Positions 1-61,961 are shown, counted from the whole stretch's first letter. The stretch is DNA of 61,961 bases, filler included, from Basidiobolus ranarum (GCA_040143965.1; 5 parts of 5 records of this genome joined end to end with filler, not necessarily neighbours in it); one strand, 5' to 3'. Notes: generated by a model from the sequence alone, not told the origin. Translations and numbers: made by a program.

Positions 1-138
1 AGTGTGGTATTTGGATAGTAGTAATGAGTATGCCTGCTAGAGTAAACCCCATTGATTTGACAAAATCTACAGCATGATAGTGCATTGTGCCCACAAAAAC
101 CTCCAAGTTTACTGATGGCAGGAGTGTCACCAATACAT
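1..138 (-). mobile_element. CACTA/EnSpm-like transposase fragment at contig end
   Basis: Minus strand translates CIGDTPAISKLGGFCGHNALSCCRFCQINGVYSSRHTHYYYPNTT. This is nearly identical to the transposase remnant at about 25533-25670 and carries the DxPA..K..GF..H...CxxC motif. Confidence 0.75.
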
Positions 139-1062
139 ACATCCTGAGCATCACGGTACATGGGAATTTTATTTCCTAAGCAGTCGGCCACAGTCTCAAA
201 TGTGTAGTTCTTCCCACGGATCATATCTATAATACGACCAGCCATGTTTACACTAAACTCCTCAATATCATGCTGCAGGGAGATGAAGTTGCTGGCGGGT
301 GTACCACGTTCTATCTCTTGCTCTATATTGGTGTACACTAGCTCGTAGTTTGCCGGATTACCATGGTAACGCCAATCTTATGATTTGAAGATATTAGTGA
401 AACTGATTGAGGCGAGGAATATTGAGTATTCAGGAAAGCGTTACCATTTGAATCAACATTCCAATTAACAATAGTATAATTCATCTGCTGCAAGACTGAG
501 CGCGTGCTTTCATTGCACTCACCATAGGGTGGTCTATACTCATGGATTATGTTAGCTTAGGATGATTCACTGATAAGTTGGCGTAGATCTGTACCTCATG
601 TAGTTGGGAGTGACTCCAAGGACGTTGTGTACGCTTTGTTCGACCTGAGACATCTCGTCTCTGATTTGACTTTCCGTTAATGTATTGAGATGCGGATGCG
701 TGTTTGTATGTACAGCTATTTGATGACCATCGTCGTATGCTTGCTTGAGAAATCCAGAAAGTGATGGATCATTTACATTAGTTCCAAGAACAAAGAAAGT
801 CACCGCTACTTGCTTTTCTTTCAATGTTTTCAAAAGAGTAGGAGTGTAAATACTTGGGCCTAAAGAGGATTAAAATATTAGTTGGTTGTGATCACATTGA
901 CTCCATTCATAATCATAAATTACCATCATCAAATGTTAGTGCAAAAACCCCGGGTTTATCACAGGTAAGAACTATTCCTTCACCAATATCTTGGCCTCGT
1001 ACGCAGCCAACCATGAATAACACAAGAGCAGCGAGAACTAGCACAAACCTAGCCATAGTCAT
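139..1062 (-). CDS. Secreted chitin/polysaccharide deacetylase (CE4, NodB domain), 3 introns, 3' end runs into transposon sequence
   Basis: Signal peptide MTMARFVLVLAALVLFMVGCVRG. Spliced exons give the CE4 motifs TFDDGP, HTNTHP, RPPYG, DSNDW, LQHD and TVADCLG. Confidence 0.92.
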
Positions 1063-4000
1063 TTTAATAAACTGAATGGGAAGGTGATTAATATGTTAAA
1101 GTAGATGAATGTGAGTAGTCATCTATTTATTCAACTCACCTCAACGGAGATCTTCACTAATTGCCAGCACATCATCCCAATCTATATGCAGGAGGATAAG
1201 ATTCTGTAAGTAACGCGCGAAGAAAGATCGATCTTAATGATTAAAATCTAGGTACCAATTAGCCTTGGAATGCCACTGTTGCACGCAGCTAACTTGATCA
1301 ACATTGAGGATAGTGCACATGGCTGTCGACTCTCCAAATCTTTCTTCTACTATTGGACTTGAGAGTGTTTCAAGGGAGCGTTCTTGTCAACTGGCAAGAA
1401 ATTACTTGCACCTCATGTTTACTTTTCTAAAGCTCCTACTTCATAAGACTACCACTATGTGAGACCCCTAGCTCGTAAGATCATGTACTTCTATCGAATA
1501 TCATTTAATGAACCAAAATTACTTACTAAAGTTGTAACCAAGAACTGTAAATCATTTTCATGCTCTACGAGAAAATGATCGGATTGTTTCCCAGTTCAAT
1601 CAATATAGATATTTGCCTTTACCACTTAGTACATTAGCATTTCATTGGGAAATTTTTTTCAACTTATTTGGAAATAATTTCTTTATCCAAGCTCTACACG
1701 GATGAATACTTACTCTAGGTCATTTTCCACTAGTGGTATCTCTAAATCACTACGTGAATAGACGGTGTTGGCTAATAAAATAGCCGATGCACTTTGTCAG
1801 AAGCCATGATAGAATAAGAGGTCCCCTATTTGGCCATGATCCATGTGCTTTGTATAGATGGTATGTTGGCAGTTGGTTGAGCAGGTGGAACGTATATTAA
1901 TTGAAATCTACTTCCTATCAGTCATAAAGGCGCTACTTTCATAAATAAGCCACCGGTTAGTAACGAGAGAATGGGGATAATGGATGACATAATTATAAAC
2001 CATTGATGTGATATGAGTTGGAAGGTATCCAATTCAAAACCAGAATGCACATTAGTTGAACGCTATGGGGATATAGTAGTAAACAAAAAACTGACGTATA
2101 TTAAAACATTAGATTCTTTCTGGTCTAATTTGGTAGTGGTAGGTCTACCGGTAATATAATTTTTTGCCTAAAGCCAGACTTTTGTACAGGTTTCAGCGAA
2201 AATGATTGATTTCCTTGAAGACAATGATCGTGCCTATTTGGTCATTTTATTAAGGGCATTGGAGAGTTAAAAGTAATGGAACCAGCAATCTGGAGTATAT
2301 TGTTATGTTTCCTCATGGTGCGATCCTTTTGAGATAGCTTCATGATTCAGTGGCATTTGGATAATCCACTTGTGATGACATATTGGATGCAACTCCATTG
2401 TACATACTGCACCAAAGATATTGGTATATAGGAAGCCACCAATGTAGATATTCATTAGAAGCACCAATTATTTTATGCCTTACTTCTTTATACATTAATT
2501 CTACCACTTTGTGATTAAACGCTATTTATGACAAATGTACCTTTAAGCAGATTCTTTGGTATGCATAGTGAGAGCACTCTAAATGAAAAATTATGCATTC
2601 CACATTTTCATTGGAAATCACTACCACAACTAATTTATCATGTTCAAAACTCAAGTAGTATAGGCGCTCTGTCTGATTTCTACACATATTAAACATAGAC
2701 AAGATCCATTAGGGACTGGGACAAGACCAGCACAGTGAAAGCTAAAACTGCTCATAATACTTTTTCAAAGAAACATTATCAACTTACAAAAGCCCCTCTG
2801 TACCCAATATCCCTACTTAAAATTAGAGCGATAAACCGAGTAAAACATATAAAAGTTATTAGAATTTGAGATTAGTTTACTTTTTATGAAATGAAATCCT
2901 ATACTACTAATAATTCCATTTTAAAATCCACTCGAAACAGTTAAATAATTGCAGATTTTTGACTACCAAAATTTCCTCATGAATCAAACCATCGTGTAAA
3001 GTGAAAAAATCCAATATATCCTCAACGAATAAAGCCTTGGTATAAACATGGTCACTTAATTCGTTGAAATACTCACCAGTCTCGTCATACCTTAATTCTC
3101 TACATTGATGAAATGGCCACATCGTATCATGAGGAATCATCTTCATTGGCTCGGTTAAAAGTAGGTTAATTAGGAGTCAAAGGAGAAGATCTGGTGCGAT
3201 CCACCAATCCACTCAGATGAGTTTTCTCAAAATCCTGATCTTCGTAACCAAGACTGGGACTGGGAGGGACATGTATTTATACATTTATATTAGTCTACCC
3301 ACTCATCCTCGAAATGAATCAAGATTACTTTAATACAATAGAGAATCTGGCCTCTTGAGATGCATTGTGGAAACGATGTTCGAAACTCGATCAATGAAAT
3401 GGCCAAGATGATTTCTATCTTAACGCCATATTCGCCACAGATGAGTAGGGTGAATATTGTTAGATACAACGTCACTACCACCTTGTTATTTGACCAATCA
3501 ATCGATCTTATTCTGGAATCCCTTGGTTGGAGCATGGTTCAGATTGGCCTTTCTTTGCTTAGAAAATTTCATTTCGGATCATCTTTGCCACACCTTGCAA
3601 TTCCCTGGAAAAACTGTACCGGAATGTTCAAGTGGGTCATTCTATAATGAATAACTTCAAGTGGAATACCAAATAGAACGATATCATATCCGTGATAGAC
3701 GTTTCTATCTTCGAAAAAGAATAACTCATTGATACACTACATTCATTACAGAAAATGGGAAAAGTTCATTGAACTTGTATCAATCAAGTTTCTAAGGTAA
3801 AATCGGTCTTTTACCAGCCAGAAGGGAGCTCGTTCAACCTTCCCTATTCACTCACTTTCCGGTTACCATCACACTGGGATCATGTAGTTCTCTATGTGAA
3901 GCCTTCATGTCGCCACTTCCTTAGGTGACTCTTACTTCCGTAACATTCACTTAAAAGATACTCTAGCCTACCTACTAGGATCCCACGCGATCCAATGTCA

Positions 4001-4472
4001 GTTGAGAGTGATATGATGTATAGGATCCACATACATTTACTGAGAGTGAAAATAATAAGTGATGAAAAAGTCGGGCCATAACTCGAACAACAGAATAATT
4101 GAATGAAAAAAATTGGTGAGCAAAGTCTAAACATCGAAAAATTCGGTAATGTAGATTAGAAGAGTTGTTTACTTTGAGTAGGAAACTATGGGGAGATCCA
4201 CTTCTTGTAGAATGAATGAAAAATGAAAGGGAATTTTCAAGTATAAAGAGAAACAATAAAGGTGTGGCGGGTAGGGATAAGAGAAGGGTAGGCTGGGTGA
4301 CGTAGGTTAAAGAATCCACACAGCTTAGTAAATCCTTCCTACGTGATCATGACTTGTATGATAGACTCTGTAAAGGAATGGTTGGTCAAAAAAATTGGAA
4401 ATTTGCCATTACTATACTGTAAGAACTTCACCTTACCGTCCAAAGCGCAACTTACAATATCTCAATTTCCTT

Positions 4473-5399
<927 letters not shown>

Positions 5400-8300
5400 T
5401 TAATTTTGGGAAACAAAGATTTTATGCGGTTATGAAAAAGGGATATTGGTTTCTATTAAAAATGAAATAGAGGTGCTTTAGAAAGGCTCTGGTGTGAGCT
5501 GAAAACTCAAAGAAAGAAAAGAATGAGGAAATTCAAAGCAGTGAAAAAGTAGTGAAAGTTAGGAGACAAAGAGCTTTAAGCGAGAGCCACTTATTCCTTG
5601 ATATGGACAGATAAAAGGAGACTTGATAAATGTTATGATCTGAATCATAAGATTGCCTCAAAGTTGAAGCAAGATTTAGCTCTATTACTAATTAATATAT
5701 TCGATAAACCATTGTATAACAAAGCCAGTTAATTTGTTGGAAAATCAATTTGTGTGATTCATTGTTGAGAAACATAGGACAATTGAAATTTCACCTATTC
5801 GAGGGAGAGATATTATCCTATTTCCTACTTGCATCGTAGTCTAAGGCGTTTCACACATAAACTACGGTGAAGATTGACTCATGCGTGGGCATATGATAGG
5901 ATTTGGTGATATGGCTGGAGCGGTCGAGAATCGCGACTGGCAAAGAGGTACGCTAGAGCTCCTATTTTACTGATTAATGCGAAGCTCAGTAATGTTTTTT
6001 GCTTTGATTCCAGGGGGGTGATGCACGTTACACATAGACACATACTAAATGAATCTACTCTTCAATAGAATTGGAAACTCGATGGTTTCTGCTCTCTCAT
6101 TTGCCCAGAAACTAGAGTTTGGAAGGATTGCTGATTATTAAATCATTTGCGACAATCAAACGCTCACTCACTCACTCACTATCACATGCATAGACACGAG
6201 CTAACGTTGGGAGGGAAACCGGTTTTGAGGTTAGAATGCGAACATGCAGCATACACACACCAGCCGGATGTGCTTCATAACATGCCACAGCATTATGAAT
6301 CGTTAGAGAAGCCAGCCAATGAGGCCAGAGTTACGGACGATTTTATGCAAGGCCCAAGGAGATGAGCGAGTCATGTGCTCTGAAGTGCCCGTTCATTGGC
6401 TCTCGAGCATCCCAGTGCAAAGACGTGGTACATCCATGACAGATGCGATATCAGGAATGGTTTGGGCAGTGTGTGGGTGTGAAAGCCAGATTTAGTAACC
6501 AAGTATAATCAAGGTTAGTCTGTTCAACAGTTACCATGTTCTTCATGGACAGCCAATTGGCGAAGGAGATGAGGAGGTGAGCTGGATTGGAGACTAAACT
6601 GGATTAAATTGGTGTTTGCAGATCCAGTACAGATTGCTCGTGCATAAGTGCCGATTGAATGCCCAAGACGAATGATTTGGAATCTGGATAGTTTCACGCA
6701 CATCGTCTATGGATAGAAGAACACAAAGCAGAGATCTCGCTATTTCCGGAATTTGCCGGTCTAGGAGTGCGTCTCTCGCTGGTTAGAACCAAACAGGCCG
6801 ACCAGTCTCGAAGTTATTCGAGTACGCCTTACTTGGAGGCTAACAGACATGCCTCCCCAATTATGGGATCTTGGGATTATTATGTGATGCCATAGGTGTG
6901 CTGTTTCCTTTGCTACTTTGGTTTGAGACCTGGTTTTAAGGTGTGGAAGTTAATTTGAACTATCCAAGGAACTGTCCTACGTGGTACTGTCTTAACTCCG
7001 GGCAATGCACACAAGAAATATCTCGTGTGATGTTTCACACGAGCATTCCCATCCAATTCGTGCATGGACATCACAGTTCCCAAGAAAACGAGGTTAACAA
7101 GTTTAAAGAAGATTTACCTCTTTTGCGAGAGACACATCGAATGGCTGGTCATAAACAATCAAAGCTCCGAGTTCTAGTGTGCTATGCATTGTATTATATT
7201 ATATTGTTCAAGTCATAAATAAAACTCGATTTATAATGGCGATATATATTCTAGATAATTAATATGACCAATCGTATGAATTTAAAAAATCTCGGATTCT
7301 AAGGCCAAATATAGACGCCTGTGCATCGGCATCATTATTCTTTACCGCCGGCCATTTGACAGGTTTTGGCTTTATATCAATAAGCGCTGGATAAGATATG
7401 TATGTTGTTTGGCGCCGTTTGAAAGTTTTACATCAATAAAAAGGATCCACGCATCTCTCAGGGATCATACAGCAGCTTGACTCGTTAGAAATTTACTCAC
7501 ACATTATAACGTTGTACATCAAATAAGGCTTCAGCGTTTTGCATCAATACATACTTTTATTTGTTGGTACCACAACTTGAATCAGTGCTTGGATGGTTTG
7601 GAAGGTATTTGAATAGTGAAGTTTTCAATGTCTAATCGTGGAGTTCACATTAGAGAAAGTGTATTGAATCTTCAAGGCAAGAATATCAGTATATCTCCAC
7701 TTGTTAGAATAACACGTTTAGTCGTGATTTTTGTAGTTACTACATGCACGACTCTCAGAACGTTAACGGGCACTACTGAAAGTCGCATAGGACTGAGGGA
7801 TCATTGACGTATTGGTTCATATTTACTAGTCTCATGGCCACTGGATGGAGAATATACGAAGTAATCAAGTTCTTACATATTCGTTAGGTGGGTTTGTGCA
7901 ATCAAATATATCACTCAAGTAGATCTATTGCTATATATATAAGCAACGATAATTCCAAAGATTTTTCTGGATTTGTATATCCTAACGTACAGTATATATT
8001 TCTAATACACTTAGCTTAATCTATATATATATCCGAGATCGTTCCTATTAGATAATCTCGCAGCGTAACCATAGTACTTCAATTGGTAACTTCATACACG
8101 CGAGATAGCAAGAGTTGGAGCATTTAGAGGCAATGATACTATGATTTCCCGATATAACATGTTACCACTTATGTTGGGAAGCAAAGTCAGTTGGATTACA
8201 TTAAACATATGGCAAATAGAATCATGTCTAGATGCTAATATCCTGACTACAGGGTGCATATTCTGGGCAACATACACTGAGCAAGTTAGTGAGGAGAGGG

Positions 8301-8463
8301 TCTATTTGTTGGAATTCTTGACCATTTTAAAGAGTTCTTCACCTATTCAGCTCTAGGAATGCTGACATGTCTTAGATTATAGAAGCCACTGTAAACACAT
8401 CAAATGGCACAAAGCCTCTCATATCAAACGTTGAAGAAACAGAATAAGTTCCATGCCTCCTTT

Positions 8464-8495
8464 TGTTGAAGTATTTTGGGAGTTTGTTGTTTCAG
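8464..8495 (-). repeat. 3' end fragment of the LTR family seen at 22930 and 28456
   Basis: Reverse complement AACAACAAACTCCCAAAATACTTCAACA matches the LTR terminus CCAACAAACTCCAAAATGCTTCAAC near 23192-23216. Confidence 0.5.
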
Positions 8496-9029
8496 ACTAT
8501 GCTTTGAATGGTGATTACTTCATACCAATTTCTTCATGTTTACTCTTTGGTATTAGTATATCAACTTTCTTATTAAATCGAATTAAAATGATACGAGCTA
8601 CAACATTTTTTTTCCATCTTAGCTTAACGGGTGGTGTATGTAGGGTAATGTATTCTAAGCTTGATGCAACCGATTTGCCACTGTCAATTATCATCAGTAT
8701 TAATCTATTTTACTCTGATATATACAGCTGGGGTCTGATAGCCCCTGGTTTGATGAAAGAGGTCTATTGAAATTGATCCATCCTCTTATTGATGATAAAA
8801 TACTCATGTTTCGAGCTCATTAACCTGCTGTTAGGATATCCTGACTATAATCGTATCAATAGTATATGTGTATTTGGATATTAGATGTTTGGCTGGTGAT
8901 AGTAGCATTGGTGAAAATTCTATTATGGACCTGATGTAGAAGAAACAAACAAAAAATTGGTAATAAATGATGTAATGATTTTTGAGTAAGTCAACCATAT
9001 ACTAGTGAATTGTAGAATATCCAAAGCAT

Positions 9030-9308
9030 AGGTTAACTCATTTTAAAGTGGTTGAATCCTATGCAAATTGAAGAATTGGTTTTCACTCAATGATTTATTT
9101 GAGTGTAAGTTGACATTTGTACTTCTGTCAAGAAGCAACGAGTAGAATATATTTAGGAAAGTCTCAGGAACTTATGTACAAAGCTTGGGGTCTCTCGCTT
9201 AGTTTGAATTCTAAGTATCTCTAAATGGCAAATTAGGAAACAGTCAATGTTTTTACTAGAACAACATATATAGCTGGCACTATGAAATGTATTCAGTCTA
9301 TTTCAAGC
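9030..9308 (-). repeat. Degenerate LTR copy (boundaries approximate)
   Basis: Reverse complement contains AAATGTCAACTTACACTCAAATAAATCATTGAGTGAAAACCA, matching the conserved LTR block at about 23128-23170 and 28709-28750. Confidence 0.5.
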
Positions 9309-11947
9309 GAATATCTGGAGTCTGGGATATTGTGTAAAGTTTTTATATTATATTATATAGAAAAGTTCAATACCCTATAGCATAGGCTTTGTAAAGCGAT
9401 GATATTGGGAAGAGTTTATTGCTGCTCCGGTAACCATGATAGGCTCGGATGAGGACTAATGGCAATTGCTGATCAATTATCTAGCAAATAATGGACGTGG
9501 TGGATACAGAAGGTAGATGCTTCCACAGATGTAGATATCAGTAAGTGCGAGGGACATGCTTAATGCCCTCTGCCGAATGTACAGCTGAATCCAAATAGCG
9601 AGGATATGAATCCAAAGCTTCATAATAGGATTAGAAAAATGGCTAAAAAATGTTAGGGATCTCTCAAATTAATAATATATAATAGATTATCTAGATGAAT
9701 TAATACCAGTACAATACTAGCTTGCAATACATATAAATCGCCCAAGGCCAGTAAAGCTTAGAGGCCTTCTGAGCCAAGGTGAGAAAGACAGCTACCTAGG
9801 CTAATGGGGAGGCAATCAGATACATTCTCGGTTGAGTAAATCGCTACAGAAATAGCTAGTGATCATGTTATAGACATAACTCTTGACTTGAATGCCAGCA
9901 ATATTGATTTAGATCCTATGGACATCCAATGCATATCCTCCTAATACAATAGATGCAGGGTAATAAACAAACTTGTCTTCATATGCACCAGTAAGAGCTG
10001 TAGCCAGACACAGGGAAACTCACAAAGTAGCCAATATATAAGATGTTTAGTAAGTATAGTATTATATTCGCGAATGGATGAGTGTCCAATGTCTAGGTAA
10101 GAGCGAAAAATGTTTGACATGCATATTGTAGTAACCTAAAAGGAAATAATATCAATACAAATACCTGCATCCACGATCTAATTCTAAACATACAACAACC
10201 CTTGATCGAACGGAAGTGTACATCAAAAAAGCCGATTCAAATTCCCTAATCGAAGCACATATTTGCCGGTTAGATCATGTTATATCCACACACAAATTAC
10301 AACCACCCACATACAGGCCCTTCTTAGAAACTCTCGAATTCCTTACAGAAGCAATCCACCGCTGGTTCCATGAGTTGAGCAGCTCATCTACTTTGCAATA
10401 TATCGCTAGACAACCCAATACATCTATACCATATGAAATGGATCAGCGGTTCAAGTATACTATAGATCAGCTACACAAACTTCCGCAAAAGAAATGCCAA
10501 TGCAGACTTTCAAACACCCCTCCGCTCACGCAAAGCCTTTCTTTGATTTGATGTTTTGTGGTCACAGCATGATGTGGAGTACTAGACTATCAGTTGAAGT
10601 TTCATCTTTGTCCAGTCACTATGCTGTAAAATCAAGGGTGAATAGTAGTGTACGATGCATTTATACCAATTAGGAAATGCCATTATAGGGAATCCTCCTG
10701 GTCTACCCCCATAAACTGTAAGTTTGGTCCGTGAATAGTGGTTGTCGATTTCCGATATCGGACTATCTGGATAGTTCACCTTCTGCAGCTTTGAGAAAGA
10801 GTGTTGTTATTTAGTTAAGATGAATAGTAGCCATACGGAGGTCATGTACCCTGCAAGTAGCCCAGCATTCAACGGAGGGTTCTGTGATAATAACCGTTAA
10901 ATTCGAACTGAATTTGAGGACAATATCCATATCGCTAATAGCCACTTCAAGTCATCCTCTCCATTCTGGTTAGACCAGTATCTCCGCCGCTCAAATTGGA
11001 ATCTCTATCTCAGTTTCAAATGAGCACTCCATTATCGAGTTGTAACATGGCCCGGATGAATAGAAAAGTCCTCCTTTGGGCTTTTTAAACCAGTTTTGGT
11101 CCGACTAAAACTGTCTCCTCCATAAGAAACCTCAGGTCATATAGGGAAATGTTCCACACCAGCGGATCTCTACAACCTAAGCTGCAGCTACCGATAGCTC
11201 AGGGCTATTCATCATTAGTGTATTACAGGAAGCCGTGGAGATCACTTGAACAACCATTTACCAATTTGATGCTGTTAGCAGACAAATTAGTGCATGGACT
11301 TGGATGGTTGGAGCATCGAACTTGCATTGGTCTGAGCCAAATACCCAATTACAATAGGAAATATGAAACCAACTAGGCTGAGGCGGATTCAAACTACTCA
11401 ATGCCATTTGATTTAATTCGTTTAACAACGGCAGCAACTAAGGTTCGGTGCAATTTGTTTGTAACTAGAGGTGCACGCCCACTTGGTATAGGGGAAATCA
11501 ATCACCAATGGAGGGGAGATACATTCCTATCTCGCCACAACTACTTGCATCGTTCCTATTCTGCAAAAGATTGGCTCATCCGATCTATATCATGAAACCG
11601 TCAATATCTGCACTGAAGCTACACATCGAGCGAACTAATTTTTTTGTCTGAAATACAGTGATTCTGCTCACAGGAAACAGTGCAACAGCCTGCTTGCACA
11701 GTCTCTATTATTGAAAAATACTTGATGGAAATGACCAGTACGGATTGCATCATTGGATTAAAACCGGAACCCACTAATACAGGTCAAACCCATGATCTCC
11801 ACCTTAAATGGCTTATCATGCACCTTGAAATTGATTACATTTCAGATCAGACTCAGTGCTTCGTATATAAAAGCCAAGCCATCATAGGTGCAGCATAGTT
11901 GAAATCCCTCGCTAAACCACCCTCGTCCTAACTAACACACCAGAAGA

Positions 11948-12359
11948 ATGGGATTTTTAACTAATGAAGCTAATATACATATGGGATGCATCGTTGCAGT
12001 GTTTCTCATTTGGTTTTTAACGTTAATTCCGGTGCGAATGGCACAACATCGTGCCGGCTTTGATAATGCTAATCCACGACAGCAATATTCTAACTTGGTA
12101 AGTACTGCGCTACGCATCCATTCAGTAGAACCTAAACTGACCTTCTGGAATTTTTAGTCAGGTTGGGGTAGCCGCGCTGTAGCGTGCAACAACAACACTT
12201 TTGAAGCGTTTGCATTTTTCGGTATCGCCTCACTCATACATTTGTTTGGCAATCCTAGCTCGACAGCGGGCGTTGTGTTCTGTATCCTATTTGTAGCTGC
12301 TGTCTATATCCCCAAGGAGGGGGCTTATGACGATTCTGTCCATATTGAAAAATATGGGG
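11948..12359 (+). CDS. MAPEG family membrane protein, 3' partial at contig end
   Basis: TM helix then FDNANPRQQYSNL, intron 12098-12157 (GTAAGT..TAG), then SGWGSRAVACNNNTFEAFAFFGIA. This matches the MAPEG R-A-x-x-x-x-x-N-x-x-E signature. Confidence 0.75.
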
Positions 12360-12459
12360 NNNNNNNNNNNNNNNNNNNNNNNNNNNNNNNNNNNNNNNNN
12401 NNNTTAATTAATTAANNNNNNNNNNNNNNNNNNNNNNNNNNNNNNNNNNNNNNNNNNNN
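12360..12459. other. Artificial contig spacer N44-TTAATTAATTAA-N44
   Basis: 100-nt spacer with stop codons in all six frames, repeated identically four times in the window. Confidence 0.98.
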
Positions 12460-12552
12460 TGTCAACTTTCTACTCAATAAATCAATAAGTGAAAACCACC
12501 AATTCCTCTAATTCTCCAAACCACTTCCAACAGGCTCCCAAATACTTTAACA
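12460..12552 (+). repeat. 3' part of a Copia-type LTR at contig start
   Basis: Nearly identical to 28713-28804 (TGTCAACT.TCTACTCAAT...CCACTTCCAACAGGCTCCCAAATACTTTAACA). Confidence 0.85.
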
Positions 12553-13168
12553 CTATGTTGTTGGCACTTCTGAGAATGTGTAAACATTTGATGCCACCAC
12601 ATGATAGAGTTAATGGCCAGAAGAGATAGTACAGTACTGCAATTGGAATAATATATAGTAAACCATTGGATTCTAAAAAATTGAAGCATTCCTGGGAGTG
12701 TTATATTTTGTCATGTTTGAATATATATATATTTACAATATTCACAGAGAACTGAATACCATTTTCTCTAGATGAATTATGAATCAATATACTGGTAGGG
12801 CTCAGATGAAAGTAGTCAATTGGGGAAGACATGAATCACTATCACTCTAATGTAACAGATGTTGATAAGTCCATTAAATTAGCAAAAAAATTGTATGATT
12901 TATTTATTAAGACAAGCTCAAGTATTTGATCCTTTACCGACCTAGGACAAACAATGTGATAGAGTCTATATGTACCAAACACCAGGAAGCACCCGCTTAT
13001 CACATATAGCTCAAGTGCCAAACATTGAATAGTAAAATAGAGGATGCCCATCGAAATAGACATGTTAAAGATAAAGCAATAGGAGAGGGGAAGAAACAGA
13101 AATAATTGAACTTCAGGTTGGAATGATTTCATAAGTCTATTTCAAACCCAAACAACTCAACATGCTTT

Positions 13169-16100
13169 CTACTCATCCTGATGTTTAGGCTTGGAAATAG
13201 CTCGAGTACTGGAATCAATTACACAGCTACTAGAATCACAATAACGCTCCATTTCAGGGTCCATTGCCTCTTCTTTGACATGACGGAAGTCAGGTTTTGG
13301 TATCTGAACTCCACCATCTGCCACCAAACGCTTCAACAACTTCTGATGGGTACGAGGGGGCTTGGGAGAATGTGGAGCAGGGTTTGAGATTTGAGAGGTA
13401 AGCCCATAAAAGGTCTCCTCATCTATAGCTTCATATGGCATCTGAGGATAGGCCCCGAGCGGTAGACGAGGCAAAAATGAAACTCCTATAAACTAATGTC
13501 AATAAAACTGTTTTCCAAGAAGAGACTCATTAATTAGGGTTACCTTTAAGTTGATATTGGAAATAGTTTAAAGCGTGTTTTAAATGTGGACCTTCAATCT
13601 CAGGATCAAGAGTTACAGTACAACTAACTTGGTTATCTGACCAATATTTTTGCATGAAGGCGGATAAACTTAACTGTTCCCACATGCTGACTTCTTTAAG
13701 CCCTCGAATTCCATCACCATGATCAATCGGAATCTCAACCACAACAGAATTAGGCTCCACTTGAAACTATATGTTATGATTGCTGTCATTGGATCAAAAA
13801 GAGTTGGTCACAACATCACTTACCAACATCTTGCTCTATCTTGTATCCAGCCTTACTTAAAGCACTGATCATTTCAGAGCCTTTGGCCAATCTCACTCGG
13901 CGAATGCAATACCGACTTTCAGGATAATGCATACCAGGCGTAGCTAAACATGAACCGGTTTGAATGATGACAATGATATTCTGACTGTTTCAAAGGGCCA
14001 CATACCTCCAGCTAACAAGGAAACTGTGCCACTTGGCTTCACAGTGGTGGTTTTTATAGAACGAGGGATACATAACCATTCTGAAACCCTAATAGAATAG
14101 AGGTTGAGGAAAGCTAATGCAGGCAAATGGAACTTGAGAACTCACTGCTTGTCGATTTGTTGGATGGCTTTATATCCTTCTTCACACCAATTCTTGAATT
14201 CATAAAGGCCTGTGAATTTTTAAAAATTAATCTCTACTTTTACGCTTTTGAAAATAGAATCAATACCTCTCTTGCTGATGAATTGAGCTATTCCACTGAG
14301 CCCGGTACCAATCCGACGATTTCTTAGCATAACTTGGTTGCTCTCTTTCCAATGAGTATTTCCTAAAGTGACAGTTTTGGCATAAAGAAAAGCAGATTCA
14401 AGTGTTTCCAAGAAATCTTCCAAAGAAGTGTGATTCGATGGAAACACCTCAACCAAGCAACAGAGTTCATATGATTCTAGAGTTTGCTCTAGACAAGGAT
14501 TACCACCTTTAGCTCGTACATCCTTCATATTCTGCGTAGAAAGTCAGCATCAGTGAAATCACTCAGCCATATAAAGAACATACCATTGGTTCACTCATAC
14601 GCCCGTAGTTACGCGCATTGTCTAACCAAGAAAACCCAGGCTCTCCATTCTTAACCACACGACTACATATTTTAGAGTAATCCATTCCTAGATGAGCAAA
14701 CACCTGAGCTCGGCTGTAAGCTAGTAGTTCCATAGAAAGAAACAGATGATAACTTACGGAATTGTTACTTGTCCAACCATACTCGCTGCGATGTGGATTA
14801 ACCTCATAGTTCTTCAGGTCAATATATTCATCGTCCAGAGGATCTCCAAAAGCAATTTCCGCAGTTCTTCTGATGTTCCCACTAACAACGCATTTCCCTA
14901 TTAAATTCATCAAGTCCACGATAGAAGTCACAGTCAAAGGTGCTCCAATGTTTTTGCTTAGTGTCGTGCGGATATGATCATGAAGGTCTATCAAAGGCCC
15001 TGGTCCAGAAGACAATCCGCCAAATCCCTAGTATCATCAGACATTTAATATGGAAACTAGTGCTTGAAAATAGACCCATACAATTACTTTGATGGGAGTT
15101 CCGGCAGGTCTGATTTGATCATAATTGAATTCCTTAATGAGATTGCAATGAACATCAATATCTTTGTCGAGCAACGAAAAAACCAGATCAATACATACAG
15201 GAACACTTAATTTTGGATCAAAGTAGGCATCGATTATAAGCTCGACAGATCTAATCCACCCTTCGATAGCATAGTGTTTAACAAAAAGAGATCACTACTC
15301 AGCAACGAAAATCGATCGGATTTACCTTCACGAGAGTCCGGTATAGTATACATTAAAGGTTTGGTAGAGTTAGGCTCAGTGACAATCTTCTCTCGTTCCT
15401 CAGCGATAGCTGCCCCCTTAGTATCAAAACCAACACCAACCCTATTAAAGAATACTTTGAGATCGAACCTTTCATAGTGCTTAAAAACTGACTACTTACC
15501 CTAGCATAGTGGCATCCATTAGAAATGTGAAAGGACGACTGGGAGCATTTCTACCGTCCCACATATTCTCTGTACTTACAAAAGCACAATTATTCAAAGC
15601 AGCAAAAATGCCGCGCTCTTCGGTTAATGGAGATCCCATAGCCCACAAACCTTCGATATAAGTTGTCAAGAATAACAGCATGGTAAATCTTCAAGTAAGA
15701 TCTGTACAAATAATTAAAATTAAAGGCACAAACCTCTTCCAGGAGGTAGAAACTTCATATTAAAAATTCGGTCATACATACGTTGTGCAGACATTTGTGC
15801 CTTGAGAGGAGTAAATTTAGCTGTCAAGAGACTCACCACCAATATGTAACAAACTGAATACCTTATATGCATCCCAGCCTAAATCATTTTGCTCAATCCA
15901 TCTTTTTTGCATGTTGTAAGTACCATTAACAACACGTTCCACTGTCTCCCACCTTTAGTATGTAAAGAAAATCAGAAATTCCCTTTCCATATTTTCAACA
16001 ATCTTTAATATAAGACGAACAATACTTTACCATTGCTCTCGTTCACCATTGGACTTTAAGCGAGAGTAAGTTCTTCGATAAACGAGTTCACCAAGGCCAT

Positions 16101-16362
16101 TGAAACCGAACGGGGGAATAGCAGTTTGATATTTTGCCAAAAAATTACCAGATAACTTGAAATCATTTTTAAATTTTAACAGGTTGACTGATTGTGATGA
16201 CTTGTGGCTCTCTAAGTCTGGAGTGAAGCTATTTTGTATTCGACAATTTCCAAGTATACTAAAAGGTCGAGTGGTTATAGCTCTAGATCTGCGCAGATAA
16301 GCAAAAGCATAGCCTACCGGTCTGCGCAATATGTGCTGACTTGATAATAGCATATATTGCAT
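13169..16362 (-). CDS. nrdJ: Class II adenosylcobalamin-dependent ribonucleoside-triphosphate reductase (monomeric RTPR type), about 14 introns
   Basis: Exons give YRRTYSR, WETVERVVNG, KFLPPGRGLW, LNNCAFVS, GVGVGFD, PDSREGW, GKCVVSGNIRRTAEI, NGEPGF, GNPCLEQ.LESYELCCLVE (radical Cys), RNRRIG, TTVKPSGTVSLLAG, DNQVSCTV, YPQMPYE and a C-terminal CDSSSC pair. Confidence 0.95.
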
Positions 16363-16955
16363 CACGAAGACCAACTATCTAGTCACTAGAGAGAGTTCTC
16401 AGCTGTATAACTAGTTAAAGACAAGAAGAGCTAATTTTACGGTTTCTTTAGATATCTACGATAAGAACAAAATGGTCAAGCGAATATCTCCTTAAAGCCA
16501 CTACTGAATATTTTACGTAGCCTAGAAAAGCAAGTCCCAATACTCAAACTTTAAAGCATATACGAATACCTCACAATCTAAGAAAACGACTGGTAGAAAT
16601 TAATCTGAATCTCCACCACAGTTTAATGCGATTTCACTAGCAAATATATATTCTACATCGAGAAGTGACAATTGCAGGAAATGTTATGTTAAATTCTGCG
16701 ATAATATAGATGAAGTTTTTCACATATCGGCATATTAAACACAGTTGAAATCTAGACATGGTTGAACCGTAGCTTAAATTAAGAGATTAGGATATATATG
16801 TATATAATAGTTACATAGGGCTGTGGCAAGCTTGAGGTCTAATACAAAAGATTCTTTATATACAATAGTTAAGAATTCTTCGTGGGTAGTAAGATGACTA
16901 GTTGACATTGCTAGCTGCATGGAGAATTAGCTATGTTGGTCAAGTTGAATTTAGC

Positions 16956-17144
16956 TCAATCCTTCTTCGAGGGCTTTTTAATAGCGCGATTGATCTCGTT
17001 TAGTTGATATACAACCGAATTCGGGATAGTGTGAACGGCGGTGTTTTCGGCCAAAAACTTCTTCATGCGTTTAGAAGCGCTCTGGGTGGAAAGTGACTTC
17101 GAAGAGACTACTTCAACACGGATGGGATGGACTTGACGCGACAT
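16956..17144 (-). CDS. 62-aa basic protein, possible minimal RNA polymerase I subunit Rpa14/Ker1-like
   Basis: Clean ATG-to-stop ORF. Pattern P-I-R-V-E-V strand, then an amphipathic helix ending KKFLAE, then SVVYQLNEINRAIK, resembles yeast Rpa14 (PVVIH...LESFIDE...SSISQLKRIQRDFK) as recalled. Confidence 0.45.
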   Translation of the reverse strand: MSRQVHPIRVEVVSSKSLSTQSASKRMKKFLAENTAVHTIPNSVVYQLNEINRAIKKPSKKD

Positions 17145-19252
17145 CGTAAGAGCAGCACTTGGTTACTATTCACTCGAAAGAGGAGAGCAACTAAGAATTT
17201 TGTTATGATAATCGTTGAAAAAAAATTATATTTTGACCAGATGGCAAAGAATCAACAATAATCTTAGAACCAAATAGTTTTCACTGAAATTTCGATTCAT
17301 TGGTTGACCAGTCACTGTGACCCTTAAAATTCTGCATTTTGTAAAACTGTTTATTAAATATTGAATTTTTATCTAATAAAAATATACAAGATGCAATTGA
17401 AGTCATAGCGACCAAGCAACTGACGAGCCTCACCTTGCAAAAAAGGCCGGTTCACGTATCATTACATTTGAATAGCGCTGTAGAGTAACCCATCGTACAT
17501 AACGATTATTTATGATGCCTCTAGGCATCATGGTGTTATTTGTAACTCCAGTTCTTGATGGTTCTCTCCTTCAGGCTGTATGACTAGACTCATCTGTGGT
17601 ATCAGCACCATGTAGCATCATAGATCACTTCTGATGATTGGAGTTATGCTGTATATATCAACAGGGCTAGCAGTACACAGCATATACAATCGCTGTAGCA
17701 ATATATATGGTATCAGCATCTCTCATTCGATTGCCAAGGATCTCTCAAGATTGTTCCTGTTCACAACGATCACATTGTCAGATATTCTCGTGAGCAAAGA
17801 ATTTCACTTGGTATCACACTTTGAAATCCTCATCCACTGCGATATCAAGACAGTATGATAATCCTATTTGGTAGGACTTCTTGGGGGGGGGGCTGAGTAT
17901 GGAGGCCACCACACTGAAAAATACATGATTGATGTTGCACTAATCTGGTATTTCAATTGAAGTGATTTTGGCACTTAGTTCTCAATATGGCTATAACCTT
18001 CTGCTGAGTACTAAATGATATAGTGTAGTGTAATGGGCCATGCTTAACGAGTGGTGAACCTCATTCTATACCAAAACTACTTGTAAACCGCACAACCAGT
18101 CTAGTCATCAAGGATATCCTCACATTCAAGGAGGTTAAGCGACACGAGGATCTCACTACTGGTGGGATTTCATTTCTAGCACAGAGGAAGCTATACTCGT
18201 ACGTCAAATAATAAATTCTACTAGGATTGGTCTGAGGATACCTTATTACTGAGTTTTTCACGTGTGAGAGGAACATTTCCTCATTACATGTGATACTGCG
18301 ACTTCTCAGTAGGTACATATACATATTGATGAATCACTTGAAGAAGACCCTGCAGCTATTTGAAATTTCTATTTCCTGTGTAGTGCCTCTATTGGGTTGA
18401 CTAGATATTAGTAGATCTGATATATTTGAGAAGTCTACTCTTCGCTTTACCTTGTCAAGAAATGATGGCTATGAGTAACGAAGTGGACAGTGAATTCGTA
18501 GCTGAGATTGTACTGCATTAGAGGAAGTTGTGTGTGTTTCCATCACAGAATGGCGTTAGTCACTAAAATCTCTCTGGAAAAGATAAAAGACCTCGGATAG
18601 AATGGAAGAGCCATTAATCGTAGCCAGTGCAATTTACTTGTACTACAACGATCTTTGAGAGCTACTAGTGAAACAGTAGTTAGGTAGCATCATCAATGTT
18701 TAACATCCCATACAGTAAAGTGATGTTGAAGTGCATTGCGCTGAATCAATTATTTAATACATTGACTGATTGCGTGCATGGAAGTTCAATAAAATGAAAA
18801 GTGCATACCGTTCTTAGAATTTAGTACTTGGAATGAAATCCACTGAAACCAATAAATAACATTTCAACCTCTTTTTTGTTTCTTAATCGTATCAATTTTA
18901 ACCGGCTCCAACAACATAGTTTTACCATTGATGCCTATTTCTACTCGTTTGTAGATAGATTTGTGCGCCCAGCCTCTCAATATGTACCAAGGTGGAGAGG
19001 TGGTTTTGCGTGCCTATACACAAGATTGTACGCTATCAAGAGAGCTGCTGTAAACAATCTAATATCGTCAATTTATTCCAACAGCTGATTCTGATATCTA
19101 TCCCAAGCCACTCATCAAAAGAGATTCTTAGAATGCATGAAACAAGGAATTTGCTTTGTAAACTGGGAAGTCAAACTAAAGAGCAGATATGTATAAGTAC
19201 ATAGGAAACTGCAGTAAGAGGAGCAATTAAGCTATCGGTATTTACTGTCACA

Positions 19253-19882
19253 ATGAAAGTGATTGCAATCATCTCTTTAACTATTTTCGTCTTGAGATTC
19301 GCTTATGACACGGACGCCTTGCCCACTCCGAATCTATCTATTTATCAATCTTCCAACGACAAACCGCTGATTTCTCACCCTACCTCTATGCTTAGCGATC
19401 TTTCCGATACAAACTCTAACCATTCTGGTGCACCAGACTTGGACCATACCCTGGAAAAACGTTTTTGGAACATGCGTTACTATTGCGGCGGCTTCGTTTG
19501 TGGACACTCCAAACGACAGGAAATGGCATCCGAGCCTGATAGAGGAAAAGATCCGGAGGCTTCAGATACGAAGCATATTCTTGAGGTCAACGCTACCCCA
19601 CAGCTATTCAACTTATTCAAGAGATTTTGGAACATGCGTTTCTATTGTGGTGGTTGGGCTTGTATCCACGCCAAACGTGAAGCATCTCCCAGGAAATCAG
19701 TTGCTCGACATGAACTCACACCCTATCACGTGGAATCGGCCAGTAAGGTTGAATCGTTGGACACCGTTAAACCAACACCTGTCGAGAGCTCGATAGGGAA
19801 AGATCGTAAGGAAAATATATTCAAACGTTTCTGGAATATGCGCTATTATTGTGGAGGTTGGGTTTGTGCACATACCAGGTGA
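19253..19882 (+). CDS. Secreted Kex2-processed repeat peptide precursor (KEP) with three Cys-x4-Cys 16-mer peptides
   Basis: Intronless 209-aa ORF with an N-terminal signal peptide. KR-FWNMRYYCGGFVCGHS-KR (19463-19510), KR-FWNMRFYCGGWACIHA-KR (19625-19672), KR-FWNMRYYCGGWVCAHT-R-stop (19829-19876). Confidence 0.92.
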   Translation: MKVIAIISLTIFVLRFAYDTDALPTPNLSIYQSSNDKPLISHPTSMLSDLSDTNSNHSGAPDLDHTLEKRFWNMRYYCGGFVCGHSKRQEMASEPDRGKDPEASDTKHILEVNATPQLFNLFKRFWNMRFYCGGWACIHAKREASPRKSVARHELTPYHVESASKVESLDTVKPTPVESSIGKDRKENIFKRFWNMRYYCGGWVCAHTR

Positions 19883-20693
19883 AAAATCTAGAGCAGTCAC
19901 TTGAAAATTCATCAACAACCGCCGAATCTAGTTTCTCTTAATATAATATTTAAGTTACCCGTGATTAATCAATAGAGCGTTAGTTTATTTCACGATTACT
20001 GTATTACCCTTTAATTTCGCCACCGTCCAATATATCCGTTGACACCAGATATAGTTTATTTATACTCTGAGCTAATCAAATAAACGAGCTTTAATGGCCC
20101 TCATGTATCTGGTAATGATCGACTTCTACGAGGGAGACACCTACATGATACATGTAATAGCGCAAAATGTTTGCCAAGAAACAGTCTCTACCTTGACTAA
20201 GGATTACATAACATCGCGGATGAAATTACGTCTTCGGAGCCCCACCATCGTCACCCCAAATACAACAGCCATTCGATTGAGCCCATTTGTTGCTAAATAA
20301 CTGGTAGCCATTCTGGTAATAATAGCAAGCCAGAGGCCATATCCGACGTGATCTCAAGGAGCATTGTGCACATGCCTGAGACCAAGTAATTCAGGTGAAG
20401 CCAATTCTACATTAGATCTCCAATAAGCCTTATCTTCCAGCTCGTGAGGATCAGGTGTCTACAAATAGACCGTCGAGACCTGATAAATTTAAAAATGAAA
20501 CATAGAGTGCGGAGCCTTTGTGGAACCTTGCTTATTTATCGATCGATGACAATTCCTAATTGGGGTTGATTCTGCATGCTAGAAATCGATTCTTTGGTGT
20601 TACGCAGTAGACCAATGTAGAGTTCAGTTTGGATGGAATTTGTCGTACAGCTATGGATAACACATTTGTTGGGTGAATGAATAATTTTCTCAC

Positions 20694-20700
20694 TATAAAA
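20694..20700 (+). promoter_or_regulatory. Putative TATA box of the desaturase gene
   Basis: TATAAAA about 60 nt upstream of the ATG at 20762. Confidence 0.4.
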
Positions 20701-20761
20701 CTATCTCTCCTCCCCATAGGCGCCATCATCCACGCCTATTTTTGGGATCGTTACTTCAAAA

Positions 20762-22228
20762 ATGGCTACAGGTCAGCTTCCTTTGACAGAAACATGCTCG
20801 TCGTTGTATTTGCACCTTACTAACTTGACTTATAGGTCTTCGCACATTTACTCGCGCCGAGGTTAAGGGATCTCAGGGAGATGGTCCTCTTTATACCATC
20901 ATTGATAACAAAGTTTACGATATCAGCGAATTCATCCCTGACCACCCCGGAGGTGCAGTAATCATGACACATATTGGAAGAGATGGAACCGATGCCTTCT
21001 ACTCTTTCCATCCGGAGTCATCGCAAGAAACCCTCTCCAACTACTATGTGGGAGACTTGGCCCCAGAAGACTGCTTAGATCAACAAGAAGGTAAGTTAAT
21101 CGTGTTAGTTTGTCAGTTTCTTCGTTTTCTCACCAAATCTATATAGATGACTTTATTCGTGAAATCAGAGAACTTAAGAGAGAGTTTGAAAGGTTGGGCT
21201 ACTTCGAATCTGATAAGCTTTACTACCTCTTCAAAGCTACCTCAACTCTTGCTCTCTGGGGTGTTTCCATCTACCTACTAGCTCGACATGGTGATAGCAT
21301 TGGGGCCCATATTGCCTCCGCTTTAATTATGGGGCTTTTCTGGCAACAATGTGGGTGGCTATCTCACGATTTCCTCCATCATCAGGTTTTCAAGAACAGA
21401 TCCTTCAATGATATGGTGGGTGATTTCTTTGGTGGCGTCTGCCTAGGCTTCTCCCCTGCTTGGTGGAAAAATAAGCAAAATACTCATCACGCCGCTCCTA
21501 ATGTACATGGTGAGGACCCCGATATTGATACTGTGCCCATCCTTGCCTGGTCCAACCATGCTCTAGAATTCTTCGCCGATGTGCCTGATGATGAGTTGGC
21601 CATTGCCATGGGCAAGTTCATGATCGGGAATCAGTCATTCTTGATCTTCCCTGTAATGGTTTTTGCTAAATTATCTTGGGCTATGCAGAGTATTCTGTTC
21701 ATTTTACCCAACGGACAGAAGGGATTACCTAGAAACGCCAGAGTACCCGTTGGTATCTTGGAACAATTATCCGTTGGCCTTCACTGGACTTGGTACCTTG
21801 GTTTACTCTTCCTCTTCGTTAAAACACCACTCCGTATTGCTCTGTATCTCTTCTTATCTCAAGGTGGATGCGGTCTTCTCCTTGCTTTAGTCTTTGTACT
21901 TAACCATAATGGTATGCCAGTTGTTACTGAACAAGAAGGATCTAAGATGGACTTCTACTCGTTACAAATTATTACTGGACGTGACGTTAAACCTAGCTGG
22001 ATAGTAACCTGGTTTACTGGTGGTTTGAATTATCAAATTGAACACCATCTGTTCCCTGCCCTTCCTCGCCATAGTTTCCACAAAGTTCAACCTCAAGTTC
22101 AAGCAATCTGTGAAAAATATGGCATCAATTATCACTGCACTGGTTTCGTTGATGGAACTATGGAAGTGGTTAATCGCTTAGACCAAGTTGCCAAAGTAGC
22201 AAGAAAATTGAATCAGAAACAGGATTGA
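20762..22228 (+). CDS. Cytochrome b5-fused front-end fatty acid desaturase (delta-6 type), 2 introns
   Basis: RTFTRAEV, IIDNKVYD, heme motif HPGG, His boxes HDFLHH, QNTHH (normally HNTHH) and QIEHHLFP. Close resemblance to Mortierella alpina delta-6 desaturase as recalled. Confidence 0.93.
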
Positions 22229-22929
22229 ATAGCTTCCAATTGAATCTATAGCCTGATTGGCTAACCACTCATTTGAAACCATTTTTAACCCAAGTCATGT
22301 ATAATTTAATATCTTATAAAGTAGATTTGCTATTTTATTCTGCAATTACCATATCTTATCAGTTCATCAAAAGTACTTAGATTAGTATGAAATATGACCA
22401 ATGGTGTTGGTCCATTTGACGAATTTGTAACAATTAGCAATCTATTGGTAGTCACACTGCTGTTCGATTCGAACAAAAGTCTTATCTGATGGAATTTATG
22501 CGATATTTCTTTCCGAACTGGATTTGGAATATTGTGGCAAAAATCGTTTTAGATTATTTCCCGCATCTGAGGTTAATTATATGGAGCCTGTAAAGTATGC
22601 CATTCTAAAGCCGGGGGTTTCTCGTTGACCAGTAAAACGGTTTAGGTTACAGCCTATTATGAAACTTGGGACAAATAGAAGGTCATTCAGTCCGTATATG
22701 GTAATTCTCGATGAAATACACATGTTGTAGCTAAACGTTTAAATCAGGATTGAGGTGTTCCCGTGTCTATGCCATAAATATACTAATCTATACGTCTCCA
22801 CGTTGAACATTAATGGCCAATTGAATATTTTTGTGGATGCCACAAATATGGGGACTGTTAGACAGCATCTCATTTGACATCAATGACATAGAAATAAAGA
22901 GAAAGAACATGTGATTTGATAGCAGTTAT

Positions 22930-23217
22930 TGTTGAAATTAACATAGCCTAAACATCTATGTAGTCATATATAGCTTAGTATTTAGTTGTTCCATATTTCA
23001 CGAAGATATCACTCACTATTCGAAATCGGAATTTACTTGCAAGATTTTGAAAACTTGTCCTAGAGGCCCCAAACTTTCCTGGGACCTTCCTTTACACATT
23101 CTACATGTTTGTTTGTTTACCCAACTATAAATGTCAACATTCCACTCAATAAAGGAATGAGTGAAAACCATCAACTCTTTCCTAACCAATTCCAACAAAC
23201 TCCAAAATGCTTCAACT
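22930..23217 (+). mobile_element. Solo LTR (Copia family)
   Basis: Begins TGTTGAA and ends TTCAACT (decayed TTCAACA). Flanked by near-perfect 5-bp TSD GTTAT/GTTAC. Homologous along its length to the 3' LTR at 28456-28804. Confidence 0.8.
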
Positions 23218-23526
23218 GTTACTACAAGGATTCTGACAATAGACGATGTTGTTATCTTGAATATGGAATATTGGCATTGAAATTTCATTCAAAATAAGTA
23301 GAATATGTTTAGATGGCTATATCAAAATAATGTCCTGAATGCAAAGAGTATGCCAGGTAGCCAGCTTTCCTTTAACAATAATGGTACTTGTAAATTATTT
23401 TATTGAGAGTTGATTACAAACAAGAATGTATGTATAAATTTGAAGGAGAGAAACATGGTCTCAATCCTTGCATGTGCAAATTTGCTATCAGCAATGATTT
23501 AATATCTTCATGTAAGCTTGGTTTCA

Positions 23527-24539
23527 TTAAATGGAATCTACTGTATCTTTCGATATCAAGTTTTCCAGTTCCATCTTTAGCTGGGCACAGAAATGGTCCA
23601 TGGGTAGGTCATTGGGGTCATGACCAAATGGATTTTCAATTTCTAAACTTATTTTTTCAATCCCAAAGAAAGTAAAGGAAGCAATGGCCATAACTGGTAC
23701 AGCCCAAAAACCTAGTTGGAAAACCAAGGTTGGGGGTAGAGCTATACAATACATGGTCAATATTTGCTTCAAATGTAGGTAGTAAGATCGTGGAATTGGT
23801 GTAGTGAGAATTCGTTCCATTTCGCTGAAGTTGGATATCATCGAGTTGACAAAAGCATTCATGTTAGTTAGTTGCCCATTGTCAATTTGATTTTGTTGGT
23901 GGAGCTGTCGTAGGTACGCAGTAATCATATAGCTAACTTCTAGAGGAGCACTTTGATTTGATCGTACGGATTTTGACATACTGACATTTGTAAGTGAACT
24001 GGGCAAAAGACTTTGAAGATCTGGATAATCCAACCCTGGTTCCTCTCGAAGTTGGTGCTTGACAGCTACCGCAAAGCCCACCAGCATTCTCATTAGGGTA
24101 GATTTAACGGTTTGATCTACAGGATTAGGTGAGCCTTGAGGAACGAAGAACCAAATCATACGATTGAAGTTTCGAATGGTGGTCGCAAGTATACTCCATT
24201 GAATACGCCCTGGCAAGTGTAGAAATGTTACAAATTATCAAGTATGTACATAAGAAACTGTAACATACCACTTGCATATCTCTCGTAAGCATTATTAAGA
24301 CGAAATGCCAAGAGAAGACCGGTTACCATGGAGAGTATAGAAATTACGCTAGTACTCATTAAGTTCCAATTACCCCGGGGCGCTATGCCAGAGGCCAATA
24401 TGGCGGTATATACAGTAAAGAAGCCGACATTCCCCAGTATCTTTGGAATTGCTGTTCCTTGGTATGTGAATATATCTAAGTCTTTAATATGTTTTCTACG
24501 AAGATGGTTGAATGAAGGTACACTGGTAGTTGAACTCAT
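23527..24539 (-). CDS. Bestrophin-family anion channel (UPF0187/YneE-like), 1 intron
   Basis: GLLLAFRLNNAYERYASG, intron GTATGT..CAG, then RIQW, AVAVKHQLR, MERILTTPIP.SY, FFGIEKISLEIENPFGHDPNDLPMD. Confidence 0.92.
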
Positions 24540-24787
24540 GATTATTGAACTATCTCCCTAGCCAAAGATAGTTTTATGCCTCAGTGACTGCCCCTTATAT
24601 ATAAACTGCTTCGTAGATTCAATTTTCGATGATTGGCTAGATGGTTAGTCATGCTATGCTACTACTGCATTATTGCGTATATAATTGCCCTATCATACGT
24701 AACTTGAAGATTTCCAAAATTGGTTGATTATATGATGATTTTGTGTGTTAAGCTACTACCAATGGTATGACACTACGAGAGGTTTGG

Positions 24788-24887
24788 NNNNNNNNNNNNN
24801 NNNNNNNNNNNNNNNNNNNNNNNNNNNNNNNTTAATTAATTAANNNNNNNNNNNNNNNNNNNNNNNNNNNNNNNNNNNNNNNNNNNN
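24788..24887. other. Artificial contig spacer
   Basis: N44-TTAATTAATTAA-N44. Confidence 0.98.
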
Positions 24888-25199
24888 CTTTGTATTGGTC
24901 CTTGTAGCCCCCAACCCCTCAACTCTTGCACTTGCCACAGTATATTCCCTATTAAGTATGTTATGTTTGACCTTGCAATATCTTTATAAGCCCCATGTAT
25001 TCCTTGATCAGACCTCAGTCTGATTAATGCCAGTTATAAATAAAGATTCTTGCCAAAGTATCTTACTTGTCCAGTCTTCTCTTGTCTTGTGGTCTACACC
25101 CAAGTACTCTCCTGCCTATGAGCCTCTTGTTGTTGTTCTCAGTCCTTGTCCAGTTCCTTATTGTGACAATATCAAAGTACTCACTGCAAAGCTGATGGT

Positions 25200-26560
25200 A
25201 TTACCAATATACTTGATGGATATCACTACCAGAATCTGAAAAGTAAAGGTTTCTTTGTCAACATGAATAATCATGCATTTGAATTGGCTCTGGTTAGTTT
25301 CTCACTAAGCAAATATACCATTGGAAAGGCTTGCTGGCCAAAAATTCCAATTAACTTAAATCTTCCTCCTTGTGAACAGTATTAGTGTTGTAATATTCTG
25401 ATACTAGCCATGATATCTGGGCCTAAATCACCAGTGATTATAGAGAGCTTCTTGGAGCCTTTGATTGGGAAATCTGAATGGTTACCTATTGGGGTTAGAT
25501 GGGTGAATGTCTTATTAAAGCTAAAATCATTGAATGTATTGGTGACACTCCAGCCATCAATAAACTTGTAGGTTTTTGTAGCAAAATTGCACTATCTTGC
25601 TGTGGATTTTGTCAAATCAATGGAGTTTACTCTATCAGGCATACACATTACTACTATCCAAATACAACACTAAATGCCATGATTTTACCATGAAGAGCCT
25701 GGTTGGATTTCAACATGCTCACTGCTACCAATTCACCAAATAGTCAGTCTAACATCAAACTTGATATTAGCTGTAAGTCTAAGATTATATTGCCAAAAGA
25801 GATCAGCTGGAGCCAGGGCTTCCCATTATGCACTATGCACTTAGTATTCTGCAACAATCCAATACTGCTTACTCAGCTATACAGTGAAAAATTCAATATG
25901 AATGAGCCATTTGAGATAGGATCAAGGTTTGAATTGATTGGGAAAATGCATGAAAAGGTAAAGATACCATTATATTTTACTAGGAATCCCATGAATATCC
26001 ACTCTACTAGGTGTTTATTCAAATGCAAAGACCAGAAGTATTGGATATGTATATATCAAAGTGGAATCTTGAAAAGATTTCTGCCTGATAAGTATCAACA
26101 GCATTGGGAGTTGTTTGTAGTTATTGTTGATATATTTTTAGAGCAGCAACTCACATTACCAGATCTCAGGCAGATGCACCCTCTGTAGTGTCACACTACA
26201 AGGATGTACCAAAATATTCAAAGTGCTTGAGGAGTATTTTCAAAAGTATGAAGGGAAAGATGCAGTGCAAGTATGCAGAAAGTGGCTTCAGAAGAGGAAC
26301 TTTCAACTTGACATTCAGTCTGGTGTTGACCATGCAGATATCTGGGAAGAACTTAATACAGAGTGGCACAATATCACAGGATATCTGCCAGATAGCTGGA
26401 AGAAAGTTGATTCAGCAATTTTAATACAATGGTGGGCTTTGATGGAGATATTTATACAAGCTTGTTTTGGGTACAAGCTAAACCTTGGGTATGAAGAACT
26501 CTATAAAAATATTCAGGGGAATATATCAAAGAGACTGGGGATTTCAAAGTGGTCAAATTA
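25200..26560 (+). mobile_element. Decayed CACTA/EnSpm-type DNA transposon (Transposase_21-like), boundaries approximate
   Basis: Broken frames give WPKIPINLNLPP, NILILAMISGPKSP..IESFLEPL, GDTPAINKLVGF...CCGFC, LCTMHLVF.N and LPDKYQQHWELFV, with many stops and frameshifts. Confidence 0.75.
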
Positions 26561-26639
26561 GCATTCAAGTGGTAATTTTGTAAAATTTGAGTTGCATTTT
26601 TTGCACATGTGTTGATTCCAATTTAGCTCATAACTTTTG

Positions 26640-28804
26640 AGCAGAATTAGTTGCTATGGCTGAATATCTGATGAATTGGAGTTTTGCTAGAAGTCCATCT
26701 AACTCTACACCATATCAAGCATGGTTTGTAGCTAAACCTGATGTAAAATATTTGGGGTTATTTGGATGCATTGCTTATGTCAAAATTATGAACAAAAAAT
26801 TGATCTATATTTAATCCAAAAAGTAAGAAATGCATATTTCTGAGTTATTGTTCTCAAATCCAGGCCTACAGACCTTATGAAACCAAAATATCTAAGTTAA
26901 TCAAGTCAAGGGATGTTGTGTAATATAAATGAAAAATTTTCACCCAAATCAATCTCAGATGATGACAAAAACCAATTTATCCTGATCCAAGCATTCAAAT
27001 TGAGTCAAACTAAGACAATGAATAAAATAGCATTCCTGTGGACCCTTCAACCACAATTTACCTATTGAAGTGCCCAATACAAAGCCAGAAGTTGTGGTAC
27101 CTTTATCCCAAACCATGAGATCAAATTGGATCAGAAACAGCCTTGATTACTATGTCAACAAGTCCCAAAATTGGGCCTATGCCTGCACAGGTCAAAGACA
27201 TGTACCCCAGACTGTACACAAGACCCTGAATGGCCCTCACACAAAATTTGGATATCTTCAATGGCCATGAGTACTAAGCTTTGGTTCATAATCAAATTTA
27301 GATTTTAACCAACTTAGCTCATGATAGAAAATCAATTGGCTGCCAACAGGTGTTTAGAGTTGAATACAACTCTGATGGCAATATGGAATAGTAAAAGGCC
27401 AGACTAGTAGCCAAAGGCTATTCCCAAACATGAGGAATAGATTATACAGAAACTTTGGCTCCTGTAGCAAACTTTAATTCAGTTAGATTGATTATAGCAA
27501 TTTCAGCAAATTATCAGTTTATTATACATCAATTGGATGTTGAAGCTGCTTTTTTGAATGGTGAACTTGCTGAGAAGACCTGTATGGACCAGCTAGATGG
27601 ATTTATGGACCCAGAAAGCCCTTAAAAAGTTTGCAGACTCTGGAAAACACTCTTTGGCGTAAAACCATCTCCAAGATCTTGGAATTGCATGATAGATACT
27701 TTTTTAGATACACTCACAAATCTTCACTTGACCAAAAATGGCTCAAATCAGACATTTTTGGATTCAAATGAAAACCAGAAATTTTGTTATCAATCAATGG
27801 TTGGTAGCTTGATATATATCATGGCTGGAGCACAGCAAGATATTGCATATTCTGTGGGAGTTATTTGCCAATATCTTCACAATTGTGGATCTGATCAAAT
27901 CATAGCAGTAAAGTGGATTTTCAGATGTTTGAAAGGGACTATGGATCTGTGCTTGAAATACACATATTCTGGATCAAACTTTAATCTGATGGGATATTCA
28001 GATGCAAATTGGGGAAGAGGAATTGAAGACAAGAGAATCACAACAGGATGATTATTTTTTTGCTATAATGGAGCTATTTCTTGAAATACAAAGAAACAAC
28101 CTACCATGCCACTTTTAATAAATGAAGCTGAATACATGGATGTCTTTGAAGCTACAAAAGAAGCAACAGAGTTAAGAATACTCTCAACAGATTTGGGTTA
28201 TTGTCACAATTCACAAACAAAAATATTCAAGATAACCAAAGTTGTATCAAATTAGCTAAAAATCCTATGTTTTATAAGAGAAGCAAACATATAGATAGTA
28301 ACATCACCTCATTGGAGAGATTATAGGGTAGAGGTTGATAGACTTCACATATTGTCCTACAGAGGACATGATTGCTGATATATTAACCAAACCACTAGCT
28401 GGATAGAAATTAGATAAATTTATAAAGTCTACACGAGTATTTAGTTGAGGGAGAGTGTTGAAATCAGCATTGCATAAAATACCTATATAGTCATATATAG
28501 CTTAGTACTTAGTGATATTATACTTCACTAAGATATTTTCCATTATTCTCAATTGGAATATAGTTAGAATATTATTACCAACTTGGAGGTTCTCAGATAA
28601 ATAGATTTTTCAAACTTTTGCCAGAAGTCCCAAACCTTGCACACCAGTCCCTAGGATCCTTCTTTACACATTCTACATGTTAGTATGCTTACACCTTGAC
28701 AAAATTATAAATGTCAACTCTCTACTCAATTAATGAATAAGTGAAAACCATAAATTCCTCTAATTCTCCAAGCCACTTCCAACAGGCTCCCAAATACTTT
28801 AACA
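26640..28804 (+). mobile_element. Decayed Ty1/Copia LTR retrotransposon (integrase C-terminus, RT, RNase H, PPT, 3' LTR)
   Basis: TPYQAWF..KPDV..L..FGCIAYV, KARLVAKGYSQ..GIDYTET.APVA, HQLDVEAAFLNG, YQSMVGSLIY, GYSDANWG, KHID. PPT GAGGGAGAG at 28447-28455 directly precedes an LTR TGTTG...AACA. Confidence 0.93.
28456..28804 (+). repeat. 3' LTR of the Copia element
   Basis: TG...CA termini, preceded by the PPT, homologous to 22930-23217 and 12460-12552. Confidence 0.85.
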
Positions 28805-28849
28805 GAGATTAAGTACAACAAGAATGTTGTATTTTTTGATTTGCATTAA

Positions 28850-30200
28850 GGCTGGAACTCAAAGCCTAAAACATCTAAATAAAGGCATGCATGTTAATTT
28901 CTATTCCTATAGCAGTAAGCCTAGTAATTTGCTATTCAAAAATCAGCATTTTGCAAAACCTTTGGAAATTGAATAACACATGGCAAATATTAGGATCAAT
29001 ATTTGACCATGTATGAGTGCTGTCAAAATCCAATCAAGAAGCTACCATATCACCATCAAAATCCTTAGTGGAATGCAAGCCAGCAATAATGTGACAGTCC
29101 TCTGATGATTTTGCAATTCCAAATGATGGATCCAATTCAGGATCAAATCAAATTTATTGTTGTCACAGGTCAAGATCTGTCTCCATTGGGATATATACAG
29201 GATTACATTCCTCCATTTAAACTCTTGAAGAATATCTAGGATACACTTAGACTATTCTAAAGTTATTGTTTTAATAGTCCTATCTATATTGATTTGGATT
29301 TCAAGATGGTACATCAGTTCACCAAGATAAGTCATTTTGAATTCTACACTTAAGTTTGGAATTGGTTCTATCCAAAATTTTAAGTCATTGGCTGCTATAA
29401 TGAGTTCATGTACTTGCAGAGCTACTAATGCTGTATTTCTCTTATTTGGCCTGAAGTAGACAAAAAAGCAGTTATAATATCCATTTGTTGCATAATACAC
29501 TGACATTTGGGTAAAATTGCCAAAACCAATCAAATTCAAATATGTATTGCTACAAGAGTCAAAGTTTCTGTATAATCAATTCCCAGCACTTGGGAGTTGC
29601 CTTTGGCTATCCGCCTAGCATTGTATCTTTCAATATTGCCATCAAAGATGTATTCAACTTTAAACACCCATTAGCAGCAAATTAATTTTCTATCATTAGA
29701 TAAGTTTGATAAAAGTGTTTAGGAGACTAGGAAGTGTTTTGGACAAGATTTGGACTAGTGAATTAGACACTAATGTTTTATTGATTTGAATATGTCCTAT
29801 ATTTATTTTTTTATAAGATAGTACTATTGGTCATGCTTTCATCATAACAAACATGCCTGTAAAGCATAGGTGAAAATTTGAGGTGATTTGGAGAAGTTTT
29901 GAGAAAATCATGAAAATTGGTAAAAGTGATCTAATTGATATTTCTATCAATTAGAGCAATAAACACACGTTTTTGAATGGCAGAATTGAGTGCTAAATAA
30001 ACAAAATATGAGTAAACTACTACTAAATAATGAGTTGCTATTTACCTAATTTCAACAAAGTTGTTTAAAATCCATGTATAATTATCAATCAAAGCCTTCT
30101 GCTCTTCAGGCATTGCAGATTTCCAAACTTTTGTGTAAGGGCCATGCAGCACCTCTTTTACAATCTGGGTGTATATACTGACCTGTGCAGGAATAGATGT
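28850..30200 (-). mobile_element. Second decayed Copia RT fragment, opposite strand, split by a nested solo LTR
   Basis: Minus strand: EVLHGPYTKVWKSAMPEEQKALIDNYTW, then the insertion, then DRKLICC*WVFKV, YNARRIAKGNSQVLGIDYTET and FKMTYLGELMYHLEIQI. Confidence 0.85.
29707..30057. mobile_element. Solo LTR nested in the Copia RT fragment
   Basis: TG...CA termini (TGATAAAA...TTTCAACA) with perfect 5-bp TSD AAGTT at 29702-29706 and 30058-30062. Removing it rejoins the RT sequence NYTWILNNL/SNDRK. Confidence 0.85.
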
Positions 30201-30673
30201 TGTTTATCATCGGCCCAATTGGAAGTCGTTGTTGGACTACTGGGATAAGTATTAGGCAATTTATCCTTCTCTAAAGTTGAAAGTTGGAGAAAGTTTCTAG
30301 TGAAGGAACTTGCTGCGAGTTTTAATGCAAAGAAACACCAGAAAGCTAGTAGAATGAATCCCACTGAAACCACAAATGAGCGAGCTATTAACCAAGGCTG
30401 TACTGTATCATGAGTACCCTTCATAATAGGGCCAATCTCTTTCATCACCGCAAGAATTATTAAACTAATGACATCGTCTAATAACGCAGCAATCGTGATG
30501 AGTACTGCAAAAGGAGTCTCCATTATACCTTGCTGACTTAAAAGCATTATTATGATTTCAATAGAGGTACTTGCTAATGAAGCAGAAGATATGACTGCTT
30601 CGAGTAAGCTAAATTTAAAGAGAAAGTGGCACATCAAAGTATCTACTCCGAAAGGTAACAAGGTTCCAGTCAA
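30200..30673 (-). pseudogene. Cation/H+ antiporter (CPA2/Na_H_Exchanger) fragment truncated by Copia sequence
   Basis: G.LLPFG, SLASTSI.I...LL...G.M.T...VLITIAALLDDVISLIILAV are CPA2 core motifs. No clear 5' exons, and the 3' end runs into retroelement DNA. Confidence 0.7.
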
Positions 30674-31380
30674 CGATTAGAGATAGGGCAAGTCAAGCAA
30701 CTTTAAATGTTGATGCATAACAATCCCTATTATTCCAGGTTTCTGTCCTATTGTCCATTTGATGTACCCTGAATACCTTCCTTTTTGTTTACCTCCTATC
30801 CCCCTTAACACTATATTCACAACCTCAGAACTTCACTGCATTGGTTGTCAAGTTAAGTATGGATATGATCCTGTACTATCACAATATCTCAGGAGATTGA
30901 TGTCTTAAATGTCACTTTTTTTAGATTATTATGTAAGCTATATAAAATCCACACCATCTGGTGCTTTTCATCCCCTCTAAAAATGCTTTGGCTTCAAGGG
31001 TACTGATGTCCTTTTTCAGTTTCATAATCAAAATGCACTAAAGTTAAGGCTTGCAGCTTTAATCTTGGCCATCAGACCTGAGTTGATATGAATACTTTAT
31101 TGAAGTGTAAGTTATAAAAATCTAAGGATTTCCCCTTCAATATTAAGCAGTTTTTCATGCAATCAATCTAATTTCAATACAAATATCCTTACAATATTCA
31201 TAGCTCTTTCCCTATGTTAAATTTGTAAGCACAATCTGATATTCCCAATAAAGATTCTGAAAGCCCAACCCTAACTCTTTTCTATGATTGTTTAATTTGA
31301 ATTTCAGTGTGTCTATTATTTTTTGTAATCACCTAATTTTAGGTTAAAACCCTATAATTCATTCGCACTCTTTATTATAA

Positions 31381-31845
31381 CTAGTTTCTGCATACTTCAA
31401 ATAGAAGAACACCAAATCCGACAGTTGACAAAATAGTCCTTACAAAATGTTTCTCTCCCCAAGATCTAATTAGGCTTTCAACATTAGGACTAGGATTATT
31501 TACTTTCATCGATAACAGTTGGTTATAGACTGGCTTGATACTGAGCATAGTAAACGCAAACGTTCCACCAAACAGACCAGCTGGAATTAGAAAGATTTGA
31601 CGTTTAGTGAGGTAGGTAGCACCAACGGTTGCAATAACGGAGGTTACAGCTAAAGCTGCTTGCATTGTAGCAGCTCTAGGGAAGAAAACTTGGAATTGAT
31701 TGACCATCTCCTTGGGTGATGCGACCATAAGTGCAGGGTGTTGAACATAAGAACAGTAAATTGCCGCACCAGCGAAGAGTCCTGATGAACCCAAGCTGGT
31801 AGCCTTTAAAACTTTGAGAAGATCGATTGCGTTGAAATTTGACAT
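31381..31845 (-). CDS. DUF1772/anthrone-oxygenase-like membrane protein
   Basis: Intronless 154 aa with four hydrophobic segments and motifs GLFAGAAIYCSYVQHPA, FTMLSIKPVYNQL and LIRSWGEKHFVRT. Confidence 0.8.
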   Translation of the reverse strand: MSNFNAIDLLKVLKATSLGSSGLFAGAAIYCSYVQHPALMVASPKEMVNQFQVFFPRAATMQAALAVTSVIATVGATYLTKRQIFLIPAGLFGGTFAFTMLSIKPVYNQLLSMKVNNPSPNVESLIRSWGEKHFVRTILSTVGFGVLLFEVCRN

Positions 31846-34800
31846 AATGCACGAATGTTAATTATAAGTGAGAAGAGTTCATTGATTTTATACTCGCTCC
31901 CATAGTATGAACAGTCATCCTTACTGCTGCGGATATATGGATATAATCATCCTTGCTCTAAACTGGATAGTGATTTACAGTGAGGTGGCGCCATTTGTAA
32001 ATACCAGGAACTTAATGATCCCGATGCTCCATATCGCAAAGCTCATCACTCTGTAGGCCTCTTTTCTCAGGAATGATGCGCATCAGTCAACGCCAAACAA
32101 ATGGTATTAAGTTATAGCATTGCCGGTCTGATAATTGCCATTGTCTTGCTAGAAACTGATCATTCACATTGGCATGCAAATAGAATTTATGTAAATAAAC
32201 GGTTTGTTTCAAATGCGAACTCTACATTGAAATTGGTTTCAGCACTGTAAGTTTTAATGCTTAGCCTTTTCTGCAAATATGTTTCTGATTGCGTTCATAG
32301 ATGATGTACTCGACCAATGACTGGATATTGTCCAACAATGACTTGGCGAACCACCCGCTCCAGAATTAGAGTCAGAACCATACATAAATGAGATCATTTG
32401 AAACTCTACCAATTTCGGCGGCTCTCTGTTCCTCTACACTAGAGTAGCGAATACCCGTTAACGAGTGGGTCAGAAATTGAATGGTCAAGGGCAAAGGACT
32501 TGACTTGTATGAGTTATGACAGCACGAAGTATATCATACCGACTCATGGGTGCATTACACTTGGCAATGACGGGCCATCATCAACTCGATTAGTAGCGAG
32601 CACTTTGCCTTCAACCCTCTGCATACTTCAAACCCCAAATATGAAGATAACCAGTGGCTAAACCATCTATCCAGGGCATGATTAGTTAGGAAAATTAGCT
32701 TACGATCTGAAGAAGAGATGTGACTGTAGTCATTAGCACATAAGTAGGATGCAAGTTAAAGCGAGGACTAGGCTTGATTCTACAAGGAATCTAAAAGAAA
32801 TACCATTTTTCTCCCTTTCAAGGTTGTGAGGTCTTCGTTAGTGTGATACTAATCCATGTGTAGGCTGTTATAACATGCACTTGTGTGAATCTAGTTGAAG
32901 AATACATGATAGGACTAACTAATCCGCGATTTCCCCGAACCGCTTCGAATTCATAGTAGCCCTGAGTAGCCATAGTTTAAAATAATGAGGAGGATGATTT
33001 TACTGGTAGTTTTTCCTGACCAGATATAATATTTTACAACGGAGGCAATGTGCGCCTAGACGCTAAAATTATGTTAGCTCTCTATTTGCCACAATGGCTA
33101 AAAACCAACATGTGATATCAGAATTAACCTGTGATAACAGTGGTAGATAGTACAGCCTTTTGGTCAAACAATATACTTGTGGTGTGGATGTTTAACCCTT
33201 TCTGGACAACTCTTAATCCTATCATTGAAACTTAGTTTCTCAAGAATAGGGTCAATTTTTTGACTCAAATGCGAACTACATGTACTCCTGACAAAATATC
33301 TCTCCGAAAATACATAGTGTATATGGATCATAGGAACTGAGAAAATACAAATGGTAAATGTACCATTTTTTGATACAAATTAGATGCTGCTTTGGTTTGG
33401 AGTCGGATATCATCATTGAGATAAATAGCATTTTCCCATCATAACATTTGAGAAGTCTTTATCTTTGTTGTCTACTTCTTCCTAGTTGATCTCATTAATA
33501 GAAAATGAATCATGTTCGTGATTATAGTCGTAATAATTATCGTTGTCAATGGTCCCAGTGCATGCAAGCATTCCCTTTTCCTGAATATCTCCAAATGCAT
33601 CTTATAACAGATCATGTGGCAGAAAGCATACCAACAATCTATGCTTACAGTGCCATTGGAGATACTGTCAAGTGAATACATTAAAGAGAGACCACATCAT
33701 TTCACATATAAGAACTCCCGTTCCTTTAAGACCATATTTTTGCCAAGTAATATTAGTAAGTACACATGGCTTTGTGTCCAGATATTAATGTCCGAACCAG
33801 AAGTGCCCTCTAAAATACAAGTGACAATCGGATCTCAAAAAGCATGAAAAAAAGCATGGCCAATATGAAGATAGAGAATGCATTCCTGATAATCTTTTTA
33901 GAATTTCAACACCTGCTAGCTTTTGCAAAGAGCCATTTTCCTTGCCTGTATTAAACTCAGGGACGAATCTCACTAAATTCAATTTACATGGTGGATATTT
34001 ACAAGGTATATTCGAATATTCACCTGGTTAATGATTTTAATATTGCCATCGAATAGCAAGGTTAACCTTAACGACATTTACAAACTTCCTTCGGATTAGA
34101 TTATAACCAATATTGTCCAGAATCCATTCTAGAAGATGCAAATAGACCGCAGAATGGTAGAAGCGATAGGAATCCAAACGAAAGTACTTTTAATTTCTGG
34201 GCGACTCAAGGCAATAACAAGTAATCTCATAGATTATTTCAATCTCGCTCCAATTGTCACAACAAAATATGCTCCTATCTACACACCAATGTACAAGGAA
34301 GTGGTGAACTGTGTTTTTTCTGGCGCTTATCAAGTAGCTCCTTATCTGAATCAGCTTGATAGTTATTCGACGCCACCACGGTTACCTTCCCATCCGTTAG
34401 TTGATGCTTTCGATTATCCACTCTGTACCAATCCATTTTCTTATTTCTCAACTTCCGCTTATTTGGCTATTTATGGTCATTCGGAAAATCCAAACAGCCC
34501 ACAGCCACATGAACGGGGAAATCAGAACGCTACAGTAACTTGATCATATCCTTTTATTCAACCGAAAACAAATTTTCTAAACAAATGTAACCGCAAAGAG
34601 CCATACGTGGATAGTTTGAAAATATCAGGGGAGCCTCTGTCCACGGTTTCCAATATTCGAGAACTTAGTTACAACCTTACGACAACTAGTGATCTAGGAG
34701 GCTCTTCAGGAAAAAACGTGCCAAGTCAAATACCACCCTCGATTTGTGAAATTTCAAGGTCAAATGATAATCTTTTGGATGTTTGATCTTCACTCAACTT

Positions 34801-35254
34801 CGCACAATGATTATAAATACAAGCGAGTGTTCGGTAGGAAATGAATCCGCATATTGCAAGTAACGTTGAAGATACTTTTTGGCTCTAAACTCATGGCTCA
34901 TTTGGTACCTACGTTTCAAATTGGTAAAATAAATTCATCTTTAATTACTTATGCGACAGAAATATTCCGCAAGCTAATACCATGTTTTATCCTATCACAT
35001 GAAGTCAACATTAGGTGCTAATAGATTAATATAATATTCTTGAATTACAGATTGCTATCGCCGTTCCAGTCACTGTGGACTGATATGAATTATATACTTT
35101 GGATGTGGTATAAGTTATTTGGATGTCAAATGTAATCCAGAACTATTTATTGTCAAATGGGAGATTCTGGTCTGTAGAAGGCTCACAATTCTTTTGCCTA
35201 AATATTCTAAATACGTCACCATCCAAAAGTAGTACCATCATTCTGAAGTATTTG

Positions 35255-35729
35255 TCAAGCTAAAGTGCCAGTAAAGATAGATAATTTCTCTCCTGCATCA
35301 TCTCCAAGAACTCGTATATCTAAGCCTACTTTTACACTGTCTGGAGCAAGTGGCATCTCAACTCAGTGTAAACTCGAGAGTTGAAGGATCGAACTTGAAG
35401 AAGCCGAAATCATACACAGGATCGCGATATATTGGCTGAATCAGTGATATGGCGATTAGAAAGCATGATAGCACACTTGAAATCTATAGCGCAACCTATT
35501 TCCCTATAGGAGCCCAACAAATTATAAATATGTCAAAACTAGACTAGATTCCGCGTATATTACCAAACACTTCAGTGTCGACGCTTCGTATACTGCTAAT
35601 TCTGATTGATACGGTAGCCTTAGTTGTATGCTTTAATGTATGCTCCCAATTTGGAGCCTTTTCTAATTGTGGGTAGTGACGAATAACTTCAGTTACGTTA
35701 CCATATGCTAATTTTGAAATGGAATTCAA
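35255..35729 (-). pseudogene. Nma111/Ynm3-like HtrA serine protease pseudogene fragment
   Basis: Broken frames: [45 protein letters not shown], then after a frameshift [31 protein letters not shown]. These match yeast Nma111 motifs PIYRDPVHDFGFLKFDP and [14 protein letters not shown]. Confidence 0.8.
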
Positions 35730-37202
35730 TGCCTAAGGCATATGTGAAACCGTATGGGATTTTCGATGACGCATTGACGGACAATGCATTATGGGTGTAG
35801 TAGATATGTTTACTGAGTATCATTTGCTTTAAAGCCTATTTATATCAACATCAACTATCATTGAGTACTATAGGTATAGTAAAATAACGGTCAAATGGTA
35901 CGGAAATGTCTCATGATGCTGGAAGCTCCTATAGGGTTAGTCTCAGATCTGAATCTCGAGGCTGATGAACCTACGTTTCTTATTGAATTACGCTTGGAAT
36001 GTCTTGCGGTGCATGTTTCTTTCCTCTTGCACCCAGTCATCTATCATTTGTGTGGTAATTACTGTTTACATCCACTGGGCAGTGTTACGGGTTTACATTA
36101 CTAGTCGGATTATTCTGATGATTATCAAATATTCGAGCTAGAGTAAAATGCTCATAACTAAAGTCGGATAGGAATATTTAGGCAGTGATTTTTCCTCACC
36201 TAAGATACAACAATACAGAGCTAACGGCATGATAGGACAAGTGGGAGATATCGTAGAAATTTGAAGTGTTTAGATAGTAGTAGTAACATATTTGAGCTTG
36301 CGATTGAGTGAAACCAAATGCCGAAGAAACACTCGTGTACTCTGTAACTTCATAATTCGGGGCTACCTTTTGACCCAATGTCTGTCATACATTTTGAATG
36401 AACAATATCATTGTAACGATTGGTTACTAGCAACGCTTTGTGATAGAGGTACCTGCTGAAATAAGGCGTGGATGGATTCAATGCATTTGTTAATAGCAAT
36501 ATGACTTCCACTAAAGCACGTTGAACAAGAAGGATACTGTTTCCGGTAGAGATTTAATACTTGAAAAGAATCCATATTCCCAATAATTGCATTGGTTGTC
36601 GAAAGTAACTACCATTTACATACCGATCAATACAACTACCTAATTGCTATAATTCCTCATTGTTGGTTCAGAGAGAAACGTCTGAAAATGACGTAAACTC
36701 CTTTAAATAGAGTTAGGACAATGTGCTATCGGAATGGATGTGTGAATATTAAAATGACACATCTTATCTCGATCCTCTCAGCTTCTGTATTTTGAAATGG
36801 CACATACTGTATTACTATAGTGTTGATTTATTCAAGAGATTGGATATGGTTCACGTTAGATGGGAGCTCACTGGGTCTTCAGAACTACATAAAGAAAAGT
36901 ATCCAGGTCGTGTTTACTTCCACATTTGGCATTTCACTCAAAATAGCTTCCTTTAGTTCACCTACTAATACGAATACCCAATATATTTATGCCAAAGAAC
37001 TGTATGCATCAACTGATCACATATCGTTTGTTCTCTCCAACTATAACAGTTTCCATCGCTGAGCGTAAACATCACTGTCGGATGTATAATATATACAGTC
37101 GGGGTTAGTAATGTTTCGTCCAAAATTAATTGCAAAAAAAAGCACAATATACCCTCACTTTTTATGTTCAACTTACGCATGAACAAAATTGAATAACTTC
37201 CT

Positions 37203-37302
37203 NNNNNNNNNNNNNNNNNNNNNNNNNNNNNNNNNNNNNNNNNNNNTTAATTAATTAANNNNNNNNNNNNNNNNNNNNNNNNNNNNNNNNNNNNNNNNNN
37301 NN
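37203..37302. other. Artificial contig spacer
   Basis: N44-TTAATTAATTAA-N44. Confidence 0.98.
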
Positions 37303-38132
37303 CTAAGGCTATCGTAAGAAATTAACGGGAATCCTCCCCTCTCCACGAAAACTCAGTACAGGACTGAGGTGGCAATCTCTCCTAAAAAATGTCTCGAAAG
37401 TTCGGAAGTCACATATCAGTGACTAATGACAAGAAGATAGTAATGAGTGTAACATATGGTGAATCCACTTGATTTGTTGATGAGACCAAAGGGGTGCTTT
37501 GGTGCCAGCGATCGTATTTTGATGCATACCATTGTGGATCGAGAGTATATTGTCTACTTGGTGAGGTATCCATCCCCCCTAGAACATCACTTTCTCTACA
37601 AATGACCACTTGTTGTAAATACAGTGTATCTCATCTTCACAATAGTGTGAGACTGATTGACGTACATGTACTAAATACGGCTCAAGGACTGATAAACTTT
37701 GTTTTAAACCTAGTAGACCTCAGTGTGAATCAGATCCATTCGTTTTCGCTGACTCAAACAATTGCTTGTAATCGAAGGGCTCTCTGACATTATTCGTAAT
37801 CTCCTCGAGCCTGGTTAGTTGCAAATTAGAACGCCCCCAGAACTTTGTCTCGTTTACAACGAAGCTTCAATAGATTGTAGTGCCCGTACGGCTTCTTCAT
37901 GAATCAAACGATTGCTTAAATAAGCATCATCGTTTTGAACTCAAGTTCGACTCTGTGCTAAATTCACTACTCTGCAAAGTAAAAGAGCTCTTTCTTCACC
38001 TGTAACACTCTAACCAGAACAAGTCACATTGCATATTAAACTTGGCGATAGTCAGGAATTGCCGCCTGTTCGACGCAAACATTTGCTTTGACGAAACATT
38101 GATATCTCCCAGGAATCCTCATCTCACGTAAG

Positions 38133-39147
38133 ATGAATACAACCCAGTATGCTTCCCAGCCTTTGAATCCAGAGGATTTGGTCACTTTTGATACTACGTG
38201 GTACAACATGATGAACATGGCGATGTTGATATTCTCGGCAACTTTAATTGTCCACATAAGTAATGCATATAGAGCATTTCGAATGTACACTAAGCATCCC
38301 AGTCATCATCTGTTTATTATGAATGTTGTGGAGACCTTCTGTGGAGTGTCGTGCCACCTATGCCGTGTCTCGGACTATTTCTTTGTAACGGATTGTCATT
38401 TCAAAGGATACTATAATGGAGTTTTCTACTACGTATCTACCGCCTTGGTGACGGGAATATACTGTTTGAGATGTTACAGAGTCAGTCCTCTAAAGTTTAT
38501 CTATGCATTTATTATGGTTGGGTTTCACGTTGCGAAGTTTGCAAGTGAGGTCGATTACTCTCTTGGCCTGGACGCCAAGGTTGGAACCTTTAGGGAATGT
38601 GCGACAACTCCAGGAGGCATTTCGTTTCCTTTTCTCATATTCACCGAGGTATATATGAATGCAGTGATGTTGGTTTGGTGGGCAGCGGCTATAATCTATC
38701 TAGTGCGCAAGAAGTCCGATACACTCAAGAACTTGTTGGAGGGAGAGGGAGCGGGATACACAATGGTGTCGAATATAGTGACCATAGTTCTGTTCACTAT
38801 GGTTATTCAAAACGTTACTTTAAATCTTAACCCTGAAGTATTGATACAAACTAAATGTAAGAACCCCTCCGTAATCTATTTTTCTATCAGTATTTATAGG
38901 AACTAATGTATTTTGGGAATTTCCTTATTTAGGGGCCATCGAGTCAAAATTATGTGTTCAACAAATGCACACCTATCATCTCAAACTAACACAAGAATCG
39001 AACGAACAGAGCTCGCAAGGGAGTAGCGGGCCAAGGAGTGGACGAAGAAAAGTCCATGACTTACCTTTTTGGAGTTGGGGATCAACTTCGAAGGATATAA
39101 AAAGTGGAGAGTCCAAGAAAACCAACGAAATTCATAGTGTTGCTTGA
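38133..39147 (+). CDS. Orphan seven-transmembrane GPCR-like protein, 1 intron
   Basis: About seven hydrophobic segments, a Cys at the start of TM3 (TDCHF) and in ECL2 (RECAT), and LRCYRV at the end of TM3. An intron GTAAGA..TTTAG near 38857-38932 joins QTK/WAIESKL to a Ser-rich polar tail. Confidence 0.7.
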
Positions 39148-40140
39148 CAATAGGGTGAACTTGTTAATTGCCACTCAACTCATCTCCTAGTCGCTCAGCT
39201 CTAACTTTTGAATAAGGGGCACTCTAAATGTCACGTGTCATGAGCTACATTAATTATAATTTCAAGTATATATTTAACACGCAAACCCACGAGTAATGTA
39301 CATCTCGAACATCACCATTGTATTAGCTAGACCTTCATTAACCTAATAAATCCCATACGTTAACGACTGAGGCTCATCAAGTATCTATTTTTGTTGCTAA
39401 CCAGATACCAAATCTCATCGTCAGACATGGAGCTCGATAGATCTGCGACCTAACTGATACCCACGCAGCTACGATGGCGGTAAATCTCTGGTCAAGCAAC
39501 AACGCCGCTTCAGCAATTTAACCAACACTGGGCCATCATTTCGAGGTATAGTGTATCGTTTGCCACGCTCCAACCACAAGTGAGTGGCAAATTATTCATC
39601 ATATCTGATTGGAAGCCAACTCACAATTAAAGAAATCACCCAAATCAGTACATTCCAATTATACTATTTTGTCAAGTCATAGAAATTGAATAAGTCATCA
39701 GGAACCTCGCCACTCTCGTTTAGATTTTGGTTACGGGGTAGTGATAGAGTCCAACTTGGGATGAGGTCCTTATTACTAACAAAGTCACAATCAACCCACT
39801 ACTTAGGCATTCGTCAGGAAAAAATTAGCAGTGTATTCAGGTTGGGCCATTTACGTCTAAAATCGTGGAAATATCTGCCCAAATTAATCTCAATCTCAAT
39901 TCTATATTTCAGTTTATTTTTACTGGCAGGTTATACTTCTCCTGGCATGCCATTGCTTGTAGTGCAATTACTCGTGCCCCAAGAAGCCCATTCTCTTGCT
40001 TAGCAATGCCAACGATAGAGTTGAATGGAAATCATAGTGGGATGATGGTTTTCAATATATAATCATTGAAGCCGTTGGCTATCTGGGAAAATCCAATATT
40101 TGTTTGTAGGCACCTACGCTCTATATCGAGTTCATACAAC

Positions 40141-40998
40141 ATGCATCTACTTCTGGTATCTCTGATATGCTTTATGCCTTACATGTCTCTACGAGTCCAC
40201 GGACAGAGTCAAGACCTGGAAAATTTATACCAAATGAATGCCACCTGGAAGATGCTTCCCACGTTGAAAAATACAAAGTTCTTTAAGGGAAATGTGAAAG
40301 ATCAATCTCGTTTGAAGCTGGTTAAGGATCCTATCTCTGGAACGGATGAGCTGGTATACTCCGTTTCCTATCCTAAAGGAAGCTACTCTCCTTCTGGCTC
40401 AAAAGATACGGGTGGAGTTCACTTTTACGCTGAACCGTTTGGAGACAAAAACTTCGGTAAGGCGATTCTAACATATGAATTGGGTGTTCCATACAGTTTC
40501 GATTGGGTACAAGGTGGTAAACTACCAGGATTGTTTGCAGGTAAGCCGGCATCTGGATGCTCGGGTGGATCGGAGTCAGATGGGGTCAAGTGCTTCTCTA
40601 CCAGGCTTATGTGGCGCAAAGATGGGGTTGGCGAAGTATATGACTACATGCCAAACCAAGGTGACGGATTTTGCCAAGAGAAGCTAGTGACATGCAACAA
40701 AGAGTATGGCGATTCGTTAGGGAGGAACTTTAGATTCTCCAAAGGATGGAATACCATACATATGTTTGTTCAAGTGAATGATCCGGATAAAAAGAATGGA
40801 TTGGTAGAGGTTTATCTAAATCGAACAAAAGTCTTCTCCATGGATTCTTTGCAATACAGAAAATCTTCAAAGCTTGGTATAACTTCTCTGATGTTCAGCA
40901 CCTTTTTCGGGGGCTCGGAGCCTAGGTTTGCTACTCCCGTGGATACCTTCTTGTACTTCAAAAATATTCAATTCAGTGTAGGCGATGAGATTCTGTAG
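40141..40998 (+). CDS. Secreted polysaccharide lyase family 14 (alginate/polyuronate lyase-like)
   Basis: Signal peptide from the ATG at 40141, then YPKGSYSPS, GG..FY, FDWVQGGKLPGL, CSGG, CFSTRLMWR..G.GEVY.Y and FSTFFGG. Intronless. Confidence 0.88.
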   Translation: MHLLLVSLICFMPYMSLRVHGQSQDLENLYQMNATWKMLPTLKNTKFFKGNVKDQSRLKLVKDPISGTDELVYSVSYPKGSYSPSGSKDTGGVHFYAEPFGDKNFGKAILTYELGVPYSFDWVQGGKLPGLFAGKPASGCSGGSESDGVKCFSTRLMWRKDGVGEVYDYMPNQGDGFCQEKLVTCNKEYGDSLGRNFRFSKGWNTIHMFVQVNDPDKKNGLVEVYLNRTKVFSMDSLQYRKSSKLGITSLMFSTFFGGSEPRFATPVDTFLYFKNIQFSVGDEIL

Positions 40999-41603
40999 GC
41001 ACTCTCTAGGATCCTTCTTTAATACGTCTTCAGTTTAAAGAATGTGCGAGCTACCTATGAGAAAGGTGTAAAAGTGTAAATGAAACGAGGTTTGTTGTGT
41101 AATTTGGTCAAAATCTATTCACTCGCATAATGAATCGATTATTAGATGTTTGACTTGAAATGACACTGTCAACATCAGGACCTTTGCCACATTATATTTG
41201 TTTTCCAAATTCTGGATATTCTCATTTAGTACCATGTGAGGGAGCGAGGCAACGTCAAACATTACACAAAATCCAATAAAGTTCCTACGGAAACCCATGA
41301 CTATCCCTATAAAATTAGCAGTATGATGCAGATCAAGTATCAGATGTCTGGTTTACGTTTCAGATAATTCATGTACACAGTGGGTTTCGAAATTAGTTTC
41401 TTTCTGGCCGACATCTAGGGAACTCATCCTCTTATATAAAGATCTCGTGTGCGCTGGACTTGCAAGAAAGTGGGGCACTCAAATTCCTTTTTCACTCTCC
41501 AAGATCCGTTCTGGTTCATCGTCACTTCTAGTTCTCATTGTTGAATATTGCCAATCTAGAACATATTTCTGCTCTTCCGGTTAGCCCTCGATTCACAAAG
41601 AAA

Positions 41604-43181
41604 ATGAAAAGTACTGTATTTTTGGCAATTGCTAGTTATGCCCTAGTCTCGTACTCCCCCGTTGACGCTGGCCAAAATGCCAATGGAGCTTCTGGATATG
41701 CGGTACTATCTGCATCTAGAGGGGTTGCTCCTAGAGCGCTTGGCAATGGTCAATTCAATTCAGGGTATGGCGTGTCTGCCAACAATGAAGATGACGGAGA
41801 TACCTGGAACAACCTCTACGGGAACCTCGGTTCTTGGGATGCGAATAGTATTTTGGGAAACAAAATCTATTACTCGGCACAGAATAGACCATATAGACGC
41901 AGTTATCTTGTTAATCGTCCTTATTCTTCTAGATATGGCGGTCTTGAGGGTAGTCTTTTGATTCCTCGTACGTTGGCTATGAATCAATATGGTCGTGGTT
42001 ACTTTAACAAGGATCCATCGAAAAAAGGAATCATCAATAACTGGAAATCATGGAGAAAGGCTGGCGGACCACTGGAAGAGTTCGGAGCAGACTATTTTCA
42101 ACAGCATCCCTCAAGACGAAAGTTCATTGATCGGGCTAACGAACTTCGTAAAAACGGCTTCGTCTGGCCATTTACAGATGGTGCCTTCAATTTGCCATCA
42201 TTAGCGAGGCCTATATTTTCTGGGTCAGGTAAAGGAAGCCTTAATACTGAGTACAACGGTTCCCTCAAGTGGGAATATAAAGGTGAATCAGGTTCTGTGG
42301 AGCCAGGCAAGCCAAATGGGTACAAGGACCCTATGACTCCCATTAGAGCGGTACAGCCGGTACATCCGCCAAACTTCAATAACGCACCTATAGTTATTCC
42401 CATTCCACAACGAAGTGGGATTCCACCGTTATTTGCGACCAAGGTGGATCAGGTAACGATGAAGGGCGCCAATTCGGTCGTAAATGTGATTCGACCAATC
42501 TTACGGGTAGAGACCCCAAAGCATCCTGATAGACAGCCTTGGATGGCATTTACCACCGATTCTGAACGTTACAGAATTGTTGGTGAGGGTGATTATGGAA
42601 GCACACAGAGAATTGTTGGCCCTATGGAAGGAGTTCAGAGCCCTTTCCCGATTAGACCTGGTACATACAACCCTGGCCAATGGTCTAACCAAGCTGGGCG
42701 CTATCCAGGACAGTCAAACTGGAATTATGGATATTACGACGGACCAGCAGACCAAGGATATGATAATTCAGAATATGACGGCCCACGCATGGGAATCATG
42801 GAATACAACTCGGTTCTTCGCAGCAGAAATAATAGACAGTGGGGCTATGATGACCTCTACAACGAGGGAAGAACCGCTGGGCCAGACTTCACAATCCTGA
42901 ATCAAGCTATGAACCGAAGAGAGAATGGAGGAAACAATTATAATCAGAGGTTAGGGACTGGGGTTAGAAATGTTGGTGAGCTCAACGGAGTTCGCCCCAT
43001 AATTGATTCTGGCTCGCTAAGAAAGTCAGGTCCTTCCGACGAAGAATTGAGTATAATCTTGAAAACAATTAATGAGCCAGGCAATCAGAGCTCTGGCCCA
43101 CCTAGATTCTCAGGAGTTTCGGAAAAGCCAGGCTCGGACTTGGCCGGTAAAGACTTGGTCTTTGATGACGAAGACGACTGA
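41604..43181 (+). CDS. Secreted G/N/Y/P/R-rich low-complexity protein of unknown function
   Basis: Long intronless ORF with signal peptide MKSTVFLAIASYALVSYSPVDAG, upstream TATATAAA near 41433, and an acidic C-terminal tail. Confidence 0.8.
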   Translation: MKSTVFLAIASYALVSYSPVDAGQNANGASGYAVLSASRGVAPRALGNGQFNSGYGVSANNEDDGDTWNNLYGNLGSWDANSILGNKIYYSAQNRPYRRSYLVNRPYSSRYGGLEGSLLIPRTLAMNQYGRGYFNKDPSKKGIINNWKSWRKAGGPLEEFGADYFQQHPSRRKFIDRANELRKNGFVWPFTDGAFNLPSLARPIFSGSGKGSLNTEYNGSLKWEYKGESGSVEPGKPNGYKDPMTPIRAVQPVHPPNFNNAPIVIPIPQRSGIPPLFATKVDQVTMKGANSVVNVIRPILRVETPKHPDRQPWMAFTTDSERYRIVGEGDYGSTQRIVGPMEGVQSPFPIRPGTYNPGQWSNQAGRYPGQSNWNYGYYDGPADQGYDNSEYDGPRMGIMEYNSVLRSRNNRQWGYDDLYNEGRTAGPDFTILNQAMNRRENGGNNYNQRLGTGVRNVGELNGVRPIIDSGSLRKSGPSDEELSIILKTINEPGNQSSGPPRFSGVSEKPGSDLAGKDLVFDDEDD

Positions 43182-43699
43182 GACAGGCTCTCTAAACATA
43201 TATTCGGAAGTAAGCGGAAATAAAGTGCCTTTAGCACAAAGTTGACCACCATACTTATTAATTTACGTAAAAATAATTAGTTAGACGACATCAGAATCAA
43301 TATGATATCACCAAGCTCATACCTTTGACTTTTGTCAACAATCTCTAGAAAAAGCATAAATCAATGCAGCTATTCCAATTAGTCCAAATTATTGACTGAT
43401 TCCATACATCATCTATATTGCGTCACTAGCAGAGTTAGAGTCTAATGACGTCGATTCTGAAAATAGATGGATCAGCACCAATTGAGTTCGTAGTTACTGG
43501 AAAAAAATGATTGACACCCAAATGGGATTTCTTACTAGTGGCGTTTCGTTCAATATTTAGACTGTCTACGAAATGAATAGCCATTGAATTTTCTAGCAAT
43601 TAATTCTGCTTTTGTTGTATTTAATGAAACCTTGCTCTCAAAATAATCATTTCACTTTTGGAATTTTTCACTACTTGAGAGAAATACGATATCTCACAC

Positions 43700-45316
43700 A
43701 TGGACGCTGTTACTAACTTACTAGGCGGTTTTGTGGACAAATTCGAACCTGCTATTCGCCAGCACGTAGAACGTAATGTTGAAGAAACAAAAGGTGTTCT
43801 TATTCAGAGTCTACCTCCCGCCCTTCAAGATGTTCTCAACCCTGGTGGTAGCATGTCAGGCGAGCGATCCCTTGATCGAAGTTTAGTAGATGCTATTAAG
43901 AACAAGGTTCAGAACAAATTCGGAAATGTTTTAGAAAATATTCAGGAGAAGCTTCGGGTTATTTCCCAAGAGCAAGTGAATAGAGCCAGTACCGGTACGG
44001 TTGAATTTTTAACTCAAGCTATCGTCAAAGAAAGCAAGGACTGTGTGACGAATAAAGTAGGAGGATTTTTGGCTCATCAAAAAAAAAAAGGTGAGGAAGG
44101 AAGTCGCGGTATTAGTCTTGATTTTATCAACCAAGGACGACAAGCAGCTATTTCCAGATCTATGGAACAGATAGAACCCAAAGTACACCAGAGTGGCCTT
44201 GAGATTTACAACAAGCTAGTTTCTGGTATGCCCGAAGCTGTACAACAACTTCTAAATCCTGGGGGCAGTGGCGAAGCAACTCGAGGAATTCTAGACGACG
44301 GACTTCGGAAAGTCTTGGATCGTGTACGTGAGGTGGTTCAACAAGTTGTTGGAAACATTATGCCTACTTTCGAAAAATCGATTCTACAAAATATTCAACG
44401 AGAATTGGAGAGTAAAGTACCTGATCAAAACCTTGTTCTCAGTTTTGTTCAAAAATTCGCCTCAAAAATCGAACTAGGCAAATTTGGCAACCTGGGTACT
44501 TTACTTGGTAGTGTATTAGGTGCAGGAGCAGCTGGTGGAGCCGTTGCTGCAACTCAACACAGCAGTGGCGGAACCTCAGGAGGATTACAAGATAATTACG
44601 GCTCCTCACAAGGCCAGTCTAATTATGGTAGCTCTGGTCTAAACAACAATAGTCCAGGATACTCGTCAAGCACAAGTACCCAAAATTACGGTCAGCCGTT
44701 AGGCCAGGGAAATCACGATCAGCCCCAGCACAGCCGCAACTACCCTAGTGTGCCAAGTGAAGGTAACTACAGTCAACCTTCCAACCAAGGTAATTACAGT
44801 CAACCTTCCAGCCAAGGTAACTACAACCAGCCATCCAGTCAAGGTAATTATGATCAACCGCCAAGTCAAAGCAACTACAACCAGTCATCGAACCAGAGCA
44901 GTTACAATCAACCGCCAAGCCAAAGCAACTACAACCAGTCATCGAACCAGAGCAGTTACAATCAACCACAAAGTCAGGGCAATTATAACCAACCACCAAG
45001 TCAGAGCAATTATAGCCAACCGCCAAGTCAGGGTAATTACTACCAACAACCAAGTCAGGCTGGTTACAATCAGCCATCAAACCAGAGTAGCATGGACTAT
45101 AGTCAAACTGGGGGATACAATCCGTCACGAGAGTTTCAGCCAGACTCACGTGAAATGCGAGATACCGCTGTAAACTCCCCACCCTTTCAGTCAAGTTATC
45201 AACCTGGAGGCTTTGGTATACCTAGAATTCCTACACCTGAAGATTATCAGCAACCGCAGCGACCTGGAGGGCAAGATGACCTCTTCCCTGGTGGTTTCTA
45301 TCTGCCCAAGCAGTAA
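43700..45316 (+). CDS. Unknown protein: amphipathic helical repeat N-domain, Gly/Ala segment, Q/N/S/Y prion-like repeat C-domain
   Basis: 538-aa intronless ORF with LNPGGS twice, xxRG/SI/L linkers three times, and about 12 nonapeptide repeats PxxQxNYxQ. Confidence 0.85.
   Translation: MDAVTNLLGGFVDKFEPAIRQHVERNVEETKGVLIQSLPPALQDVLNPGGSMSGERSLDRSLVDAIKNKVQNKFGNVLENIQEKLRVISQEQVNRASTGTVEFLTQAIVKESKDCVTNKVGGFLAHQKKKGEEGSRGISLDFINQGRQAAISRSMEQIEPKVHQSGLEIYNKLVSGMPEAVQQLLNPGGSGEATRGILDDGLRKVLDRVREVVQQVVGNIMPTFEKSILQNIQRELESKVPDQNLVLSFVQKFASKIELGKFGNLGTLLGSVLGAGAAGGAVAATQHSSGGTSGGLQDNYGSSQGQSNYGSSGLNNNSPGYSSSTSTQNYGQPLGQGNHDQPQHSRNYPSVPSEGNYSQPSNQGNYSQPSSQGNYNQPSSQGNYDQPPSQSNYNQSSNQSSYNQPPSQSNYNQSSNQSSYNQPQSQGNYNQPPSQSNYSQPPSQGNYYQQPSQAGYNQPSNQSSMDYSQTGGYNPSREFQPDSREMRDTAVNSPPFQSSYQPGGFGIPRIPTPEDYQQPQRPGGQDDLFPGGFYLPKQ
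44753..45091 (+). repeat. Coding 27-bp tandem repeat (9-aa unit PSSQGNYNQ)
   Basis: Visible periodicity of CAACC.CC.AG.CAA.G.AA.TA.AA, with a 54-bp higher-order duplication encoding PPSQSNYNQSSNQSSYNQ twice. Confidence 0.9.
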
Positions 45317-46260
45317 ACCCAATGTATTTGCATAGTTCTTTTCGGTACAATTCAAATGATAAATTGTATATACTGATGTCGAAAACAGTCTTCAAATAAA
45401 ATTCGCGACACTCAAACAAAACTCTACATTGTACAAGGAGCTTGGGAACAAAGACTGTGTTGGTGCTAAGCAACTGATCTCTTGCCGATGCTTAATAGCG
45501 AGAGAAATCTGCACTTCCGATATAAGATAAGTTAGCTGCAGCCAGCGTCACGAGTATGTGTAATAAAAAAATACTACACTGCTTCTGTATATATATATTC
45601 AAAACTCCACCACCATCAGTGGTCGTTGGAGCATCCTCAAGCTCTAGACAAATAAAGCTGATGGGGCTTAGCGAAAACCAGTGTTTTTCACAACAGAAAT
45701 TAGATTAAACTTGGGTGCTATTTTGATTCATAGATACCCCAAAACTGTTACAATTAGTCCAAAAGAGAGAACCAACTTCTTTTATTTTTTGTTGAATCTT
45801 AAAATACGTATTCGTTGACTTGCGTGCCAGCTTAGACAAAGAACTGGTACATCTCGCAGTATATTGGATTGGATATAACAGACAGTCCAATATGTTTTGC
45901 AAGGGTGATGATGCGAAATGAGAAACACATATCGAGCGGTGTAACATAGCATCGTATGCAGAGCAATTTATTTTCAAATCTATCGATCGATACTCTGGAC
46001 GAGCCATAAACAAACAACTTGGAAGGGAATCACGGAGAGCAACATAATCGTAAGAAAAATTTGGTTTCCTTCGTATCTATTGGCTGAAAACACTTGTTGG
46101 TGTGTAATTTGTTTTGACATTCATTAATTATGACAATAGAAGCACACTGATGTTTATTTTTTTGAAGTTCATTCGTGGTATTCAAAAAACTGCTATAATA
46201 GAGGTTACATACCATACACTTGTATTCAACATAGACTTTTAATTTGTATTTTAGCTTCAA

Positions 46261-48415
46261 ATGTTTGTTCAGAAAAAGAAAGGCACTAGTACTGGTCTCA
46301 AACCAAAGCCTGCCTCGTCCAGGGCTTCAAATCCTTCAGTAAACCCTCTTGGAAGCCAAAGTTCTCAAAGCCCAAGTGGTTTTTATCAACCAAGAGGTAA
46401 TTTTCAAGGTGGGTCAGGTTCTAATTGGAGTGGTTCACGTAACTCCGGCGGAGGAAATCCTATTCTCGCTGTGATGCCAAAGACTAGCTCTGTGTTAGCT
46501 AAACCTACAAAACCAATACAAAGAAACCCCGCACCAAGCAGTTTTTTCGGTAGCGGTGCAATCCGTAACAAGGCAATGTCGGGAGCTCGCTTTAATCCTT
46601 TGGCGCGTTCAGGCTCCCCGTCAACAACTGGAAAAACCTCAGGTTTTAGTTCAAATATTCCAAGTCGACCTAACGTATCACTCTCCGAGGAACAAAAAAA
46701 AGTCCTTTACCTTGCTTTGGATCATCACCAAAGTATCTTTTTTACTGGTTCTGCAGGTTAGAATCCACACTCAATTTTAACACTATATATATTACTGAAC
46801 TTCTGTTACTATTTCGAAATCAGGAACGGGAAAGTCTTTATTATTACAAGAGTTAATCTATCAAATGAAAAGTAAATATAAAAGAGATGAGGTGGCTGTG
46901 ACCGCGTCCACTGGTGTTGCAGCTTGCAATATTGGGGGGTCAACCATTCACAGTTTTTCGGGAGTTGGCATTGGCCAAGGGCCCGCAGAAAGTTTGTTGA
47001 ATGTCGTGCTGAAAAACAGATTTTCTACAATGAGGTGGACAAATACCAAAGTATTAATCGTGGATGAGAGTAATTATTCTTCCAGTATAACTATCATTGA
47101 TTTTCTCGCTTTCTCCTCACCATCTTGCCTTAGTATCCATGCTAGATGGAGATTTTTTCGATAAGTTGGAGTTTATCGCACGAAAGATTCGCAAGAGCAA
47201 TCAGCCATTTGGGGGAATCCAGGTTTGTCGTCCACAACTAATACCAATTGACTTTGGGCTATAATTAATTCTGTTTTGCGAAACTAGATTGTAGCGACTG
47301 GGGATTTTTTTCAGTTGCCACCGGTTAGTAAAGAGAGTAAGTTCTGCTTTGAAGCCGCTCAGTGGAAAAACGTTATCCAAAACACTATTCACTTGACGCA
47401 AGTGTTCCGTCAGCGCGACAAAAGTATGTATACTTCCATTAACAGTGTGGTTCTCAGTTTCTCAACTATTTGTGACTCTAGACTTCATCAAAATTCTTAA
47501 TGATTTACGTGTTGGTGTATTGACTCCCGAGTCGGAGGCCATATATTCCATTCGCTTAAGCGAGTCCCTCAATTTCCTAATGATGGGATTCAACCAACTC
47601 AACTGTAAGACTGTTTTGGCGTGGCTCGTCCTGAGCACATAATCTACTGTAAGCTAAAGATCCTTTGTTTTTTATGCTCATAGATTCGCGTTAAGAGGAG
47701 AGGTTGAGGCCGCTAATACCCGAAAGTTGCATATACTCCCCGGAGAGAAGCGCCGCTATATTGCGTCGGATACTGGAGAGGAACATCACAAAAAGAAATT
47801 GAGCAACAATTGCATTGCGCCACAAGAGCTCGAGCTGAAGCTGAATGCTCAAGTGATGTTGATCAAAAATTTAGATACGAATCTGGTCAACGGAAGTCTG
47901 GGAAAAGTGACAGCATTCGATAAAGAGACCGGATATCCAGTCGTTACATTTTCTAATATTGGGGGAAATGCTCGAGAGTATTTAACTATAACAGTGGCTC
48001 CTGAGAGCTGGAAAATGGAACTTCCTGGTTTGGGAGAAGTGGCTACTAGGACGCAGGTAAGTATCTAGATAGCTTGTTGATCACTCACCCTAATTGCCCA
48101 CTAATGAATTGTACCATGTCTAACTCCAGGTTCCATTGATTCTTGCATGGGCTATCTCAATCCATAAAACTCAAGGTCAGACTCTGCCGCGTGTTGTAGT
48201 CGACCTCGCCAAAGTTTTTGAGAAAGGTGAACATTCCTACTCGTATTAGCTTCTCTACACTATTCTTATAGCTAATACACTGTATAGGTCAAGCATATGT
48301 TGCGCTCAGTCGAGCTACCGGACTAGAGGGCTTACAAGTATTGAACTTTGACAAGCGCAGAATTATGGCTCATCCAAAGGTCGTTGAGTTTTACTCAAGC
48401 TTGGCACGGCGTTAG
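46261..48415 (+). CDS. pif1: Pif1-family 5'-3' DNA helicase (multi-exon, apparent frameshift near 47541)
   Basis: [73 protein letters not shown]...[37 protein letters not shown]. Confidence 0.93.
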
Positions 48416-48932
48416 ATGCTTGCTTTCGATGTAGATCTCATCTATTTTTATCTGACCTCACATTGCAACCTTTTCATTATTCGACAAGCACAACATCAAG
48501 CATAGTTTAAACTTCATGGAAATTAATATTAAATCTCCTTTTCTCACAACATGGTTGTCGATAGTTCGTCGCATAGCTTTGTTTTAGAGATGTCAGTTCA
48601 TATCTATTACTGTGGCCCTTCATTGATTTGTTTATATTACTAAACTTGGTGCATATCTTGCTAGGCTTTGAAAGAATACCACTGGGCTTGAAAATTTGTA
48701 ACAAATGGGCGTCGGGTAATAAACACTTTCCTTGACAAATTTGCTGAGTATCTGCCATAACGTTGACTTGTCTTTATGTAATCTAATTATACAAGTAACA
48801 ATGATCATGTCATAAAGGTAAATAAAGGAGTTACGTAGAATACGTTTCAATATCAAATGCTTCTATACTTGATGAAACATGTATTTATTTGAAGAATATG
48901 CAGTAATATGTATGCTTAAATTAATCAATTTC

Positions 48933-49601
48933 TTACACTCTGTAACCGAAGACACGAAGACGCTTGAATCCACCATCTGGGTAAAGGGTAGCACGTACAT
49001 GGGTAAAAACCTTATCTTTGGGAGTCAAATCCCACTCATGTTCTACATCAGCGGCAGTCTTTTGCTTGGGAGAGATGGTTGTCCAGAAGCCCTCTTGCGT
49101 GGAGGCTGGGTCATTCTCAGGATTTTCTTCCTGTGAGTTACAGGCTTCTAATGACGCTTGGGCGGGGAAGTTACCGCGGAAGTGAAGAGTATCGAAGATA
49201 GCCTTCTCAAGACGGCCAGGAACGCCTAGCTTGGCAATCAAGTAGTCGACATGGCCTGGTGTACGAGAACGCTTGGTCTCCCAGCCATCACCCATGTTCT
49301 CACCACGGGTGGGCAAGATTACATTGGAGGCGGGAGAAAAGTGATCATTGGAAGAGACAACAACGCGAGCACCATTTCCCACATAAGCCAGATCAACTAA
49401 CTCTTCCTTGTTCTCAGGGAAGATGGGGACAATGGTGCCGTACACACGGAAGCGAGCAATACCTCCATCAGGGTACTGATTGATACGAACAAAGTTATAA
49501 GGGGTGTTTGCTGGGTTGTTGAGAGCGAAGAAGTGCTTGTAAGTAGGCTGAAACTCGACCTTGGGAAGTAGCTCTTTCCATTCATACTTGATCTCGTCTC
49601 C
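48933..49601 (-). CDS. Allantoicase, 5' partial at contig end
   Basis: Open from the contig edge: NQYPDGGIARFRVYG, VDLA...NGA, MGDGWETKRSR, DTLHFRGNFP, LYPDGGFKRLRVFG (two allantoicase repeats). Confidence 0.93.
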   Translation of the reverse strand, partial: GDEIKYEWKELLPKVEFQPTYKHFFALNNPANTPYNFVRINQYPDGGIARFRVYGTIVPIFPENKEELVDLAYVGNGARVVVSSNDHFSPASNVILPTRGENMGDGWETKRSRTPGHVDYLIAKLGVPGRLEKAIFDTLHFRGNFPAQASLEACNSQEENPENDPASTQEGFWTTISPKQKTAADVEHEWDLTPKDKVFTHVRATLYPDGGFKRLRVFGYRV

Positions 49602-49701
49602 NNNNNNNNNNNNNNNNNNNNNNNNNNNNNNNNNNNNNNNNNNNNTTAATTAATTAANNNNNNNNNNNNNNNNNNNNNNNNNNNNNNNNNNNNNNNNNNN
49701 N
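49602..49701. other. Artificial contig spacer
   Basis: N44-TTAATTAATTAA-N44. Confidence 0.98.
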
Positions 49702-51667
49702 GACCTATTGCCACCCCCCCCCGCGGGTATAATCTACCTTTTGGGGGTATCACGGAACCAACCAAAACTAGGAGTGCTGCATAGGCTTAAGAGATGGCTT
49801 TCTCTGAATATACTCACGAAAGCTCCCGCTCAACAAACCATCTCGAACGATGGGCATCTTTTTCAGTTTCTTTACTAAAATTCTGGTATGTTTATTGATA
49901 TGGAAGTGTTGATTCCTGGACTTCCGGCATCCTCCATTATGTGGTTCCATGGCTATTATTATTGAGTTCGGGTAGTTAAGCCACATTACAAACGTTAACC
50001 GGTTCATGCAATGCGTACTTCGCTGACAAGGGATTTTTCTCGATAGCAGATCAGACTCCAGTCAGTCTAATTTAGTAGATTTACTGTATCGGCTTGGTAG
50101 TTACTAGACCTGAATTGTATCAACATCATGGCTTTTTTGTACCACTTACGGATTAGAATCCATTGGTTCACAAGGGCAGCAGCAGTTTGAAATCTTGGCA
50201 AATGTATTGTAAATACGAAGATGACTAAGTAGGGTTCATTACACAAAGTTCTGGTATATGAGAATAATTCTTAATCACATTTGCAACCATCTGCTATGAA
50301 ATTTCACGGAAGGTTTTTCGTAGCGTTTTATTGATGAGTGAAGTAGACTCCAATTGATAGCATTAGTAAATAAAATTGTATCTCGCATCTGTGTATATGT
50401 ACGACTAATTGAATCATCCCTCCCACATGTCACTGAATGTGTAAAAATCAGTCATACTAACATGCAGGCATAAGGGAACTGTGGGAAGCTCTTGTACCTT
50501 TTTCTCCGAAGTTAATGAGGAAATTCCAATAAGACATAGTAAATAGACTCCGATTAATTAGAATCAAACGCTTCTCAGTTCGAGCATATATTATGTTTTG
50601 TCTTCAAGGTTTCTTGAAGTTTCTACAGTTAATAAGTCAAAGTATGGTGATAGCGGTAAAGTATAAATCTGATGACAGTTAGAAAGTAGATGATTCCGCT
50701 GAATGAAATTCCGTATAGCATTAGATGTGTAGAGAACATGGAAATATTGTTTAAGCTCAGTTATCCATACTATGTATACCATTTGGTATTGATGAGCGCT
50801 ATTGACACATGTAGCTCGGAAATGTGAAAGAAATTCATGGTTATAATGATGTATCACGTGAAATCAAGTATTCATCAAGTGACCAAACTAATTCCAGTTC
50901 TTCCCAGGCATTGACAGCTCAAATCCTATATATGGAGACTTATCAGAATTTAGCCGTAGAAGTATTGCTGTGATATAAATACTGCTCCTAAAGGTTCTTT
51001 TACCAAACTATGAAGTTCTAATCGTTGTTGTCATTTGGCAATCTAATTCAAACCAGTGGGGGCTTCTTACTAAAAGTTCAGTAATGTAGGAAGGTATATA
51101 TGAGCGAGTTTGAAAGCTTGATGATTTCATTTGAACACAACTATATATTGTGTCTTCCAATCTGGGGGCCTTCAATGGTGATATCTTGGAAACACTTTTG
51201 ACTACAAACAATCGCATGTCATTGAATGTAAATAGAGTAATACCATGTAATAGAAAATGATGAGCACTGGCTACGAAAATACAATCTAAAAATGTTCTGA
51301 ACATCGAGCCCATACTGGAGACCGCCAAGACGAGCTTTAAATTTCCTTTGCCATCCCAAACAACCCAGTTCTGTAGTTATGAATTATTATGACTAGGTAT
51401 TTTAATCTACCATGATTCCAGTGTTGTCAATACCTGAGTTCAACATTGTGTGCAGATTTAAACCAAGTTCCGATGAAATAGATTGAAGAAAAAAGGTTAA
51501 GCGAAAGATCTGGGATCACGTGAAAAATGAGGATTCGGTGTGTGCTTGACTATTGATTCATTGAATAAATTTTATCAGAAAAAAATTGCTCCATACAAAG
51601 CAAATATTCCCATTTCAGTAGTATCTAAGATTCCTTCAAGAGTTAATATCAACTAGAGCGGTACGAC

Positions 51668-53705
51668 ATGGCACACGAAGATCCAGATACTGCAGTACTT
51701 CCTCGAGAAGAAGTCATTCCGTTGATCATAAGGTCGTTATTTAGTTTAAATAAGATAATGGTATTTCATAGGGTGTAAAGGCGCGAAATAAACTATTCTT
51801 TATACCTGATCTTTACTTTAGTTTGTTATTCTTCAATAGTCATTTGAACTAAACAACCGAACTTTATTTTTATTCTCTCTTGTTTAGTCAATTGTCTGAA
51901 TATGGCTACGCCAATTTGGCTTCTGTAATTGCTGAACATACAAATACACCTAGTAGTTTATCGCCAAGCGCTAGGTTAGCTGAACTGTGTTATATGGGAG
52001 TAAAAAGCGAAGGTTCAAACATACTGAGCTCATATTTGTCGAGATTGATCTGATTATTCATTTCTATCAATAGAGGAGGGTGAAGATATGGAGATTGGGA
52101 GACGAGACTCTGACGATGAAGACGAGCACGAAGAAAATGGGGTCACACGAGCAGGAACTTACTTGAATTTGGACGCTGACACGAAGCCAGGTAAAGGAAT
52201 TTTGGTTTAGAAGTGATTGAGCATTGAAGTTTATGTATTATTATATTTCTAGACAACAAACCTCCACCGAATTTTCAAACCTGGTATATCACTACCCATA
52301 AAGCTGGCTGTCAAACGGCAGTATTTAGTCCTGATGGTAATAAGCTTCCCTTCTATAAGTAGCTGCAGTAAAGTTGAGCTAATCATTTGCGAATAAAGGT
52401 AAATACGTTGCTACTGGTTCGGCTGATACATCCCTCAAAGTTTTGGATGTATCCAAAATGAATACTCGTTCAGACTCTGGAGAGGATAGACCTGTTATTA
52501 GAACTTTATATGATCATGTTGCCGTAAGTTATGAATGAATACCATTTTTATATGTTGAAAAGTTATTGAATATCATTTTTACGTTATACATAGCCTGTGA
52601 ATGATTTAGCATTTCACCCTAACGGCCTGGTCCTTGCGTCTTGCTCCGATGACCAAAGTATCAAGCTTTACGACCTTTCTAAACCTAATGTCAAGCGCGC
52701 GTTCAGATATCTTCAGGTTAGTACATCGACACTGAGTTTGATATGTTCGTTAGACTAATCATCTTACATCAGGACTCCCACGCAGTTCGCTCTATAGCTT
52801 TCCATCCAGCTGGAGATTTCATCTGCGCAGGTAATTGATAGAGGATTAGTTTGTATTGTGTCTCTTTGGCTTAATCGATATTTTAGGTACTGATCATGAG
52901 GCAATGCGTATATATGATGTCAAAACATTCCAATGCTATATCCCAGCAAAGAACCCCACTGATTTACATAAAGGTGGGATCACTCAGGTATGTTTTGTAT
53001 TTAGCAATGTTTGGGTCAAAGCCATGTTGACATTAACACGTGTAACTAGGTAAGATTTGCTTCAAATGGTAGTCTAGTGGTTACATCATCGTTGGATGGC
53101 TCTATCAAACTGTGGGATCTTGTTTCTGGAAAGTGTGTCAGAACCATTGAAGGTGCTCATTCTGGAGCTGCAGTGTCTAGCTCTCGTTTCTCCAAAAATG
53201 GGAAGTACATTTTGTCTGGTGGCCAAGATTCAGTTGCAAGATTGTGGGATGTAGGAAGCGGTAAGGGCGACACATATTGCCATCTTGTGAAATCCAATTA
53301 CTGAAGCCTGATTTTTAGGCAAGCTTATTCATGGCTTCGAGGGAGCAGCGCATAAGGTACGTTGCTTTAGATTCTCCACCATCTATTTCAAACACTAATG
53401 CTCGATATTGTAGAGTAATATTTTGCAAACTACCTTCACTTCCAATGAAGACTATGTAATGAGTAGTGATGAGGTAAACAATACAGTTGTTTGCTGGGAC
53501 TCTCGTACTGGTGCTTTGCTTAAACGGTGGTCTGGTCATACAAATACAATTCGTTGTATCGCTACATCTCCTACTGAACAATGCTTCGTCAGTTGCAGGT
53601 AATTCGAGCATAATTGAAATACGGATGTCAGATAATCTTTGAAACTAAAATTTTCATTTTAATTAAAGTGATGACCATAGAGCCCGCTACTGGCATATTG
53701 AATAA
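51668..53705 (+). CDS. CSTF1: Cleavage stimulation factor 50 kDa subunit (WD40), multi-exon
   Basis: N-terminal dimerisation segment LIISQL.EYGY..LA...PSARLAEL, then YITTHK..C, ATGSADTSLKVLDV, PVIRTLYDH, AFHPN, KRAFRYLQ, FHPAGDF..AGTDH..R.YDV.TFQCY, FSKNGKYILSG and SCSDDHRARYW. Confidence 0.9.
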
Positions 53706-54047
53706 TGGAATTGAGATGTTGGTAAAGTCGTCAAAGATTCATCGTATCATTTAACCTGATGTTAAATAAATATTTTTAACCTTACAATAGTGATCATTTT
53801 GTAATTATGTTGCTAGTAGCGAAACTAAGAAACGATTACGGTTCGGGTTTTAGCCAAGAATTGATGTGTTATAAATATGTGTTATATTAATAATGTGGAG
53901 TATTTCATTGTAAATATTCCAAACGGGAACTCTAACATGTTAACTAACAATGATTGATTTTTTCAAAAATAAATGCCATACAACTGATCAGTTTAAGAGT
54001 TTATTGAAATATTATTAACAAATCATTCGTATCTTGCGTTTATGACC

Positions 54048-54338
54048 TTAGTTCGAGTTGGCATTCATGCGAGCTTCACCCTTGGCAGCTCCCACCTTTC
54101 CTTCAGCTTGCATCTGCTCGTTGCCAATGGCGGAACCAACAGTATCCTTGACATTGCCTTTCAGTTTTTCACCTGCACCCTGGCTATAACCTTGAGCTTG
54201 AGCAGCCTTGTATTCGGCATCAGCTTGGGCCTGCTTGGCTGCTCCCTCGGCCTTCATTTGCTCATTACCAAGGAGGCCTCCAGCGGTTTCCTGAACGTAA
54301 CCAGCTGCATATTTGACGTTAGCGTTGACCTTATCCAT
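54048..54338 (-). CDS. CsbD-like (two-repeat) hydrophilic stress protein, copy 1
   Basis: 96 aa with two repeats G.V.ET.G...GNEQM.AEG, plus an upstream TATA (minus-strand TATATAAGG near 54407-54415). Confidence 0.85.
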   Translation of the reverse strand: MDKVNANVKYAAGYVQETAGGLLGNEQMKAEGAAKQAQADAEYKAAQAQGYSQGAGEKLKGNVKDTVGSAIGNEQMQAEGKVGAAKGEARMNANSN

Positions 54339-55707
54339 GACGAGTTGGGTTGTTTGTTAAATGTAACTCTGGCTATTTTCTGGAATTGACTGGTATAGCA
54401 CTCCCTCCTTATATATCATGTGAATCTTCTCTGTAGTAGGAAAGACTCATACGACATGGCTTGTATCTTTTGGAAATGACACGTAGGCTGCACTGCATTA
54501 TGAAGAAACTGACACGCTCGACCCGCCGGTTCGTGCTTCGGACTATTGATTTCAGTGATGAAGTCATCAAAGTCAGTTGGGAATTTTAGTAGTATACATC
54601 TTTCTACGGTCTACGGTAATGCTGGAGTTTAGTACACAGTGAGCCACTCTCAAACATCCATATAAGGCAGAAGAAGATGAGTACACTTGCATGATCCTTA
54701 AGCTGATTTGTGACGCTGACATTCAATCAAATTTGTGACTTCATCGACTTGACTCGAAATTATTGGCCAGTGTCACAACCCGAGCACCAAATCCCGCTGA
54801 TCTAGCTATACTAGAAAGGCGATCTATGATATTTAGCGGCAATCGAGAGAGATGTGATACGCGCTGATTATAAATCTGACTCTCAACAAACAGACATTGA
54901 GCATTAACAAGACATATAGATAGCATATAGTTCGCAGCACTGCCTACCACTCAGATGAGCCACCTATTAACAATGACCTTGATGCCGATTTGAAACCAAG
55001 AGTCATCAGTGTGCCTTCACGAAATCCTGGTTTCAGTGATGCCTTTACCATGTCAAGTAGTGGATCTTCATTCAACTCTTGAATTGAATATTTACAATGG
55101 AAGATATCGTATTCTATATTTTGAATTTTATGGACACTGCAGATCGAATACATGCAGAAATTTGGTCGGGTATTCCCATGCCATTGAACCAGTGTGATAT
55201 GAATCCTACAACTCCTCTTTAGTACTGGAAGATATATGAGTTAGCATCGCTGATATAGAGATCATCTAGTGGTAATTGGTTGCTGACGTCAGAGTTTAGT
55301 AGTATCTTGTATAGTCCGCATATCACAACGCTGGTGATATTATCTCGAGATGTACGTTGCAAGCCTCGAGTCAACTGTATGGCCAATCCAAACACTCCAT
55401 CACTATACCGAAATGAGTACCCACCACGTAGATACTCAATCAGAGACTTCACACCAGGAAAGTCAATGCGAATGAAATTATATGCTGGTTATTTTCTCAA
55501 TAATGAGTAGACATACTGAGGATTTAATCAACGGTACTGGGCAGGAAGCAGAGAAGATGAAGAGCAATATAAATGAAAGAGGTACATCACAAACGAAACC
55601 AAGTCGTTCAGATTCAAATACGATCTTGTAGATAACGCATTTCATACATACAACACTATTTGAGTGAGGTATCCACATAGCATGTGGTAAATATCCTTAC
55701 ATGTATT

Positions 55708-55920
55708 TTAGTTGGAGGTGGCATTGAGTTGCTTGTTGAATGTAAGGCTGACTAGTTTCTGGAATCCACTGGTATAGCATTCCCTCCTTACATATCATGT
55801 GAATCTTCTCTGTAGTAGGAAAGACTTATACAACATAGCTTATATCTGTTGGAAATGACACGTAGGCTACATTATGAAGAAACTGAGCGCGATAGTATTG
55901 ATCTTTTGATGAAGTCATCC
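55708..55920 (-). pseudogene. CDS-deleted middle copy of the CsbD-like gene (stop-codon end fused to 5' UTR and promoter)
   Basis: TTAGTTGGAGGTGGCATT matches the copy 1 3' end (54048-54065) and is joined directly to GAGTTG..TTGTT.AATGTAA (54342-54366). About 170 nt then match the copy 1 upstream region 54377-54568. Confidence 0.8.
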
Positions 55921-56268
55921 ATTTAATTCCAAGTTGGTCAAAAAGTCATAGGTCTCAATCTGTATAAATGTATCCTAGATTTGGCCAATATGTTGGTTTC
56001 GTTCCTTTTATAGCAAGCTAAAACTCCGTATATGTCAAAATTTGAATCGAACATTGAAAAGTAGCTAGACCAGCTTATACTACTGCCACATTGAGCTTAA
56101 GTCAACTGTGATTTCTCGCCATATCAGTTTTCTCAATTCTTCCAATTCAAAGCTTTAATCCACATTTCTGATTTCTTTAGATATGTTATATACATGGAAA
56201 AATTTCAAATGAATTGTAGCTTTTGTTCACATTTTTTATTATTTTACATTGAATATATTCTAGTGGAC

Positions 56269-56559
56269 TCAGTCAGAATTAATGTTCATGCGTGCTTCTC
56301 CTTTAGCAGCAGCAGCCTTTCCTTCGGCTTGCATTTGTTCATTTCCAATAGCCGAACCAACTGTGTCCTTGACATTTCCCTTCAACTTTTCACCTGCTCC
56401 CTGACTGTACCCTTCGGCTTGAGCGGCTTTGTATTCAGCATCGGCTTGGGCCTGCTTAGCTGCTCCCTCGGCCTTCATCTGTTCATTACCAAAGAGACTT
56501 CCGGCGGTTTCCTGAATGTAACCAGCTGCATATTTAACGTTAGCGTTAATTTTATCCAT
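56269..56559 (-). CDS. CsbD-like stress protein, copy 2
   Basis: 96 aa from the ATG at 56559 (MDKINANVKY), highly similar to copy 1 and of identical length. Confidence 0.85.
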   Translation of the reverse strand: MDKINANVKYAAGYIQETAGSLFGNEQMKAEGAAKQAQADAEYKAAQAEGYSQGAGEKLKGNVKDTVGSAIGNEQMQAEGKAAAAKGEARMNINSD

Positions 56560-57868
56560 ACTGCTATATCTGAGAGGAGAGTTAATGTTATATTGATAAC
56601 CAAAAGAGTTGATACCAGATGCCTTTATATGTTTTTCATCAAGGTGCTCGAATCCCACATGAGATCCAACTGAATACTATTTGCTACTTGGACTCTCTAC
56701 ATGATGATGTCACATCGAATGGCCATTAAGTGACCTGATTAACATCATTGATCTTAGCTGAGTTATTGCAAAGTGAATTGACCAATTTGATTCATTTTAC
56801 TGAGGCGTAAATACATTAATTTAATACAGGGTTTTAACCTAAAATTAGACGATTGAAAAAATAATTAGACAATCAAAGAAAAGCATTCAGACAAATGTCA
56901 ACAGTAAAACTAGACGTATATATTGAGGAATTTATGTTTGGTAGAAATATAATATGCGTTACATTATCATAAAGCGAATCAAACAGAACCAAGTTTTTTA
57001 ACTAAGCTATCTCGTTTCTGGATTAATTGATCATATTCACACATTGTTAAGAAATGAGTCAACTTAGATCATGTTCAATGAAATCAATCATGATTATATG
57101 CAAAATTAATCGAGTGTCAATTAATAATCGTATATATATTGAATGCACTTCTTAATAAATTGATCGATCTTTATGAAACACTGCTAAATTCTAACACACA
57201 TGTCATCCACAAACTAATTTGTCTTCAAAATCACCTACGTGCTTCCTTCTCTTTTTCTTTTTTTTCCACTTTATCTCACATACATAATTTTATACTACAC
57301 TATGTCAGAAGAAGAAACATTAAAGGTAAATAAATAACATACATGAACAGTCACACCTTTTTGTTCTTGTATATCTTTTGCATTTACAGGAAGCTGAAAA
57401 GAGTTCTTCTTCGTCAAGAGTTAAGAGAATGAATTATTTTTTGCAATCGTCTAACTTAAAGTTGAAACCCTGATAATCAAGTGACACGGTTGATTGGTTA
57501 TGGGGCAATTATTGATAAGACACATAGTTTCTGGTTAGAATACGCTTTCAAAGCTCGCTATTTTTAAAATTACGAAGATTATAATGGCGGACCCAAACTA
57601 TGAGGACACTAAAATGAGCGGGAAACTTTGCCATTGATGTCACACTGGAATCTTTTCACAAACACCGATCATTGTGTATGAAGAATCAAGAAATCACTGC
57701 AATTGATCAAATATTCTTTTATTTAACGTCTGTTGATGTTCATAATAATATACATGCAGTATCTATTTTCAACCCAACACGCTTAATCGAAATCCTAGGT
57801 GATTAGTGTAATATGTCTTGCTTCATTATGATATAAATGTAACTACGCGAATAATGTACGTGAATAAC

Positions 57869-59323
57869 CTATATAGTAGTAGGGCATGCGATTTGGCGGT
57901 TTCCAGCATCTTTTGGCATCCATCCTTGCTCCAGACCAATCTTATAATCCCAGTGAGGATTAACATGATTCTCGGTTTTCCATGTCCAGAAGAACCAACC
58001 GAAGCTTGATTCGAAAGACTCCATTTGGAATTGGCCATATTTACTTAAGAAATCCTTATATTCAGGAGTAAATTTCGTCCAGTCATCAACTCCTTCGCAA
58101 GTGCATTTTGGCTTTGTAGGGCACAATGGGTTACCCATGTTATCGGGAAAGCTGCCATCCCATCGTGAACCCAATCCAATTCCATTCAACCACTTGGCAC
58201 AGTCATTGGTTGCGACAGAGAACTCCCCAACCATAGTCCAACCAAAATTTTGATTGCTTACACGAACATCGTTCTTCCATGTATTACAAACGAAATCAAG
58301 TTTTTTCTCTTGTGTCATGGCCACTAAATTGATGTCAAAAATCATGTAATTATGTACATCCATACAGACATTCTGATATGCAGGCTTAGGGAAAGATCCG
58401 GTCCACTTGTCTAATCCAATAAACCCTTCGTGATAGATCAGAATAGGCTCCGAGGGGGATGTCGCATTGCGAAGCTTTTGATAAGCCTGGTAATACCACT
58501 GTTCAACAGTAGGCTTGTCAAGTTTGAAAATAATAGGCTCATTCAACACACCAAACAAAGGAGCGGCGTTTTTCCATTCAGGCTTCGAGAAGAAGGAGGC
58601 CATTTTGACGAGGATATCCATTGTACGATCAGCATTGTGCTGCCCTTCAGTACCATTCAAAAATCTCACTAAACCTGATCTGCCGCTATGGTTCCAACCA
58701 TTTTGCGAACCAGGAGCTCCATGCAACTCGACCATCACACGTATTCCATATTTACGAGCCCAATTTACACCCTTTAGTAAGAAGTTCCAAGAACCATCGA
58801 TAAAAGGCTCCCCTTCCTGAATATCCAAAGCCCAGTAGCCAACAGGGATGCGTACATGGTCAAGTCCAGCTTCAGCCATTTGTTTGAAATCTTCCTCAGT
58901 GATGAATGTCTCATAATGTTTGGTGATCCTCTTTTTACATTCCTCCTTGCCGAGCTTTTGACATAATGTCCATTCATCAATTACCCCATCCTCCGGCTTG
59001 AATCCCTCGAATAGAGATGGTACAATGAAGGGCTCAAGAACCAACCATCCACCTGCATTGACACCTCGGACTGGAACTTTACCGTATGGAAAAGGCTCAT
59101 TCAAGGGAGGTACTCTCGCGTTTGGTCTAGCATTATCATTAAATTCTTTAGGATCAGTTCCAAGGTTTTTACTGGAAGAATTGGATTTGTTCTTTGGAAT
59201 CAACACAGCAAGCAAGACAATGACAATGATGAGTATTACTGCTAAAGCAATTAATTTCCACTTGTGTCTACGAATAAATGACTTGCGTCCCGTCTTCTCC
59301 AAGTCCCCGTTCGTTCTTGACAT
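57869..59323 (-). CDS. Glycoside hydrolase family 5 exo-beta-1,3-glucanase, type II membrane anchored (ExgD-like)
   Basis: Basic N-terminus plus TM helix, then RGVNAGGWLVLEPFI.PSLF, VRIPVGYW, LHGAPGSQNGWNHSG, catalytic NEP and GEFS, and WFFWTWKTE. Intronless. Confidence 0.95.
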   Translation of the reverse strand: MSRTNGDLEKTGRKSFIRRHKWKLIALAVILIIVIVLLAVLIPKNKSNSSSKNLGTDPKEFNDNARPNARVPPLNEPFPYGKVPVRGVNAGGWLVLEPFIVPSLFEGFKPEDGVIDEWTLCQKLGKEECKKRITKHYETFITEEDFKQMAEAGLDHVRIPVGYWALDIQEGEPFIDGSWNFLLKGVNWARKYGIRVMVELHGAPGSQNGWNHSGRSGLVRFLNGTEGQHNADRTMDILVKMASFFSKPEWKNAAPLFGVLNEPIIFKLDKPTVEQWYYQAYQKLRNATSPSEPILIYHEGFIGLDKWTGSFPKPAYQNVCMDVHNYMIFDINLVAMTQEKKLDFVCNTWKNDVRVSNQNFGWTMVGEFSVATNDCAKWLNGIGLGSRWDGSFPDNMGNPLCPTKPKCTCEGVDDWTKFTPEYKDFLSKYGQFQMESFESSFGWFFWTWKTENHVNPHWDYKIGLEQGWMPKDAGNRQIACPTTI

Positions 59324-61961
59324 GATCGTTAGAAAACAGAAAACTAGTGAGGGGTTTGAACAAAAATATCTACTCCAAGTTGCTATTTATGCTTCATCAT
59401 ATCCACGACAGAAGGCCCCCGTATCCCATTGGCCAACCAATCATGATAATCAATTATTGTGAATGCTTCCCGGCTTAAAAATCTCAATTAGTAAACTGTA
59501 TCATTGGAAGAGGGATCAAAATTGAGTTAGTGACATTAAAGTTAAAGTTAATACTCCGAGTTGGTTCTTCGTTCCCACTAATCGAGTTGCGAGACATCAA
59601 ATGAAATAGATTCATCAATATAAAAGATCTTTTCGGAATTGAATTGTTTGCGACTACGATTATGTAGATAGCTAGAATAAAGATAAGTGTGCCACATAAA
59701 TGAGTATGCAATTTATTTTTATGGCTTTAATGTACAAATCATGCTCGTTCTCGAGAGTGAATTGGCTCAACAAAATCCCAGTGTCTGCATATCAAGTAAG
59801 GTTTTGAAATACGATGACGATGCTGCAAACATTGCAAATGAAGCCTTAAATAAGCCGAACTTATTAATAGATGCTGACTATCCCGATGATGACAGCAGCC
59901 GGTTACCATGTCAAAGTAACTGTCTTAAATCTCAGTTACCATTGAATGCTCTGTGAGGTGTCTCTACCACTTTTGGGTGAGAAGGTAGCCTGTCATGCCC
60001 ACATATTCACTTCAGCTCCTAATATCAAACATAGAGTGTATATATATGCAGTGACGAGGTGCGTTTTCCAGTCTCTCTCGATGTAAATGGGGTGCCCCAA
60101 AAGCTAGATCCATGCTGATCACATAGCACCCGAGGAAGAACACTGAATACACTAGTTGCCAATCTAACTACTCGTTGGAATATATTGATCTGGTACCCAG
60201 AGTAGCTTAAATTGGCCTTCATCACTAAGCTGAAGTAACCTAAATGTGACGATGGACCTTTACTCGATTTAGACTTCCCTTAATGATAAGATATGGTGAC
60301 GGTCCAATCAACATGTACTCAGCTACACCACTGATTAGTTATATGTTTCCATTTGATAGCGTGTGGCCAATGCATGACATACAGAGAGAATATCTTTCCC
60401 AATTCCAGAGTTCACATTGATGGAGGCGAAGTAGATTTTGCTGATTCAATGACCTACCATCTTGAGTAATGCGGTTGCCATTCATGGACATATATACGAG
60501 ATCACACAGGTGCGACTCATGACTATCGACCGAATTAATCTAGCACATTTTAGCTTAAACTTACACAGCATTCAAAACAATAGATACCATTGGTGTAGTG
60601 GCGTGTCACTTCAAAACTTAGCTTTTCGGATTCCTGAAACAAGCGAATACAACCAGCACTGATTTCCATTCTTGTGTAGTGCTTATCCTCGTATCCCATA
60701 TCCCATATTTCTATACCTGCTGACTCTCAAATGGGCCGATTGCTAGTGCAGTTATTGCTTAATATAGCTGTGTCTACATTTAGCTAGTTACCACCCTGAC
60801 TAGGCATCGTTGCAACCAATAGGGCAGGTTTACATACAATTCTCTGCAACTTAGCTAATTCCTTTTAAGCATCGTTGGCTGAGTTGAATCTGTTCCAAAT
60901 TATGAAGCAATCAATTTATTCACCTTCAAGAGAGCCACTCAACCTAGCATCAATATGATTTCCAACCAAGCAATCTGGTTCGGAGTCAGTAAGTAAAATT
61001 GTAAACATTTCTTTAAGTGGCTCCTACATTCATGGAATGTTGAGCGCTATCTACGCGTCTTCCAATCACGATCCTTTCCTATCGGAAGTAGCCAGAATTG
61101 GTTACGCTTACGTATCATAGTTCATATTCTTTTGTTTTCAGAAGCGGCGAAATTGAGTTACTACCATTTCCCTCTACTATGGAGTGTTCTAATTTTCTCA
61201 GTCCATCTGGGTCCCCTCCTAAGCGCATCTTGTATAAATGCTTCATGTAGTAGACTAGACAAAGACATTCGTTGCCCAATGAACGTAATATGTCATATAT
61301 GATTACATGACATAGTCAAATACTAAAGAGATATACATATCCCAAGAGAGTGCTTTGCCTATATTCAACATGAGACTATGTATGCCTTTTCCTGAAGTTA
61401 AAGGTATATTTAATACTCTTGATATTTGTTGGGCACTATAAGGCTGGCAGATATTGTGAGAGATTAAGATATTGGGAGCTTGAGAAATATTAGTAGTTTA
61501 TCAGAACCAAAATACTAATACTAATTATAGAAATATAGAACATTATATTCCGTATGCCCAGATTCCCCAGAAATATGGTTATAGTGGAATAATGTTATAC
61601 AACTACCTATCTTATTAACTTACTGATTTCCAGACAAAGGCTTCCTTAGATATGCAAACCTGATAAATATGCGTTATGGATGAGGAAAGACGTTATTATA
61701 GAGAGACAACTTATGATATGGCTTTAGTTGCTTTATTTGTTGTAAAGCTTGCTCACTATCAAGGCAGAGAAGTATATCAATTAAAAAGTAAAAAGACATA
61801 TTAGTGTTTGAGGATCTTGACATAATGGGGGTAGACTTTGTGTATTAGAGGCAACTTATGATAGTGTGTTTTAGTTACTTTATTCTTAAGAGTATATGGT
61901 GACTTATATAGTAGAAAAGTAACTCACTTGTTTGAGATATTCAGGAGGTTGTGTAATAAGA

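Follow-up and report, generated by a model that had tools for sequence, protein, structure and literature searches.

A predicted secreted precursor of three Cys-x4-Cys 16-residue peptides in the early-diverging fungus Basidiobolus ranarum

To our knowledge, good documentation of peptide signalling in fungi is limited to the Dikarya, and the known sexual signals of zygomycete-grade fungi are small lipophilic molecules such as trisporoids. Among secreted fungal peptides, the systems closest to the locus described here are the KEPs (Kex2-processed repeat proteins), for which two operational definitions have been published. The first takes a KEP to have a signal peptide and at least three repeats of at least 8 aa, each no longer than 100 aa, lying between Kex2 sites (Umemura 2020, PMC7329392), and the second a secreted protein with no membrane segment that gives at least four fragments after cleavage at KR or RR (Le Marquer 2019, PMC6339444). 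According to the main text of the Umemura survey, 7878 KEPs are found in 1345 of 1461 fungal strains and fall into 838 types plus 2560 stand-alone proteins, most types being restricted to a single genus; Zoopagomycota is the most KEP-dense phylum, and the strain with most KEPs is Basidiobolus meristosporus CBS 931.73, which has 43 (PMC7329392). These counts do not agree with the rarity that an earlier note on the present DNA had implied for such a precursor.

KEPs are described as precursors of dikaritin-type RiPPs, and the sole Basidiobolus KEP type treated in the main text of the survey, S-3, is rich in Tyr and Asp (PMC7329392). Mass spectrometry has revealed KEP peptides in agaricomycetes, and kep knock-outs in Coprinopsis are reported to have no detectable phenotype (PMC9769878); a signalling role thus cannot be deduced from KEP architecture. 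For the ascomycete alpha-pheromones, which also derive from KEPs, cores with two cysteines are described from Sordariomycetes, Leotiomycetes and some Dothideomycetes (PMC6339444).

The DNA analysed here (the window) is a stretch of 61,961 nucleotides from B. ranarum (GCA_040143965.1). It is a composite of five pieces of ~12.3 kb each, split at N runs with TTAATTAATTAA linker at 12360-12459, 24788-24887, 37203-37302 and 49602-49701. The precursor gene lies on the piece 12460..24787 (12,328 bases) and, because the window is composite, only the genes on this piece are its true neighbours. The open reading frame (Table 1) has no in-frame ATG upstream of 19253, and the stop-to-stop frame opens at 19205. 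Among the 90 ATG-initiated ORFs of at least 60 aa in the window, three pass a crude KEP-like filter (a hydrophobic N-terminus plus at least two dibasic sites) and only the precursor ORF contains repeats. With signal peptide and membrane segments predicted by hand rules, where the KEP-defining papers used SignalP and TMHMM, the encoded protein is a KEP by both published definitions: its three 16-aa cores each lie between KR sites, or between KR and an R-stop, and the five KR sites of its mature part would give six fragments.

Table 1. Features of the precursor gene and of its neighbours (positions counted from the first letter of the window)
Feature	Position	Strand	Basis or remark
Precursor CDS, single exon, ATG to TGA, 209 codons (209 aa) plus stop	19253..19882	+	ORF read; both ends match homologue alignment
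Predicted signal peptide, residues 1-22: K2, hydrophobic core 3-13, cleavage after T-D-A	19253..19318	+	Hand rules
Pro-region, residues 23-68, little conserved, two N-x-S/T sites	19319..19456	+	Alignment, residue rules
Dibasic KR site 1 (L-E-K-R)	19457..19462	+	Sequence
Core 1, FWNMRYYCGGFVCGHS	19463..19510	+	Translation, motif scan
KR after core 1; presumed kexin cut, then presumed Kex1-type carboxypeptidase trimming	19511..19516	+	Sequence
Spacer 1, residues 89-122	19517..19618	+	Translation
Dibasic KR site 2 (L-F-K-R)	19619..19624	+	Sequence
Core 2, FWNMRFYCGGWACIHA	19625..19672	+	Translation, motif scan
KR after core 2	19673..19678	+	Sequence
Spacer 2, residues 143-190	19679..19822	+	Translation
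Dibasic KR site 3 (I-F-K-R); I-F-K-R in P0002 (B. ranarum), I-L-R-R in P0003 (B. meristosporus)	19823..19828	+	Alignment
Core 3, FWNMRYYCGGWVCAHT, C-terminal, orthologously conserved	19829..19876	+	14/16 and 15/16 identical to the C-terminal 16-mers of P0002/P0003
Terminal Arg codon plus TGA; homologues end one residue sooner, at the end of the 16-mer	19877..19882	+	Alignment
Ribonucleotide reductase large subunit piece, barrel domain	14220-14543	-	Weak match; upstream of precursor
Ribonucleotide reductase large subunit piece, RNR_Alpha	16027-16374	-	E 2e-11; upstream of precursor
Cytochrome-b5 domain, joined to fatty-acid desaturase	20829-21146		E 6e-20; downstream of precursor
Fatty-acid desaturase	21095-22228		E 3e-38; downstream of precursor
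Bestrophin	23527-24557	-	Downstream of desaturase

The three cores follow the consensus FWNMR[YF]YCGG[FW][VA]C[GIA]H[SAT], in which 11 of 16 positions are invariant. Each comes directly after KR; cores 1 and 2 run into a further KR and core 3 into R and the stop codon. No further match to the core motif turned up in a six-frame scan of the window. Identity within the best non-overlapping pair of 16-mers is 14 positions; in shuffles of the protein it never exceeded 9, and a chance repeat is excluded since 0 of 2000 shuffles reach 14. None of the window cores contains Asp.

At the DNA level the units differ widely. Codons vary for Gly (GGC/GGT/GGA), Arg (CGT/CGC, and in KR also AGA), Asn (AAC/AAT), Cys (TGC/TGT) and His (CAC/CAT), and between 15 and 19 of the 60 bases differ among the 60-nt units; per pair of units, 6-8 codon differences are synonymous and 5-6 are replacements. 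No alignment is obtained for the 60 nt before each unit (global scores between -7 and -14), except for a short N-[LI]-F-K-R shared before cores 2 and 3. Between cores, pS is 0.61, 0.81 and 0.96 and pN is 0.18, 0.09 and 0.13 (Nei-Gojobori, KR plus core, 18 codons); these values are rough, with ~9.5 synonymous sites per comparison, and their direction is plain. Since pS is near saturation while pN is low, the copies are old and the peptide sequence has long been held. The cores are therefore under purifying selection, as opposed to being the result of recent duplication or gene conversion. This result confirms the selection on the peptide that the earlier note had read from the codons, and the coordinates, core sequences, count of 11 invariant residues and codon differences given there were all correct on re-reading.

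By hand rules, the N-terminus of the precursor has an 11-aa hydrophobic core with a Kyte-Doolittle mean of 3.03, and its only (-3,-1) site lies after residue 22. In all three proteins of the family described below, residue 2 is basic, the hydrophobic core is 11 residues long and the cleavage site defined by small residues at (-3,-1) follows residue 22, and a later hydrophobic segment was found in none of the three (in the window precursor the maximum 19-aa hydropathy past residue 30 is 0.10). The architecture proposed earlier, with a signal peptide, a pro-region and repeated cores bounded by KR, is thus present, the signal peptide being a prediction by these rules.

All five [KR]R dipeptides of the precursor are at core borders. 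The lack of dibasic sites within the spacers carries little weight in itself, because shuffled spacers are also free of them in 59% of trials (P = 0.59). Kex2 favours sites whose fourth residue before the cut is aliphatic. At the sites upstream of the cores this residue is L, L and I, and in both homologues it is I. No Gly precedes any KR site and an amidation signal is thus absent; likewise no X-A or X-P dipeptide follows a KR site, all three cores opening with F-W directly after KR, so that a STE13 step is absent. The precursor has six cysteines, which make exactly three Cys-x4-Cys pairs, and a disulfide ring would be the simplest fate of such a pair in the oxidising secretory pathway.

We searched for relatives of the precursor. 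A word-indexed search among proteins of near length returned three proteins at E<=1 among 27 candidates, the query itself included, while none was found among 182 longer candidates or the 1 shorter candidate. The first relative is the hypothetical protein K7432_000260 of B. ranarum (P0002; 169 aa, E 4e-18, 32% identity to the window precursor), which is also the protein most like the window precursor in the signal-peptide region. The second is K493DRAFT_89725 of B. meristosporus CBS 931.73 (P0003; 180 aa, E 1e-14, 28% identity), labelled 'Secreted pr...' by one source. By the same hand rules, both are predicted to carry a signal peptide and to be free of membrane segments. Run against 1.84 billion representatives, a profile built from the family matched six proteins at E<=0.001: the three members and three repetitive proteins, 887-4814 aa long, which match in spacer regions and have no core motif. 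We rejected the three repetitive proteins as compositional. A degenerate DNA pattern of the core matched neither metagenome contigs nor a set of prokaryote genomes, one for each species, giving no sign of a bacterial origin, and in a search of metagenomes for related loci 108 stretches fit a short pattern with 0 confirmed by tblastn. Within the databases searched, the family thus appears to be confined to Basidiobolus-type fungi and to have three members. An early-diverging fungal host had been proposed from the DNA alone, and the sole homologues are indeed from Basidiobolus; accordingly, the comparison with Mucorales and their trisporoids that accompanied the proposal is beside the point.

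Both homologues end in a dibasic site, a 16-mer identical to core 3 at 14 or 15 of 16 positions, and a stop. Homologues without the cores or the KR sites, which the earlier note had named as evidence against its reading, were thus not found as far as the C-terminal core is concerned: it is kept, and preceded by KR or RR. Across the family, 13 of 16 positions of the C-terminal cores are invariant. Calculated average masses of the reduced 16-mers are 1927.2, 1962.3 and 1994.3 for the cores of the window precursor, and 2024.4 and 1990.3 for those of the two orthologues. The positions of P0002 and P0003 aligned with cores 1 and 2 hold decayed units, which retain a skeleton [L]-W-N-x3-4-C-x-G-x-x-C, are identical to core 3 at 6-7 of 16 positions, and are preceded by K-G, K-L or E-G, not by K-R. 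The pro-region and the spacers are poorly conserved in the alignment of the family proteins.

The three proteins together contain eight core-like units. The five with a dibasic site are identical to core 3 at 12-16 of 16 positions and the three without at 6-7 of 16 (Fisher exact p = 1/56, for units that are not independent of one another). That the units preceded by dibasic sites are kept and the others decayed would be expected of a precursor that functions through its excised peptide. This pattern is the strongest indirect support for processing here. In addition, the homologues stop after residue 16 where the window precursor adds R, which fits a mature 16-mer left after the trimming of basic residues, presumably by a Kex1-type carboxypeptidase. 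The repeat character itself is not conserved. With a dibasic site kept at the last unit only, P0002 and P0003 would each yield one peptide, and they would probably fail the three-repeat criterion of the Umemura definition.

These observations lend good, if indirect, support to the reading of the protein as a secreted, kexin-processed, multi-copy peptide precursor. We consider it highly probable that it is a genuine precursor of this type and releases the 16-mers by the predicted processing and, given that, likely that the released peptides carry a disulfide ring.

The core sequence is new with respect to the families and the open-access article text searched. At E up to 10, no Pfam family, alpha-factor and pheromone families included, matches the precursor other than one below its threshold (see below). 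A PDB sequence match at E 0.86 in the pro-region was rejected and no credible PDB match was left. In open-access article text, judged by titles and abstracts, 'FWNMR' was not found as a peptide; 'CGGWAC' occurs in three metabarcoding and eDNA papers, where by their titles it probably stands for DNA primers, and in a 1992 paper on the NuMA protein. When Basidiobolus was combined with KEP, pheromone or RiPP terms, the Umemura survey was the sole relevant paper in open-access text, and the literature search found no printed signal molecule for Basidiobolus. The earlier note, which did not recognise the core from any characterised family, is thus borne out for Pfam, PDB and open-access text.

From the reading frame, repeats, sites, conservation and purifying selection that we observe, we infer the following processing steps and function. 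The 22 N-terminal residues would direct the precursor into the ER and then be removed. Oxidation in the ER would close each Cys-x4-Cys into a six-residue ring, a kexin of the Golgi would cut after each of the five KR sites, and a Kex1-type carboxypeptidase would trim the trailing K and R, the single terminal R of core 3 included. Three 16-residue peptides, rich in aromatic residues and weakly basic, would thereby be released outside the cell. There they would bind a conserved partner specifically, most likely as ligands in the fungus's own cell-to-cell signalling, be it sexual, developmental or density-dependent.

Taken from secretion through excised ring peptides to self-signalling, this route is a tentative proposal to which we give a little under even confidence; the ligand role taken by itself we regard as possible, on somewhat lower confidence. 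A pheromone or hormone function is a plausible hypothesis, with architecture and conservation as its support. A more specific version, in which the FWNMRYYCGGWVC-type 16-mer is an endogenous Basidiobolus hormone or pheromone with a dedicated receptor that acts in conjugation and zygospore formation, in conidiation or in density sensing, is conceivable and on balance doubtful.

The core chemistry (net charge about +0.8, 31% aromatic residues) and the near-invariance of the cores, while the precursors are only 28-32% identical, make a ligand a plausible choice over a membrane-active peptide. The best-surviving rival keeps the same precursor and processing and takes the peptides to be weapons or defences against bacteria, fungi or small animals, with a disulfide-clamped hairpin directed at a conserved microbial target. 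KEP peptides have been suggested to act on the biotic environment in connection with the knock-outs that lack a phenotype (PMC9769878), the Umemura hypothesis casts cyclic KEP peptides as toxins (PMC7329392), and Basidiobolus lives in a crowded habitat, the amphibian gut (PMC10386755). The sole Pfam match, Anti-LPS factor/scygonadin (PF11630, E 0.011), points the same way; however, it reaches 16.3 bits compared to a gathering cut-off of 25 and covers spacer and core 2 (residues 109-156), and we did not accept it. Similarly, Y-C-..-G-G-F-V-C bears a loose resemblance to the hairpin at the C-terminus of plectasin, a fungal defensin, but the exact string 'CGGFVC', the sole core sub-string to match a peptide in open-access text, occurs in engineered plectasin deletion variants and in no natural peptide (PMC10771296). 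The low net charge is unlike that of typical cationic antimicrobial peptides. A partner that stays fixed explains the near-invariance better than an arms race does, although attack on a conserved target, for instance a cell-wall precursor, would be compatible with it too. In all, we consider an antagonist role rather unlikely, while keeping it in view.

Next, the gene neighbourhood bears on whether the cores might be tailored further into RiPPs, with cross-links between the aromatic residues of the F-W-N-M-R-Y-Y arm or with cysteine thioethers, by enzymes encoded elsewhere. We scanned 13 of the 15 ORFs of at least 90 aa on 12460..24787, leaving out an alternative frame inside the precursor gene (19371..19796) and an ORF antisense to the bestrophin gene (24289..24561). 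The piece reaches ~6.8 kb upstream and 4.9 kb downstream of the precursor gene, about two genes on each side, and the ~2.8 kb between the ribonucleotide reductase and precursor genes has no convincing ORFs. No tailoring enzyme (DUF3328/UstYa, P450, methyltransferase or radical-SAM) was found among the 13 ORFs, and no kexin, RiPP-type transporter or receptor among the scanned neighbours. The other four pieces of the window contain nothing relevant and no pointer to a receptor or mating locus.

On the side of tailoring, KEPs are the precursors of dikaritin-type compounds and 22% of them overall have a DUF3328 gene nearby, sought within 15 genes of the KEP gene (PMC7329392), so that a more distant DUF3328 gene is possible given the short span of the present piece. 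The cores are also rich in Tyr, Trp and Phe, and an abundance of secondary-metabolite genes is reported for Basidiobolus genomes (PMC10386755). In Zoopagomycota, however, 0 of 185 KEPs have a DUF3328 gene nearby, according to Table 1 of the survey (PMC7329392), and 16 residues, 13 of them invariant across the C-terminal cores, are long for known dikaritin cores. Tailored products are therefore improbable in our estimate.

We also find it quite improbable that the product is structural or is left uncut, that is, a wall-associated or surface-active protein or set of peptides, or a small secreted protein that stays whole and has three Cys-loops. The repellent peptides of Ustilago, for example, coat aerial hyphae. 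The Basidiobolus peptides are aromatic-rich and hydrophobic (GRAVY -0.09 to 0.34), most core-like units of P0002 and P0003 are without a dibasic site, and the conidia of Basidiobolus are aerial and forcibly discharged (PMC10386755). Nonetheless the units without a dibasic site are precisely the decayed ones, which would be unexpected if the intact protein were functional, and the spacers are unconserved. The precursor has no predicted fold either: an AF2 model from a 3-row alignment has a mean pLDDT of 33.6 and consists of the signal peptide and short helices only, and the model of the ESM Atlas itself has a pLDDT of 0.44. Such disorder, broken by short conserved islands, would be expected in a pro-peptide.

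The Cys-x4-Cys ring has the size of that in some animal hormones, and the likeness to oxytocin and urotensin II raised in the earlier note is one of ring size and nothing more. That the peptide mimics a vertebrate or insect host hormone and acts on a receptor of the gut host is very improbable: the producer does live in animal guts (PMC10386755) and insect multi-copy neuropeptide precursors are among the ESM Atlas rows, but the Atlas scores of 0.75-0.79 (0.79 being the best for the whole precursor) are in the range that shuffled proteins also reach, a query with the core alone gave no usable match, and Pfam and PDB hold no similarity to an animal peptide family.

As it stands, the precursor is one uncharacterised KEP among thousands. 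What sets it apart is a short, easily synthesised 16-mer that is near-invariant in three Basidiobolus-type genomes while the rest of the precursor is at ~30% identity. If the signalling reading is true, the 16-mer would be the first such peptide signal shown in a fungus outside the Dikarya and would open up peptide communication in a fungus that diverged early, dwells in guts and is occasionally a pathogen; the window precursor would then represent a threefold amplification of dose, its relatives keeping one active copy. If the peptide were antimicrobial, it would offer a compact new scaffold.

Compared to other KEPs, the precursor would release a peptide in the commonest size class, 9-24 aa (PMC6339444), and is apparently genus-restricted like most KEP types and without a DUF3328 neighbour found, like the Zoopagomycota KEPs surveyed (PMC7329392). 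It differs in that its units are separated by long unrelated spacers and are not strict tandem repeats. As far as the main texts show, its core matches none of the described KEP types; S-3, for example, is Asp-rich, in contrast to the Asp-free cores found here.

With ascomycete alpha-pheromone precursors, whose copy number varies, it shares the secreted KEP form and repeated, short, Trp-rich cores (PMC6339444). The differences are a cysteine spacing of x4, compared to the wider spacing of the alpha-pheromone examples described, and the absence of the STE13 X-A/X-P signatures that follow KR in those precursors (PMC6339444), as well as a lineage outside the Dikarya and no Pfam alpha-factor match.

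The dikaritins (ustiloxin, asperipin-2a, phomopsin) likewise have a signal peptide and repeated, aromatic-rich cores bounded by Kex2 sites (PMC7329392). In comparison, the cores described here are much longer, no DUF3328/UstYa gene was found on the 12.3-kb piece, and their paired cysteines point to a plain disulfide, as opposed to ether links made by enzymes.

Finally, arthropod allatostatin, tachykinin and PBAN precursors are among the look-alikes by ESM Atlas features, with scores in the noise range. The precursor differs from animal multi-copy prohormones in having no Gly before KR for amidation and no homology was found; what it would share with them is a disordered precursor and a repeated short peptide that is released by cleavage at KR and trimmed by a carboxypeptidase (PMC7329392).

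The window is composed of five pieces of about 12.3 kb and is not a single genomic stretch. Neighbouring genes can be read only inside one piece. On the piece that carries the predicted secreted peptide precursor, we found fragments of the ribonucleotide reductase (RNR) large subunit upstream of the precursor gene. Since several further ORFs between these fragments gave no match in a Pfam scan, the RNR locus is a multi-exon or divergent gene. Between it and the precursor gene is a gap of around 2.8 kb in which no ORF is convincing.

On the downstream side, a cytochrome-b5/desaturase stretch begins around 0.95 kb from the precursor gene. Its domains occupy two overlapping frames, suggesting a front-end-type desaturase fused to b5, whose reading frame is interrupted near 21.1 kb by a short intron or shifts there. 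The bestrophin match found further downstream is spread over two adjoining ORFs, presumably split by an intron.

The other pieces include two long ORFs, located together on one piece, which showed no kinship when compared with each other. The seven remaining features, from the Ty1/copia fragment to the GH5 cellulase-family ORF, have no bearing on the peptide precursor.

Features of the window (nucleotide positions) and decayed core copies in two homologues (residues)
Feature	Position	Strand	Support or remark
N44-TTAATTAATTAA-N44 linkers	12360-12459, 24788-24887, 37203-37302, 49602-49701		join the pieces
RNR large subunit, fragments	12842-16374	-	Pfam domains
RNR barrel domain	14220-14543	-	Pfam, weak match
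RNR_Alpha domain	16027-16374	-	Pfam
Cytochrome-b5 domain, then fatty-acid desaturase domain	20829-22228	+	E 6e-20 and E 3e-38
Bestrophin, bacterial/fungal-type (PF25539)	23527-24557	-	E 1e-54
Ty1/copia reverse-transcriptase fragment	27626-28051	+	weak
Na/H exchanger fragment	30158-30676	-	
Anthrone-oxygenase-family ORF	31381-31857	-	
Polysaccharide lyase 14	40063-40998	+	E 9e-69
Long ORF, 525 aa	41604-43181	+	signal-peptide-like start; no Pfam family
Long ORF, 545 aa	43679-45316	+	no Pfam family
Pif1 helicase fragment	47658-48068	+	
Allantoicase	48933-49649	-	E 5e-58
GH5 cellulase-family ORF	57869-59386	-	
Decayed core copy, P0002	96-111		no dibasic site
Decayed core copies, P0003	59-74 and 111-126		no dibasic site

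Finally, decayed copies of the core are present in two homologues of the precursor, P0002 (K7432_000260, B. ranarum) and P0003 (K493DRAFT_89725, B. meristosporus CBS 931.73), and these copies retain only the [L]-W-N/C-x-G-x-x-C skeleton of the core. They also lack the dibasic site, which makes for a naturally occurring comparison of units expected to be cut out with units that are not.
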